A stretch of DNA of 64,000 bases, taken from the NCBI GenBank assembly GCA_965198095.1, contig OZ240239.1, forward strand, positions 1,018,816 through 1,082,815. The letters run 5' to 3'. The DNA comes from Candidatus Latescibacterota bacterium. Lineage in GTDB: Bacteria > Latescibacterota > UBA2968 > GCA-2709665. How positions within the stretch are numbered: position 1 is the first letter of the stretch; each line of letters starts with the position of its first letter. The notes under the pieces were generated by a model that saw only the letters and a program-made list of their open reading frames with translations, was not told the origin of the DNA and made no database searches. Made by a program: the position numbers and the translations under genes. Positions 1 through 64,000 of the stretch are shown here, piece after piece.

Positions 1-116
1 CCATTTCCAGGATGATCTGCCGGATCATATTTTCCGGGTCTTCTGCCCGGTCCAACAGGTCGTTGATGTTGGCTCTGACGATGTCTGCCATCCTTGAAAA
101 GGTGTCTCCGGACATG
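1..116 (-). CDS. pspA: Phage shock protein A / IM30 family, N-terminal part (gene continues beyond window start)
   Basis: Reverse-strand translation from ATG at 114-116 gives MSGDTFSRMADIVRANINDLLDRAEDPENMIRQIILEM, a near-canonical PspA/IM30 N-terminus. Not in the ORF track because fewer than 40 codons lie inside the window. Confidence 0.75.
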
Positions 117-184
117 GGTCGGTCGCTCCTCTGTGTCGAGATACCGTCGTGCGGGACGGGTGGACAGCCTTCGCCCCTCAGGCA

Positions 185-200
185 TTGCAGGATCTGTGCC
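185..200 (-). promoter_or_regulatory. Candidate sigma-54 (-24/-12) promoter upstream of pspA
   Basis: Minus-strand sequence cGGCACagatcCTGCAa has the GG-N10-GC spacing of a -24/-12 element, ~60 nt upstream of the pspA ATG. pspA is sigma-54 dependent in enterobacteria. A single motif match only. Confidence 0.3.
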
Positions 201-490
201 GGGCCGTTCCGGCGTGTTCGAAAACCATGGCAGGCGATGATTCTACCGCACGTTACGCAAAGGAATCCAGGCCGGGTTTCCGGACGCTGCCGGTGAGAGT
301 CGCCGATCCCAAGGTGGGAAGTCCCAACCGGCGTTCCACGGACATCTCCTCACAATATTAATCGACGCGACGCCGCTTGTCATGGGGTTTGTCGGTGCGA
401 AGGCGTCGCGCGACCCTTGCCAGTTCCGCCGCAAATGCTTATTATTTAGGTCCCTTCCCTATCTCCCGATCCTCGCTTTCTCTCATTCGT

Positions 491-1609
491 ATGATCCAGC
501 GTTCGACACTCATCGTCTGCCTCGTGCTCCTCTTGATGCAGATGGCTGCGGGAACGGCAGCAGGACTTTCACTCGTTTACGAAGTCCGCAGGGGGGATTC
601 GCTCTGGTCGATCGCTCGCCGGTTCAAAATGCCGATCGAGGAGATCAAACGGCTGAACGAACTCAAGGGCGACCGGGTCTATCCCGGGCAGATCCTGAAA
701 CTGGGCCGAAGTCCGGATGAGATTGCAGCGCCGAACGGGCCCTACTACTGGCGCAAACCTCGCGTCTCGGAGCAGCAGAGCCGGGGCTACCGGGAGCGAT
801 CGACCCGCAGCCCGCTTGAAGACTACCGGCGCGCTCGCGTACTCCTGAAGGCGTTCGATGCGGAGATTCAGTCGAAACGTTCTCGGGACCGCCGCCGCCG
901 GCTGCCCCTCGATGGCTGGAAGATCGTGCTCGATCCGGGACACGGGGGCATGGACCCGGGCGCCATCGTCTCGAATCGGGCCGGAAACGCGCCGGTCTAC
1001 GTCGTGGAGGACGAGTACGTCTACGACATCGCCCTCCGGATGTATGAGAGATTGGGATCTCTCGGAGCGGATGTGATGCTGACGGTGATCAGTCCGAACC
1101 ACCTGATTCGCGAGAACCTCCAGGCCGTGAGGACCTTCGTTCACGAACAGAACGAAGTGTATAACGACGAACGGATCAACCGGAGGCCTTCGGAGCGGGT
1201 CAGGCCCGGGGGACGCAATCTGACGCAGCGGGTGAGGATCACGAATCGCTTCCTGAAGCGCGCCCGCAAAGGGAGGAGCCTCTTTGTCTCTCTCCACGCG
1301 GACAACAGTCCGCAAAGGCCGAAAGGTCCGCTCGCGATCTACCTGAGCAGAAAGGGAAAAGTGGATCACCGGTCCCGGCGGTTTGCCCAGATCGTCCGGA
1401 AGGCCCTGGAGCAGCCGAACCTTCCGGCCCAGCTAAAGGGCCGGAATCTCGGCGTTCTGCGAAACAACAGGGCACACGCGGAGATCCTGGTGGAAATTCG
1501 CAATGTGCACGACATGGGCGAGGCCTGGGCGCTTCGGTTCCACAAGAACCGCCAAAGGGACGCAGACCGGATCGTGAACGGTATTCTGAGCTACGTGAAA
1601 GGGCGTTGA
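491..1609 (+). CDS. LysM-domain N-acetylmuramoyl-L-alanine amidase (Amidase_3), secreted
   Basis: Signal peptide MIQRSTLIVCLVLLLMQMAAG. LysM motif YEVRRGDSLWSIARRFKMPIEEIKRLNEL. Amidase_3 motifs LDPGHGGMDPGAIV and SLHADN. Start moved to the internal ATG at 491 ahead of the signal peptide. Confidence 0.8.
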   Translation: MIQRSTLIVCLVLLLMQMAAGTAAGLSLVYEVRRGDSLWSIARRFKMPIEEIKRLNELKGDRVYPGQILKLGRSPDEIAAPNGPYYWRKPRVSEQQSRGYRERSTRSPLEDYRRARVLLKAFDAEIQSKRSRDRRRRLPLDGWKIVLDPGHGGMDPGAIVSNRAGNAPVYVVEDEYVYDIALRMYERLGSLGADVMLTVISPNHLIRENLQAVRTFVHEQNEVYNDERINRRPSERVRPGGRNLTQRVRITNRFLKRARKGRSLFVSLHADNSPQRPKGPLAIYLSRKGKVDHRSRRFAQIVRKALEQPNLPAQLKGRNLGVLRNNRAHAEILVEIRNVHDMGEAWALRFHKNRQRDADRIVNGILSYVKGR

Positions 1610-1624
1610 GGGGATTGGCGGCTC

Positions 1625-2095
1625 TCAATCCCCGCTGCCGGGCGACGGCGCCTGGAGCGAGACCGGGTCTCCCACGCGCAACCTGCCCCCCTCGATCACC
1701 CGGCAGGTGACGCCGCCGCGCCAGCCTTCGTCGAGCGCGGCCCTGAGCCCGTCGCGGGCCTCGTCCATGAGGTCGCAGGGTGTGGTCTCTCTATCGACAT
1801 CCAGCAGGACGTCACCCACGCGCAGGACGCTTCCGGCTGTTTCCTCCAGATCGACGCCTTGAACGAGCAGATTCGCCCGGCGCACGGTCCAGGGAACGTG
1901 TGAACCCAGATCGGCGCACGCGAGCTCCCAGGCTTCTCGTGCCACGACGGTCACCTGGCGCGTGGGAAATCGACCCCGATAGTCCCCGTCGATCCCCGAC
2001 TCGCACGTCACGCTGGCCGTCTTCAAGACTTCAATCGGCGCCCCTTTCGCCGAGGCCACGGCGATTTCCAACAAGACGGCGGGATTCTTCAACAC
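1625..2095 (-). CDS. MOSC-domain protein (YiiM/YcbX-like)
   Basis: 156 aa with a MOSC beta-barrel-like sequence (GDYRGRFPTRQVTVV...VQGVDLEE...LRVGDVLLDV...GGRLRVGDPV). Confidence 0.5.
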   Translation of the reverse strand: MLKNPAVLLEIAVASAKGAPIEVLKTASVTCESGIDGDYRGRFPTRQVTVVAREAWELACADLGSHVPWTVRRANLLVQGVDLEETAGSVLRVGDVLLDVDRETTPCDLMDEARDGLRAALDEGWRGGVTCRVIEGGRLRVGDPVSLQAPSPGSGD

Positions 2096-2245
2096 GATAA
2101 CCCCCTCTCACGGTCCACCGGCAGCAAGCTGCCCATGCTGCACGATTCGCTTTTCCGGATCCGACCCACACCTGTCGTCTGCCGCGGGCGGCTCGTCCGC
2201 CCGTGAAGAATTCATCGGTCCAAACGTCTCGTATTCCGTATGGCC

Positions 2246-3361
2246 CTATCTCAGATTTTCGGGATTGAGGCCGTCCAGGGCCTTCGGGAGGAACCGGCCA
2301 TCTTTTCTGATGAGCGTTCCGTCGAAATAGATCTCGCCGCCGCCATAGGGCGGGGTCTGGATCATCACCATGTCCCAGTGTACGCTCGATCGGTTTCCGT
2401 TGTCCGCCTCCTCATAGGCCTGACCGGGCGTGAGATGGAAGGAGCCTGCAATCTTTTCGTCGAAGAGGGTGTCCAACATCGGGACTTGGATGTGGGGGTT
2501 GAACCCAAGGGCGAATTCCCCGACGTATCTCGCGCCGTCATCCGTATCCAGAATGTCGTTGAGCCTTTTCGTGTCGTTCGAACGGGCTTCAACGATCTTT
2601 CCGTGCTCGAACCTGAGATGAATGTCGTTGAACTCGAATCCGTGGTAGAGCGTGGGCGTGTTGAAACGGATCGATCCGTTCACCGACGCCCTAACGGGGG
2701 CCGTAAAGCACTCTCCGTCCGGAACGTTCCTTCGTCCCGCGCAGGGGACCGTCGGGATCCCTTTCGTGCTGAAGCTCAGGTCGGTTCCGTTGCCGAGGAT
2801 GCGGACTTCGTCGATCTGCGCCATCCGATCCTTCAAGGGCGCGATTGCGCCTTCCATCTTTGCATAATCGAGCGTGCAGACGTTGAAATAGAAGTCTTCA
2901 AAGGCTTCCGTACTCATCCTGGCCTGCTGCGCCATGGAAGGGGTGGGCCATCGCAGTACGACCCACTTGGTTCTGGACACACGAAGGTTGAAGTGGACCG
3001 GTTTGAGCCAATGATCTTCGTAGACGCGCACGACTTCGGTTTCGATATCGGACATTTCCGCGATGTTGCGACTGCCCCGGAGCCCGATGTAGGCGTGCAC
3101 GTGTTTCATCCGATACGCTTCGTAGTCGGCGATGCGTTTCGTTCCTTCTTCGTCTCCCGCACGGATCAGCTCCCGCTGGACTCGGGTCGCCTTGCTCGAC
3201 ACCAGAGGGATTCCCTCGGCCCGCCGAACCGCGCGCACGAGGGCGATGATCATCTCTTCCGGAATGTCGAACGTCTCGATCAAGACCGACTCGCCCGGCT
3301 GCACTTGGGTCGAATGACAGACGAGGAGGTCTGCGAGTTTGTCGAGGCGTGGATCGTGCAC
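2246..3361 (-). CDS. Aminopeptidase, peptidase family M29 (AmpS / aminopeptidase T-like)
   Basis: 371 aa. The N-terminus MHDPRLDKLADLLVCHSTQVQPGESVLIETFD is typical of M29 aminopeptidases. The overlapping plus-strand ORF 2240-3451 is antisense and rejected. Confidence 0.75.
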   Translation of the reverse strand: MHDPRLDKLADLLVCHSTQVQPGESVLIETFDIPEEMIIALVRAVRRAEGIPLVSSKATRVQRELIRAGDEEGTKRIADYEAYRMKHVHAYIGLRGSRNIAEMSDIETEVVRVYEDHWLKPVHFNLRVSRTKWVVLRWPTPSMAQQARMSTEAFEDFYFNVCTLDYAKMEGAIAPLKDRMAQIDEVRILGNGTDLSFSTKGIPTVPCAGRRNVPDGECFTAPVRASVNGSIRFNTPTLYHGFEFNDIHLRFEHGKIVEARSNDTKRLNDILDTDDGARYVGEFALGFNPHIQVPMLDTLFDEKIAGSFHLTPGQAYEEADNGNRSSVHWDMVMIQTPPYGGGEIYFDGTLIRKDGRFLPKALDGLNPENLR

Positions 3362-3615
3362 GGCTCAAGGTCCTCCGGGCCCGCGGTTCGGACCGCGTCC
3401 CCCTTGCCGGACGAGATCGGTCGTCGCGGTTGTGGGACGCGCATAACATAGCTGCCCCGATTTGACCGGTCAACCGAAAATCACGGCGTGACGGCCTCGT
3501 CGGAACCGGAACGGCTGCCGGGCCGGCTGCCGGGCGACGGCCCGGGTTGATTTGAACGCAGGCCGGATGTACCGTATATTGATCCGCCCTGGACACCTTA
3601 CCCGTGGAGCCGTTG

Positions 3616-4404
3616 ATGAGATTCAGGCCGTGCATCGATCTCCTGAATGGACGGGTTGCTCAGATCGTGGGGAGCAGCCTTCGTCCGAGCGGCGGGAACG
3701 GGCCTGACAGCAACTTCGAGACGCGGCGCCCGGCCGCCGAATACGCGCGTATGTACCAAGCGGACGGCCTGTTTGGCGGTCACGTGATCATGCTGGGCCC
3801 GGGAAACGAGCCGGCGGCGCTGTCCGCACTTCGCGCCTTCCCGGGGGGCTTGCAGGTGGGCGGAGGAATCACGCCTGAAAACGCGGTCCGGTTCCTGGAT
3901 GCCGGGGCGAGTCACGTCGTCGTCACGTCCTACGTCTTCCAAGAGGGTCTGTTGAACGAAACGAACGTGCGGCGCATGGTCTCCGAGGTGGGTCGCAACC
4001 GACTGGTGTTGGACCTGAGCTGCCGGAGGAGAGGAGAGACCTACGTCGTGGTTACGGAGAGATGGCAGCGCTTTACGAATCTGGAGGTGAACCGTGCGGC
4101 GCTGGAGTCGCTTTCGGCGTCCTGCAGCGAATTCATCGTTCACGGCGTGGACGTGGAAGGGAGGAGGCTGGGAATCGAAGCTGCCCTTGTCGAGAAGCTG
4201 GGCGCGGAGTCGCCGCTGCCCGCGACCTATGCGGGCGGCGCGCGAAGGCTTGAAGACCTGGACCGGGTGGACAGGCTGGGCGGCGGTCGGGTGAATCTGA
4301 CGATCGGAAGCGCGTTGGATATCTTCGGGGGAGACGTCCCGTATCGTGACGTCGTTGCGTGGCAGAGGAGACGGGAGAGCCGTTCCGAACCGGAGCCGGA
4401 GTAA
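3616..4404 (+). CDS. hisA: ProFAR isomerase of the eukaryotic His6 type (HisA)
   Basis: MRFRPCIDLLNGRVAQIVG..., VIMLGPGNE, LQVGGGI, VVVTSYVF, LVLDLSCRR, HGVDVEGRRLGIE, YAGGARRLEDLD and LTIGSALDIFGG align colinearly with yeast His6 rather than bacterial HisA. Confidence 0.8.
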   Translation: MRFRPCIDLLNGRVAQIVGSSLRPSGGNGPDSNFETRRPAAEYARMYQADGLFGGHVIMLGPGNEPAALSALRAFPGGLQVGGGITPENAVRFLDAGASHVVVTSYVFQEGLLNETNVRRMVSEVGRNRLVLDLSCRRRGETYVVVTERWQRFTNLEVNRAALESLSASCSEFIVHGVDVEGRRLGIEAALVEKLGAESPLPATYAGGARRLEDLDRVDRLGGGRVNLTIGSALDIFGGDVPYRDVVAWQRRRESRSEPEPE

Positions 4405-4515
4405 CGGAAAACGAGGACAAGGCGCGCCCGTCGCGCGACAGGTCGGCATCGCGGACTTCAGGGTCGCGCGTTGCGGGGCGTTTCTCGAAGCGATTGGCCG
4501 CCGCCTGGGTGGACG

Positions 4516-5550
4516 ATGAATTTTAGAGACATCGGTGAATTCGGTTTTATCGAGCAGGTTTCCAAGTACGGGCTCGTACGCGAGGAGGGCGTCCTTTGCG
4601 GCATCGGGGACGACTGCGCCGTCTTCTCGATGGGCGCGGGCAGGGCGCTGTTGGTGACCACCGATCTGATCTTGGAGGACGTGCATTTCCGGGCGGGTGC
4701 GTCCGAGCCGGAGGGACTTGGATACAAGCTCCTGGCCGTCAGCCTGTCGGATATCGCAGCGATGGGAGGCACGCCCAGGGATGCGGTCGTTTCGGTTGCG
4801 GTCCCGGAGTCGGCCGACGTTGGCGATGTGGCACGCATCTACGACGGTCTGCACGCGTGCGGCCGCCGGTTTGAAGTGAACATTTCTGGGGGCGACACGA
4901 CCCGCAGCCCGGGGCCGTTGCTTCTGAGCTTGACGTTGATCGGGGAGATGCGCGAGGGCCAAGTCCGATACCGATCCGGGGCCGGGGCGGACGACCTGAT
5001 TTGCGTGTCTGGCACACTCGGCGATTCTGCCGCCGGGCTGGCGCTGGTTCAGGGGCTGGAGGTGGAGATCCCCTCCCGTCACCGCGATACCTTGCTCCAA
5101 CGCCACCACCGTCCGGAGCCTCGGGTCGAGCTCGGCCGGCGGCTCGCAACGTCGGGCGTAGCCACGGCGATGATCGATCTTTCGGATGGCCTGACGTCCG
5201 ACATGGGGCATATTTGCAGACAGAGCGGCGTCGGGGCGGTGATCAGGTCGGACGACCTTCCTCTGTCTCCAGCCTACAGCGCTTTCTGTGGCGCAGCCGG
5301 AGTCGGCGCCCTGCCCAAAGCGCTTGCCGGCGGGGAGGATTACGAGCTTCTGTTCACGGCAAGGCCGGAGGGGGCTGAACGCGTTCGCGCACTGGGGAGG
5401 GAGGAAGGATGCCCTCCGATCTCGGTGATCGGACAAATCTTGGCGGGACCGGAACGCCTCTACCTGGAGGATGCGGACGGAGGACGAACCGCGCTCCAGA
5501 TGACCGGGTTCGATCACTTCAGGGAGAGGGATCCCCCGGAGGAAGGATAG
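4516..5550 (+). CDS. thiL: Thiamine-monophosphate kinase
   Basis: MNFRDIGEFGFIEQV..., LVTTDLILEDVHF, GYKLLAVSLSDIAAMGG and DLSDGL are ThiL/AIR-synthase-related signatures. Start set at the ATG at 4516. Confidence 0.8.
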   Translation: MNFRDIGEFGFIEQVSKYGLVREEGVLCGIGDDCAVFSMGAGRALLVTTDLILEDVHFRAGASEPEGLGYKLLAVSLSDIAAMGGTPRDAVVSVAVPESADVGDVARIYDGLHACGRRFEVNISGGDTTRSPGPLLLSLTLIGEMREGQVRYRSGAGADDLICVSGTLGDSAAGLALVQGLEVEIPSRHRDTLLQRHHRPEPRVELGRRLATSGVATAMIDLSDGLTSDMGHICRQSGVGAVIRSDDLPLSPAYSAFCGAAGVGALPKALAGGEDYELLFTARPEGAERVRALGREEGCPPISVIGQILAGPERLYLEDADGGRTALQMTGFDHFRERDPPEEG

Positions 5551-5639
5551 AAACAGACGCGTTGGGCAGGGTCGCGGAGCGTCGTTCGCGCACCCTCACC
5601 CGTCTCCGTTGACAGGCCCGCGGGATCCATTCAGCCGCG

Positions 5640-6014
5640 CTAGATCTGGTTTGCGGCGAGAATGCGACACCGAAGGGTCTTTTTCCGGGCCTGACGACGC
5701 TTTTGCTCCAGCCGCCTGGCGTTCGCGGTTCTGGAAGGTCTTGTCGAGATGCGGAGTCTTTTGGTGCGGTTCTTGAGGGTGAGCTTTCGCTGGAGACGCT
5801 TGTAGGCCAGCTGCAGGTTTCGTCCCTGAACCCGGTGTTCCGCCGCGACGGCCGTCAGTCCGGATGGGATGTGGACGATCCGGACGGCGCTTTCCACCTT
5901 GTTTCTGTGTTGACCCCCTTTGCCTCCGCGTCTGAAGGGGGTGACCCTGACCTCTCGTTTGATGGCGTCGAGATCGGTTGCGTAGGGCTTCTCCAGCGAC
6001 CGGGTCGAGTCCAC
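5640..6014 (-). CDS. arfB: Peptidyl-tRNA hydrolase ArfB (class-I release-factor GGQ domain with basic C-tail)
   Basis: 124 aa with RRGGKGGQHRNKVESAVRIVHIPSGL and a Lys/Arg-rich C-terminal tail. Confidence 0.7.
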   Translation of the reverse strand: MDSTRSLEKPYATDLDAIKREVRVTPFRRGGKGGQHRNKVESAVRIVHIPSGLTAVAAEHRVQGRNLQLAYKRLQRKLTLKNRTKRLRISTRPSRTANARRLEQKRRQARKKTLRCRILAANQI

Positions 6015-6032
6015 GCTGTCCTCATCGTTCCC

Positions 6033-7253
6033 TTACGCGAGTCCGGCTCGCCTGAGGGCGTCGGCCATGGGCCCGCCGTCCCGCCTGTCGGCCTTCTGCC
6101 CCTGCTTGTGAAACCGCCTGACCTCGCCCGCACTCATCTTCTTTTCCCTTACCTCCTGCGCGGCCTTCATCGACAACGAGATCCGTTTCTGGTCACGGTC
6201 GATCTTGGTGATGCGTGCCTCGACCTCCTGCCCGGCGGAGAGCTTCTCCTTCGCAGGCGTGTTTCCAGGCAACTGGGAAACGTGGACAAGCCCTTCCACG
6301 CCGGGGGAGATCTCCACGAACGCCCCGAACTTCTTGACCGAGACGATGCGCCCGGTGATCACGTCTCCCTCGGAAAGGCGTTCGAGCACCTCCTCCCAAG
6401 GGTCTGGCATCAGCGCCTTTATCGACAGGGAAATTCGTTCGCCCTTTTTCCCCAGGTCTTTCAGGTCGAGGATTTTGACCTGAACCTCCGAGCCTTCGGA
6501 AACGACCTCGTGTGGAGAGCGCACATTCGCGTGGGACAGCTCGGAGATGTGCACGAGACCTTCCACCCCGCCGAGGTCCACGAACGCGCCAAACCGTTCG
6601 AGTCGCGTCACCTTTCCGGTCATCTCCTTTCCCTTTTCCAGCTTCGAGCGAAGCTCCTGGGCTTGCCGGGCGACCTCCTCGTCCAGATGGGCTCGGCGGG
6701 AGAGGACGATATTGCGCCCGCCTCCTCGAAATTCCAGGATTTTGAACGTGAGTCTCTTTCCGACGTAGGATTCGAGCGCTTCGGAAGACCCGGTTTCGAT
6801 CTGTGAGTGGGGACAGAAGGCCCGGCGACCTGCCAGATTCACGACCAACCCGCCCGTGTTGAATTCCGTGACGCGTCCTTCCACCGGAAGGCCTTTTTGA
6901 AAGGCCTTTCTGACCTGACCGATGGTCGAGACGCGCAGACGGAAGGAAAGCAGGATTTCATCCGTCGTTGAAACGACGTAGGCCTCAATCGGATCCCCCG
7001 GGCCATACCGGAGGTCCCCCTCCTTGTCTCTGAGCTCCTCGAGGCGCACGACGGCTTCGCTTCGCCACCCGAAGTCGACGAAGGCGTAGGCGTCGCCGAT
7101 CTCCTTTATCCTGCCGGAGACACGCTGCCCGACGGAGACGTCCTGCACGCCGCCTTTCCCGGAGGTCTCTTCAAATAGGGAAGCGAACGCCGTGCTGGGC
7201 GCGTTCTCGACATATTTCCTGTCCATTTCGTTGACACGATGGGACGGGTCCAT
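6033..7253 (-). CDS. S1 RNA-binding domain protein (four S1 repeats, ribosomal protein S1-like)
   Basis: Repeated S1 motifs (G.V..I...GAFV.L..G..G.LH.S.L) four times. Start trimmed to the internal Met (MDPSHRVNE...). The antisense ORF 5703-6806 is rejected. Confidence 0.7.
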   Translation of the reverse strand: MDPSHRVNEMDRKYVENAPSTAFASLFEETSGKGGVQDVSVGQRVSGRIKEIGDAYAFVDFGWRSEAVVRLEELRDKEGDLRYGPGDPIEAYVVSTTDEILLSFRLRVSTIGQVRKAFQKGLPVEGRVTEFNTGGLVVNLAGRRAFCPHSQIETGSSEALESYVGKRLTFKILEFRGGGRNIVLSRRAHLDEEVARQAQELRSKLEKGKEMTGKVTRLERFGAFVDLGGVEGLVHISELSHANVRSPHEVVSEGSEVQVKILDLKDLGKKGERISLSIKALMPDPWEEVLERLSEGDVITGRIVSVKKFGAFVEISPGVEGLVHVSQLPGNTPAKEKLSAGQEVEARITKIDRDQKRISLSMKAAQEVREKKMSAGEVRRFHKQGQKADRRDGGPMADALRRAGLA

Positions 7254-7937
7254 TCCACGGGCCTCCTTCGACACGGAAACAACGACGGGGCTGAAGCTCA
7301 AATCTATTTCAAGGCGGCAAAAGTGCAACCTCTTTCTTGCGCATCTGTCGGAGGCCCTCTTTCCGGTTTCCGCTTGACTTGGGGTTTGATATCGGCGAAA
7401 TTAACGCGAGTGAAGTCACGGGATCGTGCAGGAAGGAGACCGGAGGGATGATCGGAAGGCGCCGGGGATCTATGGAACTGTTCCGGCGCGGGTTTCTGAT
7501 GGCGGCCGGGTGGGTTGACAGGAGGCCTTGTGGCATCGGAGCTCGGCCGGCGCGCCGCGGCGCATTTGGAGTCTGCGATCCAGGGGGCGCGTAGCAGGTT
7601 CAACGGACACTCGGGCTCGGACGAAGAGCGCGTCGACCTGCCTGAAGAAACAGGGGCCGACTCCGTTCAGCTCCGTTTCAATCGCACGGGTCTCTCCGGA
7701 TCGGATTCCGTTGACAGTTCGACCCGAAGCATTGCCAACCTCTTCAGAGCCACCTCAGTTCGTAACCGGGGTGGCCGTGTTCTTGCATACGGGCAGAATG
7801 AAGAAACAAGCCGTCGGCTTGTAGGAAGGCATTCGCCCTGGCCGGTCACAGCAATCCTGAACAAGGATCCGGGCCTGGTTAAGAAATGCTTCGGGTGAAA
7901 TCGTAACGAATTTCCGGGGACAGAAAGCACAGCTCGA

Positions 7938-9206
7938 ATGAGATGGACGAAGGGTTGCGTCGTCGCCGTTCTCGTATGTGTGAGTTCGGCAGAGGGCTAT
8001 CGGATGCAGACCGATGGGATCGTCTGGATCGCTGAAGGCCCTTTGGCGGCCGATTTCGACCACGACGGACGGGTCGGGTTTGCCGATTTCATTCTGTTCG
8101 TGACCCGTTTTGATACGCAGGCCGGAGAGCCGGAGTTCAGGCAGCAGTTCGACCTTACGAGAGACGGCGTCGTGAATCTAAGCGACTTCCTCTCTTTCAC
8201 CGAGGCATTTGGCAGCAGTCGGGAGAGTCAGCCGTCCCGTCCTGATTACGAGGTCTATGTCGTCGATTTTGGCGGCGACTTTGTGGGTGTCCTGGATTTC
8301 AAGACCCACCTGTTTCAGGATTATCTCGCCTTCCGGAGTCCGTCCGGGATGCAAATTTCACGAGATCGAGCGTCGATCTATGTCGCGGAGGCCTTCGGTC
8401 TTTTCGTGATGAATGCGGAACGGGAGCTCCTGTATTCCGTTCCGTTGGAGTCCGCGGGGCGCGTGCTGCTGAGTCCGGACGAGAAGCTCGTCTATGTCGC
8501 GGAGGCGCTCACTTCTCAGGTGACGATTATCGACACGGAGCGGCGTGCGCCCGTAGATACGATCGGGGTCGGCGCCGCGCCCCAGCAATTGGGCCTGACG
8601 CCCGACGGCAGAAAGCTCTACGTGATGAATGCGCTCAGCTCGGACATCTCGGTGCTGGATCTGGACCGCCGGGAAGAAGCGACGAGAATCGATGTCGGCA
8701 CCCAGCCGGTGGACATGCGTATCACGCCCGACGGTCGGCGAGCCTACGTGCTGAACGGGGAACGCGCGCTCATCTCGGTGCTGGATCTGGTCTCTGACCG
8801 CGTTGTCGGCGCGATTCCGATCGAAGATACCGGGAACGGGGGGCTCGCGTTTTCTCCGGATGGAGAGACGCTCTACGTGAGCTCGGCCGGGAAGCTGCTC
8901 GCCCTGGATGTCGGACGGAATCTGATTTCGAGAAGCCTGGACCTGGGGGGGCAATCGAGCGCGATCGGCATCTCGCCCGACGGCGCCCGTGCCTACGTGG
9001 CATCGCTCGTTTTTCAGAGTGGCGGGAGTGGCGTCACGGTCGTCGACCTCGTGAACTGGAAGGTGATGGGACGCATGCTGGGGTTTGTCTTCCCGAGCCA
9101 GATTGAATTCCGTGCGATCGAGGCCGGGGAAGGCACCTCGCTGCCCGTCGGGAAGGGTGTTCCAGATCCCGATGCAAACCCTGAACTGTCCACCAAACCG
9201 GGGTAG
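7938..9206 (+). CDS. Secreted protein: N-terminal dockerin-like Ca-binding repeat pair plus YVTN-family beta-propeller repeats
   Basis: DFDHDGRVGFADFILFVTRF and DLTRDGVVNLSDFLSFTEAFG are dockerin/EF-hand-like. Repeated 40-residue units LYVMNALSSDISVLDL / AYVLNGERALISVLDL / LYVSSAGKLLALDV match the YVTN propeller repeat. Confidence 0.7.
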   Translation: MRWTKGCVVAVLVCVSSAEGYRMQTDGIVWIAEGPLAADFDHDGRVGFADFILFVTRFDTQAGEPEFRQQFDLTRDGVVNLSDFLSFTEAFGSSRESQPSRPDYEVYVVDFGGDFVGVLDFKTHLFQDYLAFRSPSGMQISRDRASIYVAEAFGLFVMNAERELLYSVPLESAGRVLLSPDEKLVYVAEALTSQVTIIDTERRAPVDTIGVGAAPQQLGLTPDGRKLYVMNALSSDISVLDLDRREEATRIDVGTQPVDMRITPDGRRAYVLNGERALISVLDLVSDRVVGAIPIEDTGNGGLAFSPDGETLYVSSAGKLLALDVGRNLISRSLDLGGQSSAIGISPDGARAYVASLVFQSGGSGVTVVDLVNWKVMGRMLGFVFPSQIEFRAIEAGEGTSLPVGKGVPDPDANPELSTKPG

Positions 9207-9539
9207 CTCCGCTGTCGGCCTGCGCGGCTGGCGGGGCCTATGTCTTCCAGGCCTTTGAGTTCGGTTGTCCACCGGGCCGGTTTCCGCGCTCCTCTCCCGG
9301 GAAGCAAGAGCCCACCCCGGCCTCGAAGTCGTCCGGTTCGTCTGCGGGCCGCAGAAGCGTGACGCCTCCCCGGTGGCTTCCCTCCTCAGTTGTCTCCCTT
9401 TTATATTATTTGATATCTTTGCCTGCGCGTAGGCCATCATCATATCGGGTGGCGTCCTATGGATGCAAAAAGCGTGAGTCTCGGCCTGGTATCGAGCGAA
9501 GGCCGGGTGAACTCCGCGAGGATTTGCGAGGAGGAACTC

Positions 9540-10334
9540 ATGGCACGCATGGCTGTCATCGTTCTGATTCTGGGGGTATGTCTGCCGGAGGCACTCCCGG
9601 CAGGGGTGGTCCTGAAAGCGGGTGAGATCGACAGCGGCAAGGTTCGCGTGGGCGTCTTTGCGGAGGTTGTCTACGGGAAGGGGAAGCGGGATCCGGTCTC
9701 GGGGAAGTGGGAGAAGCTGGTCACGGCAAGAGGATATATCAAGGCCGTGGACGCGGAGGGCTTGACCCTTGGAGGACGTTTTCGGAAGAAGCGAATTGCA
9801 TTTGCGCGTATTCAAACGCTGCTTCTTGCGAAGTCCAGCCGCGAGATGGCCCGGCTCAGAAAGACGACAGATAAGGAGTTGCCTTTTGCGAGCACGGACG
9901 CCGAGAGCTGGTGGTCGGAAGGTCAGTTCATTCGCATCCATCCCCGAGGTATGGAGAAAGGGATCGTCGCCCGGGTTCACCGGGCGACAAGGGACACCCT
10001 GTTCTTCTATAAGAAGCGTATGAGTATCCTGAGACGAGAGAAACGACCCGAGGCCATCGCGCTCACGGATATTTCCAGGCTCGAAGTCTACAAATACCGC
10101 GAGTCCTACGCCAAGGAGGGCGCCATCGTCGGTGCTGCAGCAGGGATCGCAGCGGTACTGGTCGGCCACCAAGAGGCCGTAGTGCCTCACCCGATCCTAC
10201 TTCTCATGCCACCGATTATGGGTCTTATGGGCGGTGCCCTCGCCGGCTCGATGCTCGGTCACGATGTCTGGCAGGTCGTCGATCTGTCGCCATCCACCGT
10301 TGAGCGAAGACGCCGACTGTCGTTCCGATTTTGA
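9540..10334 (+). CDS. Hypothetical exported/membrane-anchored protein
   Basis: Signal peptide MARMAVIVLILGVCLPEALPAGVV and a C-terminal Gly/Ala-rich hydrophobic segment. No recognisable domain. The large antisense ORF 8358-10190 is rejected. Confidence 0.45.
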   Translation: MARMAVIVLILGVCLPEALPAGVVLKAGEIDSGKVRVGVFAEVVYGKGKRDPVSGKWEKLVTARGYIKAVDAEGLTLGGRFRKKRIAFARIQTLLLAKSSREMARLRKTTDKELPFASTDAESWWSEGQFIRIHPRGMEKGIVARVHRATRDTLFFYKKRMSILRREKRPEAIALTDISRLEVYKYRESYAKEGAIVGAAAGIAAVLVGHQEAVVPHPILLLMPPIMGLMGGALAGSMLGHDVWQVVDLSPSTVERRRRLSFRF

Positions 10335-10433
10335 GTGCGTCAGCGCCAATGGTATCTGCGCGCCTACGTTCCCGGCATCTGCCGGCCTCCCACACCTCTG
10401 ATCGGAACGTTGAGACCAGGAAAGGAAGGCATC

Positions 10434-13400
10434 GTGCGACCCTTCGCTATTTTTATTCTGCTGGCGTTCGTGGGTCAGGCATCTGCCGACCCGAATGGCG
10501 AGACGGGTGGGAGCGCGTCGACAGCGGTGATCTCCTCGACCCGCTTTCCGGGGGATTTCGATTGGGACTTCGATGTCGACTTTGCCGATTTTCTGGCCTT
10601 TGTCTCGGTCTTTGGCAAGACGTCTGCAGACGCCGGTTACAATCCCCGTATGGATATGGACGGAAGCGGCGCCATTGATTTTGCCGATTTTGTGACGTTT
10701 GCCGGCGTTTTTGGTCGCACATACACACGGCCGCCGTGGGCGGCGGACCGTGATGCATTGATCGCTTTGTACCATGCGACCGACGGGGATAGCTGGACGG
10801 ACAGGACAAACTGGCTGACCGACACTGATCTTTGGACCTGGTATGGCGTCAGGGTTTCAGACGGTCGGGTCACGCGCTTACAGCTTGATGAGAATAATCT
10901 GAGTGGGTCGATCCCGTCCGAATTGAGCGATCTGTCCAACCTTAGAGGTCTGTGGCTTTACGACAACGCGTTGAGTGGTCCGATCCCGTCCGAATTGAGC
11001 AACCTGTCCAACCTTAGAGGTCTGTCGCTTGGCAACAATGCGTTGAGTGGATCGATCCCGTCCGAACTGGGCAATCTGTCCAACCTTACGAGTCTGTGGC
11101 TTTACGGCAACGCGTTGAGTGGGTCGATCCCGTCCGAACTGGGCAACCTGTCCAACCTTAGGAGTCTACTTCTTAGCGGCAACGAGTTAAGTGGGTCGAT
11201 TCCCTCCGAATTGGGCAACCTGTCCAACCTTACGAGTCTGTCGCTTGGCGCCAACGCGTTGAGTGGTCCGATCCCGTCCGAATTGGGCAACCTGTCCAAC
11301 CTTTTGGATCTGTCGCTTTCCAACAACACATTGAGTGGGTCGATCCCGTCCGAGTTGGGCAACCTGTCCAACCTTGGGAGTCTGTGGCTTCACGTCAATG
11401 CGTTGAGTGGTCCGATCCCCACCGAGTTGGGCAACCTGTCCAACCTTGCGCAGTTGCTTCTTAACGATAATACCTCCTTGACGGGCACACTTCCACAGAG
11501 CCTGACGCGTCTGACAAATCTGAAGACCTTTCATTTTCACAACACGGGGCTCTGTGTGCCGCTCGATGATGCGTTTCAGACGTGGTTAAAGGGTATGGAA
11601 GACGCCAGGGGCTCGACTTGCCCCGGTGGAGGCACATTGTCCACCGACCGCGATGCGTTGGTGGCGCTATACCATGCGACCGACGGGGATAGCTGGACGG
11701 ACAAGACAAATTGGCTGACCGACGCCGATCTTTCGACCTGGCATGGCGTTACGGTTTCAGACGGTCGGGTTACCCGCGTGCAGCTTGATGGGAATAATCT
11801 GAGTGGCACGACTCCTGCGGCGTTGGGCAACCTGTCCAACCTTACGGATCTGCTCCTTAACAATAATACGTCCTTGACAGGTACACTTCCACAGCGCCTG
11901 ACGCGTCTGACAAATCTGAAGCGCCTCTATTTTCACAACACGGGGATTTGTGCGCGGCTTGAAGGCGCGTTTCAGACGTGGTTTCAGGGCATTGAAGACG
12001 CCAGAGGCTCGACTTGCCCTGATCGCGATGCGCTGGTGGCGCTCTACCATGCGACCGACGGCGATAGCTGGACGCACAAGACAAACTGGCTGACCGACAC
12101 CGATCTTTCGACTTGGCATCGCGTCACGGTTTCTGACGGTCGGGTCACACAATTGCTGCTTTACCGGAATAATCTGCGTGGTTCGATTCCGTCCGAACTG
12201 GGCAATTTGTCCAGCCTTACGGACTTGCTTCTTGACGGCAACGCGTTGAGTGGTTCGATTTCGTCCGAACTGGGCAACCTGTCCAGACTTGAGGCCCTGT
12301 GGCTTTCCGACAACGCGTTGAGTGGTCCGATTTCGTCCGAACTGGGCAACCTGTCCAGCCTCCGGGAACTGCGGCTTTCCGGCAACGCGTTGAGTGGTTC
12401 GATTCCGTCTGAACTGGGCAACCTATCCAACCTTCGGAGTCTGAGTCTCGCCGGCAACGCGTTGAATGGTTCGATTCCGTCTGAACTGGGCAACCTGTCC
12501 AACCTTGCGTTTCTGCATCTTCAAGGCAACGCGTTGAGTGGTTCGATTCCGTCTGAACTGGGCAACCTGTCCAACCTTGTGTTTCTGCATCTTCACGGCA
12601 ACGCGTTGAGTGGTTCGATTCCGTCCGAACTGGGCAACCTGCCCAGCCTTAATAGTCTGCTTCTTAACGATAATTTGCACTTGACGGGCACACTTCCACA
12701 CAGTCTGACGCGTCTGACAAATCTGAGGTACTTTCGTTTTCAAAACACGGGGCTTTGTGCGCCGCTCGATCGTGCGTTTCAGACGTGGCTTCATGGCATA
12801 GAAAACACCAATGGCTCAAATTGCTCTGGTGAAGGCACATTGTCCACCGACCGCGATGCGTTGGTCGCGCTGTACAATTCGACCGACGGGGATAGCTGGA
12901 CGGACAGGGCCAACTGGCTGACCGACACCGATCTTTCGACTTGGCGTGGCGTCACGGTTTCCAACGGTCGGGTTACGCGCTTAGGGCTTGATGAGAACAA
13001 TCTGAGTGGTTCGATCCCTCCGGCATTGGGCAACCTCTCCAACCTTGAGGCCCTGCAGCTTGTCGGCAATGCGTTGAGTGGTCCGATCCTGTCCGAACTG
13101 GGTAACCTGTCCATCCTCGAGACCCTGGTGCTTTCCCGAAATGCGTTGAGTGGTCCGATCCCTTCCGAACTGGGCAACCTGTCCTTCCTTAGGTTTCTGC
13201 TTCTTTCGGGCAATGCGTTGAGTGGTCCGATCCCCTCCGAGTTGGGCAACCTGTCCATCCTTAGGATTCTGGAGCTCTCCGCCAACGCGTTGAGTGGTCC
13301 GATCCCCTCTGAACTGGGCAACCTGTCCAACCTTGGGGATCTGTTTCTTGACCACAACGCGTTGAGTGGTCCGATCCCTCCGGCATTGGGCAACCTGTCC

Positions 13401-13667
13401 AACCTCCAACTCCTGTGGCTTGGCAATAATGCGTTGAGTGGTTCGATCCCGTCCGAATTGGGCAACCTGTCCAACCTTGTGCACCTGTTTCTTAACGATA
13501 ATTCGTCCTTGACGGGCCCACTTCCACAGAGCCTGACGGGGCTTAAAAAGCTACAGCACTTTCATTTTCATAACACGGGGCTTTGCGCGCCGCTCGATGG
13601 CGCATTTCAGACGTGGCTTCAGGGCATTGGAGACGCCAATGGCTCAAACTGCGCTTCCTCCGACTGA
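10434..13667 (+). CDS. Large secreted leucine-rich-repeat protein: N-terminal dockerin-like pair followed by four tandem plant-type LRR modules
   Basis: GTG start after GAAAGGAAGG. Signal peptide VRPFAIFILLAFVGQASA. DFDWDFDVDFADFLAFVSVFG and DMDGSGAIDFADFVTFAGVFG are dockerin-like. Each of the four modules starts DRDALVALYHATDGDSWTDKTNWLTD.DLSTWHGVTVSDGRVT.L (an LRRNT-like cap). The cap is followed by 24-residue repeats L.GNNLSGSIPSELGNLSNL and ends LTGTLPQSLTRLTNLK.FHFHNTGLC.PLD.AFQTWL.G.EDA.GS.C. Confidence 0.85.
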   Translation: MRPFAIFILLAFVGQASADPNGETGGSASTAVISSTRFPGDFDWDFDVDFADFLAFVSVFGKTSADAGYNPRMDMDGSGAIDFADFVTFAGVFGRTYTRPPWAADRDALIALYHATDGDSWTDRTNWLTDTDLWTWYGVRVSDGRVTRLQLDENNLSGSIPSELSDLSNLRGLWLYDNALSGPIPSELSNLSNLRGLSLGNNALSGSIPSELGNLSNLTSLWLYGNALSGSIPSELGNLSNLRSLLLSGNELSGSIPSELGNLSNLTSLSLGANALSGPIPSELGNLSNLLDLSLSNNTLSGSIPSELGNLSNLGSLWLHVNALSGPIPTELGNLSNLAQLLLNDNTSLTGTLPQSLTRLTNLKTFHFHNTGLCVPLDDAFQTWLKGMEDARGSTCPGGGTLSTDRDALVALYHATDGDSWTDKTNWLTDADLSTWHGVTVSDGRVTRVQLDGNNLSGTTPAALGNLSNLTDLLLNNNTSLTGTLPQRLTRLTNLKRLYFHNTGICARLEGAFQTWFQGIEDARGSTCPDRDALVALYHATDGDSWTHKTNWLTDTDLSTWHRVTVSDGRVTQLLLYRNNLRGSIPSELGNLSSLTDLLLDGNALSGSISSELGNLSRLEALWLSDNALSGPISSELGNLSSLRELRLSGNALSGSIPSELGNLSNLRSLSLAGNALNGSIPSELGNLSNLAFLHLQGNALSGSIPSELGNLSNLVFLHLHGNALSGSIPSELGNLPSLNSLLLNDNLHLTGTLPHSLTRLTNLRYFRFQNTGLCAPLDRAFQTWLHGIENTNGSNCSGEGTLSTDRDALVALYNSTDGDSWTDRANWLTDTDLSTWRGVTVSNGRVTRLGLDENNLSGSIPPALGNLSNLEALQLVGNALSGPILSELGNLSILETLVLSRNALSGPIPSELGNLSFLRFLLLSGNALSGPIPSELGNLSILRILELSANALSGPIPSELGNLSNLGDLFLDHNALSGPIPPALGNLSNLQLLWLGNNALSGSIPSELGNLSNLVHLFLNDNSSLTGPLPQSLTGLKKLQHFHFHNTGLCAPLDGAFQTWLQGIGDANGSNCASSD
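10745..13660 (+). repeat. Intragenic tandem repeats: 72-bp LRR units nested in four ~0.4-0.9 kb module duplications
   Basis: Near-identical DNA blocks (gggcaacctgtccaacctt...ggcaacgcgttgagtggttcgatcccgtccgaactg) recur dozens of times. Module starts are near 10745, 11646, 12019 and 12853. Confidence 0.8.
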
Positions 13668-14118
13668 CCCGCGCCGTCGCCCATAGGCCGGGTCACGGTC
13701 TCATATATCCTCATCAATAGGGATGAGTTTGGAGATGACCCAGGGTTTGGGGGCTTCGCATTAGCCTTGATTCGAAAAAAACAAGCAATCCACAACTTCG
13801 TAAGGCCGTGAGAAATGTGGAATTACCTCAGCTAAAATGCACTGTTTTTCTGTTCACATCCCGTGAACTAAAGAATGGCCGAATGGTGACGTAAAGACGC
13901 CTTTGTTCTTCTGGACAAATCCCAGAGAACACCGCCGAGATATTTCGAATCAAGGTTAGTGTTTGGGCCACCCATTTTCGGTCTCATGGACGCCGGTGCC
14001 GGCTGATTCCGGGGCTATGTCTGCCGGAGGCGCTCCTCGCAGGGGTGGTCCTGGCTCCCCCCTATCCCGATTCAGTGCCCTGAGCGACGCGACGCACGCG
14101 CTGCGTTTGCCCGCAGTC

Positions 14119-14586
14119 TTACCGGACCGCCTCCAGGATTTCGATCTTGACGAGGGCGACCCCTTCCCGGATCATGTCGAGTTTTTTGGCGGCGCCCAGA
14201 GAGAGGTCGAGAATTCTTCCCTCTATGAATGGACCGCGGTCGTTGATCTTGACGACAACGTGTCGGCCGTTCTCGAGGTGGGTGACTCGAACGACCGTGC
14301 CGAGCGGGAGCTCCCTGTGGGCTGCGGTCAGCCCGTTCATGTCGAAGATTTCTCCGCTCGCGGTGGGACGACCGTGGAACTTGTGGGCGTAATACGAAGA
14401 GAGGCCGATCTGGTGAGCGCCCTTTCTCGAAATGGGCGCCGCGTCGGGTTTGGACGGCGAGCTCTTTCCGTCGTCTCTCGGCTTCGGTGGCGAGGTCCTG
14501 TAGCGCGGTCGAGAGACGCAGGCGGGCAACGTGGCGAGATACAGGATCAAAAGGAGCCACGAAATCTTGGATCGTAAGGCAGTCAA
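14119..14586 (-). CDS. rlpA: Septal ring lytic transglycosylase RlpA-family lipoprotein (DPBB domain)
   Basis: Lipoprotein signal ([13 protein letters not shown]) and a DPBB core [60 protein letters not shown]. Confidence 0.8.
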
Positions 14587-14610
14587 GCGTCCGGGTCCCG
14601 AGGCTAACGT

Positions 14611-15525
14611 TCAGGTCTTGAGGCTTCCCACCAGGTCCTTCAAGGGATTCACGCCCTGACGTTCGCAATAGTCCACGATGCCGTCGACGATGTCGAGCGC
14701 CGCCCACGGATTCAGGAACAGGGCGGTTCCGACCTGAACGGCCGAAGCGCCTACGATCAGGAACTCGATCGCATCTTCCGCGGTCGAGATTCCGCCCATC
14801 CCGATGACCGGCACGGAGACCTGGTCGGCGACCTTCCAGACTTGAGCGAGGGCAATCGGCTTGATGGCCGGTCCGGAGAGCCCCCCGGTCACGTTTTCGA
14901 GCACCGGTCGCCTGGACGCGATGTCCACGGCCATGCCGCGGAGGGTGTTGATCAACGCGATCCCGTCCGCGCCTCCCTCTTCCGCGGCCAGGGCGATTGC
15001 GGCGATATCGGTCACATTCGGCGTGAGTTTGACGATCACCGGGAGTCGCGAGACCGCTTTGACGGCCGCGGTGACATCGTGCGTCGCCTGTTCCCGGCAT
15101 CCAAAACGCATGCCGCCGTCCCTCATGTTCGGCGACGAGACATTGAGCTCGAGGGCGTCCACGCCGGGAAGGTCGTTCAATCGTCGGGCCATCTCGGCGA
15201 ATTCCGTGTTCGATGTGCCTGCGATGCTGACGACCCGGGCCGTATCCAACGCCTCCAGGGGCGGGAGTTTTTCCTCGATGAACCCCTCCAACCCCGGATT
15301 GGGCAGACCGATTGCGTTCAACATCCCGCCGGGTGTCTCCGCCGTCCTTACGGGTGGGTTTCCGGAACGTGGATGGTAGGTGATCGTCTTCGTGACGACG
15401 CCGCCGATTCGACCGAGGTCGAACAGGCCGGCATATTCAGCGGCGTGGCCGAACGTACCCGAGGCGACCATCACGGGGTTCCTGAGCGTGAGTCCGCCGC
15501 CTATGGGTGTGGACAGATCGATCAC
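14611..15525 (-). CDS. pyrD: Dihydroorotate dehydrogenase catalytic subunit (class 1B)
   Basis: VMVASGTFG, GGVVTKTIT, NAIGLPNPG and GMGGISTAEDAIEF. Antisense ORFs 14842-16098 and 14072-15100 are rejected. Confidence 0.9.
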   Translation of the reverse strand: MIDLSTPIGGGLTLRNPVMVASGTFGHAAEYAGLFDLGRIGGVVTKTITYHPRSGNPPVRTAETPGGMLNAIGLPNPGLEGFIEEKLPPLEALDTARVVSIAGTSNTEFAEMARRLNDLPGVDALELNVSSPNMRDGGMRFGCREQATHDVTAAVKAVSRLPVIVKLTPNVTDIAAIALAAEEGGADGIALINTLRGMAVDIASRRPVLENVTGGLSGPAIKPIALAQVWKVADQVSVPVIGMGGISTAEDAIEFLIVGASAVQVGTALFLNPWAALDIVDGIVDYCERQGVNPLKDLVGSLKT

Positions 15526-15529
15526 GGGG

Positions 15530-16312
15530 CTACCAGACCATCTTGTGCGCGTCCACGACCGGTCCCTCCAGACATACCCTGCGAAATCTCAGGTCGTTCC
15601 TCACGGTTTCGCGGTATTCGACGACACATCCCATACAGGCCCCGAACCCGCAGGGCATGTGGTTTTCGAGCGAAGCAAAACAGGGCAGGCCTTGATCGGC
15701 TGCGATCGCTGCCACGCGAGCCATCATCCCGTAGGGTCCGCACGTCAAGACGAGGGCCTTTCCCGGTCGAGCGAACGCAGGGATCAGGTCCGTCACCAGG
15801 CCGTGGTGACCCGCGCTGCCGTCCTCCGTGGCCAGGTGAAGGTCGAGATCGGGCGGAAGCGTTCGGACGGGATCGGGCAGGCGCGCCTTCGAGGCGGCGC
15901 CGAGGAGAAAGATCGCGGAGGATCGCAGCTGCGGGGCGTCCCACGCCAGGAAGGCCAGGGGGACCAGACCGACGCCCCCGGCCACCAGGAGAAGCCGGTC
16001 CGCGGTGGACGGTTCGTATGGGCATCCGAGCGGGCCGATCAGGTCCAGACTGTCCCCCGCGGAGGCTTCCGACATCTGGCGGGTGCCCGGCCCGATGACG
16101 TCGTAGAGGATGTCGATCCAACCCTCCGCGCGGTTGGCCCGCAAGGCGCTGAATGGCCTTCGAAGGTAGGGATGAAGACCCGGGCCGGTCCGGATATGTA
16201 CGAATTGCGCAAGACGACAGCTCCGAGCGATTCGCGGGGTGCGCAGACGCATCAGATAGATATTCTGCGCGACCGGCTCGTTTAAGAGAATCTCTCCATC
16301 TTCTTGAATCAT
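15530..16312 (-). CDS. pyrK: Dihydroorotate dehydrogenase electron-transfer subunit
   Basis: FAD/NAD-binding ferredoxin-reductase fold and a C-terminal Cys cluster MPCGFGACMGCVV. It overlaps the pyrD start by 4 nt. Confidence 0.85.
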   Translation of the reverse strand: MIQEDGEILLNEPVAQNIYLMRLRTPRIARSCRLAQFVHIRTGPGLHPYLRRPFSALRANRAEGWIDILYDVIGPGTRQMSEASAGDSLDLIGPLGCPYEPSTADRLLLVAGGVGLVPLAFLAWDAPQLRSSAIFLLGAASKARLPDPVRTLPPDLDLHLATEDGSAGHHGLVTDLIPAFARPGKALVLTCGPYGMMARVAAIAADQGLPCFASLENHMPCGFGACMGCVVEYRETVRNDLRFRRVCLEGPVVDAHKMVW

Positions 16313-16466
16313 GTCGACGGACTTGAAATGAAAGGCTCACGCTTGCGTCTTACCCTGCAACACCGCCGGAGGAGACCCGATTTCGGTGACGTCCGCGCCA
16401 TCTCTCCGTTCAACCTTCGACCGATCGGCCTGCGGGGCACTGCGGGGTGCGGGGACGCGGGGTCGT

Positions 16467-18176
16467 TCAATCAGCGCTTCGTTCGGCCGCGTCTGAGACC
16501 CCGGCACTGTCGCCGGCGGGCGCTTCCACGTCCAGAAACCCGCCCTTCAATTTTTCGCGTGCCACTTCGGAAAACTCGGACATCGGATATCGATCGATCA
16601 ATCGCTGATATTGGGCTCTGGCCAGATCGGGCGTGTTACGCTCGTTCTCATAGAACCACGCCAGAGCGTAGATGGCCTTCGCCGCATAGAGGGTATTGGG
16701 GAAGTCGGCTGCGATTTGTCTGAAAAGAGCCATCGCCTCTTCCAGCGTCGCCCCGTCCTGCCGCAGCGCCTCTGCCCGATGGAAACGTGCCTGGGCCTCG
16801 GCCTCCTGCGTCCCTTCCTCCAGAATTCGCTTCCGGGCCGAAACCGCGAACGGGCTGGCCGGGTAGCGTTCGACCAGCTGGCCAAAGTAACGACGAGCCG
16901 CGGTGTCGTCTTTCAGCGTGTCGGCGTAGACGAGACCCAGTGCGTACAGGGCCTTGGGAGCGGCGTCGGAGGTGTCGGCCGCCTTCAGAACCCGATCGTA
17001 GACCGCCACGGCGGAGTCGGGTTCCGAGAGCCCGAAGAGGTAGAGCTCGGCCAAATTGAAGGAGGCTTCAATCCCCTTCTTGCCCTTCTTTTGCGAAGCC
17101 TTTTCATATCGTTTCAGATCGGAGAGCAGTTTCTCGCGCATCCGGACCAGCCCGGCGGCCTCCGAACCTGACTTCTCCCTTTTCGCCATCTGAAAGTGCT
17201 CTTTTGCCGAGGCGTGATCCTTCCGGTGCTGAAGCGCGATCAGCCCCATCTCGTAGTATGCGAAAGCGCTGTGTTCCGTGTGGGGCAGGTTCTTCGTGAT
17301 CTGCGCGTATATCCGTTCTGCGGTTTCGAACGCTTCCATGGACGTGTGGACATTTGCCTGCCTTAGACGAACGTCTCCTTCGTAAGACCGAAAGCGTTTG
17401 ATCTTCAGGATCTTCCCGTAGACCTCCAGGGCCTCCTGGAATCTGTGCTGCAACTCCAACGTCCGCCCGAGCCGAAGCCGGGTGAGGTAGTCCGTGCCGA
17501 TATCCGGTCCGGACTTCAAGACCTGCTCGTAGGCTGCCGCTGCCTCGTCGTAACGTTGCTGGTTGAAAGCGGCGTTTCCGATGCCGCTCCAGATTTTTGC
17601 CTTCAGCTTTTTCTCCTTCTCATATTCCGAGAGCAGCTGCTTGTAGGCATCGATCGCGGCCTGGTAGTTCTCCTGGTCGGATTCCAGCTCTGCCAGGGAG
17701 ATGCGTGCCTCCTTGGTAAAATGCCCACCCTCGACATTTCCGATCTCAACAAAGATGTCACGTGCGCCGTCGATTCGGCCCTCGGCGCGGAGGGCCAGGC
17801 CGCGCCAGTAATAGGCCTCTTCGACCAGGTCGCTTTCCGGAAAGTTCTCAGCGAGCTCCTGGAACTTCAACACGGCTTCGTCGTGAATCTCCCGCCAGTA
17901 AAAGGCCTTGCCGATGAGCAGCAGCGCATCGTCTACCCATTTGCTGTCGGGATGCCTGTCCAGCACGATGGAGGCCTTGCGGATGGCGTTCATGTAAAGC
18001 TTCTTGTATGCCTGAGACCTCCGGCTCCTGTCGGAGCGGGTTTCCGTTTCACGACGTTTCCGATCGGCGTCATCGAACTGTTTGCGCGCGTTGTAGAACG
18101 TGTTGAAGTAGACGCATCCGGAAAGGAAGGTCAGCGCGGCCAAAGGCCATAGTCTTCGAAGGGCGTTCATCCGCAC
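16467..18176 (-). CDS. Tetratricopeptide-repeat lipoprotein
   Basis: Lipoprotein signal MRMNALRRLWPLAALTFLSGC, followed by many TPR-like helical repeats. Confidence 0.7.
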   Translation of the reverse strand: MRMNALRRLWPLAALTFLSGCVYFNTFYNARKQFDDADRKRRETETRSDRSRRSQAYKKLYMNAIRKASIVLDRHPDSKWVDDALLLIGKAFYWREIHDEAVLKFQELAENFPESDLVEEAYYWRGLALRAEGRIDGARDIFVEIGNVEGGHFTKEARISLAELESDQENYQAAIDAYKQLLSEYEKEKKLKAKIWSGIGNAAFNQQRYDEAAAAYEQVLKSGPDIGTDYLTRLRLGRTLELQHRFQEALEVYGKILKIKRFRSYEGDVRLRQANVHTSMEAFETAERIYAQITKNLPHTEHSAFAYYEMGLIALQHRKDHASAKEHFQMAKREKSGSEAAGLVRMREKLLSDLKRYEKASQKKGKKGIEASFNLAELYLFGLSEPDSAVAVYDRVLKAADTSDAAPKALYALGLVYADTLKDDTAARRYFGQLVERYPASPFAVSARKRILEEGTQEAEAQARFHRAEALRQDGATLEEAMALFRQIAADFPNTLYAAKAIYALAWFYENERNTPDLARAQYQRLIDRYPMSEFSEVAREKLKGGFLDVEAPAGDSAGVSDAAERSAD

Positions 18177-19996
18177 CGCGCGGCCTTTCCTTGATGGAAT
18201 TCCTGAAGCGTGCGGACACGGATGGATTCGTCCTTCTTCTGAGATTCGATTCCGGCGACGGCTGCGGCGGCCCCGGCGAGCGTGGTCGTGTAGGGGATGC
18301 CGTACTGGAGGGCAGCCCGTCGAATCTGGAGGTCGTAAGCCTGGGACTTTTCGCCGGCGGGCGTGTTGACCATGAGGTCGATCCTCTTGTTCTTTATGGC
18401 GTCCACGACGTGGGGCCGCCCCTCCTGTATTTTGAAGGTACGTTCGGCGGGGATCCCCCGGGCCGCCAGGAACGACTGGGTGCCCTGCGTCGACAGGATC
18501 CGGAAACCGAGCGCCACGAGGCGCCGGGCCACGGGCAGCACGGCGGCCTTGTCCCGATCGTTCACGCTTACGAAGACGGTTCCCTCACAGGGCAATCGCA
18601 CGCCCGCGCCGAGCTGGGCCTTGTGAAAGCTGAGCCCAAAGTCGGTGTCGATCCCCATGACCTCGCCGGTGGATTTCATTTCCGGGCCAAGAAGCGTATC
18701 TACGCCCGGGAACTTGATGAAGGGCAGGACCGCCTCCTTGACGGCGATGTGATCGATGACGATGTCGTCAGGAATCTCTTGCTCTTTGAGCGTCCTTCCG
18801 ACCACCGCCCGCGCCGCGACCTTGCCCAGCGGGATGCCGATCGCCTTGCTGACGAAGGGAACGGTGCGGGAAGCCCTGGGGTTGACCTCCAGGACGTAGA
18901 CCTCCTCATTCTGAATCGCGTATTGTACGTTGATCAGACCGACCACCTGAAGGGCGCGCGCCAGGGCCCGCGTATGTCTTTTGAGCTCGTCGAGGTTGTC
19001 ATCCGAAATCCTGTATGGGGGCAGCACGCACGCGCTGTCTCCGGAGTGGATGCCGGCGCTCTCGATATGTTGCATGATTCCGCCGATGATGACGGCAGAC
19101 CGATCGCTCACGGCATCGACGTCGAACTCGTGGGCGTCTTCCAGGAAGCGGTCGATGAGAACGGGATGCTCGGGCGACGTCCGAATCGCTTCTTCCATGT
19201 AGCTCAGGAGCGCCTCCGTCTCGTAGACGATGACCATGGCGCGACCTCCCAGGACATAGGAGGGGCGCACCAGCACCGGATAGCCGATCGATTCCGCGAC
19301 GGCGACGGCCTCGTCCGTGCTCGTTGCCGTGCCGTTTTCGGGCTGTCGGAGGCCAAGTTCATCGATGAGGTTGCCGAACCGCTCCCGGTCCTCCGCGAGA
19401 TCGATGCTTTCCGGAGAGGTGCCCAGGATCTTCAGTCCGGCCCGCTCCAGATCGTGGGCGAGATTCAACGGCGTCTGTCCACCGAACTGAACGATGGCCC
19501 CGTCGGGCGCTTCCGCATCCGCGATGTTGAGGACATCTTCCGCGGTCACGGGCTCGAAGTAGAGTTTGTCGGACGTATCGTAGTCCGTGCTGACGGTCTC
19601 GGGGTTGGAATTGACCATGATGGTCTCGAAACCGTCCTCTCTCAGCGCGAAAGAGGCGTGAACGCAGCAATAGTCGAACTCGATCCCCTGTCCGATGCGG
19701 TTTGGGCCGCTGCCCAGGATCATGATCTTCTTCCGTTTGGACCGAACCACTTCGGTTTCGGTCTCGTAGGTCGAAAAATGGTAGGGCGTGTAGGCCTCGA
19801 ATTCAGCCGCGCAGGTATCCACCGTCTTAAACGTGGCAACGACGCCGAGTTCTTTCCTGAGTGCCCTCACCGTCCATTCGTCGGTTTGCCACAGATGGGC
19901 AAGCTGCCGGTCGCTGAAGCCGGATTGCTTGGCCTTGAGCAGGATCTCCCGGCCGATTCCGGCTCTCAGGTCATTCAGGGCGCGGGTTCTTTTCAT
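18167..19996 (-). CDS. carB: Carbamoyl-phosphate synthase large subunit, C-terminal segment (end of the oligomerisation domain, second ATP-grasp, MGS-like domain)
   Basis: LNDLRAGIGREILLKAKQSGFSDRQLAHL...FKTVDTCAAEF...IMILGSGPNRIGQGIEFDYCCVH continues CarB colinearly from about E. coli residue 485. The track start at 20014 is a TTG codon, so the ATG at 19994-19996 is also a possible start. Confidence 0.85.
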   Translation of the reverse strand: MKRTRALNDLRAGIGREILLKAKQSGFSDRQLAHLWQTDEWTVRALRKELGVVATFKTVDTCAAEFEAYTPYHFSTYETETEVVRSKRKKIMILGSGPNRIGQGIEFDYCCVHASFALREDGFETIMVNSNPETVSTDYDTSDKLYFEPVTAEDVLNIADAEAPDGAIVQFGGQTPLNLAHDLERAGLKILGTSPESIDLAEDRERFGNLIDELGLRQPENGTATSTDEAVAVAESIGYPVLVRPSYVLGGRAMVIVYETEALLSYMEEAIRTSPEHPVLIDRFLEDAHEFDVDAVSDRSAVIIGGIMQHIESAGIHSGDSACVLPPYRISDDNLDELKRHTRALARALQVVGLINVQYAIQNEEVYVLEVNPRASRTVPFVSKAIGIPLGKVAARAVVGRTLKEQEIPDDIVIDHIAVKEAVLPFIKFPGVDTLLGPEMKSTGEVMGIDTDFGLSFHKAQLGAGVRLPCEGTVFVSVNDRDKAAVLPVARRLVALGFRILSTQGTQSFLAARGIPAERTFKIQEGRPHVVDAIKNKRIDLMVNTPAGEKSQAYDLQIRRAALQYGIPYTTTLAGAAAAVAGIESQKKDESIRVRTLQEFHQGKAARCG

Positions 19997-20121
19997 GTTG
20001 GAAGCGCGGACCAAAGCCGATCCCGTCAGGCGTGGGTTCCTTCATCTTCGAACGGCAGGAGACAACCGGAAGGGGCGGCAGCCCGTCGGCTTCTGCTGCT
20101 GAGCGGCCCGCTGTCCGTGGA

Positions 20122-21573
20122 TCATCCGTTCATTAATCCTGCGAGTTCTCTTTCGATCTCGATGATTTCTCGAATGTTTTCCAAAAACCAGGGATCGATA
20201 CGCGTGAGTCTGCTGATCTCCGAAGTGGGCCACCCCATCACGTAGGCGGACCGTATGTAGAACAGGCGCTCGGAACTCGGCATCCTGAGCTGCCCTCTCA
20301 ACTCGGCCGGATCCAGCTGCGTGACGTCCGGGTCTTTGCCGTCCGCTCCAAATCCGGCGCGCCCGATCTCGAGCGACCGGAGGCCCTTTTGCAGAGCCTC
20401 CTTGAAGGTCCGGCCGATGGCCATGGTTTCTCCAACCGACTTCATTTGTGTGCCGAGAAGGTTGTCGGCCTGCGGAAACTTCTCGAACGTCCAACGGGGG
20501 ATCTTGACGACGCAATAATCGATCGTCGGTTCGAAGGAGGCCGGGGTCTCGCGCGTGATGTCGTTTCGGATCTCGTCCAGGGTGTAGCCCACCGCGAGCT
20601 TGGCCGCGATCTTGGCAATCGGAAAACCCGTGGCCTTGGAGGCCAGGGCAGAGCTCCGGGAGACGCGGGGGTTCATCTCGATGATGACCATACGTCCCGT
20701 CTCAGGCTCTATGGCAAACTGGATGTTGGATCCTCCGGTTTCGACACCGATCTCCCGGATCACGTCCATGGCTGCATCCCGCATCCGCTGATACTCCTTG
20801 TCCGTCAGCGTCTGTGCCGGGGCCACGGTGACGGAGTCGCCGGTGTGGATGCCCATCGGGTCGAAGTTTTCTATGGAGCAGATGATGACGACGTTGTCGT
20901 TCAGGTCGCGCATGACCTCGAGCTCGAATTCCTTCCAACCCAGGACCGACTCTTCTATGAGGATCTCGCTGGTGGGCGAGAGGTCGAGTCCTTGTGCGGC
21001 GACGCTCTCGAACGTCTCGGCGTCGTAGGCCGTGCCCGCTCCCGTGCCGCCGAGCGTGTAGGAAGGACGGATGATCGCCGGAAAACCGATGTCTGCCACG
21101 ACCCTGGTGGCCTCTTCCAGCGTGTGCGCAAACCCCCCCCTCGGCAGGTCGAGGCCGATACGCGCCATGGCCTTCTGAAACCGTTCCCGGTTTTCCGCCT
21201 TCTCTATTGCTTCTGAATTTGCGCCAATCAGTTCGACGTTGAACTGTTGCAGCACGCCCTGGCGATGGAGGTCCATCGCCACGTTCAGGCCGGTCTGTCC
21301 GCCCACCGTAGGGAGCAGGGCGTCGGGCCGCTCACGCTCGATCACGGCGGCACAGACTTCGGCCGTCACCGGTTCCACGTAGGTGCGATCGGCCATCTCC
21401 GGATCGGTCATGATCGTGGCTGGATTGCTGTTGACCAGGACCAGGACGTAGCCCTCTTCTTTCAGGGCTTTACACGCCTGTGTCCCGGAATAGTCGAACT
21501 CGCAGGCCTGACCGATGACGATCGGGCCCGAGCCGATGAGCATGACCTTTTCTATGTCGAGGCGTTTTGGCAC
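20122..21573 (-). CDS. carB: Carbamoyl-phosphate synthase large subunit, N-terminal segment (first ATP-grasp plus start of the oligomerisation domain)
   Basis: [42 protein letters not shown]...; ends ...[25 protein letters not shown] inside the oligomerisation domain. Confidence 0.85.
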
Positions 21574-21696
21574 GTGTGGCCTCGATCTTGCGACGACGGA
21601 ACGGCGTCGCCGGTCGCTACGCGATAAAAAAAAGTCCTGCGACCCTCTGGGCTGACCGCAGGCGAAAGGTGAAAGACAGGCTGTAGGGGTTCCCGG

Positions 21697-22215
21697 TCAT
21701 ATGTTCTGCAGGAGGACAAGGTAGACGAGCAGGAGCACGAGAAGCAGGGTGGAGACGTAGCAAGTTCTGAGGAGGAGAACCTTGAGCCGGCTTCGGGACT
21801 CGATTTTGACGGGGAGTTCCGAGCGCAATTCCCTTTTGGACCCTTCGGGAAACCGCTCCTGTTCGATGAGGCGTTCCAGTTTCGGATCGCAGTCTCTCAT
21901 CGTCCGCAGGATCAATCGTTTGTTTCGCGCCACTCTTCGCGCAAACCGCTGGCGAGACGACTTCACCGTGCCTTCTACGGCCGGGGGTCGATCTTCTTCA
22001 TCTTCCCTGCGCTCCTCGATCAACCCGAGCGTCCTGGCCCGGGCCAGTTTCTCCGCCAGAACCCGCATCTGTTTTCGATCGTGGATGTTATTGTGAATCA
22101 CCCGGCCGCATATCTCGACAAAGCGGTCCAGGTCGGCACTGATCTCACTCTCGCTCAGCCCGAGGAGGTAGGACTCCTCGATCATTTCATCTATGCTTTC
22201 GCGGATGTCAGGCAT
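21697..22215 (-). CDS. Hypothetical protein with a C-terminal transmembrane helix
   Basis: 172 aa with a charged N-terminal region and a hydrophobic C-terminus LLLRTCYVSTLLLVLLLVYLVLL. No recognisable domain. Confidence 0.4.
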   Translation of the reverse strand: MPDIRESIDEMIEESYLLGLSESEISADLDRFVEICGRVIHNNIHDRKQMRVLAEKLARARTLGLIEERREDEEDRPPAVEGTVKSSRQRFARRVARNKRLILRTMRDCDPKLERLIEQERFPEGSKRELRSELPVKIESRSRLKVLLLRTCYVSTLLLVLLLVYLVLLQNI

Positions 22216-22236
22216 TCATCCGTTTCCAAGGCGCTG

Positions 22237-23841
22237 TCAGTTTGAAACAAACCGCACGTAACGGTTCCTGTCCTCCCCGTTTCGAAGCTGCTGCTCGGCT
22301 CGGGGGAGGAATTCGAGGATATCGCCCGCAATCATGCCTGTCTGCCCGACCTTCCCGGCCGCCAGGTCTCCCGCGAGACCGTGCAGATAGACGCCGAGAC
22401 AGGCCGCTCGTTCCGCCGGCAAGCCCTGGCCGATGAGGGCGGCGATGACGCCGGTCAAGACGTCCCCGGACCCGCCGGTGGCCATCCCGGCGTTTCCGCT
22501 CGCGTTGACGAACGTGTCGCCTTTGGGCGTTGCCACAACGGAAGGGGCCCCTTTGAGGACGACGGTCACCCCGGTGGATGACGCCAGGTCTCCGGCGGCC
22601 CCGATCGGGTCCGCGAGGACCTTTGAAATCTCCATTCCGGTCAGCCGACTGAACTCGCCGGGGTGCGGCGTGATGACCGCCGGCGGGGTCAGGGTTCTGA
22701 GATGACCGGGGTCTCCGGCCAGGGCGTTCAGGGCGTCTGCGTCCAGAACGGTCGGGATCTTCGCGTGTCGGACCAGACGTCTGACGAGCTCGACCGTTTC
22801 GCGTTGCGTTCCAAGACCGGGACCCAGAGCCAGGGCGTCCGCGCCCTCGAGGAGGGATTCGATCGCGCCCCGTGCGCGCAACGCCAGACACCTCGCCTTT
22901 CGGACTTCCGGGAGGGGGCGCGTCATCGCTTCCGAGAGCTTGACTTCCAGGATGTCGTTGAGGCTCTCGGGCGCGCCCACGGTGACGAGGCCGGCGCCGG
23001 ACTTGAGCGCGGCCGTCGCGGCAAGCGTCGGAGCGCCGGTGAGACCGACGGAGCCACCGACGATGACGACGCGACCACAGTCGCCCTTGTGTGCATCCGG
23101 CGCCCGCGTCGGGAGAAACTCCGAGGCGAGCCCACCTTCGAGAAGAAAGGTGTTGACGTCTTCAGCCCCCACCGCCGACGGCGGGAGACCGATGTCTACA
23201 AGGTAAAGCCGCTTCGAAAGGCCTCGACCGGGATGGAAGAACTGTCCACGTTTCGGGAGCCCGAACGTGACCGTGCAGGCGGCCTGAACACAAGCACCCT
23301 CTGCGTGACCCGTGTCGGCGTCGAGTCCCGACGGGACGTCCACGGCGACGATCGGACAGTCTGCCCGACCGAGTCGCTCGATGAGGCTTGCAATCAGGCC
23401 TCTGGCGCGTCCCCGTATACCCGTTCCAAGGAGCGCATCGACAACGGCGTGGCCGTTCGAGAGCGCCTGCTCGACGCGCGGCAGGTCGGCCTTCTCACGC
23501 ACTTCGAAGATTTGGACGCCGCAATCTCTCGCGCGGTCCAGATGGATGCGGGCATCCCCACCGATCTCGTCCGCCGAGGCCACGAGGAAGACGAGAGGGC
23601 ACGCGCCCGCTTCGAACGCGAGGCGCGCCACGACGAACCCATCTCCTCCGTTGTTCCCCTTGCCGCAGAGGAGGATCAGCTTCTTGTTCCGGAGATCTCC
23701 GACGAGGGCCGCGACCACGCGGGCAACACCGCGGCCCGCTGCCTCCATCAACGCTTTTCCGGGAATGCCGGCTTCAATGGCCCTCTTGTCGATCTGGGCC
23801 ATCTGCACGGAAGTAACCAGCTTGGTGTGGGCCGACCGCAC
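22237..23841 (-). CDS. nnr: Bifunctional NAD(P)H-hydrate repair enzyme (NAD(P)HX epimerase / ADP-dependent dehydratase)
   Basis: YjeF-N domain (LLCGKGNNGGDGFVVARL) plus YjeF-C carbohydrate-kinase domain (GGSGDVLTG). The antisense ORF 22663-23943 is rejected. Confidence 0.85.
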   Translation of the reverse strand: MRSAHTKLVTSVQMAQIDKRAIEAGIPGKALMEAAGRGVARVVAALVGDLRNKKLILLCGKGNNGGDGFVVARLAFEAGACPLVFLVASADEIGGDARIHLDRARDCGVQIFEVREKADLPRVEQALSNGHAVVDALLGTGIRGRARGLIASLIERLGRADCPIVAVDVPSGLDADTGHAEGACVQAACTVTFGLPKRGQFFHPGRGLSKRLYLVDIGLPPSAVGAEDVNTFLLEGGLASEFLPTRAPDAHKGDCGRVVIVGGSVGLTGAPTLAATAALKSGAGLVTVGAPESLNDILEVKLSEAMTRPLPEVRKARCLALRARGAIESLLEGADALALGPGLGTQRETVELVRRLVRHAKIPTVLDADALNALAGDPGHLRTLTPPAVITPHPGEFSRLTGMEISKVLADPIGAAGDLASSTGVTVVLKGAPSVVATPKGDTFVNASGNAGMATGGSGDVLTGVIAALIGQGLPAERAACLGVYLHGLAGDLAAGKVGQTGMIAGDILEFLPRAEQQLRNGEDRNRYVRFVSN

Positions 23842-23843
23842 GT

Positions 23844-24227
23844 TCAGACCCCGGGCTGGGGTGTCTCTGCGATAACGACAGCGATGGCCTGGGAATCGGT
23901 GTGTGTCAGGCTCACAAGGAAGCGGCGCCCCGCAGCCAGCTGACGCGATCGACCGTGGAGGACCATCCGGGGCGCGGAGCCCGGCCTACGCGTCACTTCG
24001 AGATCCACCCACCTCACCCCTCGCTTCCAGCCCGTGCCCAAGGCCTTCATTGCGGCCTCCTTGGCGGCGAATCTGGCGGCCAGAGAGGCGTCATTTTGGC
24101 CGTGCGCAAAACAGTAAGCAAGCTCTGCGGGCGTATAAACCCGCCTCAAGAACCGATCTCCCCAGCGCGTGACCGCCGCCCGGACGCGATCAATTTCTAC
24201 AAGGTCTATGCCGATGGCGCTGATCAC
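23844..24227 (-). CDS. acpS: Holo-[acyl-carrier-protein] synthase
   Basis: MISAIGIDLVEIDRV..FAAKEAAMKALG. It overlaps the nnr start by 4 nt, so the two are likely an operon. Confidence 0.85.
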   Translation of the reverse strand: MISAIGIDLVEIDRVRAAVTRWGDRFLRRVYTPAELAYCFAHGQNDASLAARFAAKEAAMKALGTGWKRGVRWVDLEVTRRPGSAPRMVLHGRSRQLAAGRRFLVSLTHTDSQAIAVVIAETPQPGV

Positions 24228-24369
24228 CTGGAGGCCTGTCCGAATCGGTTCTGAACTGGACTAAAAATACGGGAATCGATCTGTCAAAGCAACCGTTTTT
24301 TGGGGGATAAAACGGCCTCAAAAGGCCCGAAATCAGGCGGCTTGCGCCTCTCTCGACGCCACAATTTCC

Positions 24370-24399
24370 TTGACACAAACAGCCCCGCTTCCGTAGTAT
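24370..24399 (+). promoter_or_regulatory. Sigma-70-like promoter for tRNA-Ser
   Basis: TTGACA (24370-24375), an 18-nt spacer, then TAGTAT (24394-24399), about 40 nt upstream of the tRNA. Confidence 0.35.
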
Positions 24400-24439
24400 T
24401 TTTTGACTGTCTGCATTTTCTCCTTTAATTCCGAGGACC

Positions 24440-24527
24440 GGTGGGGTGTCCGAGCGGTCGAAGGAGACGGTCTTGAAAACCGTTGACCCTCACGGGTCCG
24501 TGGGTTCGAATCCCACCCCCACCGCCA
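24440..24527 (+). tRNA. tRNA-Ser (anticodon TGA), CCA encoded
   Basis: GGTGGGGTGTCCGAGCGG...CTTGAAAAC...long variable arm...GGGTTCGAATCCCACCCCCACCGCCA. The 7-bp acceptor stem pairs. Confidence 0.85.
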
Positions 24528-24600
24528 GATTCTCCCCGTCATTCCCGGTTTGGTCTTGATTTTGCCCATGCGATTGTTTAAGCTTTTTCTTCGCGATTCC

Positions 24601-24694
<94 letters not shown>

Positions 24695-25190
24695 TTATTT
24701 GTATAAATCTTGAGTCACGTCCGAAAAAGGTGTTATAGGTCATCATAAGGATTCAGCATCATGGGCGGTCAACGTATCTGAGGTTTTGCGGCTGAGTCGG
24801 TAGATTGCGTCTTCAGGCGGTCCGTCGATACCTGGACTCTCCTCTCGAGGCCCTCCCGCTGGCGCGGGTCCAGGATATATAAGGTCTGGGAGGCTATGAT
24901 GAGCAAATATTGGCAGGTAGCGGCGGGATCAAGTGGGAGAGATTACTCGAGAGAATTTCTTAAATTCGGAATCGCCTTTGTTGGGGGTGAAAGACATGGG
25001 AGATATTGTTATACTGAATATGTTTTGACCCCTGTCAAGGGCTCCGATGCCTGCGGGCGGTTGAATGATGCCCAGGTGGATCCGGGTGCCTGCCCTCCCT
25101 GACGTCTGCTTATCAGGCCTTTACGACGCGTCGCCCGCGTTCGGTGCCTGTGGTCTTGTTCTGGGGGACGTGGGAGAATGGGCCGATTGA

Positions 25191-25421
25191 TTGGAGAAAA
25201 GTATGAGTGTTGAGTTCATCAGCATCGTAGCGGTGGGAGTAGCCTTGGCCGGGGTGATCCTGGCCAGCAGTCGCGGGGTGCGGCAGGACATGCGGCGTCT
25301 GGATGAGAGGATCGGCGGGCTGGAGTCCCAGATTGGCGAACTGCGCGAGCGCATGGCGCATCTTGAAGGATTGCTTGAAGGATTGCGGGAGGCTGTCACC
25401 GGACGGGCCAGGGCCAGCTAA
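25191..25421 (+). CDS. Small hypothetical membrane protein with a coiled-coil tail
   Basis: 76 aa, with a TM helix ISIVAVGVALAGVILA followed by a heptad-like RLDERIGGLESQIGELRERMAHLEGLLEGL. Coding status is uncertain. Confidence 0.3.
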   Translation: MEKSMSVEFISIVAVGVALAGVILASSRGVRQDMRRLDERIGGLESQIGELRERMAHLEGLLEGLREAVTGRARAS

Positions 25422-25658
25422 GGCCGCCCTTGGCGAGGCGTCGGCGCTCCAGACAACCAACATTGAAAGCCATTTGGAGCCATGAAGCGTAAACGAGACG
25501 GATTGGTTTCCATTCGGGGATGCTCTCTCTGATCCGGGCGGGCCGGTGAAGGCGATCCGCGAAGCCTTCCCATGCGCTTCACCTGCTTCGACCAAGTGAA
25601 CCAGGGGCCGGAAGTCACAAACTATCTGCAACATCTCCGCCAATTTTCGATCGACGCC

Positions 25659-27113
25659 ATGTCAGATCCCGTGCTCAGGCTTGCGCCGTCCCCGACGGGT
25701 GGATTCCACGCCGGGAATGCCCGTACGGCAGTCTTCAACGATCTTTACGCGCGCCGCTACGGAGGCCGTCTGCTGCTTCGCGTCGAAGACACGGACCGGG
25801 ACCGCTTTACGAGAGATTCGCTGGCGACGATCCTGGAGGGGCTGGCGTGGCTCGGGATCGCCTTCGACGGCGACCCGGTCTTTCAGACGGGAAACGCGGA
25901 GGCGCACCGTCGCGCAGCGGAATCGCTTCTGAAGCAGGGCAGGGCCTACAGGTGCTACTGCACGCCCGACGCGCTCGAGGCGAAGCGCAAGCAGGCCATT
26001 TCGGAGAGGCGTCACGTCAAATACGACGGGACGTGCCGAGATCTGTCACCGGAAGTGCGGGGCGAAAAGGAACGGCGCGGCATCCCCTGCGTCGTGCGAT
26101 TTAACGTCCGGGAGGGGGAGACGGCGTGGAACGACGCCATCCGAGGGCCTTCTGTCTGGGCGAACGGGCAGATCGGAGACTTCGTCATCCTTCGCGCGGA
26201 CGGGTCGGCGACCTATCAGCTCGCCGTCGTGGTGGACGACCACGATATGGGGGTCACGCTCGCCCTGAGGGGGGCGGATCACCTGTCGAACACGCCCAAG
26301 CAGATCATGCTGTTCCAGGCGCTCGGTTGGACGATCCCGGATTATGCGCACACGACGCTCATCCTGGGGCCCGACGGCAAAAAGCTGAGCAAGCGCCACG
26401 GCGACACGACCGTTCTGGAATACCGCGAGCGGGGGCTGTTGCCGGTTGCGCTTTACAACTTCCTCGCGCTGCTGGGATGGGCCCCGGAGGAAGCCGGACG
26501 GGAGGTGTTCGAGCGAGAGGCGCTGGTGGAGGCGTTTTCGATCGAGGGGATGCTCAGGAAGGACGCGGTGTTCGACGAGAGGAAACTGGATTGGCTGCAA
26601 GGCGAGCACATCCGCGCGAAATCGGCGTCGGAGCTGGCCGACGCCGCGGCGAAGGTCTGGATCGAAGCGGGGTGGATGGACGAAGCAGAGGCGGAAGATC
26701 GCGAGGCGGAGCTGGCTCGCATCTGCGCCTTGCTGCGGGAGCGCATCCGGACCTACGGCGACTTCCTGGCCTTCGGCTATTTTTTCAAAGACCCTGAAGC
26801 GTTCGAAGAGAAGGCGAGAAAGAGACACTGGAAAGCGGACACCCCGGTTCGAATCGAGGCGCTCGTTTCCAGGCTCGAGGCGCTGGAGCGGTTTACGGAG
26901 GGAGAGGTTGAACGGGTGACGCGGACCCTGGCCGGGGAACTCGGGATCTCTCCGGCCCGGCTGATCCACCCTGCGCGGCTCGCCCTGTGCGGCGTCGGGT
27001 TCGGGCCCGGATTGTTCGAGTTGATGGAGGTGCTCGGCCAGGAGACCTGCATCAGACGCCTGCACAACGGGATGGCGTTGCTGGGCCGGGAGACGCCCGT
27101 CTCGGCGGAATGA
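25659..27113 (+). CDS. gltX: Glutamyl-tRNA synthetase
   Basis: Class-I HIGH motif (PSPTGGFHAGNART) and a KMSKS-like KLSKRHG. GluRS-like layout. The antisense ORF 26046-27065 is rejected. Confidence 0.9.
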   Translation: MSDPVLRLAPSPTGGFHAGNARTAVFNDLYARRYGGRLLLRVEDTDRDRFTRDSLATILEGLAWLGIAFDGDPVFQTGNAEAHRRAAESLLKQGRAYRCYCTPDALEAKRKQAISERRHVKYDGTCRDLSPEVRGEKERRGIPCVVRFNVREGETAWNDAIRGPSVWANGQIGDFVILRADGSATYQLAVVVDDHDMGVTLALRGADHLSNTPKQIMLFQALGWTIPDYAHTTLILGPDGKKLSKRHGDTTVLEYRERGLLPVALYNFLALLGWAPEEAGREVFEREALVEAFSIEGMLRKDAVFDERKLDWLQGEHIRAKSASELADAAAKVWIEAGWMDEAEAEDREAELARICALLRERIRTYGDFLAFGYFFKDPEAFEEKARKRHWKADTPVRIEALVSRLEALERFTEGEVERVTRTLAGELGISPARLIHPARLALCGVGFGPGLFELMEVLGQETCIRRLHNGMALLGRETPVSAE

Positions 27114-27121
27114 GATTGCAC

Positions 27122-27195
27122 TGCCCCCTCGTCTAATGGCAAGACATGCGGCTCTGGACCGTAGAATCGGGGTTCGAATCCCTGGGGGGCAGCCA
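27122..27195 (+). tRNA. tRNA-Gln (anticodon CTG), CCA encoded
   Basis: TGCCCCC...anticodon loop CTCTGGA...CGGGGTTCGAATCCCTGGGGGGCAGCCA. Acceptor and T stems pair. Confidence 0.8.
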
Positions 27196-27296
27196 TCAAA
27201 CAGCGCTCCTGTCTCCGAAAGCAGGGGCGCTCACATTTTGAACGGCGTTGAATTCCGGATCGGAGAGGCCCGTTTGGAGGTTGAGGAACAGGACGC

Positions 27297-29000
27297 ATGC
27301 CAGCGCGCGACGTAAAAGTCCGTCCGGAGGAGGCGGCATCCGATTTCATCCGCGACGCGATCCGTGAGGACCTTCGAACGGGTCGTTGCGATGGCGTGAT
27401 GACGCGGTTTCCGCCCGAGCCGAACGGATATCTGCACATCGGTCACGCCAAGCCGATCTGCTTGAACTTCTGGATTGCCGAGGAGTTCGGCGGGGTCTGC
27501 AACCTCCGCTTCGACGACACGAACCCCCTCAAGGAGGAAGAGGAATACGTCGATGCCATTATGAAAGACATCCGGTGGCTCGGGTTCGACTGGGGCGGTC
27601 ATCTCTACTTCGCGTCGGACTACTTTGAGCAGCTTCACGCGTTTGCGGCCACACTGATCGAAGCGGGAAAGGCCTTTGTATGCGACCTCGGTCCCGAGGA
27701 GGTCCGGGACTACCGGGGCACCCTGACCCGGCCCGGGCGCGAGAGTCCGTTTCGCAGCCGGTCGGTGGAGGAGAACCTGGATCTGTTCGCTCGGATGCGG
27801 GCCGGGGAGTGTCCGGACGGGTCGCGTACGCTCCGGGCCAAGATCGACATGGCATCGCCCAACATGAACATGCGGGATCCGGTGATGTACCGAATTATCC
27901 GCGCCTCTCACCATCGTACGGGGGATCGGTGGCGCATCTATCCCATGTACGACTTCGCTCACGGACAGTCGGATTCCATCGAGGGTGTGACGCATTCACT
28001 CTGTTCGGGAGAGTATGAGGATCATCGCCCCCTGTATGACTGGTTCATAAGGGAGTTGAAGATCTTTCCCTCCCGGCAGATCGAGTTTCCCAAGCTGTTC
28101 CTCACCTATACGATGGTGAGCAAGCGGCGGCTGCGGCGTTTGGTAGACGAAGGATACGTGATGGGCTGGGACGATCCGCGGATGGCAACGCTGGCCGGGA
28201 TGCGCCGGAGAGGGGTGCCGCCCGAAGCGATCCGAACCTTCGTGCGACGCGTCGGGATGACCAAACGGGATACGACGGCTGAGATCGAGCTGTTGGAGCA
28301 CCACATCCGCGAATCCTTGAATTTCAGCGCGTCCCGCGTGATGGGGGTGATCGATCCGCTGCGCGTCGTGATCGAAAACTACCCGGAGGGGAAAAGCGAG
28401 GAGATCGAGGCGATCAACAACCCGGAAGATCCCTCCGCCGGCACGCGCAAGGTCCCCTTCTCGCGGGTTCTCTACATCGAGCGCGATGATTTCATGGAAG
28501 ACCCGCCGCGGAGGTTTTACCGACTCGCGCCCGGGCGGGAGGTCCGCCTCCGCTATGCCTATCTCATTACGTGCAGGGAGGCGGTACACGACGAGAACGG
28601 CGAGGTGGTGGCGCTCAAATGTACGTATGACCCGGAGACGCGGGGCGGAGACGCACCCGACGGACGGAAGGTGAAGGCGACCCTGCACTGGGTGTCCGCC
28701 GAGCACGCGGCAAAGGTGGAAGTGAGGCTTTACGACCGGCTGTTCCGCGTGGAGAATCCGATGGAGACGCCCGAGGGCGGTGACTGGATCGACAACCTGA
28801 ATCCGGATTCCCTCGAGGTCCGTTCGGACTGCTACGTGGAGCCGAGCGTCAAAGGGGCGGCGCCGGGCTATCGGTGCCAGTTCGAGCGGCTCGGCTACTT
28901 CTGTGTCGATTCCGATTCGTCGGAAGACGGCCTGGTGTTCAACCGGACCGTCACGCTTCGGGATGCGTGGGCAAGGATGGCAAAGCGGAGAAAAGGTTAG
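27297..29000 (+). CDS. glnS: Glutaminyl-tRNA synthetase
   Basis: [29 protein letters not shown] (HIGH) and VMSKR (KMSKS), with a GlnRS-type anticodon-binding C-terminal domain. The antisense ORF 27996-29051 is rejected. Confidence 0.9.
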
Positions 29001-29022
29001 CCTGAATAATTCATAACCTGAA

Positions 29023-29730
29023 TCATTCATAAAAAAGGTTAGGAAAGTCACTCGTACTCACCTTTTCTTGCCGCCCAAGAAAAGGTGACAAAAGAAGGGC
29101 GCCTGCCTGCCGCGCCCAACGCGGCGCAGGCAGGCCCCTCAAACGCCGGGGAGGCTCGGGCCGTGGCGACTCAGCCTCACTGGAAACGACCGGCGCCGCG
29201 AAAGGAATGAACTCCTCCCCCCGCCTGATGCCCACTGCGGGACCCGCCCCCACACCGCGAATTTCCATTCGCCCCCACATCCGCCCCCGCACCTGACCCC
29301 GTCCCACAGAGGGCCCCCTAACCCCTGGGGAGGAGAAACGCGGAAGCAGTTGGAGAGCCACAACGCCACGGCCGCGATGACATCTGGCCCGAATCACTCC
29401 TGAAATCTGCAAAATCTGCGTAAATACCGGGCCTTCCCGCGCCCTTCGATACACCCGAGAGACCGTTCGCCTATGATGAGCTGAGCATCTCGCTGATTGG
29501 GCACTCAGGGACACGGGGGCTTCTCTACTTGCCGCAACTCCTGCGACTCGCTCTTCGAAACCGGCCCCGTTCGTGTCGAGTGCCCGCCTGGGGGCAGGAG
29601 GGTGTCAACGATATAGTTAGGAAAGTCACTCATACTCACCTTTTCTTTGCTCGCTAAGGAGAGCACGATACGGCTGACACGATACACCCCTGTCATACGC
29701 GGAAATGATGTCAACGATTTACCGCTCCCG
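29023..29730. repeat. Mosaic intergenic repeat, copy A (BIME-like; sub-motifs X, Y, T plus a 35-bp direct repeat)
   Basis: Segment X (29130-29440) and segment Y (29441-29625) recur at 61141-61440 and 60990-61140. Y also recurs at 55424-55600. The tail T (29661-29730) recurs inverted at 60770-60836. ggttaggaaagtcactc.tactcaccttttctt occurs at both 29036 and 29626. Confidence 0.7.
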
Positions 29731-29858
29731 GTCATATCTCGCGATTCGCGTCGCTCGCAGACATGGGCGGGTGAACTTCCGTGATCTTTCGGCGTTTGCT
29801 CAGAGCTTCGGGAACCACGTGATTCGGTAACGCCAGACGTTGAGAAATGTAATCGGCC

Positions 29859-29885
29859 CCGGGACATCCCGTCCCGGGGCCGATC
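29859..29885. terminator. Perfect 11-bp-stem hairpin downstream of vapC
   Basis: GGCCCCGGGAC-atcc-cGTCCCGGGGCC. It lies between the repeat and the convergent 3' end of vapC. Confidence 0.4.
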
Positions 29886-29905
29886 TCTTCAGCATTTCCT
29901 TTGCG

Positions 29906-30325
29906 TTACAACCTCATGATTTTTAGGAATTCCCCGGCGTTGTAGACTGCGATTCGGGCGGACTTATAGTCTTTTTTGTTTCGCGTGATGAGGAATTTCA
30001 ATCTGCCTTCGATCGCGGCGTGGTATTGTAGCGCATCTTCAAAGTCCGTGAAGTCGGATTCCAATGCGTTTTCGACCGTTCTTTGGGTCACGGGAAGGAT
30101 CGTAAGCAGGTGTTTCAGGTCGGAGAGAATACGCAAGGCATCACGGTTCGACTTCAGTTTGCGCAAGATATAGTAGAGGTTGGCGAACGTAACCGCCGTG
30201 ACAAAACCCTCAATTTCCCGGACCTCCATGCGAGAGAAAAACCTTTGGGCATCGGCAGCGTGCGGTTCGCGCCGTGCCAACAGGTCCAATAGGATGTCGG
30301 TATCGATCAGTGCCCGATGTTTCAC
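29906..30325 (-). CDS. vapC: PIN-domain ribonuclease toxin
   Basis: 139 aa with a PIN acidic quartet context (LIDTDILLDLL ... ITRNKKDY). It overlaps the upstream antitoxin gene by 4 nt. Confidence 0.8.
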   Translation of the reverse strand: MKHRALIDTDILLDLLARREPHAADAQRFFSRMEVREIEGFVTAVTFANLYYILRKLKSNRDALRILSDLKHLLTILPVTQRTVENALESDFTDFEDALQYHAAIEGRLKFLITRNKKDYKSARIAVYNAGEFLKIMRL

Positions 30326-30573
30326 TCGTGCTTTCTGAGCAAGTAGCCTGTGATGGCTTCTTTTTCGTCCAGGTCCGGAATCGCACGCAACACGCCCGAC
30401 AACCGATTCACACGAGGCGTGATTTCGTCATCCGCGTCCTTTTTCTCACCGGTGACAATGGCTCGAAGCAAGTTCTCGATCAGTCTTGAGAGGCTTTGGT
30501 TCTGCTGCCTGGCATATCTCTTGGCTTTGTCGATGACTTCCTTTTCCAGCTTCAGCGTCAGCTTTGCGTCCAT
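30322..30573 (-). CDS. vapB: Type II antitoxin partner of VapC (VapB-like)
   Basis: 83 aa, KLEKEVIDKAKRYARQQNQSLSRLIENLL. Genes of this small-antitoxin family precede PIN toxin genes. Confidence 0.6.
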   Translation of the reverse strand: MDAKLTLKLEKEVIDKAKRYARQQNQSLSRLIENLLRAIVTGEKKDADDEITPRVNRLSGVLRAIPDLDEKEAITGYLLRKHE

Positions 30574-30756
30574 TCGAAGCCTCCGTCAATGAGTTGAATG
30601 ATACGTATAAATATAATACACCAATACGTATTGCTCAACCCGAAAAACGAAATCAAAAAAAGCGCTTTGGGTCGCAATAAGGGGAACCCGGAAGGGGGAT
30701 GTCCCGGGGCCGCTCTTTTCGGCAGGCATCGCGTCGCGAACCGGCGGATCTGTTGC

Positions 30757-31875
30757 TCAAGCCGGATGGGCGGACGAGATCAGGTATTCGATCGGTGTAT
30801 GGCGCGTGACGCAGAAGGCGCGGTTGGCGGTGATCATCAGACTGTCCCCTTTTCGCGCGGGGTAGGAATCCCCACCGGCACGCACTTCGGCTTCGCCCTC
30901 CAGGACCGAGAGGCAGGCGACGCCGGCATACGCGGCATGTTCGGTCCGGGTTTCGGACGGGCAGAATCGCTCGAGACGGAAATGCTCGGACTCGACGAGC
31001 ATCGCCGCCTCCTCCTCGGCTCCCGGGAGTCGACGCCAGGGCGTCGGCGTGCGGGCCTCCCCGCGAAAGTCGATGACATCGAGGGCCTGCTCGACGTGAA
31101 GCGGTCTCGGTTTTCCGTCCGTACCGGGCCGGTCGTAGTCGTAGATGCGGAAGGTGAGGTCGCTGGACTGCTGGACTTCGTAGACGATCACCCCCCTGCC
31201 GAGGGCGTGGACCGTGCCGGGCGGCATGAAGACGACGTCTCCTGCAGCGACGTCAAAGGTCCTGACGACCTCCTCTACGCGACGCGCGTCGATCGCCTCT
31301 CGAAACGCCTGCCTGCTCACGTGCTCCTCGAGGCCGTAGACGATCCGGCCACCGTCGGAGTGGAGGACGTACCAGGCCTCCATCTTTCCGAAGCGACCGA
31401 GACCCTCGTCTCTCGCGTAGCGATCGCCGGGGTGAACCTGTATGGAGAGGTTGTCGCAGGCATCCAGGAACTTGACGAGCAGGGGGAATTCGCCGCGATA
31501 TCGGTCGCAGACGGCCTCGCCGAGGAGCTCGCGTCCGTGCTCGGCCGTCAGACGCCCGAGGTCCCATCCGCCAAACGGCCCCTCCGACACGACGGACGCC
31601 GCGCCTTCGCAGGCGGACAGTTCCCAGGATTCGCCAATCGACTTGTCGGGCGGGAGCGCCTTGTTCAGATGCCTCTCGAGTCCGCGACCCCCCCAGATCA
31701 CTTCTCGGTAACAGGGCCGCAGGGGGAACAGATCGGGCAATGGCACGTTCGGACCGAATGAGGGAAGCTTGATGAACGGGACGCCAACGGGCAAAGATCC
31801 AAGATAGCTTGCGTCAACGCTGTTGTCAACGGATGGCGGGGGCTGTTTCCGCTTGATCCGGAACAGGTTACGCAT
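30757..31875 (-). CDS. manA: Mannose-6-phosphate isomerase, class I (cupin)
   Basis: EVIWGGRGL, GESWELS, LLVKFLDACDNLSIQVHPGD, YVL and IYDYDR are type-I PMI signatures. Start trimmed to the internal Met at 31875. The antisense ORF 30598-31761 is rejected. Confidence 0.7.
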   Translation of the reverse strand: MRNLFRIKRKQPPPSVDNSVDASYLGSLPVGVPFIKLPSFGPNVPLPDLFPLRPCYREVIWGGRGLERHLNKALPPDKSIGESWELSACEGAASVVSEGPFGGWDLGRLTAEHGRELLGEAVCDRYRGEFPLLVKFLDACDNLSIQVHPGDRYARDEGLGRFGKMEAWYVLHSDGGRIVYGLEEHVSRQAFREAIDARRVEEVVRTFDVAAGDVVFMPPGTVHALGRGVIVYEVQQSSDLTFRIYDYDRPGTDGKPRPLHVEQALDVIDFRGEARTPTPWRRLPGAEEEAAMLVESEHFRLERFCPSETRTEHAAYAGVACLSVLEGEAEVRAGGDSYPARKGDSLMITANRAFCVTRHTPIEYLISSAHPA

Positions 31876-31931
31876 TACGTTAAGGAAATTGGCAAACCGA
31901 TCCAAAGGCCTGTTTCCCGAATGAGGCGCCC

Positions 31932-32819
31932 ATGATTTATGGAGAAGGGGACTATCGCTACGAAGAGGTGGAAGACTGGGCGAAGCTGCCCGAGGGATGG
32001 ACGTTTTCGCAAGTGTCGGACACGGCGATCGATTCAATGGGGCGGATCTATGCCTTCACGCGCGGGACGCACCCGATTATCGTTTTCGACAAGGCGGGGA
32101 ATTTCATTACGTCCTGGGGCTACGGGGCGTTCGGCGAGTCTCCGAACCTGGTGAGTCAGTCGCACGGGATCTTCATCGGTCCGGACGACGAGGTCTACCT
32201 GACCGATTCCTGGCAGCACGTCGTTCGACGCTACACGCGCCTGGGCGAGATGGAACGGGAATGGGGAAGACGGGGGATATCCGGGGTGACGTTTGGTCAG
32301 GTCGAGTACAACATGCCGACGGGCGTGGCGATCGGCCCGGACGGCTCGATCTACGTGTCGGATGGCTACGGCAACCGCTGCGTGCACAAATACTCGAAAG
32401 AGGGCAAGCGTTTGAAGACGTGGGGGGAAGTGGGCGGCGGTCCGGGGCAGTTCGCCGTGGTGCACAACTTGGGATGCACGAAAGACGGTCGCGTGCTGGT
32501 GTGCGATCGGGAGAACAACCGGGTTCAGATCTTCGATCCGGACGGGGTCTTCATCGAGGCGTGGGCGGGTCTGGATATGCCGGGGGATGTCTGCATCGTG
32601 GACGACCGGGTCTACATGGTCGAGCAGGGTGGACACGGCCGCGCCAGTGTCTGGACGTTGGACGGCGAACGGCTCAGCTGGTTCAAGGGGTCCGAAGGGG
32701 GCGTACTGCAGAAACCGCACGGCGTGTGCGTGGACGATGAAGGCAGCATCTACGTGGCGGAGATCTCCGACGAGACCGGGTGCGGTCAGCGGCTTCAGAA
32801 ATTCGCGCGAGTCAGATAG
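31932..32819 (+). CDS. NHL-repeat beta-propeller protein
   Basis: Six NHL-like blades (P.GVAIGPDGSIYVSD..N.RV..F). No signal peptide. Confidence 0.65.
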   Translation: MIYGEGDYRYEEVEDWAKLPEGWTFSQVSDTAIDSMGRIYAFTRGTHPIIVFDKAGNFITSWGYGAFGESPNLVSQSHGIFIGPDDEVYLTDSWQHVVRRYTRLGEMEREWGRRGISGVTFGQVEYNMPTGVAIGPDGSIYVSDGYGNRCVHKYSKEGKRLKTWGEVGGGPGQFAVVHNLGCTKDGRVLVCDRENNRVQIFDPDGVFIEAWAGLDMPGDVCIVDDRVYMVEQGGHGRASVWTLDGERLSWFKGSEGGVLQKPHGVCVDDEGSIYVAEISDETGCGQRLQKFARVR

Positions 32820-32829
32820 GGAGATCGAT

Positions 32830-33960
32830 ATGCAAGCTGAACTTCCGGTGCTGGAAATTTCGGGGCGCCCGAAAGCGCGGGGACGTGCCCACGGAGAGGC
32901 CTTTCGGGACGAGATCCAGACGCTGGTCGCGGCCTATTTCAACGAGCTGGAAGAGGGCGCCAGGCACTACGACCTCAAGCCGCTGCCGAAGCGACGCGTG
33001 CTCGAGATCAGTCAGGCGTTTGCCGGTCCCACCGAGGCGCACTCACCCGACCTTTTCGATGAGGCAAGGGGGATCGCCGAGGGTTCGGACACGCCGTTCG
33101 AGGAAATCCTGGCGCTGAATGCCTTTCTGGAGACCCGGGATTACACCTCCTCGGCGTTCGCGGAAGCGGGCTGCACGAGTCTGATGGTGCCGGGCGACCG
33201 CAACGGGAACGGCGCGACGATCGGCCAGAATTACGACCTCCCCTCCATCTTCGCGCCCGCGACGATCTTGCTGAGGATCACCGATTCCGAGGGGCCTGAC
33301 GCGATCGTCTTCACGCTGACCGGGATGGTGGGCTGCGCCGGCCTCAACAGCGCGGGGATCGGGGTGGTGATCAACAATCTGATTCCGGCCGACGCCGGAC
33401 CGGGCGTGATCTATCCTTTTGTCACTCGGCGGATCCTGGCGAGTGAAACGATCGGCGAGGCGATGGACGTCATCCTCTCGCATCCCCGGGCGTCCGGTCT
33501 GAACTACGTGATCTGCGATCCGAACGGAGAGATCTACGACTTCGAAACGACCGCGAGGGACTACGAGGTGTTCTGCCCGTTCGACGGACCGATCGCCCAC
33601 GCCAATCACTATCTGAGCGACCGGTTCAAGCCACTGGAACGCCGTGCACGGGATCAGCTCAGCAACAGCATCCTCCGGTGGGGTCGCGCGACCCGGCTTT
33701 TGCGCGCTGTCCGGCGGCCGACCGCTGGGACGCTTCGCAAGATCCTTGCAGATCACGTGAACCGTCCCATCGCGATCTGTCGTCACAATCAGGTGGTGCA
33801 CGGCGCGGGGTGTGGGCAGACGATCTGCGGCATCGTGCTGGAGCCCCCGGCGCGGCGGATCTGGATCGCGCGCGGTCCGGTCTGCGAAAACGAATGGACG
33901 GCTCACGGCATTCGTGAGAGGGTTGCCGCAGTCGAAGCGCCTCGGTTTGCTGCATCCTGA
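32830..33960 (+). CDS. Peptidase C45 / acyl-CoA:6-aminopenicillanic-acid acyltransferase-family Ntn hydrolase
   Basis: An autoproteolytic Gly-Cys site in EAGCTSLMV, and NGATIGQNYDLP. Start at the ATG at 32830. Confidence 0.6.
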   Translation: MQAELPVLEISGRPKARGRAHGEAFRDEIQTLVAAYFNELEEGARHYDLKPLPKRRVLEISQAFAGPTEAHSPDLFDEARGIAEGSDTPFEEILALNAFLETRDYTSSAFAEAGCTSLMVPGDRNGNGATIGQNYDLPSIFAPATILLRITDSEGPDAIVFTLTGMVGCAGLNSAGIGVVINNLIPADAGPGVIYPFVTRRILASETIGEAMDVILSHPRASGLNYVICDPNGEIYDFETTARDYEVFCPFDGPIAHANHYLSDRFKPLERRARDQLSNSILRWGRATRLLRAVRRPTAGTLRKILADHVNRPIAICRHNQVVHGAGCGQTICGIVLEPPARRIWIARGPVCENEWTAHGIRERVAAVEAPRFAAS

Positions 33961-34024
33961 GGGCGTGAAGCGTCGAGCGTCGGGTGTCGGGAATCCACGG
34001 TCACAAGAGGCTTCAGAGCTGCGC

Positions 34025-34852
34025 ATGAAGGGATACGCAAATCCAGACCTGCTTTGGAGCGCGGACGACCTGCACGCCCGGCTGGAGGATCCCGCCCTCT
34101 GTCTCGTGGATACGCGGCCGACCCACGAATATGTCGCCGGTCATATTCTGGGCGCGCTTCACCTGGACCTCTATGGATTCAGCCTGAACGACACGAGCGA
34201 AACGGCGTTCAGTGCCTTCATGTGGACGTGTGGGTATCTCCTGGGAAGCCGGGGGATCGGATCGGACAAGAGGATCGTGTTTTATGAGAACGATTCGGGC
34301 ATGCGGGCCGCGCGGGGCTTCTGGATCTGCGAGTACCTGGGACACGAAGATGTGCACGTGCTCGACGGCGGCCTGGCCGCCTGGAAGGCGAGGGGATATC
34401 CGCTGACCACGGCGTGTCCGGTGCCGGAGCGGTCTCTGTTTGAGGCCAGACCGGCGCCCGAACGGCAGATCGGCGCGGAAGAACTGAGAGACGGTTTGGG
34501 GAAAGAGGGTTTTGCCGTGCTCGACACGCGAAGTGATGACGAGTATTACGGCAGGATCGCGCGGGCAGCGCGGGCAGGCGCGATACCGGGGGCCGTGCAC
34601 GTGGAGTATCTCGGAAACCTGGATGAAGAGGGGGCGTTCAAGCCGGCAGACGAGCTGAGGCAGATGTATGAGGAAGCAGGCGTCGGACCGGAACAGGAGA
34701 TCGCGTGTTACTGCCAGGGAGGCTACCGGTCCGCACACGCCTACCTGGCGCTTCGTCTGCTGGGATATCCCCGGGCGCGAAACTATATCGGGTCCTGGAA
34801 GGAGTGGGGAGACCGCGCGGACCTGCCGATCGAAATACCTGAAGAGAAGTAG
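34025..34852 (+). CDS. Tandem-rhodanese thiosulfate/3-mercaptopyruvate sulfurtransferase
   Basis: Two rhodanese domains, with the active-site loop CYCQGGYRSAH in the second. The antisense ORF 33043-34026 is rejected. Confidence 0.8.
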   Translation: MKGYANPDLLWSADDLHARLEDPALCLVDTRPTHEYVAGHILGALHLDLYGFSLNDTSETAFSAFMWTCGYLLGSRGIGSDKRIVFYENDSGMRAARGFWICEYLGHEDVHVLDGGLAAWKARGYPLTTACPVPERSLFEARPAPERQIGAEELRDGLGKEGFAVLDTRSDDEYYGRIARAARAGAIPGAVHVEYLGNLDEEGAFKPADELRQMYEEAGVGPEQEIACYCQGGYRSAHAYLALRLLGYPRARNYIGSWKEWGDRADLPIEIPEEK

Positions 34853-34941
34853 ATCCGGTTACGAGCTTCGGGCTGCGAGTTGAAAGCATTCGTGACGGGT
34901 CGGACACGAAGGAGAAACCGGGCGGTGAACGGGAAGGCGTC

Positions 34942-35739
34942 GTGACGTTTCAAGAGATCTTGCAGCATATTGAGATCGATGGCTGGTGTGTCGTCGAAGG
35001 GGTCATTCCCGAGGCGCAAATCGGGCCGATCCGCCAGGAGATCGAGGCGGTCACGGCAGCGCAGGGCGTGAGCCGGACCTATCAGGGCGTGGTGAGCGCG
35101 AACAACATCCTGGGCGTCTTGCCCGCCTTCGTGTCTCACGTTGCAGACCCGCGCGTGCTGGGTGTGGCGGAGCATTGGTTCGGACCGTTCGTGAGAATCT
35201 CTTTCACGACCACCTTGATCACACATCCGGGCAACGACCGGGGCCGCTGGCACGCGGACTGGCCCTACAATCAGGAAAGGCCGGGTCGCATTCCGGCGCC
35301 TTATCCGGACTTTCCCGTTCAGCTCTCCTCCCTCTGGATGATCTCCGATTTTACGGAGGAAAACGGCGGCACGTGGATCGTACCGGGGAGCCACCGGGCC
35401 TCCAACAATCCAACGGGCGATATGGGCATCCCTCTGTTCGAGCCCTACCGGACGGAGATGACCGCGACAGGGCCGGCCGGCAGCGTGATGCTGTTCGACA
35501 GTCGGCTCTGGCACGCGACCGCGACGAATCGAAGCGCCGGTCCGCGCGTGGCCATGGTCGTGCGATATATCCCCTGGTGGTTCAACGCGGAGATCCTTGT
35601 GCCGGGATCGGATGAACGCCGGCGAATGGTGGACAAGTCGGGCCGGCCGGAGAACGAGATGCCCGCGTTGACGCCGGAGGTGTATGAAGGGCTGCCGGAC
35701 GGCGTGAAGCCGCTCTATCGGCATTTGGTCAGGCGATGA
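34942..35739 (+). CDS. Phytanoyl-CoA dioxygenase (PhyH) family Fe(II)/2-oxoglutarate oxygenase
   Basis: The HxD...H facial-triad context (WHADWPYN ... RLWHATATN) fits the PhyH fold. Confidence 0.65.
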   Translation: MTFQEILQHIEIDGWCVVEGVIPEAQIGPIRQEIEAVTAAQGVSRTYQGVVSANNILGVLPAFVSHVADPRVLGVAEHWFGPFVRISFTTTLITHPGNDRGRWHADWPYNQERPGRIPAPYPDFPVQLSSLWMISDFTEENGGTWIVPGSHRASNNPTGDMGIPLFEPYRTEMTATGPAGSVMLFDSRLWHATATNRSAGPRVAMVVRYIPWWFNAEILVPGSDERRRMVDKSGRPENEMPALTPEVYEGLPDGVKPLYRHLVRR

Positions 35740-36038
35740 AGGGCCGTAAGCCCAGCGACCCGGTCCCCAAAGGCCGTTGTTCGGCCCGCTTCCGTCGTGG
35801 CTGGCAAACTCGGCCCCGCCCCGGAGGTCGCTGAGAAAAGACCCGAACAGAGCGCATTTTCTGTTTTTTCTGAATCTCCCTTGCTTAAATCTTGATTTTT
35901 TAGTATCTTACTTTTCTAAGATCGTTCTTCTCACATTCGCCTCTGAAGATTTCCTGCGCTACTTCTCGGGATTCGGGCCTGTTTTGAATGCCTCCCAAGA
36001 CCATCGCCGTTGATCTCGGGCCGTCAAGACAGGCATCC

Positions 36039-37283
36039 ATGAATCCGAACCCCTTCGAGAAACTTTCACTATGCAGACCCCTTCTCCGAGCCCTGTCGGA
36101 AGAAGGCTACGAGAAGCCGACCGACATTCAGCGAGAGACGATTCCAAAAGTTCTGGCCGGGAATGACCTTCTTGCCACGGCCCAAACGGGCACAGGCAAG
36201 ACCGCGGCGTTCGCCCTGCCGATTCTGCAGAGGCTGGATGAGCGACGGACGGGGGGTGCGCGGTTCATCCGCGTTCTGGTCTTGACGCCAACGCGCGAGC
36301 TTGCGCTCCAGGTCGCCTCGAGTTTCCGCAGCTATGGCCGCCACCTCAAGTCACGTGCGGCGGTCATCCTGGGCGGCGTGCCCGCGTCTCCGCAGATCAA
36401 GGCGCTCAAAAAGAACCCCGATATTGTCGTGGCGACGCCCGGGCGCCTGTTGGATCTGTTCGGTCAGGGGTATGTCCGTCTCGATCGCGTCGAAACGCTG
36501 GTTCTGGACGAGGCCGATCGTATGCTGGACATGGGATTCGTGGACGACGTTCGCAGGATTGTGTCCAAACTGCCCTACGATCGTCAGACGTTGTTCTTCT
36601 CCGCCACGCTTTCCTGGGAGATTGCCGAACTCGCCTCAGACATGCTGAGAAACCCTTCCGAAGTGGCGGTCACGCCCGCTGCGTCGGTGTCCGGAAGCAT
36701 CGCGCAGAAGGTCTTCTTCGTTCAGCAAATGCACAAACGGGACCTTCTAGCCGACATTCTGAAAGGCGAGAACGTCGAGAGAGCTCTGGTGTTCACCCGC
36801 ACAAAACACCGCGCCAACCGGATTTCGCGGCAGCTTTCGAGAGAAGGCATTTCCGCCGATACGATCCATTCGAACAAGAGCCAGGGCCAGCGCCAGCGCG
36901 CGCTTTCGGCGTTCCATCGAGGCAGGATCAAGGTCCTCGTCGGCACGGACGTGGTCGCCCGGGGGATCGACGTCGAGGGGATTTCGCACGTGATCAATTA
37001 CGAGCTGCCGGAGAACCCGAAAAGCTATGTGCATCGAATCGGGAGGACGGCACGGGCTGACGCGATCGGCACCGCTCTCTCGTTCTGTGCCGCAGAAGAA
37101 GTCGCGCTGCTCAGGGAGATCGAGAAGTTGACGAAGTGCGAGATCACACCCGACGAAGACCACGCGTTTCACTGCGCCACGACGGCCGAGCTCCGCGACC
37201 GGGATCTGGCGAGATCCCAGCCGCGCCAGAAAGGCCCTCCGTTCGGTCGGAGAAGACGCTTGATCAAACCGCGCGCGCGCTAA
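36039..37283 (+). CDS. rhlE: DEAD-box ATP-dependent RNA helicase
   Basis: Q-motif, AQTGTGKT (motif I), DEAD (LVLDEADRMLDMGF), SAT and HRIGRTAR. A basic C-tail. About 300 nt of AT-rich leader lies upstream. Confidence 0.85.
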   Translation: MNPNPFEKLSLCRPLLRALSEEGYEKPTDIQRETIPKVLAGNDLLATAQTGTGKTAAFALPILQRLDERRTGGARFIRVLVLTPTRELALQVASSFRSYGRHLKSRAAVILGGVPASPQIKALKKNPDIVVATPGRLLDLFGQGYVRLDRVETLVLDEADRMLDMGFVDDVRRIVSKLPYDRQTLFFSATLSWEIAELASDMLRNPSEVAVTPAASVSGSIAQKVFFVQQMHKRDLLADILKGENVERALVFTRTKHRANRISRQLSREGISADTIHSNKSQGQRQRALSAFHRGRIKVLVGTDVVARGIDVEGISHVINYELPENPKSYVHRIGRTARADAIGTALSFCAAEEVALLREIEKLTKCEITPDEDHAFHCATTAELRDRDLARSQPRQKGPPFGRRRRLIKPRAR

Positions 37284-37410
37284 AGTCAGGTGGTGGACTC
37301 GGCGACATCCCCCAGTTGCCGGTCACCATGCGCTGCGGCCGCTTCACGTACTGGACGATGACCGGGTCGTCCAGGATCTTCCCGGACGCACCGGCCCCAT
37401 GCCCGGCCCG

Positions 37411-38145
37411 CTACCAGGGCAGCTTCGAGCTCCGTCCCAGCCGGGCCAGCGCCTCCTCCATCGCTCCCTTGACCACGCCGAACACCTGCACGTACTCCGT
37501 GAAGTCGTCCCACATGTGCTTGCCGGCCGCCTCGACCTTGGCCCTGGCACGGGCGAACTGCTCGGCCACCCGCGGATCGGCGTGGCCGCCGGGAAGGCCC
37601 AGCGACTGCGCCATGTCCTCCGGTCCGCCGCCGAAGAAGCCGATCCCGTCCACCCGCAGGATCTCATCGAGGTTGTCGACCGCCGTGACGCTCTCGATCT
37701 GCGGGACGACCAGCGTGTTCCGGTTCGCCGCCTCGAACAGGCCGGCGCGCTCAGGACCGTCCTGACGGAGCGCCATCGGGCGGCTGGTCGAGCTGCGCAG
37801 GCCGAGCGGCGCGAAGAAGGTGTACTTCACCAGCGCCTCCGCCCCCTCCCGCGTCTCCAGGTTGGGCACCACGATCACCTGCACGCCCCGATCCAGGTAG
37901 GACAGGATCGTCGACTCGGCACCGTCCTGGATGCGCATCGAGGTGGTCATGCCAAACCCCTCGGCGATGCGGCAGATCGTGCCTGCCTGCCGCGGAGTGA
38001 CAGGCGCGTGCTGGCTGTCCAGGCTGACGAAGTCCAGGCCCATGCGCCCGGCCAGCTCGGCCAGCTCCTCCGAGGGCTCGTTCATCGACAGCCCGAGCGC
38101 CTTTTCGCCCCGGGCCTTCCGCCATAGGATCCGGTTCTCGACCAT
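37411..38145 (-). CDS. HpcH/HpaI-family aldolase (2-keto-3-deoxy-acid aldolase)
   Basis: TIM-barrel HpcH signatures (LGLSMNEPS...DFVSLDSQHAP...VVPQIES). Antisense ORFs 37399-38127 and 37136-37765 are rejected. Confidence 0.7.
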   Translation of the reverse strand: MVENRILWRKARGEKALGLSMNEPSEELAELAGRMGLDFVSLDSQHAPVTPRQAGTICRIAEGFGMTTSMRIQDGAESTILSYLDRGVQVIVVPNLETREGAEALVKYTFFAPLGLRSSTSRPMALRQDGPERAGLFEAANRNTLVVPQIESVTAVDNLDEILRVDGIGFFGGGPEDMAQSLGLPGGHADPRVAEQFARARAKVEAAGKHMWDDFTEYVQVFGVVKGAMEEALARLGRSSKLPW

Positions 38146-38300
38146 GACTGTCTTCCTGTCTCCGGGGGTGATGATGGTGGCCGCGCCGGCCGCCGGAGCC
38201 GCGAGCCAAGGCACCGCCGGGCTTCGTGCCGGCTCCGCGTCGGATCTATTGAGGCATTGAAGACCGGGACACGGCGTGTCCGTCCTTCAGGCGTGGGAAT

Positions 38301-39296
38301 CTACTCCCGCGCCTTTTCGTTTCCGGCGATCTCCTTCAGCATGACCGGCCAGGCCTCGGCCGCGAAGAATCGGTGTCCGCCGTTTCCGACGACGAGGTGA
38401 CAGCGGTCCGCTGCGCCGGCGGCGGCGTAGATCCTTTTCAGGTGGCGAAAGGCCCGGCGGGTGCCGGCAATCGGGAAGATGGGGTCCGTCTCTCCGGCGA
38501 CGATCACGACCGGCCTTGGAGCGAAGAGGCCCATGACGTCGGCCATCTCGGCATGCTTGAGGAGGCCGGGGACGTAGTTGTCCATGCAGTGGTAGATCGA
38601 CATGATCGAGTCCTGGAAGGTGCAGAAGTAGCAGGACGGCATGGCGTAGCGAATTCTCGGGAGGAGCGCTGCGGCAAAGAGGCTCGTCGTTCCGCCGCCG
38701 GACTCGCCCATCACGCCGATGCGTCGCGTGTCGGCATCGCCCCGCGATTTCAGGTAATCGATTCCCCGATCCACGTCGAACACGCGCTCGCCGACGAGGG
38801 TACGGCCGAGCATCAGCGCGTGCATGGTCGCGTCGTGACAGCCATGCGGGCCGATCTGTTTCTGGACCTGCTCTCGCCGCTCCCCAAAGGCGCGCTGCTC
38901 GATGCAAAGCGCCGCGATGCCCCGCTTCATGCAGCCGAGTCCGAAGTCCCGATCGGGCGGGACGGCCATCGACCTCGCGTTGTCGTCGCGTTCTACCGCG
39001 ATCGAGTTGTGCATGCCCGTGGAGTGCCCCTGCACGCAAATGAAGAAGGTGTAGGGCGGCTCGGCGCCCCTGGGGATACAGACGAAGGCGGGCAGATCGG
39101 CGTAGGGCTCGCTCCTGAACACGATCTTTTCGATCGTGCCGAACGGATGCTCTCGCGTCCACAGCCTGCGGACGTTGAGCGGGACGCGCTCCCTGGGCGT
39201 GTCGCCGACAAGCTGTCGGAGCTTTCGGCGGAGTCTGCGCTGCCAGGTCTTGACGTCTCCGCCGGCGTAGGCCAGGACCTGCCCTGTCTCGTTCAT
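38301..39296 (-). CDS. Alpha/beta-hydrolase (acetylxylan-esterase / dienelactone-hydrolase-like)
   Basis: The nucleophile elbow GESGGG and an overall prolyl-oligopeptidase/AXE-like order. Start trimmed to MNETGQV. Confidence 0.55.
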   Translation of the reverse strand: MNETGQVLAYAGGDVKTWQRRLRRKLRQLVGDTPRERVPLNVRRLWTREHPFGTIEKIVFRSEPYADLPAFVCIPRGAEPPYTFFICVQGHSTGMHNSIAVERDDNARSMAVPPDRDFGLGCMKRGIAALCIEQRAFGERREQVQKQIGPHGCHDATMHALMLGRTLVGERVFDVDRGIDYLKSRGDADTRRIGVMGESGGGTTSLFAAALLPRIRYAMPSCYFCTFQDSIMSIYHCMDNYVPGLLKHAEMADVMGLFAPRPVVIVAGETDPIFPIAGTRRAFRHLKRIYAAAGAADRCHLVVGNGGHRFFAAEAWPVMLKEIAGNEKARE

Positions 39297-39396
39297 CACG
39301 TGACGGTGGTGCACGGATGGCGAGAGATGGACTGGCTTTGGCATACCGGTCGTCGAAGGGGTGGACGGATGGGGAGAGATGCCCGCCGGGACGTCT

Positions 39397-40485
39397 CTAC
39401 GGCGGACTCCAGACCTCTTTCAAGAGCCGGATCCAGTTTCCGGAGAGGATGTTTCGGACATCTTCGTCGGCGTATCCCCTGCGTTCGAAGATCGCTCTGA
39501 ACTTTTGGAGGTCTTGACTCGTGTTGAAGTCGCGCGGGGCCTGTTCGGTGCCGAAACCGGCGTCCACGTCGGTGCCGAGTCCGGCGTGGCGGGCGTTGCC
39601 CGCGACCTCGCAGACGTGGTCGATGTGATCGGCAACCGTCTCGAGGGTCGCTCTGGTTGTTTGTTTATACGGTGCGGTCGTGTGTTGCCACTCCGTGTCC
39701 AACATCCAGGCATCGAATGCGGAACCGATCACGCCCCCTCTTTCGATCACGGCCCTCAGCATGTCGTCGCTGAGCTGGCGCTGGTCGGGCACGAGGGCGC
39801 GGCAGTTGCAGTGGGAGGCGACCACGGGTCCGTCATAGACGTCGAGGAGCTCCCAGAAAGATTGGTCGGTCAGGTGGGTGAGATCGACGATGATGCCGAG
39901 TTCGCTGAAGGCGTCCAGGAGCGGCTTGGCGGGCGGGAGCAGGCCCCCCTCCGTGCCGCTGCCGTGGGCATAGCTGGTGACGCCGTAGTGAGAGAGGCTG
40001 GCGATGCGGAGTCCCGTGTCGTACCACTCCCGGACGTGATCGGGATCCAGGATCGGGTCGCATCCTTCGAGCGCGAGGACGAGGCCGATCGGCGTATCGG
40101 GCGCGGGGGCCTCCCAGCCGGCGACGACGTCATCCAGGTCCTGCGCGGACCGGACGATTCGGATCACGCCTTCTCTTTCCATGGCGTGGTAGTAGGCGGC
40201 GTGGCCGTAGGCGATGCCGTAACACTGCGCCTGGGTGTAGCACCCGATTCGGGTCCAGTTGTCTTTCGGGGCCAACCGGGCGGTCGCGGTCGCGATGACG
40301 AGCCCGACGTGGCCCTTGTGGAGCTCGTGGAATGTGGTCGTGCTGCTCCCGTAGGTCTCCATGACCTTCGGCGTGTCGTGGGTGCGCACGGTTGTCGCCG
40401 GCTGGGTGAGGTCGCGGTTGGCGTGCAGCGCGGTGAAGGCGAGGTCGAGATGACCGTCGGCGATGAGGATGGGGTTTTCAGTCAA
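39397..40485 (-). CDS. Membrane (renal-type) dipeptidase, peptidase family M19 - paralog 1
   Basis: ADGHLDLAF, a DLTHL-type metal site, ASHCNCRAL and GTDVDAGFG. ~75% identical to paralog 2. Confidence 0.85.
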   Translation of the reverse strand: MTENPILIADGHLDLAFTALHANRDLTQPATTVRTHDTPKVMETYGSSTTTFHELHKGHVGLVIATATARLAPKDNWTRIGCYTQAQCYGIAYGHAAYYHAMEREGVIRIVRSAQDLDDVVAGWEAPAPDTPIGLVLALEGCDPILDPDHVREWYDTGLRIASLSHYGVTSYAHGSGTEGGLLPPAKPLLDAFSELGIIVDLTHLTDQSFWELLDVYDGPVVASHCNCRALVPDQRQLSDDMLRAVIERGGVIGSAFDAWMLDTEWQHTTAPYKQTTRATLETVADHIDHVCEVAGNARHAGLGTDVDAGFGTEQAPRDFNTSQDLQKFRAIFERRGYADEDVRNILSGNWIRLLKEVWSPP

Positions 40486-40568
40486 GGGTCGCGTCTCCCC
40501 GATGCCTGGGCTGAAGGGTGTGTTCCTCGAAGATTGGATATGGACTGTTCGACGCTCTTCCTCAGCGG

Positions 40569-41669
40569 CTACGTGCTGCCTTCCTTCTCGCTCCAGGCGG
40601 CCTTCAAGAGCCGGATCCAGTTCCCCGACAGGATGTTCCCGACTTCTTCGTGCGAGTAGCCTCTGCGCGCGAAGATTTCCGCGAATTTCCGGAGATCCGC
40701 GATCGTGTTGAGGTCGCGCGGGGACTGCTCCGTGCCGTAGCCGCCGTCCAGGTCGGTTCCGATGGCGGCGTGGCGCGCGTTGCCGGCGAGGTCGCAGACG
40801 TGGTCGACGTGATCGGCGACCGTCTGGAGGGTCGCGTTCGTGATCTGTTCATAAGCCGGTCGCTCGTGGCCCCACTCCGGGTCCAGCATCCAGACGTCGA
40901 ACGCGGCACCGATCACGCCGCCCCGTTCGATGATCGACTTGATCATGTCGTCGCTGAGCTGGCGCTGGTTGGGGACGAGGGCGCGGCAGTTGCTGTGGGA
41001 GGCGAGCACGGGGCCGTCGTAGACGTCCAGGAGCTCCCAGTGAGACGGGTCGCTGAGGTGGGTGAGGTCGACGATGATGCCGGCCTCCCGGAAGGCGTCC
41101 AGGAGGGGCCTGGCCGTGGGCAGCAGGCCGCCCTCCGTACCGGTGCCGTGGGCGTAGCGGCTCACGCCGTAGTGTGTCAGGCCGGCCACGCGCACGCCCA
41201 GGTCGTACCACTCCCGAACCTGTTCGGGATCCCGAATGCCGTCGCAGCCTTCAAAGGCCAGCACCAGGCCGATCGGGGTGTCCGGGGCCGGATCTTCCCA
41301 GCTCGCGACGACCCGATCCAGGTCCTGAGCCGAGCGGACGATCCGGATCACGCCTTCCCGCTCCATCGCTTGATAGTAGGCGATGTGGCCCCTGACGACG
41401 CCGTAGCACTGGGTCTGGTCGTACATGCCGAGCCCGGTCCAGTTGTCCTTGGGCCCGACCTTGGCTGTCGCGGTCCCGAAGACGAGCCCGACGTGTCCCT
41501 TTCTGAGCTCGTGGAAACTGACCGTGCAGCTTCCGAAGGTCCGCATCACCGCCGGCGCATCGTGCGTGCGGATCGTGGCCGCCGGAACCGTGAGGTCGCG
41601 GTTGACCTGAAGGGCGCTGAAGGCGAGGTCGAGATGGCTGTCGGCGATCAGCGCGGGTCTGTCAGGCAT
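40569..41669 (-). CDS. Membrane dipeptidase M19 - paralog 2
   Basis: Colinear with paralog 1 (IADSHLDLAF...ASHSNCRAL...GTDLDGGYG). The start codon lies ~20 bp from tandem-repeat block 1. Confidence 0.85.
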   Translation of the reverse strand: MPDRPALIADSHLDLAFSALQVNRDLTVPAATIRTHDAPAVMRTFGSCTVSFHELRKGHVGLVFGTATAKVGPKDNWTGLGMYDQTQCYGVVRGHIAYYQAMEREGVIRIVRSAQDLDRVVASWEDPAPDTPIGLVLAFEGCDGIRDPEQVREWYDLGVRVAGLTHYGVSRYAHGTGTEGGLLPTARPLLDAFREAGIIVDLTHLSDPSHWELLDVYDGPVLASHSNCRALVPNQRQLSDDMIKSIIERGGVIGAAFDVWMLDPEWGHERPAYEQITNATLQTVADHVDHVCDLAGNARHAAIGTDLDGGYGTEQSPRDLNTIADLRKFAEIFARRGYSHEEVGNILSGNWIRLLKAAWSEKEGST

Positions 41670-41689
41670 AAGACCCTCGTTTCAAGAAA

Positions 41690-42500
41690 GGTGTAGGAGC
41701 CAACTCCGTTGGCGAAGCAAAAAGATTGCGGATTTGTTTTGCACTCATCCAATGGCCACTCATAGGGTCGGTAGAGGCGCACACCGCGATCAGATGGTTC
41801 GCCGTCGGGAGCCTGTCCTGAGCAAGCGTCAGCGAGTCGAAGGGACGGCTCCTACCGGATTATTGGGCCTATTGGATTCACCGATGTCATAACGTCCCAT
41901 ATCCGGTAGGAGCCAACTCCTGTTGGCGAAGCAAAAGATGGCGACTTGCTTTGCGCCGATCCAATAAGCCAACTCCGTTGGCGAAGCAAAAGATGGCGAC
42001 TTGCTTTGCGCCGATCCAATGGCCACCCATAGGGTCGGTAGAGGCGTACACCGCGATCAGATGGTTCGCCGTCGGGAGCCTGTCCTGAGCAAGCGTCAGC
42101 GAGTCGAAGGGACGGCTCCTACCGGATTATTGGGCCCAATGGATTCACCGATGTCATAACGTCCCATATCCGGTAGGAGCCAACTCCTGTTGGCGAAGCA
42201 AAAGATGGCGACTTGCTTTGCGCCGATCCAATAAGCCAACTCCGTTGGCGAAGCCGAAGATGGCGATTTGTTTTGCACCAGTCCAATGGCCACTCATGGT
42301 CGGTAGAGGCGTACACCGCGATCAGATGGTTCGCCGTCGGGAGCCTGTCCTGAGCAAGCGTCAGCGAGTCGAAGGGACGGCTCCTACCGGATTGTTGGGC
42401 CTAATGGATTCACCGATGTCATAACGTCCCATATCCGGTAGGAGCCAACTCCTGTTGGCGAAGCAATAGATGGCGATTTGTTTTGCGCCGATCCGATGGC
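41690..42500. repeat. Composite tandem repeat block 1 (three units of S ~55 bp plus L ~155 bp)
   Basis: The S unit is gagccaactcc(t)gttggcgaagc.aaagatggcga.ttg.tttgc.c.gatccaat. The L unit is ggccac.catagggtcggtagaggcg.acaccgcgatcagatggttcgccgtcgggagcctgtcctgagcaagcgtcagcgagtcgaagggacggctcctaccggattattgggcc.a.tggattcaccgatgtcataacgtcccatatccggtag. The block fills the whole interval between the paralog-3 stop and the paralog-2 start. Confidence 0.85.
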
Positions 42501-42502
42501 CA

Positions 42503-43627
42503 TCACTGCCACGCCTCCCTGAACAGCCGAACCGTGTTGCCGTGGGCGATCTTCGCGACGTCCTCCTCGCCATATCCCCGTTGACGCAGGATGTCCAGGA
42601 ACTTCTGCAGGTCGGCGATGGTGTCCATGTCGGTGGGCGCGTACTCTCGCCCGAACCCGCCGTCCAGGTCGGACCCGATGGCCACGTGATCGGCGTTTCC
42701 CGCGAGCTGGCAGATGTGATCGACGTGGTCCACGACGGCGTTCATGGGTCGCGTGGAAGCGGGCGGAACGCGGTCCGAGTCGATCCACGCCGGGTTGAGA
42801 AACCTTTCGACGAAGACGACGCCGATCACGCCGCCACGCTCGCAGAGTGTCTTGATCACGTCGTCACTCAAGAGGCGCTGAATCGGAACGAGGGCGCGGC
42901 AGTTGCAGTGGCTGGCGTGGATCGGTCCGTCCCAGCGGTCCAGGATCTGACGGAGGGCCAAGTCGGCGGCGTGGGTGACGTCCAGAACGATTCCGGCGGC
43001 GCGCAGCGCGTCCATCAGCGGAAATGCGGGGGGATAGAGCCCTCCGACGGTGCGCGTTCCGTGGCCGTAGGTGTTGGCCCCGTAGTGGGTGAGGGAGACG
43101 GCGCGGAGCCCGGCTTCCCACCAGTCTTCCACATTTTCCAGACCGAGGATCGGGTCGGCGCTCTCCATCGTGAGGATGAGGCCGATGGGCGTCTCAGGCG
43201 TCGGATGCGCCCACTCCGCGACAGAGGCATCCAGGTCCGCCACCGACTTGATGAACCGGATCTGCCCGTCTCGTTCCAGGGCGCGGTAGTAGGCCAAGTG
43301 GCCCATGGCCCGCGCGTATGCCGCGGCCTGCGTGCGGTCCGTATTGCCCGACGTCGGACCCGGCTCCTGCACCCGCGCCATGATCGTCCCGAGCGCGATG
43401 CCGACGTGTCCCTTCCGCATGTCGGGAAACGAGACCGTGGCGATGCCTTTGCCGACGTCGGCCCACGGATCGTGGCGGACCAGGACGGCTTCCGGGTCGG
43501 CGGTGGGCCCGAGGAGGAAACCGTCTTCCCGCTCGCGAAGGGTATCGACCGACTGGGTGAGATCGCGGCGGTGAAAGAGGGCGTTGTGCGCCAGGTCGAG
43601 GTGGCCGTCTATGATGAGGGTAGACAT
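42503..43627 (-). CDS. Membrane dipeptidase M19 - paralog 3
   Basis: IIDGHLDLAHN...ASHCNCRAL...GSDLDGGFG. More diverged from paralogs 1 and 2, and close to paralog 4. Confidence 0.85.
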   Translation of the reverse strand: MSTLIIDGHLDLAHNALFHRRDLTQSVDTLREREDGFLLGPTADPEAVLVRHDPWADVGKGIATVSFPDMRKGHVGIALGTIMARVQEPGPTSGNTDRTQAAAYARAMGHLAYYRALERDGQIRFIKSVADLDASVAEWAHPTPETPIGLILTMESADPILGLENVEDWWEAGLRAVSLTHYGANTYGHGTRTVGGLYPPAFPLMDALRAAGIVLDVTHAADLALRQILDRWDGPIHASHCNCRALVPIQRLLSDDVIKTLCERGGVIGVVFVERFLNPAWIDSDRVPPASTRPMNAVVDHVDHICQLAGNADHVAIGSDLDGGFGREYAPTDMDTIADLQKFLDILRQRGYGEEDVAKIAHGNTVRLFREAWQ

Positions 43628-43844
43628 AAAGCCGCCGGGAACGGGTACCGGGGACCCAAAACACGGGTACCGGGTACAGAAAGGCCGTTGTTCGTCGCTT
43701 GTCGTTCCGTCGTTCGCAGAAGTTGGATCACGAGACTACACGAAGCGCACGAAAAAATTGACAATGAATGTCGAACCGCGGAATACCGAATGTGGTGACA
43801 GCTGGACCACAGGCCACAGATTCCTTGTATCACAACCCCAACTC

Positions 43845-44875
43845 ACGCCCCATATCCGGTAGGAGCCAACTCCGTTGGCGAAGCCGAAGATGGCCGTATA
43901 TTATGCCGCCTAGCCAATGGCCAACTCCTGTTGGCGAAGCAAGAGATAGCGATTTGTTTTGCGCCAGTCCAATGGCCACTCATAGGGTCAGTAGAGGCGT
44001 ACACCGCGATCAGATGGTTCGCCGTCGGGAGCCTGTCCTGAGCAAGCGTCAGCGAGTCGAAGGGACGGCTCCTACCGGATTATTGGGCCCAATGGATTCA
44101 CCGATGTCATAACGTCCCATATCCGGTAGGAGCCAACTCCGTTGGCGAAGCCGAAGATGGCGATTTGTTTTGCACTCATCCAATGGCCAACTCCGTTGGC
44201 GAAGCCGAAGATGGCCGTATATTATGCCGCCTAGCCAATGGCCACTCATAGGGTCAGCAGAGGCGCACACCGCGATCAGATGGTTCGCCGTCGGGAGCCT
44301 GTCCTGAGCAAGCGTCAGCGAGTCGAAGGGACGGCTCCTACCGGATTGTTGGGCCTAATGGATTCACCGATGTCATAACGTCCCAAATCCGGTAGGAGCC
44401 AACTCCGTTGGCGAAGCCGAAGATGGCCGTATATTATGCCGCCTAGCCAATGGCCAACTCCTGTTGGCGAAGCAAGAGATAGCGATTTGTTTTGCGCCAG
44501 TCCAATGGCCACTCATAGGGTCGGTAGAGGCGCACACCGCGATCAGATGGTTCGCCGTCGGGAGCCTGTCCTGAGCAAGCGTCAGCGAGTCGAAGGGACG
44601 GCTCCTACCGGATTATTGGGCCTAATGGATTCACCGATGTCATAACGTCCCAAATCCGGTAGGAGCCAACTCCGTTGGCGAAGCCGAAGATAGCGATTTG
44701 TTTTGCACTCATCCAATGGCCACTCATAGGGTCGATAGAGGCGTACACCGCGATCAGATGGTTCGCCGTCGGGAGCCTGTCCTGAGCAAGCGTCAGCGAG
44801 TCGAAGGGACGGCTCATACCGGATTGTTGGGCCTATTGGATTCACCGATGCCATCGTGATGCGAGGCAGAAAACC
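43845..44875. repeat. Composite tandem repeat block 2 (four L units interleaved with two S variants)
   Basis: Same S and L families as block 1. One S variant carries the AT-rich insert ccgtatattatgccgcctagcc. The block runs from ~220 bp upstream of paralog 3 to the stop codon of paralog 4. Confidence 0.85.
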
Positions 44876-44884
44876 TCGGATGAA

Positions 44885-46006
44885 TCACTGCCACGCATTC
44901 CTGAACAGGCGCAGCGTGTTGCCGTGGGCGATCTTGGCCACGTCTTCCTCACCGTATCCACGCCGTCTCAGGACGTCCAGGAAGTTCTGCAGGTCGGCGA
45001 TGGTGTCCAGGTCGCAGGGGGACTTCTCGCGTCCGAACCCGCCGTCCAGATCGGACCCGATGGCGACGTGATCGGCATTTCCGGTGAGCTGACAGATGTG
45101 GTCGACGTGCTCGACGATGGCGCTCATCGGTCGGGTGAGGCCGGGCGCGGGTCCGAACATGTGCACATTCGGGTTGACGAACGTTTCGGCGAAGACCATG
45201 CCGATCACGGCGTCGCGCTCGCAGAGCGCCTTGATCATTTCATCCGTCAACAGCCGCTGGACCGGGACGAGGGCGCGGCAGTTGCAGTGGCTGGCGTGGA
45301 CCGGTCCGTCCCAGTATTCCAGCAGCTGCCAGAAGACGAGGTCGGAGGCGTGGGTCACGTCCAGCAGGACGCCCGCGTCGCGCAGGGCGTCCAGGAGCGG
45401 GTATGCGGGGGTATAGAGTCCGCCTTCGGTGCCCGTGCCGTGGCCGTAGGTGTTGGCCCCGAAATGGGTGAGCGAGACGGATCGGAGCCCGGCTTTCCAC
45501 CAGTCTTCCACATTTTCCGGCCCGAGGATCGGGTCGGCCCCTTCCATGGTGAGGATCAGGCCGACCGGCGTCTCAGGCGTCGGATGCTCCCACTCGGCAA
45601 CAGAGGCATCGAGATCTTCCGCGGATTTGATGAACCGGACTTCGCCCTCCCGCTCCAGGGCCTGGTAGTAGGCCAGATGGGAAATCCCCTGCGCGTGGGC
45701 GACGGCCTGTGTTCGCACGGAGTTGTGGCTGTCCGGACCGGGCAGCTGGATGCGGGACATGATCGTAATCAGCCCGATGCCGACGTGCCCCCTTCGCATG
45801 TCGGGGAGAGAGACCGTGGGAACGCCGTGCTCCTTGTCTTTCCAAGCGTCTTCCTTGACGAGGACCGCTTCCGGATCGGCGGAGGGGCCGCGCAGGAGGA
45901 CGTCTTCCCGTTCGCGGAGGACCCTTGCAGGCTGCCTCTGGTCGCGGCGATTGAAGAGGCCGTTGAAAGCCAGGTCGAGGTGGCCGTCTATGATGAGGGT
46001 AGACAT
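44885..46006 (-). CDS. Membrane dipeptidase M19 - paralog 4
   Basis: IIDGHLDLAFN...ASHCNCRAL...GSDLDGGFG. The long antisense ORFs 39361-46279 (plus strand) are rejected. Confidence 0.85.
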   Translation of the reverse strand: MSTLIIDGHLDLAFNGLFNRRDQRQPARVLREREDVLLRGPSADPEAVLVKEDAWKDKEHGVPTVSLPDMRRGHVGIGLITIMSRIQLPGPDSHNSVRTQAVAHAQGISHLAYYQALEREGEVRFIKSAEDLDASVAEWEHPTPETPVGLILTMEGADPILGPENVEDWWKAGLRSVSLTHFGANTYGHGTGTEGGLYTPAYPLLDALRDAGVLLDVTHASDLVFWQLLEYWDGPVHASHCNCRALVPVQRLLTDEMIKALCERDAVIGMVFAETFVNPNVHMFGPAPGLTRPMSAIVEHVDHICQLTGNADHVAIGSDLDGGFGREKSPCDLDTIADLQNFLDVLRRRGYGEEDVAKIAHGNTLRLFRNAWQ

Positions 46007-46124
46007 AGAGCCGTTGGCAGCGGGTACCGGGGCACCAGAACACGGGTACCGGGTACCGAAAGGCCGTTGTCCGTCGCTTGTCGTTCCGTCATTCGCAAAA
46101 GTTGCATCACAAGCCTATCTCACA

Positions 46125-46435
46125 CCCCGCATCCGGTAGGAGCCAACTCCTGTTGGCGAAGCAATAGGTGGCGACGTGGGGTGCGCCGATCCAATGGCCG
46201 TCTCCCTGTTGGCGAAGCAATAGGTGGCGACGTGGGGTGCGCCGATCCAATGGCCGTCTCCCTGTTGGCGAAGCAATAGGTGGCGACGTGGGGTGCGCCG
46301 ATCCAATGGCCGTCTCCCGACGGCGACGCAATAGGTGGCGACGTGGGGTGCGCCGATCCAATGGCCGTCTCCCGACGGCGACGCAAAAGATGGCGATTTG
46401 TTTTGCACCGATCCGATGGCGCCGGTTTTGGTGGT
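46125..46435. repeat. Tandem repeat block 3 (about five ~58-bp S-like units)
   Basis: ctgttggcgaagcaataggtggcgacgtggggtgcgccgatccaatggccgtctcc repeats three times, followed by two diverged copies. It starts with the same atccggtaggagccaactcc junction as blocks 1 and 2. Confidence 0.8.
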
Positions 46436-46718
46436 ACCGACCCCTCGATACGATCCCCCGCGCCGCGGCCCGCAGCCGCTGCTCGGGATCACCTAGGGAT
46501 GCGGTAGACATGCTCTTCGTGGAGCAGGTTCCCAGCTTCAGGAGGTGCTAAGCTAATACGCCGCATCTGTGATCGCAAGGGCGAAAGAGACCGCTTTTCT
46601 GCCCAAATTTCGTTGACAGGTCTCGCAAAGTCGCTTACTTTTTCGCCGGGGCCGGGGTCAACGTTCCACGAGATCCTGATCTCGGCACTTCTGTATCCAG
46701 TCCAGCGCCTGCGGTTGG

Positions 46719-46795
46719 TCGGGGCGTGGCTCAGTCCGGTAGAGCACCTGCTTTGGGAGCAGGGGGTCGTGGGTTCAAATCCCGCCGCCCCGACC
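46719..46795 (+). tRNA. tRNA-Pro (anticodon TGG), CCA encoded
   Basis: CGGGGCGTGGCTCAGTCCGGTAGAGCACCTGCTTTGGGAGCAGGGGGTCGTGGGTTCAAATCCCGCCGCCCCGACCA. The minus ORF 46489-47166 across it is rejected. Confidence 0.85.
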
Positions 46796-47180
46796 AAAAG
46801 AAACGGCACCCACAAGAACCCTTGACGGTCTTTAGGAACCTGCTTATCGTAATCTCGACACAGATCCGCGCACCGCTCGTTATTCTTCACACGAAAGGGG
46901 GATGCGAAATGAACCTCATTTATCTGATCGCGGCGTCCCCGGGTGGTTTTATGTAGACTCTGATTCACAGGGTCAAACGATTCAGGCTTTGATTCATGCC
47001 AAAGGCAGAGTTGGAGGTCGTCCGAGGGGGCGGCCTCCTTTCTTTTTGCTTCGAGCCAAGGATGCGCAGCATCCCGTCGATTCCGCTCGGGCAGGCGCAA
47101 TGTTCCTTGGGCGGTGGGACCCCGTCCAAATCGCCGGTTTGACCCCAGGTCGGGGCGCCACCGCAAACAAGCAAGAGGGA

Positions 47181-47957
47181 ATGTTTATGAATTTCGATCT
47201 TGAGGCTTCAGAATTCCAACGCGCCTGGCTCCAGCGTGCTTTGGGAGCGTTTCACGAAGATGGATGGTTCACTGACATCCTGTATCGCGCCAAAGGTGGC
47301 AAGGAGGCCAATGTTTACTGCTGCAGGGCGAGCCCGGAGACAGGTTACGAATTCGTCGCCGCGAAGGTATACCGGCACCGTAGACTTCGATCCATGAAAA
47401 ATTACGCCGTGTACCGGGAGGGCCGGCATGTCACAAGCGATAGGCGTGAACTCCGGGCCTTGAAGAAGAAGACAAGGATAGGCAAAGCTGTTGAAGATGG
47501 CGCCTGGATAAGACACGAGTACGATACGATGACGCGACTTTACGATATGGGGGCAAGTGTGCCCGAACCTCTGGCAAGAGGCAGCACTGCGCTTTTGATG
47601 GAATATATAGGAGACGAACACGGAGCGGCGCCCCTTTTTCACGAGGTTGCCCTCAAAGAAGACCAGGCCCAGGACTTTTTCGACCGCTTGATGTACAACG
47701 TTGAGATCTTTCTGGCCCGCGACCTGGTACACGGAGACCTGTCAGCTTATAATGTCCTCTATTGGGATGACGATTTCAGGATCATTGACTTCCCTCAGGC
47801 AGTCGATCCGGTATTGAATCCCAACGCCCTCTCCCTGTTGGCACGTGATGTCGAGCGGCTATGCCAGTATTTCTCTCGGTACGGCGTGGAGGCCAACTAC
47901 GTTGATCTTGCAGCAGATCTGTGGGAGAGATTTAGTCGAAGGGAGCTCGCCGTGTGA
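47181..47957 (+). CDS. RIO-type serine protein kinase
   Basis: GKEANVY (the ATP-binding loop), the catalytic loop LVHGDLSAYNVLY and the metal-binding IIDFPQAVD are all RIO1-family signatures. An RBS AAGAGGGA precedes the ATG at 47181. Confidence 0.7.
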   Translation: MFMNFDLEASEFQRAWLQRALGAFHEDGWFTDILYRAKGGKEANVYCCRASPETGYEFVAAKVYRHRRLRSMKNYAVYREGRHVTSDRRELRALKKKTRIGKAVEDGAWIRHEYDTMTRLYDMGASVPEPLARGSTALLMEYIGDEHGAAPLFHEVALKEDQAQDFFDRLMYNVEIFLARDLVHGDLSAYNVLYWDDDFRIIDFPQAVDPVLNPNALSLLARDVERLCQYFSRYGVEANYVDLAADLWERFSRRELAV

Positions 47958-48630
47958 GGCAAAGCAGACAAGAGCAGCGGGCGACCCATCGCGCCGGGAG
48001 GCGGGTGGCTGAACGTCACCGCAGGCGCAGACAATCGCGGTCTCGATGGCGGCCCCGGCCCCCGAGGGCTATCCGAGGCTCACCCTCGCCGGGCTTTTGG
48101 CCCGTGCGAATCACACTTCGAGGTCCATTCCGTAAGCCGTACACGCGTCGGCGAGACGGCCGCGACCGACTTCCTTGCCTGCGTTGTTGGCGCTCCGCCT
48201 GCGCGAGCCACCGAGGGACGGCGCCTCGGATCCTGCGCTCGTCGATCATTCGAGAGAAACCCGGACTTGAAAGGCGCTGATATATATAAAAATTATACCT
48301 TTTCTATACATATTTTTTAACACAAATTGTATGGAACGTTTCCGGGCACCGCAGGACGCGGAGCCTTGGCGTGGAATCAGGGCATGGTTTCGTGTAACGT
48401 TATCTCGTCACTGATGACCACTCCGGACTTCCCGCGTCCCGAGACCGGAATTGCTTCCAGCGCTCCTTTTCACGCCGTAGATCCAGGTCCGAGAAGAACC
48501 GCGGAAAGTAGGCTTCGGCAGGATGGCCGATCCCAATGGCTCGCATCTTGAATTCCACAGCCGAGTTGGGTATACTTCTGTACTTCTCGCCTATCGTCAA
48601 CAATGTTAAGTCACGCAATGGAGGTTTGAA

Positions 48631-48969
48631 GTGGCGAAGAATGAGTATAAATACGGCCGATCTAAAGAGCTGAAGGTTGCTCAGTCTCTGAGGAACCGAG
48701 GTGCCAACGTTAAGACATCTAAAGGTAGCAAGGGTGCAGCGGATCTGACTGCAAAGTTTCCAAGCGGAACCAAGTGGCAGGTGCAAGTCAAATCGACACG
48801 GTCGGGCAACGCGGCCTCCCCTTCTGCCAAGGACACGGGCAGGCTCAAGCAGAGCGCTACAAAGAGGAAGGCAACTGCAGTGATAGCCAAAGTAAGTCCT
48901 AAAGGCGTAGAGTATGAATCTGCCCGGACCGGAAGATCGTTGACCCCGCCGAAATCCCGTAAGAAGTGA
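48631..48969 (+). CDS. Small PD-(D/E)xK nuclease-fold protein, Holliday-junction-resolvase (Hjc)-like
   Basis: 112 aa. KYGRSKELKVAQSLRNRGANVKTSKGSKGAADLTAKFPSGTKWQVQVKS follows the Hjc order G..E...L...G..V.R...SG...DL.A......IEVKS. GTG start with a GGAGG RBS. Local GC is ~50% against ~65% elsewhere. An AT-rich stretch at 48265-48330 lies upstream. Confidence 0.5.
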   Translation: MAKNEYKYGRSKELKVAQSLRNRGANVKTSKGSKGAADLTAKFPSGTKWQVQVKSTRSGNAASPSAKDTGRLKQSATKRKATAVIAKVSPKGVEYESARTGRSLTPPKSRKK

Positions 48970-49382
48970 GCCGCTCCGAATTCGAAGACGAACTGCTGCT
49001 GAAAGCTAAAGTCATCGCTGACCTGATGGAGCAGGGCGCTACTGAGGTAACCATCGTAGGCACTGACATCAGCGTCACCCGTGAGGACTACCAGCAGATT
49101 ACGGCCTCCCCACCTGGCCAGGTCGTGAATATAAACATCAGTGCCGAAGCGAATATACATATAAACCAGCTTGATGAAGCCCTGAATGAACTCCGTTCTT
49201 CGAAGGGTCTAACGAAGGCAAAAAAGAGCGAACTTGATAAGCAAGGGCGGGCGCTACGTAAAGAGCTGACAAAAGGGGAACCGAATAGAACGAATGTTAG
49301 GAAAGTATTGGTTTGGGCCTTGGAAAATAGTTGGGAAGCCTTCAAGAAACTTGCGCCAATAGTACTTGAGAAGATGGGGTAG
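48966..49382 (+). CDS. Hypothetical protein co-transcribed with the Hjc-like nuclease
   Basis: 138 aa. Its start overlaps the upstream stop by 4 nt. No recognisable domain. It shares the same lower GC. Confidence 0.45.
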   Translation: MSRSEFEDELLLKAKVIADLMEQGATEVTIVGTDISVTREDYQQITASPPGQVVNINISAEANIHINQLDEALNELRSSKGLTKAKKSELDKQGRALRKELTKGEPNRTNVRKVLVWALENSWEAFKKLAPIVLEKMG

Positions 49383-49536
49383 AGATTTTTTCCGTAGTCG
49401 TCGTTGAACCGCAAGGCATTCTTAATGTTATGCCCACTCTTGGCCCCGTGGAGCAGGTTGGGCGAAGGGGTGAATGCGCCTGGCGGGAGTTTGGCGCCCG
49501 AGCGGCCGTGAGGCGATTTGGGTGCAACCTCAGTCG

Positions 49537-50439
49537 CTAGGTGCGACCAGGCGTATCGGGTGTGAGCTCCCGTGCCTTGCGGAGCCTCAGCGTTTCGAGG
49601 ACCACCACACAGACGATGATCAGACCGCCTATGATCTCCCCCTGGGTCGGAACCTCTGAAAGGAACACCAGGGCAAACAGGATTCCGTAGATCACCTCGA
49701 CAACGATGGTCAATCCCACGGTCTTCCCCGAAAGGTGTCGTTGGCTGTCGACCAGCAACATTCTTCCCAGTCCAGTGGCGAACAGTCCCAGGAGCAGAAG
49801 GTAGACGATATCGCGCGGGCTTGGCAGGTGAGCGAAATTCCCGCCGAGGATCATGAACGGGAGAAGAATCAGACCGACCAGGCCGATCTCGTAGGCTGAG
49901 ATGTCCCAGCTGTTGTATCTGCCGACGAGGAATTTCTTCCGCGTCAGAATGATCAATGGGATCGTCACGCCCGCCGAGATTCCGAGAATGACACCTTGAA
50001 ATTTCGTATTGGAGAGGCTGACTTCCGGGGTGATGAAAAAGATCCCGATGAGCACCAGGATTGCGCTGCCGACATCCGGAAGTCTGATTCTGCCCCCGAA
50101 GTAGAAGCGCTCCAGAAAAACCATCAGGATCGGATATGTGTAGATCGTGATGACGGCGATGGCAACGGTGGAGACCTGGACCGACTTGAAGAAAAGGATC
50201 GACTGGAGCGATATGAAGACCGCAATGGCCAGAAAGGTAAGCAGGTCTTTCCTGCTTCTTATCGTCGAGTGTCCTTCCAGGCGTCTTCCGACAAGAAACA
50301 AGAGCAGTGTCGCGGCGGCGGCCCGCCAGAACGTGATGGGCAGCGGACCCGGAGAGAGCGCTTTGCCGAGCGGCCCGACGAAGCCGAACATCAACGTGGC
50401 CACATTGAGTTGCACAAGCGCTCGGGTCCGGCCTGTCAT
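49537..50439 (-). CDS. DMT-superfamily (EamA-like) transporter
   Basis: Ten predicted TM helices arranged as two EamA repeats. Confidence 0.75.
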   Translation of the reverse strand: MTGRTRALVQLNVATLMFGFVGPLGKALSPGPLPITFWRAAAATLLLFLVGRRLEGHSTIRSRKDLLTFLAIAVFISLQSILFFKSVQVSTVAIAVITIYTYPILMVFLERFYFGGRIRLPDVGSAILVLIGIFFITPEVSLSNTKFQGVILGISAGVTIPLIILTRKKFLVGRYNSWDISAYEIGLVGLILLPFMILGGNFAHLPSPRDIVYLLLLGLFATGLGRMLLVDSQRHLSGKTVGLTIVVEVIYGILFALVFLSEVPTQGEIIGGLIIVCVVVLETLRLRKARELTPDTPGRT

Positions 50440-50523
50440 CGGTCAGTGAAACCACTTATAGGTGTTTGCCGAACGCGGCGCGGGCGACGCAGCGTGGGTC
50501 AGCTGTTCGCAGACGCGCAAGTT

Positions 50524-50811
50524 TCACACCGCCCTGCGAAGTTTGCCCACTCCGGACTTGGGCTGAGTCCTGGCGAGATCGTGCAGGGACTGGAGGTTGA
50601 GCCAGAACTCGGGACTGGTGTCGAGGGCCTGTGCGAAAAGCCACGCGGTCTCCGGCGTTACGCCGCGTTTCCCACGAGCGATCTCATTGATGCGTTGCGT
50701 GGGCACACCGAGGTGCCTGGCGAGGGCCACCTGCGTGACGCCGAGCGGATCCAGAAACTCCCTCTGAAGTATCTCGCCAGGATGTGCGGGAATTCGATTT
50801 TCGGGCAGCAT
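50524..50811 (-). CDS. higA: HigA-family (XRE HTH) antitoxin, orphan
   Basis: IPAHPGEILQREFLDPLGVTQVALARHLGVPTQRINEIARGKRGVTPETAWLFAQAL is a typical HigA HTH. No HigB/RelE-like ORF sits upstream. Confidence 0.65.
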   Translation of the reverse strand: MLPENRIPAHPGEILQREFLDPLGVTQVALARHLGVPTQRINEIARGKRGVTPETAWLFAQALDTSPEFWLNLQSLHDLARTQPKSGVGKLRRAV

Positions 50812-51085
50812 AGTGCGTTCTCCAGAAAGGTCGATGGTCATCAGTGAAGCGAACATCGTGGGCCACACCGGAGGACCACCGAAATACGATTCTCCATTGA
50901 TCGTTGACTCGGATGCCGTGGAACCCACGTAAATCTCCCCGCAGTGCCTGCAGGCGATTGCCGGGAGGCGATCTTAGGCTGAATCATTCATGAATCGTCA
51001 CGGTTAGCTGCTTGATTCGCGAGTCAATCAACTCCACCCCGGCACAGTGGCTTGTCGAGCGGTTGAGGAAGGGTGTGTGAAGGTG

Positions 51086-51107
51086 GGGCAGACATTCCTG
51101 TCTGCCC
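51086..51107. repeat. REP-like palindrome downstream of the RAYT gene
   Basis: GGGCAGACA-ttcc-TGTCTGCCC (9-bp perfect stem), extendable to GTGAAGG..CCTTCAC. Confidence 0.6.
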
Positions 51108-51108
51108 T

Positions 51109-51799
51109 TCACATTGTCCTTTTCCCGGAATCCGGAATGCAGACAGAAGAAAGGCGTGCGCCGCCTTTATAGAGCCAATACGCGTCGTTGCGCAGTCCGT
51201 CTTTTGTGGGGTTTTCCGTGATGTAGCGGATGAAGCGCCAATACTGCTTTTCGCTACGCACGATGTGATCATAGGATTCGTCAAGCCAGAACGTCCCGGT
51301 GACGCCTGTGAGTTTGTTGATTTCTCGGGCAAAGGCGCCTTTTATGCCCTGCAGAATCCGCGAAAGGTTGTGGCCTCCCAGGGGTTCCATGAGGAGGTGA
51401 ACATGCGTGGGCATGATGACGGCTGCGTGAAGCCGGTGTCTTTCGCCGTCGAAACGCAAAAGACAGTTCTTGACCGCTTCACGGGCATCTATGTGCGCCA
51501 GGGCACGGGAACCAGAGCCGGCATTGAGCCAGGATTCGATCTTTTCATCGAAACGTCGGTTGTACTCTTTCCACTCGGCGTCTGTCCACGGTTCGGGGTG
51601 GCGCTTGTGCCACAGCTTACGCGCTTCCTGGAAGGTCCCGGGGGATCGCGTCAGCGAGGCGAAAGGTGATCCAATAGATCGCACCGTCTTTATTCCAGTG
51701 GGGGAGACGGCGGCGAGTCGTAGCGTGCCCGGACACAGGATGCAAAGGTTCCGGTTTGAGGGTGATGAGCAGACAGGAATGTCTGCTCCACATTTCCAA
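51109..51799 (-). mobile_element. REP-associated tyrosine transposase (RAYT, IS200/IS605-like TnpA_REP), interrupted by a frameshift
   Basis: The N-fragment (51617-51799) reads RRRLPHWNKDGAIYWITFRLADAIP. The C-fragment (51109-51684) has the HuH motif HVHLLMEP and the catalytic Tyr region YWRFIRYITENP. The two frames overlap at the run ccccgggacc. Confidence 0.65.
51767..51788. repeat. REP-like palindrome at the 5' end of the RAYT gene, inverted relative to the downstream copy
   Basis: GAGCAGACA-ggaa-TGTCTGCTC. The loop is the reverse complement of the ttcc loop of the copy at 51086-51107. Confidence 0.6.
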
Positions 51800-52083
51800 C
51801 CTTTGGTTCGACGTATCGCTTGCTAACCGACACGCATATAGATTTCGAGCATTACGTCCTCCGTCTTATACGCCGTGTCATCAACTGTTATACCCATAGG
51901 CGCTTCTCGTGCTCTTCGCGATGATAACGACGACCTCGCGTCCACGGTTTTGACGCTTTTGTGCAACAAAGGACCCGTTAGGCCGGTGCCACCCAACAGA
52001 AGGACTCGCATTTCCGCTGATGGTCCCTTCCAATTCGCATCGAGAAGGGTCGGCTAACCCCAGCTTCCGTCTTTTCTTCTATG

Positions 52084-52430
52084 GATGAAAACAGCGTTCC
52101 CGGCCGGGTCCGAAATCATCGCGACGTGGCAGGCAGAGAGCTCGTTTGGCCCCCACTCGACGTTCACGCCCTTCGCCTTCAACTCGGCGAGTGCATGCTC
52201 GAAGTCATCCACGGCGAGAGCGACCGCGCTTCCACCTTTGCCGCCGGAAGGGGCGCCCCGTCATAGATTCCGAACAGAACGAGCGTTGTGGGAGGAATGT
52301 CGAACTCAGCCCAGTTCCAATCAGGTTTGTAAAGGTTGAGCCTCAGCCCAAGCGTATCCTGATAGAACTCGACGGCCATTTCCAAGTTGTCGACGTAGCT
52401 GACAAGAAAATCGGCGCCGCGGACGTTCAT
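52084..52430 (-). pseudogene. VOC/glyoxalase-family protein with a frameshift in a G/C homopolymer run
   Basis: The N-part (52179-52430) reads ...VDNLEMAVEFYQDTLGLRL...LVLFGIYDGAP. The C-part, in another frame, reads SGGKGGSAVALAVDDFEHALAELKAKGVNVEWGPNELSACHVAMISDPAGNAVFIH. The shift is at ggggcgcccc (~52255). Confidence 0.5.
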
Positions 52431-53275
52431 GGTCCTGTCACCCCCGGTCTTGAACGTGAACCCTCGCCTGATCGTTGCTCGAGATGGGCGATCAGCCCTC
52501 TGAGCGTCGATTGGCAAAGAAGACACCTGTATGGGAAATGTCCCGTCCGGCGAAATCGGGAAGCGTTTGCTTCATTGAAGGCGTCGCTACGATCGCGAAA
52601 TTGCCCCCACCACTTCGAATGATTGTCGAAGGCCACGCCCGTCGCGCTCGTCCGCCACGCCCGTGGAAACAGCTCCAGAAAAACATCGAGGGAATTCAAC
52701 CACGACGCACATCGGGCCCAATTGGAACGGGTCTCAAATCGTTTGATCAGTCGGAGCAATGACGCGGCCAGGGCGGTCGTGTCATCGAACGGCGACTCCG
52801 GTGCGACGACGTTCGCAAAGTGCAGTGCAAGGGTGGCTCCGATTGCGTTTCGCTCCACCCAGAAACAGCCCGAATGAAGGGCGTCCGCCTCACCCTCCCA
52901 GACGCACCCGTGGTGGCGGGCCCCGAGCCGGGAGCGATCTCGGCAACCGCAAAAGCCGGGCAAATAGGCAGACTCGCGTTTCACTCTTTCGTTGACTTCG
53001 GACGCTATGACCGAAAAAGAGGCCTGTTCCCAACCCTCGGCGTCATCGTGTCTACGGAACAGCGCTCGCAACTCCCCGACAACCGCGAACCATTCCGGCG
53101 GCGCCAGGCAGGCTTCGGGCGACCCGAAGTACCAATGAAGGCGGACCCGTTGGTTGATGGCCTCGTCGAACGCCACGCCTTCGTGAGTGACGAGGTGCCA
53201 TACGTACCACAGCTTCAGCCGTGCCAGTTTCGGGTGGTAGTCGTCCGCGGGGGCGTTTGTTGGACGTCGGCGCAT
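52427..53275 (-). CDS. Hypothetical Cys-containing protein
   Basis: 282 aa with no confident domain (contains FCGCRD and CLLCQ). Its stop overlaps the VOC start by 4 nt. Confidence 0.4.
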   Translation of the reverse strand: MRRRPTNAPADDYHPKLARLKLWYVWHLVTHEGVAFDEAINQRVRLHWYFGSPEACLAPPEWFAVVGELRALFRRHDDAEGWEQASFSVIASEVNERVKRESAYLPGFCGCRDRSRLGARHHGCVWEGEADALHSGCFWVERNAIGATLALHFANVVAPESPFDDTTALAASLLRLIKRFETRSNWARCASWLNSLDVFLELFPRAWRTSATGVAFDNHSKWWGQFRDRSDAFNEANASRFRRTGHFPYRCLLCQSTLRGLIAHLEQRSGEGSRSRPGVTGP

Positions 53276-53355
53276 TTTTTATATTGACAATGTATATACG
53301 TCACCGCAGGTTCGAGTCATGGACACAGGGGTCCGGCTTCACGAGAGGAAGAGCT

Positions 53356-53646
53356 ATGAAGCGCGATGAGTTGAAGATGCGACTCACCAGGAATCGGCCG
53401 ATGATCCCTGTGAGCATTCGCATGCCGGAGGACGTCATTGAAGATCTCAAGCGAATCGCCCCTCAATTGGGATTCTCCGGATACCAGCCGCTCATGCGAG
53501 TCTACACAGGCCAAGGTCTCCGTCAGGATCTTGCGCGACTGCAAGATCACCCTGAACTCGACCGATTCGTCGAAAGTCTGCAGAACCACGGTGTAGACGC
53601 GAAAACGATCGAACAGGCCATGGCCGATGTGAAGCAGCCTACCTGA
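53356..53646 (+). CDS. BrnA/CopG-like ribbon-helix-helix antitoxin, orphan
   Basis: MIPVSIRMPEDVIEDLKRIAPQLGFSGYQPLMRVY matches the BrnA antitoxin pattern. An RBS GAGAGGAAGAG precedes the ATG. No BrnT-like toxin ORF sits upstream. Confidence 0.5.
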   Translation: MKRDELKMRLTRNRPMIPVSIRMPEDVIEDLKRIAPQLGFSGYQPLMRVYTGQGLRQDLARLQDHPELDRFVESLQNHGVDAKTIEQAMADVKQPT

Positions 53647-54235
53647 CTTCCGAGACCCGAATCTCTCCCGACTTCGGACGCTCGTCTGCCGCCGCAATAT
53701 CGCCGTGAGGCGCACCCAGGACGTGGTATCCTCCATCCACCTGAAGCACCTCCCCGGTGACGCCACTCGAAAGGTCGCTCAGGAGGAAGAGCGCAGCCTT
53801 CCCGACTTCCTCCTGACTCACGTTTCTGCGCAGGGGCGCGTTCTCTGCGTAGGCGTGATGAAATCCTCCGAATCCCTTCACACCTCGGGCGGACGCCGTG
53901 CTGATCGGTCCGGCTGAAATGGCGTTCACCCTGATGTTTCCGGGCCCCAATTCGAAAGCCAGCTGCCTGACGGCGTGCTCGAGCGCGGCCTTCGCGGTTC
54001 CCATGACGTTGTAGTGGGAGAACACCCTCTGCGAGGCCAGGAAGGTCAGCGTGAGGATCGATCCACCCTCAACCATCGATGCGGAGGCAGATCGACTCAT
54101 CTTCAGAAAAGAAAACATGCTGACATCGAGCGCCGTCCGAAAAGCCACGCGGGATGTGTCGCCGAACCGGCCTCGCAACGCTTCGGGGGGCGCAAAGGCG
54201 ATCGAGTGATAACCCCCACGCGCAACCATCATCAA
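53639..54235 (-). pseudogene. fabI: Enoyl-ACP reductase FabI, C-terminal ~190 aa only (N-terminal Rossmann part absent)
   Basis: YNVMGTAKAALEHAVRQLAFELGPGNIRVNAISAGPI...LRRNVSQEEVGKAALFLLSDLSSGVTGEVLQVDGGYH is colinear with FabI residues ~85-260. Only ~100 bp lie upstream before the next gene. Confidence 0.55.
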
Positions 54236-54340
54236 TTTACTGTATCAGGGTCTTCGTGAATAATTCACCTATGAATCATAGGTGTGTCTATGCGATGATC
54301 GTGTGCTGTCAACGACCGCGCTGGCCTATACACAGGCCGG

Positions 54341-55297
54341 TCATTTCCACCGGGATTTCAAATCCGCCTCGATCTCCGGCCAGGGGACGTGCAGTTTTGC
54401 CGCTCCGACCATCAAGGCATACACAACGCCGCTGAATTCCTCCGGGACTCCCGCCTCCTGGGTCAGCGCCCTCACAAACTCGGCCGATTCCTCACCCACC
54501 TTCTTGCAGATCTCGTTTTTGTCCCCCAAAAGCTTTGACGTAGACGAGCCTGTCGGGGCTTTGGCGACGGCAGCAATCCGGCGGTACTCCTCCTCCCACG
54601 GATTGAGTATTTTCCGCCCGATCAATGAGATGTCGCTGAACCGCACGACTTCGGCCACTTTCAGGCCTGCTCTGGACATTGCGCTATCGGGTGATTCGTC
54701 TCCCCGATACACGACCTCGATACACCAGTCGTGGGTGCCTTCCGCGACCGTATGCTCAGTGTCACCCGTGTATGCAACGACGCTGAATTGAAGATCTCCG
54801 GATCGGAATCGTTGCGACAGGTACTGACGCGACGACCGTTCATACTTCTTGTTTACGGCAATGGACACCGTCAGGGGCGCATCTGGCATCTGCCCTTCGC
54901 GATTCAACAGACAGAGGGCGGGCCGATTGAACTGAGCACTTGGATCGAACCAGTCATAGGTATTGAGGACCCCAAGCGGAGCGCTGCCCGCGCCCAACAT
55001 GTACTCGTCGAACAGGTCGTCTCCGGTTAGACCGTACGCCACTTCGCCACGTTGGATGCAATCATCCACGCGTTGGGGCACATCCTCTCCCCGGGCTGAC
55101 ACGATGTCAAGGAGCCCCTCGCTCTGGTCGGTCCGATCGAACTTGCCTGTGTCGCGGACGCCGATTTCCCTGAGCAGACCGTTCACATACTCATTCAGAC
55201 CCCTGTTCTTCGGAATGTAGAGTTTCGCCCTCGGCTCAGGCACGAATAGACCGATAGCCTCTCGAAACACGTTCTTCTCCTCTATAGTGATTTCCAT
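54341..55297 (-). CDS. Putative fusion of HisG-like ATP phosphoribosyltransferase (N) with HisE/MazG-like phosphoribosyl-ATP pyrophosphohydrolase (C)
   Basis: N-terminal: KLYIPKNRGL...LLDIVSARGEDVPQRVDDCIQRGEVAYGLTGDDLFDEY resembles the HisG N-terminus. C-terminal: KKVGEESAEFVRALTQEAGVPEEFSGVVYALMVGAA resembles HisE. The start is uncertain (Met at 55297, 55315 or 55339). Confidence 0.4.
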   Translation of the reverse strand: MEITIEEKNVFREAIGLFVPEPRAKLYIPKNRGLNEYVNGLLREIGVRDTGKFDRTDQSEGLLDIVSARGEDVPQRVDDCIQRGEVAYGLTGDDLFDEYMLGAGSAPLGVLNTYDWFDPSAQFNRPALCLLNREGQMPDAPLTVSIAVNKKYERSSRQYLSQRFRSGDLQFSVVAYTGDTEHTVAEGTHDWCIEVVYRGDESPDSAMSRAGLKVAEVVRFSDISLIGRKILNPWEEEYRRIAAVAKAPTGSSTSKLLGDKNEICKKVGEESAEFVRALTQEAGVPEEFSGVVYALMVGAAKLHVPWPEIEADLKSRWK

Positions 55298-55423
55298 CTC
55301 ATTGAGGCGTTGCATTGATTCGACTTCCTGCCTTTCCATCCGTATCGTGCTCTCGTTGGTCGCCCCGTTCGTGTCGACTGCCCGGGCCCAGAGGCGAGGG
55401 GTGTATCGAGAGACGCGGTTCAC

Positions 55424-55600
55424 CTGACAGGCTTTCCCGCGCCCTTCGATACACCCGCGAGACCATTGGGTTATGATCGGCTGAACATCTCGCTGATTGG
55501 GCACTCAGGGACGCGGGGTCTTTGCACTTGTCGCAACTCCTGCGACTCTCTCTTCGAACCCGGACGCCTTCGTGACCGCCGGCGAGGCAGAGCCGGACTC
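55424..55600. repeat. Mosaic repeat copy C (segment Y only, right arm degenerate)
   Basis: gcgcccttcgatacacccgcgagacc...gctgaacatctcgctgattgggcactcagggacgcggggtctttgcacttgtcgcaactcctgcgactctctcttcgaa matches Y of copies A and B. Confidence 0.65.
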
Positions 55601-56420
55601 ACCTCGACAGCGCGGCAGCCGCCTGACCCTTCAATTCCTCGATCATCGCCTCACGCTCCGCTCGGCTGGGGTAGTCCGGGTCGTCCCGGTAATCCTGCAC
55701 CTCGATGAGCTTCCCGCGGTATTCCGTTTCATACAGCATCCGGACGGCGTCGAACAGACCCCGAGATTCCATCAGCCGAATCCTGGCGTCGCCGATCGGA
55801 CCCATGCGCACGGTGCCCGCCTCCAGCATCGGCGGGTCCACCTTGTCGCGCTCTTCCACCTTCAGGAACTCCGCCCGCTGCGCGTTGGCACCCTCCACGG
55901 CGTTGTAAGCGGCCACCTGGGCCGTGTGGATGCTCGTGTTGTTGTCATTGCCGCACCCGATCATCATGATATAGCCATCCAGCGCCGCCAACGCGTTGAG
56001 AATGCCGGCCACGTGGTGCGCGCCGATGGCGGAACTTTCGCTCAGCCGAATCAATCCGACCGCCAGCCGCCCCTTGGCCGCCCACGGATGACGAGGCGGA
56101 TGGGCGCCCCTCAGCACGTCCGGCCGGCGCCAGAACGTGTCGGGGATGAGGCCGATGTTTTTTCGGACCGGCGTCGTCCCGGGGTCGTAGCCCGCCCTGT
56201 TCGACGATCGGACGTCCGTGTGGGACGGCATGAGCAGTGTCCCGGTCTCGCCCACCGTTTCCAACAGCGCATCGATCACCGCGCCGGCTCCGCCTTCCAC
56301 GTGGCCGAGACTGCTCAAAGATGCGTGCACCATCACCACGTCGCCCTGTTTCAAACCCAGCGATCGCAACCCCCGAACGACCAGAGCCTTGTCGACATTC
56401 GATTTCTTTGGTTCGGACAT
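55599..56420 (-). CDS. AAC(3)-family aminoglycoside N-acetyltransferase homolog
   Basis: LGLKQGDVVMVHASLSSLGHVEGGAGAVIDALLETVGETGTLLMP is the hallmark N-terminus of the Antibiotic_NAT family. Start trimmed to MSEPKK. Confidence 0.7.
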   Translation of the reverse strand: MSEPKKSNVDKALVVRGLRSLGLKQGDVVMVHASLSSLGHVEGGAGAVIDALLETVGETGTLLMPSHTDVRSSNRAGYDPGTTPVRKNIGLIPDTFWRRPDVLRGAHPPRHPWAAKGRLAVGLIRLSESSAIGAHHVAGILNALAALDGYIMMIGCGNDNNTSIHTAQVAAYNAVEGANAQRAEFLKVEERDKVDPPMLEAGTVRMGPIGDARIRLMESRGLFDAVRMLYETEYRGKLIEVQDYRDDPDYPSRAEREAMIEELKGQAAAALSR

Positions 56421-56499
56421 GATGACGAACCTCCCTTCGGCTCCCGTGGGCCCAGGGAGACCGAGGATCCCCGAACGACGACTCACGAAATCTTCAGAT

Positions 56500-59328
56500 C
56501 TAACGGATTTGAAGCGTGAACAGCCTGGCCTTTTCGAGGGCGAGTCTGAATTTCAGGACGCGGCCGGAGTGTTCGGAGAGTCGGCGGCCGCTCCAAGACG
56601 GTTTGTGGTCAACCTCGTCTCCGAAGAACGGATCGGAGTCCTCGAGCGTGTATCCCCTGACGGGCGTGCCGTCCTCGTCCTGAAGCTCCACGCGAATCCG
56701 CCCGCCCGATTCGACCTGGGCGTTGACGAGGAGATCGGTGCCGTCAAACCGGATCGGGTGGGTGGTGAGCTCACCGGCAACGTCCAGCGGCGCCGCGTAG
56801 GCCAGTCGTCCGGGTCGGATGCGGGTAAACATGGGAAAAGAGCAGTTGGACATTCCGTGTCGCCACAGGTTTTCCCAGCTGACGAAGAAGGGCGTCTCGC
56901 TGTAGTGGGGGAACCGGGCCTGGAACGCTGCCAGTGTCGGATACCGGGTCGCCGTGGTGTGATTGTGGTGGGCGTTTCTGGCCTCGTTTCGGAGCAGCCA
57001 GACGTCATTGCCTTCATCGTCCTTGGCGGGCAGATAACTCCGTGACTGGAAGTACATGATATAGGGGAAATCGCTGTTCTCCTCGCCGGGCTTCACCAGC
57101 GGGGCCCGGCGATGGGTGAAGCGGTGCCAGTGAAGGAGGTCCCGCGACCACATGAGCTCCGGGTACTGAATGAGGTGATCGGTCGGATAGCTCCTGAGCT
57201 CGGCGACGTAGACTTCGCCGCTGTCGACGGCAACGCCCGCGGTCGCGGTCGTGCTGAGCACGGAGCGCCCTTGCTCGGCGGCCGGCAGGTCGACGATCAT
57301 CCCCATGTTGTAGAACTGCATCCCCAGGGGGTCGAACTCATCGGTGCCCACGCAGAACCGTTTATGGAAATGGATTCCGTCGTCGGTCCAGATGACCGCG
57401 AGGTGGCGGAGCGGCCCCTGGTGGTTGTCCCACGGCATGCACTGAGGCGGGTACGGCGGAGAGTTCGGACGGTAGTACCAGAAGACGGTCGACTTGTCCC
57501 GGAGCTCCACTTGATGGCGAATGGTCTCGCTGCTGTGCATCAGGTCCATTCCGGGCCCGAGATGGATGAGGGGTCTGTTGCTCAGGAACTGGTATTCGTT
57601 GTCCCCTTTGTAGACCATCGGATAGTAGCTTTCCGCTACCGGCCTGAATCCCAGCGTCTCCCTGGAGGCCTCGAAGTCGTCCGGCCAGGCAAAATCGACC
57701 TTCGGGTTGTGGCCGCCCGCGATGAAGCCCATGAAGACCCTGTCCATGTCCACCGGCCCGTCCCTCTCGGGATCGTAGACACCGAACCTGTAGTTCGACG
57801 TGTTCACGCCGAGCGTCATGGCCGAGGTGACGTCTTTCGGAGGTTCCGTCCGGGTCAGATCCTCGAACGTTCCCAGGATGTTGTTGGCCTTCGAGCCGTG
57901 GAACTCAACCCTTCCCAATTCCGGTTTCTCCCAGTGGATCCCGTCTTTCGAAGTGGCCAGGCAGACGTAATGAGGGCGCTGCAGGTCTTCCGGGTAGAGC
58001 TCGAAGACCTGGGCCGCGGATTCGTCGATCCCTTCGGGAGGGGGGAGGCGGCCGCCCGGCAGCACACCGGGAACGGCGAGCATCAGATGATCCGTGTTGC
58101 GCTCCGCCTCCGGCCTCGGGTCGTTGAGGATGGCATAGCCGTGATCGAACGGCGTCCCGTCGTAGTCGAACTCCTTGACCGATGTTCCGGCGTCGAGCAA
58201 CCTTCGAAGGAGCTTTCCGTATCCGGTGCCGAGCGGATCTGTCTTTTCACCGGAGGCTGACGTCCGGCGTAGGGTGATCGGGAGTGCTTCATCGCCCTGA
58301 ATCCAGTCTCCGGACGGCGCTTCGGAACCGGTTTCGTCCTCGCTGCTTGCGAGATCATCCGCCAGGACGTGCCATCCAAAGGCCTTGCGAAAGGCGTGGG
58401 GGCGGTACATGGCTCGTTCGAAGCCGTATTCCATCTTGAACAGGCCTTCCGATTCATCGAACGCCGTCGACGTCGTCCACATCATCTCGAACTCCCAGGG
58501 TTTGTCCTTGACGATCGCGGGCCCGTTTTGGCCAGGATCGTAGCTCATCGGCCAGAAATCGATCCCTTCGGACGCCTCGAACAGCCAGTCGTCGACCATG
58601 TATTGGAGGGACTGTCCCAACCGGAGCGGCGGCTCGGGTTGCACATCGGGCCCGATGACTTCCTTCCAGAATTTGCGGACCATGCAGGGTCCGAACGGCC
58701 GGCCGTCCTCCAGGAGCCGGATGCGGATCCAGTACTCGCCGCGGTCCCAGCCGGCGTGGTTGAACGTGAGGGTCTGACGCGCTTCGGTCAGGTCCAGGTC
58801 GACCGGCTCCACGAGGGATTCCGACCCCTTCCGTTCCGTCACGTCGATGCGGACCCGGCACGCAGGGACCCGCTCCGTCTTGAGCCGGATCGTGAGCGGG
58901 ATTTCATCGTAGTCGACGCAGACCGGCCTGAGGGGTGCGCATTCGATAAAACCGGGTGGAAAGTCGTGCCGAAGCCGTCCCTTTCCACTGTTGGCGTAGA
59001 ACGCATCCTGATCCAGGTCGGCGGACTCGGTGACGATGGATGATCCGTCGTTCAGGATCGAAACTTCAAAGGTCGTGACCCCCATCTCGTAGTGCAGGGA
59101 GGATGCGCGTCCCTCGATCTGTTCCCAGGCACCGTCATCCATCAACGGGTACCGCATCCTCACTTCGGCGCGTTTTCCGTCGACCTGAAGGTCGCCGTCC
59201 ATCTCCAACGCGTACCCGCTGGGCTGCGTGACCTTCACTCTGGCGGAGAGCTTTCCCCAGTGACGTGGATCACCCGGCAGCTGGAGCTTGAGGACCTGCG
59301 TCGTGTAGTCTGCCTGAATCACCTGCAT
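56500..59328 (-). CDS. Large (942 aa) hypothetical protein with glycoside-hydrolase-like beta-propeller blades and a C-terminal beta-sandwich
   Basis: Blade-like motifs CLATSKDGIHWEKPELG and AVIWTDDGIHFHK. A GH32/GH43-type C-terminal tail GGRIRVELQDEDGTPVRGYTLEDSDPFFGDEVDHKPSW...LSEHSGRVLKFRLALEKARLFTLQI. Antisense ORFs 56218-58260 are rejected. Confidence 0.4.
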   Translation of the reverse strand: MQVIQADYTTQVLKLQLPGDPRHWGKLSARVKVTQPSGYALEMDGDLQVDGKRAEVRMRYPLMDDGAWEQIEGRASSLHYEMGVTTFEVSILNDGSSIVTESADLDQDAFYANSGKGRLRHDFPPGFIECAPLRPVCVDYDEIPLTIRLKTERVPACRVRIDVTERKGSESLVEPVDLDLTEARQTLTFNHAGWDRGEYWIRIRLLEDGRPFGPCMVRKFWKEVIGPDVQPEPPLRLGQSLQYMVDDWLFEASEGIDFWPMSYDPGQNGPAIVKDKPWEFEMMWTTSTAFDESEGLFKMEYGFERAMYRPHAFRKAFGWHVLADDLASSEDETGSEAPSGDWIQGDEALPITLRRTSASGEKTDPLGTGYGKLLRRLLDAGTSVKEFDYDGTPFDHGYAILNDPRPEAERNTDHLMLAVPGVLPGGRLPPPEGIDESAAQVFELYPEDLQRPHYVCLATSKDGIHWEKPELGRVEFHGSKANNILGTFEDLTRTEPPKDVTSAMTLGVNTSNYRFGVYDPERDGPVDMDRVFMGFIAGGHNPKVDFAWPDDFEASRETLGFRPVAESYYPMVYKGDNEYQFLSNRPLIHLGPGMDLMHSSETIRHQVELRDKSTVFWYYRPNSPPYPPQCMPWDNHQGPLRHLAVIWTDDGIHFHKRFCVGTDEFDPLGMQFYNMGMIVDLPAAEQGRSVLSTTATAGVAVDSGEVYVAELRSYPTDHLIQYPELMWSRDLLHWHRFTHRRAPLVKPGEENSDFPYIMYFQSRSYLPAKDDEGNDVWLLRNEARNAHHNHTTATRYPTLAAFQARFPHYSETPFFVSWENLWRHGMSNCSFPMFTRIRPGRLAYAAPLDVAGELTTHPIRFDGTDLLVNAQVESGGRIRVELQDEDGTPVRGYTLEDSDPFFGDEVDHKPSWSGRRLSEHSGRVLKFRLALEKARLFTLQIR

Positions 59329-59435
59329 TTGGATCCTCCCGTACGTGTGCGGTGCGGTTCATCCGACGTTCCCCATATCAAGTTCATAAAGGCTTCCATA
59401 GTGGCGCCCAACGATCGTGCTGCCGTGATCGAGCC

Positions 59436-60254
59436 TCAATCATTCGGCCTTTGCCCCACGTAGAGGATGTGTCTGGACGAAGCCACCATGCTTTTTTCTG
59501 CACTGATTTCGAATAGCAGATCCAACCAAAGGTCTCTTTGTCTCCCTTCAAGTGCGTTGTAGCTCTCGTCGTCCGCGGAGATCGCCGGCTCGATACCTGC
59601 AATCCTGAGGGTGCGGAATCCCGCACGCTCGTGCAGGGGGGCGATCTCGTCCAGCCGGACAAAATAGCCTCGGAAGCCACCCCTCGGAGCATCAGCCGGG
59701 CGGTGGCCGTGTCTGACCAGCGACCGAACCTCTTCCCGGTTCTCGATCCACGAAGGGTCTTTCTTGATGAGGTTCCCAAAATTACCGAATCTGGAAACCA
59801 GGGCAGAGAAGATCACTCCCCCCGGTTTCAGGCAGGCATAGGCTGATCGCAGGGCTGCCGTACGGTCGGTTTCAAGCACGAGATGGTACAGAGGACCCAT
59901 AAGGAGAGCCACCTCGAACTTGCCACGCGGAATCCCGTCCAGCTTGCGCGCGTCGCCGGTCCGGAAATCAATCTGATCAGAAAGGTCAAGCGTTTTCGCC
60001 TTCGCCCTGCATCGGGTCACGCACTCGTCGGCAAGGTCAACAGCCGTGATCCGGTAGCCTCGCGCTGCCAGAGGAAAGGTGTAAGACCCCGTGCCGAAAC
60101 CAACCTCGAGGAGCCTGCCGTGAGGCGGCAGGTACAGATTCAAGTAGCGCCAGATGATATCGGCTTCGAGTTGGTGGTACTCCAACCTGTTTGCCTCCGC
60201 GTCCCAGACGGCGTTGTAAAACTCGCGTATGTCTGTCAGGTCGTCCATGGTCAT
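59436..60254 (-). CDS. Class I SAM-dependent methyltransferase
   Basis: LEVGFGTGSYTFPLAARGYRITAVDLADECV (motif I). Confidence 0.7.
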   Translation of the reverse strand: MTMDDLTDIREFYNAVWDAEANRLEYHQLEADIIWRYLNLYLPPHGRLLEVGFGTGSYTFPLAARGYRITAVDLADECVTRCRAKAKTLDLSDQIDFRTGDARKLDGIPRGKFEVALLMGPLYHLVLETDRTAALRSAYACLKPGGVIFSALVSRFGNFGNLIKKDPSWIENREEVRSLVRHGHRPADAPRGGFRGYFVRLDEIAPLHERAGFRTLRIAGIEPAISADDESYNALEGRQRDLWLDLLFEISAEKSMVASSRHILYVGQRPND

Positions 60255-60302
60255 GCCATCCGCGCCGCAGCCAGGGCACGGTGTTCGCCTCTTGCAGCCG
60301 CC

Positions 60303-60713
60303 TTACCGACGAATCGTGGATTGACCCTGACGGGTCTTTTGGCCAGGCGGCACGTTGGCGTAGAAGTTCACGATGTTTCCGTCCGGGTCCCGAAACCAGA
60401 CGGACCGGCGGCCCCACGTCTGAGTCGTCGGAGGTTTGACGACAGGCACCTGCATGGCCTGGAGCCGGCCGTAGTGCCGATCTACGTCGTCCACTTCAAA
60501 CTCGATCGTATAGCCGCCACGCCCCGCGCCCTGCAGGCTCCCGGCTGCCATGTTCTCCATACCCTTCTCATGGAATATCGAGAGCGCTGCGCCTTCCGTG
60601 CCAAGGCTTACGAATGCCGTGTCTTCTGTTCCCTCGACGCCGAGGATTTGCTCATAGAAATCCGCCAACCGTCGAACGTCGGGCGATACGATACAGATTC
60701 CATTGAAGCGCAT
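60303..60713 (-). CDS. VOC/glyoxalase-family protein
   Basis: 136 aa with a VOC fold (IVSPDVRRLADFYEQILGV ... VWFRDPDGNIVNFY). Confidence 0.65.
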   Translation of the reverse strand: MRFNGICIVSPDVRRLADFYEQILGVEGTEDTAFVSLGTEGAALSIFHEKGMENMAAGSLQGAGRGGYTIEFEVDDVDRHYGRLQAMQVPVVKPPTTQTWGRRSVWFRDPDGNIVNFYANVPPGQKTRQGQSTIRR

Positions 60714-60769
60714 ACGGTCCCTCCGCTCAAGCCGGGCGGCGCTCGGTCGATCTCGTCACTTCATACCGG

Positions 60770-61440
60770 GAGCGGTAAATCGTTGACATCATTTCCGCGT
60801 ATGACAGGGGCGTATCGTGTCAACCGTATCGTGCGCTCCCTGGTCACTCCGGTGTGGCACCGGCAGCTTGCTGCCGGTGGGAAATGACGAGCGAATTTTG
60901 TCATACTTGGAGCAATGAATTTTTCACGGGCGGGCGAGCCGCCCGTGGCACACGCGATTAAGACCTTGTGTATTGTCGATTCGGTGATGATCAGCTGAGC
61001 ATCTCGCTCATCGGGCACTCAGGGACACGGGGCTTCTCCACTTGTCGCAATTCCTGCGACTCTCACTTCTCACTTCAAACCCGGCCCCGTTCGTGTCGAG
61101 TGCCCGAGCCTGGGGGTAGGGTGTCAACGATATCGTCAGGCAGGCCCCTCAAACGCCGGGGGGGCTCGGGCCGTGGCGACTCAGCCTCACTGGAAAGTAT
61201 TGGCGCCGCGAAAGGAATGAACTCCTCCCCCCGCCTTATGCCCGCTGCGGGACCCGCCCCCACGCCGCGAATTTCCATTCGCCCCCACATCCGCCCCCGC
61301 ACCTGACCCCGTCCCACAGAGGGCCCGGACCCCTGGGGAGAAGAAACGCCAAAGCAGCTAGGGAGCCGAAACGCCACGGCCGCGATGACATCTGGCCCGA
61401 ATCACTCGTGAAATCTGAACAATCTGCGTAAATACTGGGC
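60770..61440. repeat. Mosaic repeat copy B (T inverted, then Y, then X)
   Basis: 60770-60836 is the reverse complement of 29661-29730. 60990-61140 matches Y. 61141-61440 matches X, including ggccgtggcgactcagcctcactggaaa...gaatttccattcgcccccacatccgcccccgcacctgaccccgtcccacagagggcc. Confidence 0.7.
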
Positions 61441-61536
61441 TTTCCAGTTTTTTGCACCAGGACAAAGTTTTTTTACTCAAATTGGATCACTGATTGTTCT
61501 TCATAAAATGATGGAAATTTTCAGCAAATATTCAGG

Positions 61537-61965
61537 TTAATAACTCATATCGCTCTGACGGGCTTCCTTGTTTATGACCAGGCAACCCGCCATGATGTCG
61601 TGCAGCCCCTGTTTTCTCTTCGTGAATGCGACCATGAGAAAGCCGATGAAAATGATCAGTGCAGAGACAAACTTGCTGAAATGTCGTCCCGAAGCCTTCC
61701 CGAAGCCGATGCGAGTTCCATCGAGGTCGGTGACCTTTATCCCAAGCGCCATTTTGCCCGGTGTCGCCTGCTTGTTCGATGACTCGAAAGATGCAAAATA
61801 GATCCAGCCGACCAATAAGCTTACGACGACCGCAAGGGGCTCCAATTCTGCTTCGGCGCCATGAGGGCGTCCAAGAATGAAGCCCGCCATCATGCCGATG
61901 GCAGTGGTGATCAGACTATCGATCAGTGCCGCCGCCACTCTTTTCCAAAACCCCGCGTACGTCAT
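61537..61965 (-). CDS. RDD-family membrane protein
   Basis: The RDD motif context (GFWKRVAAALIDSLI...GLHDIMAGCLVI) and three TM segments. Confidence 0.65.
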   Translation of the reverse strand: MTYAGFWKRVAAALIDSLITTAIGMMAGFILGRPHGAEAELEPLAVVVSLLVGWIYFASFESSNKQATPGKMALGIKVTDLDGTRIGFGKASGRHFSKFVSALIIFIGFLMVAFTKRKQGLHDIMAGCLVINKEARQSDMSY

Positions 61966-62098
61966 GATGTCCCTCCCTTGTCGGGCGTGGTGTCCTTTCC
62001 TGTGTTTTTTGACAGTATGCCGATTTGGGAACCCCGCGATGCGGCGCAAACCGCGCCGTCGAGCCAAGGCGATGACTCAGCGTCGTCTTGTCTGGTCG

Positions 62099-62551
62099 CT
62101 ATCTTGTCGAGCGGCTGCCTTCCCGCTCGGACTTGGGCTTCAGAAAATGCGGGTTGATGACGAATTCGTACTTCAGACCATCCGGGTCGAAGAAGAACGT
62201 CGCATAATATCCCTCAGCGTACTCGGGGCAGTCGCAGGGTGGGTCCTCCACGACGCAATGGCCCTGCTTCTCCAACGGAACCAGGACCTCTCGGTAGAAG
62301 CGATCCACGTCGTCCCGGCTCGAGGCGCAGAAGGCCACGTGATCGTGGTGTCCGACGGCGCCCCGCACGTGGGGCACGTCCGCGTCTCTCTCATCCACCT
62401 GCCAGATGCTGATTTCGTGCGGCGTGTCCAGGTCCCGCCTGCCCCAATCCTGATGTTGCGCGTCCTCTCCGCCCAATTCGTAACCGAGATGCCGAAACAT
62501 CGCCGTGTAGAACGGAGCTGAGCGCGCCATGTTCGAGACGACAATGTTCAT
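62099..62551 (-). CDS. VOC-family protein (glyoxalase/bleomycin-resistance/dioxygenase fold)
   Basis: MNIVVSNMARSAPFYTAMFRHLGYEL ... FFFDPDGLKYEFV. Confidence 0.6.
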   Translation of the reverse strand: MNIVVSNMARSAPFYTAMFRHLGYELGGEDAQHQDWGRRDLDTPHEISIWQVDERDADVPHVRGAVGHHDHVAFCASSRDDVDRFYREVLVPLEKQGHCVVEDPPCDCPEYAEGYYATFFFDPDGLKYEFVINPHFLKPKSEREGSRSTR

Positions 62552-62665
62552 GTGATGAAGGAGTCCCCGATGTGAGCTCATTGGCGCTTCTCTCTGACAG
62601 GTTGCGGATCCACGGCGGCCTGAATCCCGGAACGTCCTGTTTCGCTCGCGATTGCCCGTATATCC

Positions 62666-63394
62666 TCACGCCTTCATTTTTTTTGCTCGAACACAAAGAA
62701 ACCAAGGATGTCGTGACAATCGTTCATAAAACGCGGGATACTGTTCCTTGCATGCTTCAGCAGGGCGGGGCTCGATCATCTTTTCGACAAGAAAACCCGC
62801 GGGGTGTAAAGGCAGGATCATCTCACTCAGGGGACGATTAAAAAACTGCACCTTGACTTTGGGCGTTCCGAAACTGCCCCATACGTCTTCGACCAGCTCT
62901 GTCTCAAAATACTTGCCCTGTTCCAATACCGAGGGGTTGAAGGGATGGTGCGTGGAAAACACCAAATGTCCCGATTCCCGGAGAATGCGGTAGATTTCCC
63001 TGAAGACGGCTCCCCAATCTTCAATGTAGTGTAGCGTGAGAGAGCAGACGACGCAGTCGAATGATTCATCCTCCAGAAAGTCGAGCGGTTGACTCAGATC
63101 CGCTTCGTAGACATCTGCGGACGTGCCCAGCCTCTCCTTCGCGATTTCCACCATCTTCGGCGTCACGTCGATGGCCGTAACGTTGGCTCCACCGGCCGCC
63201 AAAAGCTCAGCATACCAACCCGGACCGCATCCGGCGTCAAGCACGTCCCTGCCCTTCACGTCCGGAAGCAACGACAGCATAGCGGGCCGTTCGCAGTGCA
63301 CGTTATGGGGTTTGGAGTCTACGGCCGCGGCATAGCGTTCCGCCCAGCTCTCATAGGATTTTCGTCCGATCGGTCTATCATCTTTCGTATTCAT
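62666..63394 (-). CDS. Class I SAM-dependent methyltransferase
   Basis: VLDAGCGPGWYAELLAAGGANVTAIDVTPKMV (motif I). Confidence 0.7.
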   Translation of the reverse strand: MNTKDDRPIGRKSYESWAERYAAAVDSKPHNVHCERPAMLSLLPDVKGRDVLDAGCGPGWYAELLAAGGANVTAIDVTPKMVEIAKERLGTSADVYEADLSQPLDFLEDESFDCVVCSLTLHYIEDWGAVFREIYRILRESGHLVFSTHHPFNPSVLEQGKYFETELVEDVWGSFGTPKVKVQFFNRPLSEMILPLHPAGFLVEKMIEPRPAEACKEQYPAFYERLSRHPWFLCVRAKKMKA

Positions 63395-63490
63395 CTCAGT
63401 CTCTCCGTGCGCGCCCTATCCTACCCGGTCGCTTGCGCGTAACGTTTCGCCGGTTTGCGAACCCCGGGTTTTTGCCGGACACGAACAGGT

Positions 63491-64000
63491 TTATTGCGAT
63501 CTATGCTCTTCGAGCCAACCGGTCGCAAAGTCCACGACGTCCCGTTGCGGCATGAGCTGGCAGTCTGCAAGACCCACCCGGCCGCGGCGGACGGCCTTTC
63601 CCGCGTCCGATCGCAGAAAGTCCTCACCGATGCGATCGAAATCCGAGCTGTCCAGGTTGATGTCTTCAAAGGAGGTCCATCTCCTCGCACCCGACGTAGA
63701 GACCGGCGCGCCCTCCCGGACGGCGCGTTTGGCCGGGAAAGTCGCACGATATTCCGCAAGGTGCATGGACGTATTGCGTGCATGACGCACACCGAGAAGA
63801 AGAACAAAACCGTGCAAATCGTAGATTCTGGCGAGCGGCGAATGCTTGCCCAGGGCAAAGTCCAATGAATGATCGCTTATGATGCGCGACGCTCGAGGCC
63901 CGCGCGCACAAAACGAGTAGTGCGGATGTGCGCTGCGGAGAACGCCTCTCTGCTTGCGGAATGTCTCTGCGATCATACCCATGGAACGCGTGGGCGTAAG
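63491..64000 (-). CDS. AAC(3)-family N-acetyltransferase homolog, C-terminal part (gene continues past the window end)
   Basis: RSAHPHYSFCARGPRASRIISDHSLDFALGKHSPLARIYDLHGFVLLLGVRHARNTSMHLAEYRA is colinear with the AAC(3) central/C-terminal region. No start lies inside the window. Confidence 0.6.
   Translation of the reverse strand, partial: LTPTRSMGMIAETFRKQRGVLRSAHPHYSFCARGPRASRIISDHSLDFALGKHSPLARIYDLHGFVLLLGVRHARNTSMHLAEYRATFPAKRAVREGAPVSTSGARRWTSFEDINLDSSDFDRIGEDFLRSDAGKAVRRGRVGLADCQLMPQRDVVDFATGWLEEHRSQ

What the first reader, a model, noticed from the sequence alone, without database searches (positions are those of the whole stretch)
10434..13667. Bacterial protein built from plant-specific-type LRR modules with a dockerin-like anchor
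The repeats follow the plant extracellular LRR consensus LxxLxxLxLxxNxLSGxIPxELGNLSNL (24 residues) rather than typical bacterial LRR classes. Each of the four modules begins with a cap very like the plant LRRNT_2 (DRDALVALY...SW....W.GVTVS..GRVT.L.L..NNLSG). Each ends in a Cys-containing cap HNTGLC.PLD.AFQTWL...C. Modules 1, 3 and 4 are ~0.8-0.9 kb duplications. Module 2 is a short version. The DNA repeats are near-identical, implying recent expansion and potential phase or length variation.
Basis: partly seen in the sequence, partly recalled or inferred. Interest (0 to 1): 0.6.

Follow-up and report, generated by a model that had tools for sequence, protein, structure and literature searches.

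The report
Strain-variable secreted plant-type LRR protein
An uncultured bacterium encodes a secreted protein of four leucine-rich-repeat binding modules that closely resemble plant receptor ectodomains; it belongs to a very large uncharacterised bacterial family, and the gene is resized, broken, lost or replaced between closely related strains.

Summary
Each module has its own N-cap and Cys-containing C-cap.

The repeats are of the plant-specific class by consensus, by PDB sequence search, and by confident AlphaFold models whose best structural matches are all plant ectodomains.

Two claims fail:
- The DNA repeats are not near-identical. Modules are 75-82% identical and the longest exact repeat is 44 nt.
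- The N-cap does not reach the Pfam LRRNT_2 threshold and lacks the plant Cys pair. By sequence it is closest to caps of Bacteroides LRR proteins.

The module type is common. The 125-aa minimal module hits 29,045 protein clusters at E<=1e-10.

The new result is population variation. Near-identical strains carry alleles with 8/1/7/7 or 7/1/5/7 repeats, a 2-module allele broken by an IS5-type element, no gene at all, or an unrelated giant adhesin-like protein. A sister species has an ankyrin protein at the same position.

Repeat variability sits on five positions of the xxLxLxx motif, the beta-strand face (dN/dS 1.5 versus 0.2 elsewhere).

Best reading: a surface-tethered, multivalent binding protein under diversification, probably for host interaction. 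It is a new member of a known kind.

The parts
10434..13667 (+). Coding sequence of the 1077-aa secreted modular LRR protein (GTG start, stop included)
   Evidence: The ORF and Shine-Dalgarno sequence are. The equivalent start opens the homologous ORFs in L001 and L015. Pfam matches LRR_14, LRR_1, LRR_4 and LRR_8.
10434..10487 (+). Sec-type signal peptide (VRPFAIFILLAFVGQASA, with an A-S-A cleavage motif and no lipobox Cys)
   Evidence: Read directly from the translation. This is an inference from the sequence pattern. No predictor was run.
10545..10727 (+). Dockerin-family domain with two calcium-loop-plus-helix segments. The first loop is degenerate (DFDWDFDVDFAD). The second is canonical (DMDGSGAIDFAD).
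   Evidence: Pfam Dockerin_1 scores 14.4-16.3 bits, below the gathering cutoff of 22.9. A profile of 8 homologous domains hits solved dockerins 2y3n_B (3e-11), 4wi0_B (1.5e-10) and 3kcp_A over their full length. All 8 members match Dockerin_1 at E<=0.1. The internal 38-nt duplication is seen.
10746..11645 (+). LRR module 1: N-cap, 8 regular 24-aa LRRs, 2 irregular LRRs, Cys C-cap
   Evidence: Parsed. PDB sequence search gives GSO1 at 1e-150 and FLS2 at 8.5e-147.
11646..12020 (+). LRR module 2, the minimal 125-aa module: N-cap, 1 regular LRR, 2 irregular LRRs, Cys C-cap
   Evidence: Parsed. AlphaFold2 gives pLDDT 98.2 and pTM 0.91. The top 30 Foldseek PDB matches are plant ectodomains, with OsSERK2 at TM 0.80. 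The 125-aa size is the commonest module size among homologues.
12021..12848 (+). LRR module 3: N-cap, 7 regular LRRs, 2 irregular LRRs, C-cap. This is the most strain-variable module.
   Evidence: Parsed. Its concave-position residues are entirely different in the L001 allele, which has 5 repeats.
12849..13664 (+). LRR module 4: N-cap, 7 regular LRRs, 2 irregular LRRs, C-cap. This is the most conserved module between alleles.
   Evidence: Parsed. AlphaFold2 gives pLDDT 97.7 and pTM 0.93, with a strand-strand-helix unit in each repeat. The top 50 Foldseek PDB matches are all plant proteins, with HSL1 at TM 0.89 and rmsd 2.2.
9540..10334 (+). Upstream co-inherited gene of 264 aa from MARMAV: signal peptide, repeated ~120-aa domain, C-terminal glycine-rich hydrophobic segment. 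It belongs to a lineage-restricted multi-copy family.
   Evidence: It is present with the LRR gene in L010 and L015 and absent with it in L013. Only 89 homologues exist among 5.8 billion proteins, with many paralogues per genome. It has no Pfam or PADLOC match.
9169..14070 (.). 4.9-kb strain-variable segment (upstream gene plus LRR gene), replaced by about 200 bp in a conspecific contig
   Evidence: L013 aligns at 99.2-99.5% on both sides and lacks this segment.
7938..9206 (+). Neighbouring gene: the same dockerin/EF-hand-like N-terminal domain fused to a YncE-type beta-propeller
   Evidence: Pfam matches YNCE, with sub-threshold matches to SGL/Lactonase and Dockerin_1. NCBIfam matches beta_rpt_yvtn, and dockerin_GC scores 25.1 against a cutoff of 29. 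It is a member of alignment A4.

Best explanation
The gene encodes a Sec-exported extracytoplasmic protein. It is built as beads on a string: an N-terminal dockerin-family calcium-binding domain, then four autonomous LRR solenoids of the plant-specific class. Each solenoid is closed by its own N-cap and by a two-cysteine C-cap that contains a helix.

Shown:
- The domain anatomy.
- The LRR class.
- The confident plant-ectodomain-like fold of the modules.
- Homology of the N-terminal domain to dockerins.
- Residue variability among the repeats is confined to the five x positions of the xxLxLxxN motif, while the other 19 positions are almost fixed.
- The gene is an accessory cassette. Between near-identical strains it varies in repeat number and module number, is disrupted by an IS element, is absent, or is replaced by another kind of surface or repeat protein.

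Inferred:
- Those five x positions lie on the concave beta-strand face (established LRR structural knowledge).
- Each module is an independent ligand-binding unit whose concave face sets specificity.
- The dockerin tethers the protein, in a calcium-dependent way, to a cohesin-like or other partner at the cell surface, giving a multivalent adhesin or receptor-mimic.
- Diversification proceeds by duplication or deletion of 72-nt units and by recombination between modules.
- The ligands most likely belong to a eukaryotic host. This would make it a 'eukaryotic-like protein' of the kind enriched in sponge symbionts. The host and the ligands remain unidentified.
For: Anatomy.

LRR class:
- 24-residue consensus xxLxLxxNALSGSIPSELGNLSNL.
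- PDB sequence search puts plant LRR receptor kinases first, from 1e-150.
- AlphaFold2 gives pLDDT 98.2 and 97.7, with a strand-strand-helix unit per repeat. This is the beta-beta-3_10 unit that PMC5976695 gives for plant-specific LRRs.
- The top Foldseek matches are all plant ectodomains.

Extracytoplasmic location:
- A signal-peptide pattern.
- C-cap cysteines are invariant in 22 aligned modules (C246 and C268).
- A dockerin domain.
- Homologues carry surface or secretion domains such as Big_2, fn3, peptidases S8 and M66, and Por_Secre_tail.

Binding-face diversification: entropy is 2.5-3.2 bits at positions 1, 2, 4, 6 and 7, against at most 1.45 bits elsewhere. Nei-Gojobori dN/dS among the 23 repeats is 1.52 at those positions against 0.20 elsewhere.

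Strain variation. The split CarB C-terminal subunit is about 100% identical in the five conspecific contigs recovered through it; L015 was recovered through the LRR homologue P0006 and is about 89% identical across the cassette.
- L001 has 7/1/5/7 repeats and 98.5% identical flanks.
- L010 has a 2-module recombinant allele cut by a 1.5-kb IS5-type element with a CTAA target duplication.
- L013 lacks the gene.
- L011 and L012 carry a protein of at least 2064 aa with fn3, He_PIG and PKD domains in that position.
- L014, a sister species, carries an ankyrin protein there.
- L015 carries an allele of about 5 modules.

Local duplications: a 144-nt block at 95% identity in L001, and adjacent units at 93% in the window.

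The cassette is more diverged than its flanks (dS 0.04-0.14 against 0.006-0.021). Its GC3 is lower (0.66 against 0.73-0.82).

Host-association context:
- Some homologues come from sponge-derived MAG series.
- LRR and ankyrin eukaryotic-like proteins are enriched in sponge symbionts (PMC5845141, PMC6306507, PMC12993501).
Against: - No ligand, host or expression data exist.
- The sample's environment is not known to me.
- No cohesin was found among the 31 larger window ORFs scanned, and the rest of the genome could not be searched.
- The window protein's first calcium loop is degenerate, and the Cys pair that flanks the dockerin in homologues is lost. Tethering may therefore be weak or different.
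- No outer-membrane translocation signal is evident, such as a T9SS C-terminal domain. The protein could stay in the periplasm.
- The dN/dS contrast among repeats is computed on old, partly saturated duplicates (dS 0.86). It cannot be separated cleanly from relaxed constraint at surface positions.
- Between alleles, omega in the alignable parts is 0.2-0.6, not above 1.
Confidence: 0.6

Rival explanations
1. It is a component of an extracellular multi-protein assembly unrelated to a host. Several dockerin-bearing proteins would be docked on a common scaffold, in a cellulosome-like arrangement. These would include this LRR protein, the neighbouring dockerin-beta-propeller, and the dockerin-bearing S8 peptidase seen in related strains. 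The LRR modules would bind particles, polymers or other bacteria.
For: - The same dockerin type sits on the adjacent beta-propeller protein.
- It also sits on a Peptidase_S8/fn3/cadherin protein in L011 and L012.
- Homologues fuse these LRR modules to peptidases and to Big_2 or fn3 domains.
- The family is present in MAGs of many phyla, and not all are known to be host-associated.
Against: - No cohesin or scaffoldin was seen among the window ORFs scanned.
- The hypervariable binding face, the strain-level replacement by ankyrin or adhesin-like proteins, and the homologues from sponge-derived MAGs all fit host interaction better.
Confidence: 0.22
2. It is a phase-variable contingency gene that switches at high frequency, by slippage or recombination among near-identical repeats.
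For: Repeat number and module number do differ between co-occurring strains in one sample. Young local duplications exist, at 93-95% identity.
Against: - The repeats are 75-82% identical and the longest exact repeat is 44 nt.
- All length changes seen preserve the reading frame in 72-nt quanta.
- The alleles also differ by many substitutions (dS 0.04-0.14). They are therefore old allelic lineages, not recent switch products.
- Inactivation was by IS insertion, not by frameshift.
Confidence: 0.08
3. It is an effector translocated into host cells, like the Xanthomonas LRR effectors XopL, XopAE and XopAC or the Ralstonia GALA proteins.
For: NCBIfam gives its best, though sub-threshold, matches to XopAE, XopAC and XopL.
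Against: - Scores are far below the cutoffs: 202 against 600, 147 against 450, 71 against 500.
- The protein has a cleavable Sec-type signal peptide, a dockerin and conserved cysteine caps. These suit an oxidising extracytoplasmic location.
- No secretion-system genes were found among the window ORFs scanned.
Confidence: 0.04
4. It is a recent capture of a plant receptor ectodomain by horizontal transfer.
For: The best sequence and structure matches are plant LRR receptor kinases, at 33-42% identity in structural alignments. The gene's GC3 is lower than that of its neighbours.
Against: - The N-cap lacks the plant Cys pair and fails LRRNT_2.
- An N-cap profile finds only Bacteroides LRR proteins in the PDB, and no plant protein at E<=10.
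- The C-cap (C, about 21 residues with a helix, then C) recurs throughout the bacterial homologues; that it differs from plant C-caps rests on my recall of the plant pattern.
- The same module occurs in tens of thousands of protein clusters and in several bacterial phyla.
- Identity to plant proteins is modest.
Confidence: 0.03
5. The module structure is an assembly artefact, or the gene is a decaying pseudogene.
For: Repetitive genes are prone to misassembly. One allele (L010) is disrupted and one (L015) has a frame break.
Against: - The window ORF is intact over 3.2 kb.
- The repeats are diverged enough to assemble unambiguously.
- Four independent contigs from two samples give coherent alleles in register.
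- Scaffold positions are under strong purifying selection (dN/dS 0.20).
- The contig names look like long-read metagenome assemblies. This last point is from my own recollection and was not verified.
Confidence: 0.03

Closest known systems
Plant LRR receptor-kinase, receptor-like-protein and PGIP ectodomains (plant-specific LRR class; for example FLS2, GSO1, MIK2, HSL1, PSKR, the SERKs and PGIP)
   Same: - The 24-residue consensus LxxLxLxxNxLSGxIPxxLGxLxxL.
- The strand-strand-short-helix repeat unit.
- A capped solenoid.
- They are the best sequence and structure matches.
- The minimal 125-aa module matches SERK-type small ectodomains best in fold (TM 0.80).
   Different: - The protein is bacterial and has no transmembrane helix or kinase.
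- The N-cap has no Cys pair and fails Pfam LRRNT_2.
- The C-cap has about 21 residues, including a helix, between its two cysteines. Plant caps have a short C-x6-8-C (recalled from memory).
- Four complete solenoids are strung in one chain behind a dockerin.
Uncharacterised bacterial 'leucine-rich repeat domain-containing proteins' built from the same capped module (MAGs of Gemmatimonadota, Latescibacterota, Dehalococcoidia and Pseudomonadota; Desulfonema)
   Same: - The same N-cap, LRR class and C-cap.
- Module lengths are quantised as 125 + 24n.
- Homologues often have several modules, and some have the same N-terminal dockerin.
- This is the family the protein belongs to.
   Different: Best full-length identity is only 49-60%. 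Partners differ, and many homologues add peptidase, Big_2, fn3 or YWTD domains. None has been studied experimentally as far as my searches show.
Bacteroides LRR proteins BT_0210 (4ecn) and BACEGG_03329 (4eco), which are structural-genomics structures
   Same: They are the only PDB proteins found by the N-cap profile, aligned over the full cap (ALxxxWxALxGxNW...NW...LxxW..GVxxxxxGRVT; E = 0.056 and 0.16). They are also the first non-plant fold matches.
   Different: The matches are marginal. The caps carry insertions, the overall architecture differs, and the function is unknown.
Eukaryotic-like repeat proteins (LRR, ankyrin, TPR, NHL, fn3) of sponge symbionts
   Same: - It is an LRR protein of eukaryotic type in an uncultured bacterium.
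- Ankyrin and fn3-rich proteins occupy the same chromosomal position in relatives.
- Some homologues come from sponge-derived MAGs.
- The literature describes this category and its proposed role in evading phagocytosis (PMC5845141, PMC6306507, PMC12993501).
   Different: This is an operational category, not a homologous family. The host association of this genome is not established here, and a role in phagocytosis is untested.
Cellulosomal type I dockerins
   Same: Two tandem calcium-loop-plus-helix segments. The family profile matches solved dockerins at 3e-11 over the full length.
   Different: - The domain is N-terminal.
- The helix motif is Phe-rich (DFxxFxxxFG).
- The first loop is degenerate in this protein.
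- No cohesin has been identified, and the organism is not cellulolytic as far as can be seen.
Xanthomonas type III LRR effectors (XopL, XopAE, XopAC) and Leptospira LRR proteins (LIC11098, LIC_11051)
   Same: They are bacterial proteins whose LRRs resemble plant-type repeats. They give the best NCBIfam matches and the best bacterial PDB sequence matches.
   Different: All are far below the family cutoffs. The Xanthomonas proteins use a different export route. They lack the capped multi-module architecture.
Variable LRR binding scaffolds such as lamprey variable lymphocyte receptors and plant resistance-protein LRRs
   Same: Variability is concentrated on the concave xxLxLxx positions of an otherwise fixed scaffold. 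Repeat number varies between alleles.
   Different: There is no evidence for a dedicated diversification mechanism. The variation seen is between strains, not within a cell lineage.

Membership tests
Plant-specific (PS) LRR class | Repeat length of 24 residues | tested here: met
   All 23 regular repeats are exactly 24 aa, and the DNA period is 72 nt.
Plant-specific (PS) LRR class | Consensus LxxLxLxxNxL(S/T)GxIPxxLGxLxxL | tested here: met
   The consensus is xxLxLxxNALSGSIPSELGNLSNL. The L, N, G, I and P positions are conserved in 20-23 of 23 repeats.
Plant-specific (PS) LRR class | Structural unit beta-beta-3_10, as given in PMC5976695 | tested here: met
   DSSP on the AlphaFold2 models (pLDDT 97.7-98.2) shows strand, strand and a short 5-residue helix in every repeat (definition). 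These are predicted structures, not experimental ones.
Plant-specific (PS) LRR class | Closest solved relatives are plant extracellular LRR proteins | tested here: met
   About the first 40 phmmer hits against the PDB are plant proteins, from 1e-150. The top 30 (module 2) and top 50 (module 4) Foldseek matches are plant proteins.
Pfam LRRNT_2 (PF08263), the plant LRR N-terminal cap | Score at or above the gathering threshold (20.7 bits) | tested here: not met
   Only the module-4 cap scores, at 16.2 bits (E = 0.013). The module-1 cap and the whole of module 2 show no hit; the module-3 cap was not scanned on its own. None of 44 homologous minimal modules hits at E<=0.1. Two of the 120 listed homologues carry a precomputed PF08263 hit.
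Pfam LRRNT_2 (PF08263), the plant LRR N-terminal cap | Conserved Cys pair around the W-x-G-V motif (C..W.GV.C) | tested here: not met
   There is no cysteine in any of the four N-caps, nor in the consensus of the 51-sequence N-cap alignment. The plant pattern is recalled from general knowledge.
Pfam LRRNT_2 (PF08263), the plant LRR N-terminal cap | Helix plus short beta-hairpin that caps the first repeat | tested here: met
   The models show a helix at residues 2-11 and strands at 35-38 and 41-46. Whole-module alignments to SERK and PGIP ectodomains reach TM 0.77-0.80. This shows a resemblance of fold only. An N-cap sequence profile finds no plant protein at E<=10.
Dockerin type I (PF00404) | Score at or above the gathering threshold (22.9 bits) for this protein | tested here: not met
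   The score is 14.4-16.3 bits, although the match covers profile positions 1-49 of 57.
Dockerin type I (PF00404) | Homology of the domain family to solved dockerins | tested here: met
   A profile of 8 domains hits 2y3n_B (3e-11), 4wi0_B (1.5e-10), 4u3s_B, 5k39_B and 3kcp_A over their full length, ahead of EF-hand proteins. All 8 members match Dockerin_1 at E<=0.1, the best at 3e-8.
Dockerin type I (PF00404) | Two intact calcium-binding loops | tested here: inconclusive
   The second loop (DMDGSGAIDFAD) is canonical. The first (DFDWDFDVDFAD) keeps the acidic positions but has Phe where Gly is usual.
Dockerin type I (PF00404) | A cognate cohesin partner | not testable with these tools
   No cohesin was found among the 31 larger window ORFs scanned. 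The complete genome could not be searched.
Xanthomonas LRR type III effectors (NCBIfam XopAE, XopAC, XopL) | Score at or above the curated cutoff | tested here: not met
   202.5 against 600, 147.4 against 450, and 71.2 against 500.
Slippage-type phase-variable (contingency) locus | Tandem repeats that are identical or nearly identical in DNA | tested here: not met
   LRR units average 75% identity and the longest exact repeat is 44 nt.
Eukaryotic-like proteins of sponge symbionts (an operational category) | The organism lives in a sponge or another eukaryotic host | not testable with these tools
   The sample accessions (ERZ25072076 and others) carry no description here. The support is indirect only: homologues in sponge-series MAGs and an ankyrin protein at the same position in a sister species.
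Known anti-phage defence proteins (PADLOC) | Match to any defence-system model | tested here: not met
   There are no matches for the LRR protein or its two upstream neighbours.

The most novel reading that the evidence does not exclude
The position between the rlpA-like gene and the rpsA region may be a dedicated 'surface-specificity slot'. There, a symbiont population would exchange whole binding-protein cassettes (plant-type LRR, ankyrin, giant fn3/He_PIG adhesin). It would also reshuffle LRR modules and units by recombination. This would be a population-level analogue of variable lymphocyte receptors or antigenic variation, tuned to host recognition.

A second possibility follows. The capped, autonomous plant-type LRR module, down to a 125-aa unit of SERK-like fold, is ancient and diverse in bacteria. 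That raises the chance that the plant receptor ectodomain architecture came from bacteria rather than the reverse.
Probability: 0.12. Interest if true: 0.75.

Novelty: new member of a known kind. Interest (0 to 1): 0.42.

Why it matters
Plant-type LRRs in bacteria are often read as curiosities or as signs of gene transfer from plants. Here the capped plant-type module turns out to be a standard, very abundant bacterial building block. It has its own bacterial-style caps and comes in quantised sizes.

In one natural population the gene that carries it behaves like a fast-evolving surface-specificity gene:
- It changes in size.
- It recombines between modules.
- It is knocked out by an IS element.
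- It is lost.
- It is swapped for other repeat proteins.

Variability is focused on the predicted binding face.

If the organism is a host-associated symbiont, this gives concrete, testable material for how symbiont strains differ in host recognition. That material comprises the alleles, the modules and a candidate tether. The confident models also mark these small, idealised, disulfide-capped modules as possible binding scaffolds.

Tried and rejected
- Exact look-up of the 1077-aa product found nothing. Look-up of the best CarB match P0124, on a 4.08-Mb contig that may be the window's source, also failed. The window's own contig and sample therefore remain unidentified.
- A cluster look-up of ten NCBI-held homologues returned no names.
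- The first literature search for plant-specific LRRs with horizontal transfer in bacteria found one irrelevant paper. The paper I recall on this topic (Miyashita et al., Natural Science) is not in the library, so I cite it only from memory.
- The AlphaFold-database fold library was unavailable. No taxonomic survey by structure was possible.
- The N-cap profile against the PDB gave no plant hit. Scans for LRRNT_2 across homologues were negative. I therefore dropped the idea that the cap is a bona fide LRRNT_2.
- The promoter and terminator scan around the gene was at background level.
- No mobile-element signature (integrase, tRNA or long direct repeats) bounds the 4.9-kb segment. The only repeat is a 51-nt stretch that turned out to be the signal-peptide-coding part of the upstream gene family.
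- PADLOC found no defence-system match.
- Phylum assignment stayed ambiguous. The nearest named CarB homologues are from Latescibacterota and Gemmatimonadota at 63-69% identity.

Full report

Yes, at exactly the stated coordinates. A single ORF runs from a GTG at 10434, with AGGAAGG a few bases upstream, to the stop at 13665-13667 (1077 aa). The equivalent start (VRPFAIF...) opens the homologous ORFs in two related contigs: the called gene in L001, and the ORF read from the called gene coordinates in L015.

The product reads as follows:
- A signal-peptide-like N-terminus, VRPFAIFILLAFVGQASA.
- A two-lobed acidic and Phe-rich segment at aa 38-98.
- Four modules that start at aa 105, 405, 530 and 806 (nt 10746, 11646, 12021 and 12849).

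Each module has the same layout:
- A 42-aa N-cap.
- 8, 1, 7 or 7 regular 24-aa LRRs.
- Two irregular LRRs.
- A C-cap of the form FHNTGLCxPLDxAFQTWLxGIxxxxGSxC.

Tandem Repeats Finder and the repeat finder both recover the 72-nt period and the four-module register.

The DNA repeats are not near-identical:
- Modules share 75.5-82.1% DNA identity.
- N-caps share 85-90%.
- The 23 regular units average 75% (range 58-93%).
- The longest exact repeat is 44 nt.

**2. LRR class**

The consensus of the 23 regular repeats is xxLxLxxNALSGSIPSELGNLSNL. This matches the 24-residue plant-specific pattern. Pfam reports only generic LRR families: LRR_14, LRR_1, LRR_4 and LRR_8.

Module 1 was searched against all PDB sequences.
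- About the first 40 hits are plant LRR receptor-kinase ectodomains: GSO1 at 1e-150, FLS2 at 8.5e-147, then MIK2, PEPR1, HSL1, BRI1 and PSKR.
- The first bacterial hit is Leptospira LIC11098 at 1.5e-62.

AlphaFold2 models were built from alignments of homologous modules, and both are very confident.
- Module 2: pLDDT 98.2, pTM 0.91.
- Module 4: pLDDT 97.7, pTM 0.93.

In the regular repeats of module 4 DSSP shows strand, strand and a five-residue helix, and the repeats of module 2 show similar strand-and-helix elements. This is the beta-beta-3_10 unit that the LRR-classification literature assigns to plant-specific LRRs (PMC5976695).

Foldseek against the PDB gives only plant ectodomains at the top.
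- Module 2: the top 30 are plant proteins (TMK1, BAK1 and the SERKs, OsSERK2 at TM 0.80, PGIP at 0.77). The first bacterial entry, BT_0210, is at rank 31.
- Module 4: the top 50 are plant proteins. HSL1 reaches TM 0.89 with rmsd 2.2 A. RGFR1 aligns at rmsd 1.0 A over 209 columns with 42% identity.

**3. The caps**

The N-cap resembles plant LRRNT_2 in pattern and fold, with a helix, then W-x-G-V, then GRVTxLxL. It is not a member by the family's own test.
- Only the module-4 cap scores, at 16.2 bits against a cutoff of 20.7.
- None of 44 homologous minimal modules hits LRRNT_2 at E<=0.1.
- The plant Cys pair is absent.
- A profile built from 51 N-caps finds no plant protein in the PDB at E<=10.

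The C-cap has two cysteines that are invariant in 22 aligned seven-repeat modules (C246 and C268). They are separated by about 21 residues that form a helix in the models. From memory, plant C-caps have a much shorter Cys spacing. I did not test this directly.

**4. The N-terminal domain**

On its own it falls below Pfam's Dockerin_1 threshold (14.4-16.3 bits against 22.9). I aligned eight such domains:
- this protein;
- the neighbouring beta-propeller protein;
- the Latescibacterota locus L003;
- five database homologues.

That alignment matches solved cellulosomal dockerins over their full length, at 3e-11, 1.5e-10 and 8.6e-10, ahead of EF-hand proteins. All eight members match Dockerin_1 at E<=0.1.

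So 'dockerin-like' is justified as homology. 'Anchor' is an inference.
- No cohesin was found among the 31 larger window ORFs scanned.
- The first calcium loop of this copy is degenerate.
- The Cys pair that brackets the domain in relatives is missing.

**5. How common is this?**

Very common.
- The full-length query saturated the candidate limit, with 7,999 of 8,000 candidates at E<=1e-10.
- The 125-aa module 2 was scored against 1.84 billion cluster representatives. It hits 60,735 at E<=1e-3, 29,045 at E<=1e-10 and 6,014 at E<=1e-30.
- The hits include giant proteins with up to 49 matched stretches.
- That library is unannotated, so plant proteins are included in the counts.

Among the 120 best homologues I parsed 237 complete modules.
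- Their lengths fall in steps of 125 + 24n.
- The 125-aa minimal module is the commonest size.
- Module 2 is therefore a standard unit, not a degraded copy.

Named relatives are MAGs of Gemmatimonadota, Latescibacterota, Dehalococcoidia and Pseudomonadota, plus Desulfonema.
- The Latescibacterota protein has the same dockerin, four modules with the same C-cap, and a YWTD propeller.
- One Dehalococcoidia MAG belongs to a bin series that a sponge-symbiont study lists among sponge-associated bins.
- The window's own phylum is unresolved. The nearest named CarB homologues are from Latescibacterota and Gemmatimonadota at 63-69% identity.

**6. Strain-level variation (the main new finding)**

The split CarB C-terminal subunit of the window is about 100% identical to proteins on at least six other contigs. 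Five of these, plus a sister-species contig (86% CarB identity), could be retrieved with their flanks. The DNA flanking the locus is 98.5-99.5% identical to the window. What lies between the rlpA-like gene (14119-14586) and the beta-propeller/rpsA genes differs from contig to contig.

| Contig | What occupies the position |
|---|---|
| Window | 4 modules with 8/1/7/7 repeats |
| L001 | 4 modules with 7/1/5/7 repeats (1004 aa) |
| L010 (38x contig from the same sample as L001) | 2 modules; the module-1 repeats run into a module-3-type C-cap, as expected from recombination between modules; interrupted in the first LRR of the last module by a 1.5-kb IS5-type element (DUF772 transposase) with imperfect inverted ends and a CTAA target duplication |
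| L013 | Gene absent; window 9169-14070 is replaced by about 200 bp |
| L011 and L012 (other samples) | A protein of at least 2064 aa with fn3, He_PIG, PKD and beta-helix domains |
| L014 (sister species, 86% CarB identity) | A 562-aa ankyrin-repeat protein |
| L015 (more diverged, about 89% identical across the cassette) | An allele of about five modules with a frame break; a second LRR gene cut by a 98.7%-identical copy of the same IS element, with a TTAG duplication |

Young local duplications exist. L001 has a 144-nt two-repeat block at 95% identity. The window has adjacent units at 93%.

Length and module-number polymorphism is therefore real. It involves old, diverged alleles: in the alignable parts dS is 0.04-0.14, against 0.006-0.021 in flanking genes. 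It does not come from slippage of identical repeats.

**7. Where the variation sits**

Across the 23 regular repeats, entropy is 2.5-3.2 bits at positions 1, 2, 4, 6 and 7. These are the x positions of the xxLxLxxN motif, which established LRR structural knowledge places on the concave beta-strand face. At the other 19 positions entropy is at most 1.45 bits, and mostly below 0.6.

Nei-Gojobori dN/dS among the repeats is 1.52 at those five positions against 0.20 elsewhere. The synonymous distances are large, so this estimate is rough.

Between the window and L001, modules 2 and 4 keep nearly the same concave-position residues. Modules 1 and 3 are completely different. This is the pattern expected of a fixed scaffold that presents a diversifying binding surface.

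**8. Surroundings**

The window is an ordinary chromosomal region. It carries an amidase-LysM gene, rpsA, pyrD and pyrK, a split carB, yjeF, gltX, glnS and tRNAs.

The LRR gene travels with an upstream gene (9540-10334).
- That gene encodes a signal peptide, a repeated domain of about 120 aa and a glycine-rich hydrophobic tail.
- The domain is present once more in L010 than in the window.
- It is present with the LRR gene in L010 and L015 and absent with it in L013.
- Its family has only 89 members among 5.8 billion proteins, but up to 7-8 paralogues per contig in this lineage.
- In L015 the LRR gene is embedded in an array of at least seven of these paralogues.

Both genes have lower GC3 (0.66-0.69) than their housekeeping neighbours (0.73-0.82).

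The next gene upstream (7938-9206) carries the same dockerin type on a YncE-type beta-propeller.

**9. Mechanism and rivals**

The best-supported reading has three parts:
- The protein is exported by the Sec pathway.
- It is tethered through its dockerin (inferred).
- It displays four independent plant-type LRR binding modules whose concave faces set specificity (inferred from the anatomy and the variability pattern).

The population diversifies or discards the gene through several routes, all observed:
- duplication or deletion of repeat units;
- recombination between modules;
- IS insertion;
- cassette replacement.

A role in interaction with a eukaryotic host is the most likely context. Ankyrin and fn3 alternatives sit at the same position, some relatives come from sponge-series MAGs, and the literature describes eukaryotic-like proteins in sponge symbionts (PMC5845141, PMC6306507, PMC12993501). 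It is not demonstrated.

| Rival | Weight |
|---|---|
| Host-independent, dockerin-based extracellular assembly or environmental adhesin | 0.22 |
| High-frequency phase variation | 0.08 |
| Translocated effector | 0.04 |
| Recent capture from a plant | 0.03 |
| Assembly artefact or pseudogene | 0.03 |

**10. Verdict**

The inferences of 'recent expansion' and 'near-identical repeats' are wrong, and the cap is not LRRNT_2.

The protein is a new member of a very large, uncharacterised bacterial family of capped plant-type LRR modules. The added value is the documented hypervariability of the locus among near-identical strains, and the focus of variation on the predicted binding face.

Interest is moderate. 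A specialist would not be surprised by plant-type LRRs in bacteria, but the population-level picture is concrete and testable.

Noticed in passing
window 7938-9206 (+): A 422-aa protein carries the same N-terminal dockerin/EF-hand-like domain as the LRR protein, fused to a YncE-type beta-propeller. Two adjacent secreted proteins therefore share one putative docking module.
   Followed up: partly
window 9540-10334 (+); L010 20393-21550; L015 3287-6322 and 11243-14898: The gene upstream of the LRR gene belongs to a lineage-restricted family. It has only 89 hits in 5.8 billion proteins, but up to 7-8 paralogues per contig. Its internal domain number varies, and it forms tandem arrays around LRR genes in L015. 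It has no Pfam match.
   Followed up: partly
window 9564-9614 and 14003-14053: A 51-nt direct repeat (90% identity) flanks the LRR gene. It is the signal-peptide-coding stretch of the upstream gene family, so the downstream copy looks like the remnant of another paralogue.
   Followed up: partly
L010 17036-18578; L015 1329-2865: The same 1.5-kb IS5-type element (98.7% identical, DUF772 transposase, 4-bp CTAA/TTAG target duplications) is inserted inside LRR coding sequence in two different contigs from two samples. No copy is present in the window.
   Followed up: partly
window about 24440-24706; L011 and L012 upstream of position 5290: A second strain-variable boundary lies next to two tRNA-Ser genes (24440-24527 and 24601-24692). 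L011 and L012 stop aligning at window 24706. Beyond it they carry other genes, including a dockerin-bearing Peptidase_S8/fn3/cadherin protein, in place of gltX and glnS.
   Followed up: no
L014 16017-17705: In a sister species (86% CarB identity, 5.66-Mb contig) a 562-aa ankyrin-repeat protein occupies the position next to the rlpA-like gene where the window has the LRR cassette.
   Followed up: no
window 18167-20014 and 20122-21573 (-): Carbamoyl-phosphate synthase large subunit is split into two separate ORFs in this lineage. The closest relatives share the split (604-623 aa), while more distant homologues are fused (about 1070 aa).
   Followed up: no
window 56500-59328 (-): A 942-aa ORF has no Pfam match at E<=1e-5. 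Several other long ORFs also have none (for example 3598-5517 and 49088-50455). Some of these may be spurious ORFs in GC-rich DNA.
   Followed up: no
L010 and L012, genes downstream of the TPR gene: Gene calls for pyrK, pyrD and the rlpA-like gene are shorter in L010 and L012 (204, 286 and 73 aa) than in L001, L011 and L013 (260, 304 and 143 aa), despite about 99% DNA identity. The cause may be start-codon choice, frameshifts or consensus errors. It was not examined.
   Followed up: no
window 46902-47957 (+): A RIO1-domain protein (a RIO-type kinase, Pfam E = 3.3e-37) lies next to a tRNA-Pro gene. This is recorded only as gene content.
   Followed up: no

Follow-up and report, generated by a model that had tools for sequence, protein, structure and literature searches.

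Intergenic mosaic repeats of a Latescibacterota genome are probably the remains of small MITE-like elements

MITEs are usually shorter than about 300 bp and measure at most about 600 bp. BOX of Streptococcus pneumoniae is a modular intergenic element made up of boxA, a variable number of boxB, and boxC, and its means of mobilization is unknown. The Correia elements of Neisseria have regulatory effects in the literature that involve promoters and RNA processing; nothing comparable is shown for the repeats described here. Correia elements also carry an IHF motif (PMC2229807). RUP provides the precedent for a bacterial MITE mobilized by IS630 (PMC2229807), and IS630-family elements duplicate TA, with IS630 itself preferring CTAG, according to PMC2170065, which cites Tenzen & Ohtsubo 1991. 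BIMEs are built of REP palindromes of 20–40 bp that alternate regularly in orientation and are tied to RAYT (PMC2817692).

Here we analyze a 64-kb stretch of the genome of an uncultured Candidatus Latescibacterota bacterium (64,000 nucleotides, hereafter the window) that carries three intergenic repeat modules, X, Y and T. We consider it very probable that these modules are the non-coding remains of small non-autonomous MITE-like elements and not a BIME, genes or RNAs. The family is ordinary and of a known kind, bacterial MITEs: it consists of lineage-restricted MITE-like elements together with their fused, tandemly amplified debris. Its mildly unusual traits are self-targeting at one CTAG, a variable array of a 540-bp unit and a RAYT module carried as cargo.

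BOX resembles X, Y and T in being modular and intergenic but, compared by description, has modules of 45–59 bp and lacks TA-flanked ends of the E type defined below. A close likeness is to RUP and the IS630-type bacterial MITEs, which are also non-coding and intergenic, have inverted-repeat ends, insert at TA and tend to land in other mobile elements (PMC2229807); the TA duplication and CTAG preference of IS630-family chemistry, as given in PMC2170065, recur here as well. RUP differs in its length of 107 bp and in having ends that match a known IS (IS630-Spn1), whereas the units here measure 0.2–0.7 kb, several internal bodies share one end type, and the fusion of pieces has produced a 540-bp unit that is amplified in tandem. 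Correia/NEMIS elements likewise have TA at their termini and inverted repeats at their ends, occupy intergenic sites beside the starts and ends of genes, and include variants with internal deletions (PMC2229807), but Correia elements are 107–155 bp long.

The modules occur at three loci whose flanking genes were assigned via Pfam. Locus A lies between GlnRS (+ strand, ending at 29000) and a PIN toxin gene (− strand, 29906–30325), locus B between a glyoxalase gene (− strand, start 60713) and the gene of an RDD protein (− strand, stop 61537–61539), and locus C between a HisG-like gene (− strand, start ~55339, confirmed in L020) and an N-acetyltransferase gene (− strand, stop 55599). The window was compared with loci from related assemblies, L001–L020; the census sample comprises the 64-kb window and a dozen loci of 12–22 kb, several of them orthologous or overlapping. 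L001 and L002 represent a sister strain at locus A (GlnRS 99% identical), and L003, with a GlnRS that is 78% identical, is syntenic with locus A. The closest named GlnRS homologues, at ~73% identity, are labelled Gemmatimonadota.

The initial annotation had described X, Y and T as a shuffled, BIME-like mosaic. Every repeat that it listed was reproduced by self-comparison of the window with blastn. Searching with 28950–29950, X (29127–29437) matched 61137–61445 at 92% identity (E 5e-105), Y (29430–29575) matched 55430–55574 at 86% (E 2e-38), and Y with its junction (29466–29635) matched 60980–61154 at 82% (E 5e-38). T (29658–29732) matched the reverse complement of 60765–60839 within the window at 96% (E 2e-23), which confirms its inversion between loci A and B. 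The order of modules also stands: X-Y-T at 29 kb, T'-Y-X at 61 kb and a lone Y at 55.4 kb. Features that had been missed are a 32-bp direct repeat (29038–29069 = 29616–29647, 97%), an element terminus at 29000–29037 and a third, partial T at 55340–55354. Assembly duplication, which the initial annotation had named as a refuting outcome, does not account for the copies: they share 82–96% identity, differ in their flanks and turn up again in assemblies made independently. They do form a modular non-coding interspersed family, with modules in varied combinations and orientations, but this organization does not make them a BIME. BIMEs are of high copy number (over 100 per genome); in the loci sampled here, each module was present at only a handful of independent sites.

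The features of locus A are listed below. The ~540-bp unit to which most of them belong is written Y-j-R-h1-(h2)-X5'-X3', where j is the junction, R the 32-bp repeat, and h1 and h2 are hairpins, the second of which is absent in some copies.

28998–29000, + strand: GlnRS stop codon TAG in the sequence, with TA as the insertion target and G as the first base of the element
29000–29037, + strand: left terminus of an E-family element, GCCTGAATAATTCA, TA, then ACCTGAATCATTCATAAAAAAG
29038–29069, + strand: R1, a 32-bp segment and direct repeat of R2 (97% match)
29058–29139, + strand: near-perfect hairpins h1 (29058–29088) and h2 (29096–29139), folding z = −6.0 and −5.5
29127–29349, + strand: X5', the element body up to the CTAG site, which is degenerate here (CAGTTGG); from blastn
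29350–29437, + strand: X3', the remainder of X after the CTAG site, joined to Y at the 8-mer GGCYTTCC; from sequence comparison
29430–29600, + strand: Y, A-type 5' part and core, containing an imperfect long hairpin with arms at 29499–29506/29578–29585
29597–29615, + strand: junction j (GGGTGTCAACGATATA), ending in TA, read from the sequence
29616–29647, + strand: R2, start of a second, truncated unit; blastn match to R1
29656–29741, + strand: T, an imperfectly palindromic module of ~80 bp, unstructured as RNA; from blastn
29762–29830, + strand: remnant of a DUF2330/dockerin-tail gene, its last ~20 codons and stop; tblastn with the L003 protein

Loci B and C and a solo terminus contain the following.

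50976–50992, + strand: solo E-type terminus, TA then GGCTGAATCATTCAT, adjoining the RAYT module
55340–55354, − strand: 15-nt fragment that comes from the start of T and immediately precedes the HisG-like gene's ATG
55363–55410, + strand: fragment of the Y 3' end that precedes the principal Y copy; also conserved in L018 and L020
55413–55574, + strand: Y copy of locus C, truncated before the 3' hairpin arm; the zero-unit allele of a variable array, from blastn
60765–60850, − strand: T copy whose end lies ~50 nt from the start codon of glyoxalase, on the upstream side
60858–60945, + strand: 87-nt insert with two hairpins and flanking GTGGCAC direct repeats, absent from the L015 copy
60945–61136, + strand: Y (B-type 5' part and core) and junction j, with TGTCAACGAT at 61122–61131
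61137–61445, + strand: X copy without the terminus, R, h1 and the left arm of h2, with CTAG intact at 61358–61361
61446–61539, + strand: AT-rich segment closing with ATTCAGGT and a TA that belongs to the RDD stop codon; possibly a short right terminus

A 39-nt hairpin-containing segment at 2185–2223 is 90% identical to 60907–60945 within the 87-nt insert of locus B, and the pair is another small dispersed repeat.

Comparison with four related strains identifies X, together with the upstream sequence 29000–29126, as what is evidently the body of an E-family element with NCCTGAATNATTCA ends flanked by TA. E-type termini are preceded by TA in nine of nine cases from five assemblies, two of them in the window (29000 and 50976–50992), so that the comparison of flanks proposed in the initial annotation did yield a target-site signature. 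A terminus like that at 29000 is also found at L001 17613, L015 11100 and L016 9050; in the window it contains a 16-bp tandem duplication without a counterpart in the sister strain. NCCTGAATNATTCA inverted repeats bound the complete L001 and L016 copies on both sides, and likewise a 390-bp insert in L018. The complete two-ended copy at L001 17611–19511 reads TA-GCCTGAATAATTCAT...ATGATTCAGGA-TA, the second such copy is L016 9048–9706, and the solo terminus at 50976–50992 corresponds to one end of a two-ended element in L016. At the site equivalent to the possible right terminus of locus B, L016 and L020 have TA followed by ACCTGAATA. Members of the E family measure 205–390 bp, while the X-type body exceeds 430 bp and has only a 9–11-bp match at 61530–61537 as its putative right end. 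Coding capacity is absent from the family, the exception being an E-type copy with a RAYT remnant as cargo.

In L001 the equivalent of window 29014–29349, which includes X5', is present twice in inverted orientation (17611–17915 and 19174–19509) around a DDE_3 gene that belongs to an IS630-family IS. We considered X as a long terminal repeat of this IS and rejected it: a relative with a 3.79-Mb assembly has only the 1258-bp IS (equivalent to L001 17916–19173, ~90% nucleotide identity) without X arms, and the arms are also lacking from another copy of the IS in L014, from the window's own species. The bare IS in the 3.79-Mb relative indicates, therefore, that the L001 IS landed at the central CTAG of an X-based inverted structure. 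The ends of the IS630-family IS (L001 17916–19173; L004–L015) are GTGGYCSATTTC, not GCCTGAATAATTCAT, and a transposase gene with GCCTGAATAATTCAT ends was not found in the window and the loci sampled, which represent a fraction of the genome. For the X-type element at locus A, an empty site was not found in the two other assemblies sampled (L001, L002), both of which carry the element. The TA-flanked inverted-repeat ends point to cut-and-paste transposition of the DDE type, IS630/Tc1-mariner-like, and mobilization of the E family would depend on a transposase acting in trans.

The stop codons of GlnRS (TAG, 28998–29000) and RDD (TAA, 61537–61539) each combine the target TA with the first base of the terminus of the inserted element, which thus completes the stop codons of two genes. 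In the 3.79-Mb relative, E-type ends stand back to back at L011 17932–17952 in the palindrome TAA-CCTGAATAATTCAGG-TTA, which might represent either a minimal element or the footprint of an excision.

X retains an intact CTAG at window 61358–61361 and a degenerate one at locus A; in other strains this site has received independent insertions by four different mobile elements. It is occupied by the 1258-bp IS630-family IS in L001, by a 209-bp MITE at locus C of L016, and by an E-type element with a RAYT remnant at locus B of L016. At locus B of L018 the sequence is CTC-TA-(GCCTGCAAAATTCAC...390 bp...TTAATCAGGC)-TA-GCTG, with E-type ends, and together with the uninterrupted CTAG of the window it forms a clean filled/empty pair with duplication of TA. 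The inserts at this CTAG differ by strain (L001, L016, L018), a presence/absence polymorphism. In L020, the X copies of loci B and C are both interrupted by a DUF772 IS, inserted at the same TTAG. CTAG and TTAG in X evidently act as a landing pad for other TA-targeting elements.

The window also contains a complete ~205-bp MITE at 13763–13966, TA-GCCTTGATTCGAAA...TTCGAATCAAGGT-TA, of which the L016 insert at the CTAG of X is a 73%-identical copy. It lies downstream of an ORF of ~1110 aa (10335–13667) in which 72-nt (24-aa) tandem repeats, 19 of them altogether, form three blocks. At L015 5642–5980, a Y copy is interrupted by ~340 bp of inserted sequence, apparently with a direct repeat of AGTTGCAGG on either side; judged by eye, the G/C-rich hairpins inside this insertion seem to resemble those of the 390-bp E-type element of L018.

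X and Y have evidently been joined at an 8-bp microhomology into the ~540-bp unit, since X3' meets Y at the shared 8-mer GGCYTTCC. Complete Y-j-R-h1-X units are present in L016, L018 and L020, and at locus C their number varies from zero in the window, which has one Y, to one in L016 and L020 and two in L018. The single unit of L016 reads Y-j-R-h1-X5'-X3'-Y and contains the 209-bp MITE, and that of L020 contains the DUF772 IS. L018 has two full units followed by Y, with 9766–10438 and 10305–10981 93% identical at an offset of ~540 bp; this array was found by blastn, its period of 540 exceeding the TRF limit of 500. Locus A consists of the terminus, one unit and the start of a second (R2). At locus B, X comes after the last part of a unit (Y-j), and L018 and L020 keep R and h1 there, which the window has lost together with half of h2. 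The unit is periodic at ~540 bp and present in zero to two copies by strain; X-Y and Y-X are thus, in all likelihood, a single array read in two registers, and the shuffled order proposed in the initial annotation is apparent only. The array would grow and shrink by unequal homologous recombination, with X-Y at locus A and Y-X at locus B representing registers trimmed by deletions.

T is a module of ~80 bp with imperfectly inverted halves. Motif TGTCAACGAT occurs four times in the window against 0.19 expected; it recurs as reported, but not consistently at module junctions, with two of the four copies inside T where there is no junction. At locus B two copies are inverted ~350 bp apart, the left one preceded by TA, and the right copy precedes TC at locus B but TA at locus A. 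A second TA-targeting element, with ends that carry TGTCAACGAT, may comprise Y and most of T, a reading based on few copies, with TA-flanked ends that are clear only at locus B; the predicted ends are TA-AATCGTTGACA...TGTCAACGATA-TA. The 8-bp inverted repeats GGGCACTC/GAGTGCCC that had been described as the termini of Y are present at 29499–29506/29578–29585 and 61013–61020/61098–61105, but they are not terminal: Y homology extends beyond the arms by ~70 nt on the 5' side and ~30 nt on the 3' side, and the 55.4-kb copy lacks the second arm. All copies are intergenic, as claimed; they do not all sit at gene 3' ends, since T occupies the 5' side of a gene at two loci, B (~50 nt upstream of the start of glyoxalase) and C (as a 15-nt fragment abutting the start codon of the HisG-like gene).

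Locus A is, by all appearances, a deletion scar. In L003, a DUF2330 gene of 567 aa lies downstream of GlnRS. The window retains the last ~20 codons of this gene (29762–29821; 13 of 20 residues identical, E 1e-4, tblastn with the L003 protein), its stop codon (29828–30) and a terminator hairpin, and the rest has evidently been lost. After the PIN toxin gene (Pfam) comes an ORF with a DUF6364 annotation on its L001 orthologue; together (29906–30573) they are a probable toxin-antitoxin pair. They are convergent with GlnRS and replace the genes present at the equivalent position of L003. The sister strain (L001/L002) has the same X-Y-T at locus A, with a 25-bp deletion in X and other indels.

Exact matches were not found for the Y core in 185,579 species-representative genomes or JGI metagenomes, for the X core in the same 185,579 genomes or viral contigs, or for the T core in JGI metagenomes. 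Locus A gave no blastn match in plasmids, and X, Y and T were absent from 200 kb of the 3.79-Mb relative. Based on these searches, the family looks restricted to the species group; the window's own species lies outside the collections scanned.

We next weigh the readings that compete with MITE-like remains, of which conservation for function is unlikely. It would make the modules cis-regulatory or small-RNA elements, with Y a structured RNA, h1 and h2 terminators, and T a promoter or leader. The hairpins h1 and h2 are indeed very stable (z ~ −6), and T ends ~50 nt before the start codons of two unrelated genes, the window's glyoxalase gene and, in L015, a MoCoBD gene, with the T fragment adjoining the start of the HisG-like gene. 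RNA structure prediction, which had been suggested for Y, folds its core as a long hairpin with z from −0.8 to −3.4, but five copies show no covariation (covariation term +0.6), and substitutions break pairs in some of them. Given the modest z-scores and the lack of covariation, Y as a structured RNA was rejected. Rfam, at gathering and permissive thresholds, returned only tRNAs and chance miRNA-like matches. T is unstructured (z = 0) and has no sigma-70-type promoter match, on which ground a promoter role was also rejected; in L001, T is oriented into the 3' end of a gene that converges on it. Moreover, the orientation of Y varies relative to T and the flanking genes, copies tolerate IS and MITE insertions, the 25-bp deletion and the loss of h2, and copy number varies by strain. 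If the modules are MITE-like remains, effects on neighboring genes would be a by-product, with three candidates: the last base in each of two stop codons, the hairpins that follow GlnRS, and T where it lies ~50 nt ahead of two genes that are unrelated.

A true BIME/REP system, in which REP-type palindromes are spread by the RAYT tyrosine transposase encoded at 51109–51684, is very unlikely. The resemblance to BIME/REP/REPIN-RAYT systems lies in interspersed intergenic mosaics of modules and in a RAYT-like gene with flanking hairpins in the window. This gene, on the minus strand, matches Pfam Y1_Tnp (E 2.9e-5) and NCBIfam REP_Tyr_transpos (E 4e-18), although its NCBIfam score of 65.6 is below the cutoff of 80 bits. 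Inverted GGGCAGACATTCCTGTCTGCCC hairpins flank it at 51086–51107 and 51767–51788, and at L016 a deleted copy of the RAYT module lies inside an E-type element adjoining X3'. The hairpin, however, occurs only twice in the window and not at all in X, Y, T or the other loci, and BIME membership fails on this absence. BIMEs consist of alternating 20–40-bp REPs (PMC2817692), whereas X, Y and T contain no REP, are modules of 80–310 bp and show no regular alternation: the ~540-bp units are direct tandem repeats, and only T is inverted between loci. X is also flanked by TA-bounded inverted repeats, ends that are unlike the action of a Y1/HUH transposase. The BIME identity given in the initial annotation is abandoned here.

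The RAYT module itself (window 51080–51794) has a REPtron-like layout. The RAYT cluster comprises several paralogues per genome, of 161–264 aa, and the module therefore seems to be multi-copy. The copy at L016 9048–9706 is a complete TA-flanked E-type element with the RAYT module in its interior; both hairpins are present, and ~440 bp of the gene is deleted. The module lies in a region (46800–55000) that may be a genomic island: G+C falls to 54–59% directly after a tRNA-Pro gene (46720–46796), and the content includes a RIO1-like kinase, an EamA transporter and an HTH protein. On the other side of the tRNA, and ending beside it, is an array at 39400–46500 of four paralogous genes of ~365 aa, spaced 1.2–2.4 kb apart and interleaved with 55-nt repeat arrays (16 copies, containing CCAACTCCTGTTGG) and a 267-nt repeat; a related array is present in L017. 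Downstream of two tRNA-Ser genes, the ~0.9 kb at 24706–25637 does not align with the ~6.5 kb at L001 1861–8339, which includes a 1216-aa S8 peptidase with fn3, cadherin and dockerin domains.

Integron-like cassettes, or a circular element integrated by site-specific recombination at a GTTAGG-type core at the j/R boundary, are extremely unlikely. The unit boundaries (G/TTAGGA or GTCAGG) resemble a GTTRRRY core, the neighbors are cassette-like (glyoxalase, N-acetyltransferases, PIN toxin), and the order is circularly permuted, but an integrase was not found among the ORFs scanned near the loci (part of the window), nor was an inverse core at attC distance. The unit contains no gene, its outer ends are TA-flanked inverted repeats, and homologous recombination is a simpler account of tandem copy-number change. 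We found no supporting feature for an integron/attC reading of the GTTAGG boundary and rejected it. Descent of X, Y and T from a decayed protein-coding gene family has negligible probability: open frames of 100–163 aa cross X on the minus strand at loci A and B, but the frame differs between the copies through 1–2-nt frameshifting indels, an orthologous X copy has the 25-bp deletion, ORFs over X have no Pfam match, and a 607-aa chimeric query (open frames and selected partial frame translations of X, Y and T) found no homologue among 5.8 billion proteins.

The reading as MITE-like remains removes a tempting mis-annotation, as mosaic repeats do not equal a BIME, and illustrates how a tandem unit read in different registers can mimic a shuffled module order. 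The loci are hypervariable intergenic sites that differ in every strain sampled and are useful as strain markers, and one CTAG displays a transposon landing-pad effect. The occurrence of a RAYT module between TA-flanked inverted repeats is a point of interest for mobile-DNA specialists. A broader view of the E family is tentative and, in our judgment, rather doubtful: a self-targeting, lineage-restricted MITE system with a pad that channels at least five elements harmlessly, with macro-arrays and with RAYT-REP capture. If it is true, the CTAG/TTAG of X would be a preferred pad that diverts insertions to harmless intergenic sites, the X-Y fusion would build strain-variable tandem macro-arrays, and a tyrosine-transposase gene would ride a TA-targeting DDE-type vehicle by way of the captured RAYT-REP module.

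Follow-up and report, generated by a model that had tools for sequence, protein, structure and literature searches.

REP/REPIN-type palindromes as the probable source of tandem repeat arrays in an M19 dipeptidase-like gene cluster of a Latescibacterota bacterium

Two repeat units, S and L, fill spacers in a cluster of four M19 dipeptidase-like genes, and both probably derive from a single small palindromic element, of REP/REPIN type, amplified locally in tandem and spread by recombination between spacers. The genes form a head-to-tail array on the minus strand, as seen in the ORFs of the window, the 64-kb stretch of DNA analyzed as a whole:

39397..40485, minus strand: g1, M19 dipeptidase-like, 362 aa, TTG start (Pfam PF01244, E 7e-54)
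40569..41669, minus strand: g2, M19 dipeptidase-like, 366 aa (PF01244, E 9e-55)
42503..43627, minus strand: g3, M19 dipeptidase-like, 374 aa (PF01244, E 8e-51)
44885..46006, minus strand: g4, M19 dipeptidase-like, 373 aa (PF01244, E 9e-52)

Judged by sequence, g1–g4 are assigned to Peptidase M19, with PF01244 (Peptidase_M19) scores of 173-187 bits against a gathering cutoff of 26. The closest solved structure to g3 is 3id7, a renal-type dipeptidase (E 1.5e-19), and the plus-strand ORFs overlapping the four genes have no Pfam match. Identity is 72.5% (aa) and 78.6% (nt) both for g1/g2 (type B paralogs) and for g3/g4 (type A paralogs), and 44-49% (aa) between the pairs. An earlier note on this DNA had described four same-strand, head-to-tail M19 paralogs, about 75% identical within pairs 1/2 and 3/4, together with composite S/L tandem repeats; the Pfam matches, the measured identities, and the TRF arrays and unit map given below bear this out. 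It had also placed three repeat blocks between paralogs, which is correct for A and B, but block C lies between g4 and a divergent tRNA-Pro (46720-46796), and the 83-bp g2-g1 spacer is repeat-free:

41690..42502: block A, read in the sense (minus) direction as S-L-S-S-L-S-S-L-S (3 L-long and 6 S)
43846..44875: block B, read in the sense direction as partial L, S, L, S-S, L, S-S, L, S-S (4 L-long, one of them partial, and 7 S)
46125..46424: block C, upstream of g4, five directly oriented S units and no L

The first S unit of block A begins directly 3' of the g3 stop codon, and the far end of the block lies ~21-23 nt before the g2 ATG. Between the g4 stop and the start of block B are ~10-30 nt, and 218 nt separate the other end of this block from the g3 ATG; of the blocks said to abut a stop codon, A at g3 does so. 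TRF finds a period of 267 in block A (41698-42494, 3.0 copies, 94% matches), periods of 267 (43845-44691, 3.2 copies) and 211 (44453-44854) in block B, and a period of 56 in block C (46149-46396, 4.5 copies, 96% matches). A repeat-family search of the window yielded 16 S copies and 7 L-containing copies. The 21-nt S core has 6 exact matches against 0.03 expected by chance, by a pattern whose fixed Ns detect the 4-nt-loop variant only, and the 46-nt L core has 7 matches against 0 expected; all of them are confined to 41.6-46.5 kb of the window. The arrays start part-way into the inter-element spacer; at their other end, unique leader is joined to the initial ~14 nt of L. They are non-coding, because neither the S period nor the 233/236 periods are divisible by 3 and gene callers called no gene within blocks A or B at any locus compared.

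Each S/L junction carries GTAG-GA-GCCAAC-TCC(T)-GTTGGC-GAA, which comprises the parts of a REP: a GTAG head, two unpaired nucleotides (GA), a 6-bp GC-rich stem, a 3-5-nt loop, and GAA. A scan for GTAG followed by a hairpin revealed nine complete GTAG-GA-GCCAAC-loop-GTTGGC-GAAG copies on the plus strand and six GTAGGAGCC heads on the minus strand, the latter inside L. The basic element and its insertion are exemplified in block A:

41688..41861: basic element, two inverted GTAG-headed REPs with heads outward, a REPIN-like head-head dimer
41812..41844: 33-nt insertion CCTGTCCTGAGCAAGCGTCAGCGAGTCGAAGGG, located in the REP loop within L, which makes the L-long form

The first REP of this example, GTAGGAGCCAACTCCGTTGGCGAAG, lies on the plus strand at 41693, and the second, on the minus strand, ends with ...GGCTCCTACCGGAT at 41847-41860. 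Perfect 14-15-nt inverted repeats were detected in the element by an inverted-repeat search. The inverted REP dimer, of ~141 nt, forms one long imperfect hairpin when folded, and the fold of the insert-free element has z values of -6.3 (sense RNA), -8.1 (antisense RNA), and -3.9 (ssDNA). The 33-nt insertion is found in 7/7 L units of the window and is missing from the L units of assemblies L012, L014, and L016; L-long is 151 nt and L-short 118 nt, and L017 has both forms. The 233-267-bp period corresponds to the long hairpin reiterated along with ~40 nt of flank, and the 55-56-bp S period to its right arm reiterated alone. Plus and minus REP heads alternate at regular spacing in blocks A and B, as in BIMEs, and block C, with direct S units only, lacks this alternation. 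Two stem variants occur, AAC/GTT in 56 copies and GTC/GAC in 25, along with 3 broken-stem chimeras. The variants differ by two compensatory pairs (RNAalifold: 2 pairs with both sides changed), which count as about one evolutionary event since the copies share descent. Block C mixes GCCGTC/GACGGC with GCCAAC/GTTGGC, and two of its units are chimeric with a broken stem, so that selection on every hairpin is not strict.

In GTAG-1 REPs, a dinucleotide separates GTAG from the stem, which is mostly of 6-9 bp (5-13), and a short loop and a far-side 3-bp motif complete the layout (PMC3733652). The element has the GTAG head, the dinucleotide, a GC-rich stem, a short loop, the 3-bp motif, and complementary stem sub-families, and it shares the head-stem-loop-GAA layout of the GTAG-1 REPs of Pseudomonas, Xanthomonas, and Thauera (PMC3733652, PMC2817692). 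Its REP is almost the same sequence as the P. entomophila REP, GTAGGAGCCAGCTTGCTGGCGAA, and nearly identical in design to the Xanthomonas REP, GTAGGAGCGCGCTCGCGCGCGA (PMC2817692 Table 1). Common to both sides are also compensatory stem sub-variants, inverted dimers with 20-100-nt spacers, and clusters of dimers tandemly reiterated with flanking DNA, an arrangement already described (PMC3733652 section 5; PMC3116915, "REPIN clusters"; PMC2817692 on BIMEs). The assertion that no described system resembles these repeats is thus no longer tenable, because the units are palindromes of GTAG-1 layout in a described tandem inverted-dimer arrangement. What differs from GTAG-1 REPs is that all copies seen here surround one paralog array, and that the host is an uncultured bacterium. 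Among named organisms, Gemmatimonadota MAGs come nearest to this host, with 73% identity in GlnRS. As in the REPINs of P. fluorescens SBW25, inverted REP doublets form one long hairpin and are repeated in tandem with their flanks; the largest SBW25 cluster, of four REPINs and >700 bp, is comparable in size to blocks A and B, and the SBW25 single-REP tandem arrays resemble block C (PMC3116915). However, SBW25 has hundreds of REPINs and its clusters adjoin RAYT genes, whereas here the nearest RAYT is 4.7 kb off and has a different REP. The window has no other RAYT-like gene than this one:

51109-51684: RAYT-like gene (NF047646, E 4e-18, 65.6 bits against a cutoff of 80; Pfam Y1_Tnp)

It is flanked by GTGG-GGCAGACA-TTCC-TGTCTGCC hairpins, and no cognate RAYT flanked by the S-type REP was found in the 64-kb window. 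Together with the restriction of every copy seen to one locus, this different REP speaks for a locus-specific minisatellite (VNTR), that is, a chance-palindromic spacer amplified by replication slippage and unequal crossing-over, with no RAYT link and with a coincidental or convergent likeness to REPs. The single element orientation at all three sites, the partial units at array edges, typical of tandem duplication, and the lack of any protein resembling a translated repeat unit among 1.84 billion called-protein representatives fit such an origin as well. We nevertheless regard it as unlikely in view of the detailed match to the GTAG-1 layout, the two compensatory stem variants, the near-identity to published Pseudomonas REPs (PMC2817692 Table 1), and the inverted dimer with its REPIN-like hairpin fold. 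Furthermore, the absence of S/L copies outside the 4.8-kb locus was established for the 64-kb window, ~1.5% of a ~4.1-Mb genome, in which the own REP of the local RAYT also occurs just twice; ~100 kb of flanks from other strains likewise contains no S/L copies. Searches for the exact S core gave single scattered, chance-level matches only among 185,579 species genomes, a set from which the source species is seemingly absent, and chance-level scattered matches only in a JGI metagenome set that missed the pattern-bearing JGI contig L018. The REP-head pattern has no match in viral contigs.

The perfect inverted repeats might instead be read as the 15-nt terminal inverted repeats (AATCCGGTAGGAGCC) of a MITE, derived from a DDE-type IS but non-autonomous, that was inserted and then amplified, and DUF772-domain IS elements are indeed active around the locus in sister strains. 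The ends of these IS elements (CAGCCCGTTGAAAAA...) are unrelated to the element ends, however, and the DUF772 IS generated its own TTAG duplication inside the array. No target-site duplication is definable for the element, and a GTAG head with stem-loop ends is a hallmark of the substrates of Y1 transposases (RAYTs), not of DDE terminal repeats. A MITE origin is therefore highly improbable.

Comparison of strains shows that the arrays are real and recent. Arrays occupy the same three sites in six further assemblies of this species, which derive from at least four sequencing samples. The flanking proteins are 97-100% identical among the window, L012, L014/L015, L016, L017, and L018, yet the number and type of units vary. 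In contrast, L013 and L019, which represent an 85%-identical relative, have 1:1 orthologues of g1–g4 (85-89% aa; 89% for g1 in L013) separated by spacers of 82-274 bp, and these spacers have no S/L homology; S/L repeats are also absent from L020-22. Repeats thus arrived after the duplications. The genes are far older than these repeats, which did not give rise to the gene array, and the number of genes is four in each assembly spanning the cluster. The suggestion of a gene-amplification hotspot that gave rise to the paralogs is not supported by these data.

The same comparison bears on integron-like or cassette capture, a CRISPR-like array, and an assembly artefact, which are together the least credible of the explanations weighed here. 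In their favor, two of the genes are each followed by palindromic repeats of regular layout, and the short-read contigs of L018 break at the repeats. Yet the same four genes occur in the same order without repeats in L013 and L019, and no integrase or cas domains were found among the neighboring ORFs scanned. The arrays also recur in independent long-read assemblies, and L014 and L015, which come from different samples and differ in IS copy number upstream, show 1 mismatch in 4601 positions across the arrays; the repeat copy number is not an assembly artefact, a possibility the earlier note had raised. Integron gene cassettes were considered, including the cassette-like capture proposed there, and were rejected, as the scanned neighbors lack an integrase, the arrays are multi-unit instead of a single attC-like site per gene, and L013/L019 are repeat-free. 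A CRISPR array was likewise rejected, because the sequence between palindromes is itself repeated at 90-98%, leaving no unique spacers, and the scanned ORFs lack cas domains.

The DNA upstream of the genes suggests exchange between spacers. Two leaders are distinguished:

43628..43845, minus strand: g3 leader, unique, 218 nt
46007..46124, minus strand: g4 leader, 118 nt, with homology to the g3 leader in its proximal part

The proximal ~110 nt of the g3 leader is 88% identical to the g4 leader and contains three GGTACCCG-type motifs, and the g3 leader is conserved at 98% in L012. For g2 only, the upstream region is essentially all repeat: the unique DNA between the ATG and block A amounts to ~21-23 nt and includes a GAGGG ribosome-binding site. 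Transcription of g2 must hence start in, or pass through, the repeats. The idea that the promoters of paralogs 2-4 lie inside the repeats applies to g2 in this sense, but not to g3 and g4, which keep unique, mutually conserved leaders. In L014, a g3-type leader precedes both g2 and g4, a recombinant mosaic. The L-long or L-short form is largely uniform across the blocks within one strain, implying concerted evolution of the blocks, and the single orientation common to all units, in all blocks and strains, fits recombinational spread and not independent transposition.

For the REP/REPIN-type element, we propose the following course of events. After the split from the 85%-identical relative, the element would have come to lie in the non-coding spacer 3' of g3/g4. 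Amplification of the whole element with ~40 nt of flank would have produced the 233-236 bp period, which a 33-nt insertion in one REP loop would have lengthened to 267 bp; in a second register, the right arm alone would have been amplified with a 55-56 bp period (S unit). The 3' flanks and leaders of g4, g3, and g2 are paralogous, and recombination between them, unequal or non-allelic, may then have spread the repeats and homogenized the arrays of the three spacers; it may still alter copy number between strains.

A functional cis-regulatory or non-coding RNA array, made of structured sense/antisense RNAs or repeated operators, with copy number as a strain-variable dial (contingency locus) on paralog expression, would account for several observations in another way. 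The composite unit folds with a z of -3.7 on the plus strand (antisense) against -0.45 in the sense direction, and block A with -5.4 (plus, antisense) against -3.1 (sense). One S variant has sigma-70-like TTGGCG-N16-TATATT matches on the plus strand, copy number varies among strains, and g2 is leaderless here and has a leader in L014. However, two G-U pairs between the stem variants account for the asymmetry of folding, the promoter matches are consensus matches only, and the arrays have no Rfam match even at E <= 1. The units of different strains differ by a 33-nt indel, some stems are broken, and the 85% relative does without arrays. Such a dedicated array is accordingly very unlikely.

Tandem intergenic repeats are also known from mycobacteria. 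MIRU-type VNTRs are 40-100 bp tandem repeats in operon intergenic spacers, in gene orientation, with strain-polymorphic copy number, and they occupy dozens of loci. Copy number is strain-polymorphic in both cases, but MIRUs are not known to be inverted palindrome dimers headed by GTAG as the repeats here are. A functional model is provided by E. coli, where the REP325 cluster between yjdM and yjdN is a partial terminator and a stabilizer of upstream mRNA (bioRxiv 10.64898/2026.03.23.713779). Both E. coli BIMEs and the present arrays are alternating REP mosaics in co-directional spacers with strain-variable locations (bioRxiv 10.64898/2026.03.23.713779; PMC2817692), although the units here are longer (233-267 bp) and the S-only arrays are direct, not alternating. 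By analogy with these clusters, the inter-cistronic hairpin arrays, when transcribed, would probably reduce read-through into the gene downstream and shield the 3' end of the upstream mRNA. They may be a regulatory array at most in the weak sense known for REP clusters. Such effects would matter most for g2, which is leaderless in this strain. A stronger proposal, which we consider quite unlikely, is that the arrays are a locus-restricted, recombination-driven expression dial, in which transcription along g4->g3->g2-g1 would depend on the strain-specific length and composition of the arrays, and also on whether the g2 leader has been lost or gained. If so, the proportions in which the four diverged dipeptidase-like enzymes are made would differ between close strains even though no coding sequence had changed.

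Pfam and Tandem Repeats Finder bear out four same-strand, head-to-tail M19 paralogs with repeats lying between them, and the anatomy described in the earlier note is largely accurate. The genes (g1, the most downstream, to g4, the most upstream), the arrays (blocks A to C) and a gene resembling a REP-associated tyrosine transposase (RAYT) are as follows.

39397-40485, minus strand: g1, Peptidase_M19 (Pfam)
40569-41669, minus strand: g2, Peptidase_M19 (Pfam)
41698-42494: array in the g3-g2 spacer (block A), period 267, 3.0 copies
42503-43627, minus strand: g3, Peptidase_M19 (Pfam)
43845-44854: array in the g4-g3 spacer (block B), periods 267 and 211
44885-46006, minus strand: g4, Peptidase_M19 (Pfam)
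46149-46396: array upstream of g4 (block C), period 56, 4.5 copies
51109-51684, minus strand: RAYT-like gene, 191 aa

All four minus-strand ORFs match Peptidase_M19 with E-values of 1e-51 to 1e-55, and the long plus-strand ORFs overlapping them have no Pfam match. Protein identity is 72.5% and DNA identity 78.6% for g1/g2 and likewise for g3/g4; between the pairs identity is 44-49%. The g2-g1 spacer is 83 bp long and free of repeats. Block C precedes g4 and faces a divergent tRNA-Pro, so that of the three intergenic blocks that had been placed between paralogs, only A and B have a paralog on both sides. An HpcH/HpaI aldolase gene (37411-38214) lies downstream of the M19 genes.

The arrays are built from units S (55-56 bp) and L (118 nt in a short form, 151 nt in a long one), of which a repeat search of the window found 16 S-type and seven L-containing copies. 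Core-motif counts in the arrays are far above shuffled expectation; the S/L core motifs are absent from the remainder of the 64-kb window, and no S/L copy was found outside the M19 cluster within the window and about 100 kb of sister-strain flanks. Coding repeats were rejected: the S period and the 233/236 periods are not multiples of three, and no gene is called in blocks A or B at any locus. The arrays contain no intrinsic-terminator-like sites, and there is no Rfam match at gathering thresholds across the window or at E <= 1 across 41.6-46.7 kb. One S variant (…GTTGGCGAAGCCGAAGATGGCCGTATATTATGCC…) carries sigma-70-like TTGGCG-N16-TATATT matches on the plus strand, antisense to the dipeptidase genes; there are three, in block B only (43875-43904, 44196-44225 and 44408-44437), and they are consensus matches only.

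Each S/L junction, on the plus strand, contains the palindrome GTAG-GA-GCCAAC-TCC(T)-GTTGGC-GAAG, of which there are nine complete copies. A head on the minus strand, GTAGGAGCC, identical to that of the plus-strand junction, occurs in six copies in the L units; in sister strains this second head reads GTAGGAGCCGTCTCCCGACGGCGAA. The stem occurs in two versions, GCCAAC/GTTGGC and GCCGTC/GACGGC, two compensatory pairs apart, and over all strains 56 and 25 copies, respectively, are intact against three chimeric ones; because the copies share descent, this covariation amounts to roughly one evolutionary event. Two inverted REPs with their GTAG heads outward, together with the intervening sequence, make an element of ~141 nt that folds into a single long hairpin (z -6.3 as sense RNA, -8.1 as antisense RNA and -3.9 as single-stranded DNA). 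The element is thus a doublet like the REPIN (inverted REP doublet), and the hairpin register defines the units: L consists of an element's left arm, ~40 nt of inter-element flank and the next element's head, and S is the right arm. The palindrome is reiterated in tandem in two registers. The array edges agree with this reading, since arrays begin within the inter-element spacer, following a short unique 3' flank, and at their other end the first ~14 nt of L are joined to a unique leader. The antisense (plus) strand has a somewhat better fold than the sense strand, an asymmetry traceable to two G-U pairings of one stem variant with the other; it was not accepted as a sign of an antisense RNA.

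Genome-wide abundance and a cognate RAYT transposase are part of the definition of a REP. By anatomy, rather than by demonstrated dispersal, the arrays are a tandem cluster of the REP/REPIN type (BIME-like). GTAG-1 REPs have a GTAG tag, an unpaired dinucleotide, a stem mostly of 6-9 bp, a short loop and a conserved 3-bp motif on the far side, and the window element shares this layout (Di Nocera et al., PMC3733652). Its REP is nearly the same as the P. entomophila REP GTAGGAGCCAGCTTGCTGGCGAA (PMC2817692, Table 1). In P. fluorescens SBW25, ordered tandem REPINs including their flanks reach up to four REPINs and >700 bp, and single REPs also occur in tandem arrays (PMC3116915). The earlier view that no described system is like this one therefore does not hold; nor is cassette-like gene capture supported, the CRISPR, integron attC and MITE readings having been rejected on class criteria.

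The RAYT-like gene matches Pfam Y1_Tnp and, with a score under the family cutoff, NCBIfam NF047646 (E 4e-18); its homologues are annotated as RayT by JGI. As expected for a RAYT, inverted GTGG-headed hairpins lie on both sides of it (region 51083-51791): GTGGGGCAGACATTCCTGTCTGCC at 51083 on the plus strand and GTGGAGCAGACATTCCTGTCTGC at 51791 on the minus strand, with a further copy at 288-305 of the same-species contig L016. This REP, GTGG-GGCAGACA-TTCC-TGTCTGCC, is a second family distinct from the dipeptidase-spacer REP, and the difference in sequence leaves no link that would make the gene the cognate transposase of the S/L elements. Over 19 nt the L insertion resembles part of the RAYT coding region (51648-51666), but no more than chance would give (E ~0.5). 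Because the RAYT's own REP is found in the window only at its flanks, low local density carries little information on genome-wide copy number.

An exact-pattern scan for the S core in species-genome and metagenome collections returned only isolated chance matches of 20-25 nt; the genome set is evidently without the source species, and the metagenome negative is weak, since L018, a JGI contig in which the pattern is present, was not returned. The exact REP-head pattern has no match in viral contigs. A translated 90-aa frame through one unit had 0 matches among 1.84 billion representative proteins, a search that detects only called ORFs in the same frame. Look-ups of g2 and g3 by exact sequence gave no record.

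Searches for homologous proteins and their encoding contigs recovered the M19 locus in six more assemblies of the same species (L012 and L014-L018), whose flanking proteins are 97-100% identical to those of the window. Two relatives, L013 and L019, have 1:1 orthologues of g1-g4 (85-89% aa), with spacers of only 82-274 bp and no S/L homology. Another lineage (L020-22, ~65% identity) has a single A-type and a single B-type M19 gene, downstream of which lie a sulfatase and an abhydrolase. The repeats are thus later than the gene duplications, and a gene-amplification origin of the paralogs is not borne out. An ancestral A+B pair was duplicated gene by gene to A A' B B', and the palindromic element arrived and amplified much later. 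In L020-L022 (8001-12856) the stop and start of the two M19 genes overlap, the abhydrolase is an Abhydrolase_7, and a TonB-dependent receptor adjoins, which suggests an uptake and catabolism cluster.

Composition of the arrays in the window and in same-species assemblies
Window: block A, 3 L + 6 S (833-bp spacer); block B, 4 L + 7 S (1257-bp spacer); block C, 5 S
L012: block B, broken by an IS; block C, 3 S
L014 / L015: block A, one partial L + 3 S + g3-type leader; block B, one partial L + 5 S (647-bp spacer); block C, 1 S
L016: block B, S-L-S (474-bp spacer); block C, 4 S
L017: block C, 2 S

Within the species, array composition differs from strain to strain, a rapid change in copy number as well as composition. 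The structure is not an assembly artefact: L014 and L015, from different samples, agree at 4600/4601 positions across the arrays, and the short-read JGI contig L018 breaks within the repeats. Every L unit of the window and of L018 carries a 33-nt insertion in the REP loop; all those of L012, L014 and L016 lack it, and L017 has both states, implying homogenisation across blocks within a lineage. Recombinant mosaics involving the leaders occur. In L014 a g3-type leader precedes both g2 and g4, block A of the window opens with S directly at the g3 stop (a form found elsewhere only in block B), and unit orientation is identical in all blocks and strains; together these point to recombination between paralogous flanks, not repeated transposition. 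Slippage or unequal crossing-over may have amplified the units, and non-allelic recombination, acting between the homologous 3' ends of g3/g4 and the leaders of g4/g3/g2, may have spread them over the three spacers.

The IS of L012 (DUF772, IS5-like; 7372-8919) lies within a block B L unit, with a TTAG duplication on both sides; the same IS occurs upstream of the cluster in three tandem copies in L014 (1827-6983) and in one copy in L015. L013 has a different conserved element of ~58 nt, GTCCCGATCTCTCGATACACGGCGCGCGGAGATAGGAACCTCATCAGCGCCGCA, after the g4 and g3 stops (9745-9800 and 11132-11186), and palindromes CCCTCTCCC/GGGAGAGGG in the g2-g1 and g1-abhydrolase spacers (12374-12529 and 13625-13766). 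Small repeats in both lineages imply that these spacers attract them.

The promoters of paralogs 2-4 had been placed inside the repeats. However, g3 and g4 retain leaders of unique sequence (218 and 118 nt), and only g2 has almost no unique upstream DNA. Because only ~21-23 nt of unique DNA remain upstream of g2 in the window's strain, against a GGTACC-rich leader retained in L013, L019 and L014, g2-g1 are probably expressed either by read-through of 810 nt of hairpins or from a promoter that lies within the repeats. If co-transcribed with the genes, the hairpin arrays could, by analogy, act like E. coli REP clusters, of which REP325 (yjdM-yjdN) limits downstream read-through and protects upstream mRNA (bioRxiv 10.64898/2026.03.23.713779).

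Directly upstream of g3 (43628-43740) and g4 (46007-46117), on the minus strand, is a conserved leader of ~110 nt with three GGTACCCG-type motifs. The two copies are 88% identical, the genes themselves 78.6% in DNA. It also precedes g2 in relatives (L013, 11197-11251; L014), has no Rfam match, and could act as an operator or 5'-UTR element. A leader-like match upstream of a DEAD-box helicase (35758-35783) was weak, lacked the GGTACC motif and was dropped.

Elsewhere in the window, the gene for a leucine-rich-repeat protein of 1110 aa (10335-13667, plus strand) contains three tandem arrays of 72 bp, or 24 codons (10900-11447, 12178-12650 and 13003-13497; TRF). The carbamoyl-phosphate synthase large subunit is apparently split into adjacent minus-strand ORFs (18167-20014 and 20122-21573); one encodes an N-terminal ATP-grasp half (483 aa), the other a C-terminal half with an MGS domain (615 aa). 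The GluRS and GlnRS genes are neighbours, separated by tRNA-Gln (25572-29000). A RIO1-type kinase gene (46902-47957, plus strand), uncommon in bacteria, adjoins the tRNA-Pro.

Gemmatimonadota MAGs are the closest named relatives (73% GlnRS identity), and the library searched gave no paper linking Gemmatimonadota and repetitive extragenic palindromes. The Pseudomonas-type GTAG-GA...GAA REP layout reaches an uncultured, probably Gemmatimonadota-related lineage, and what seems exotic in the raw sequence can be annotated under a known class, the REP/REPIN tandem clusters. This cluster stands out by occupying each of the three long spacers in an array of four paralogs and by its high variability among near-identical strains. 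In practice, such loci break short-read assemblies. The strain set is a natural series in which clusters grow, shrink, homogenise and reshuffle leaders while the genes stay 97-100% identical, and it offers a possible test, outside E. coli, of the terminator/stabiliser model of REP clusters.
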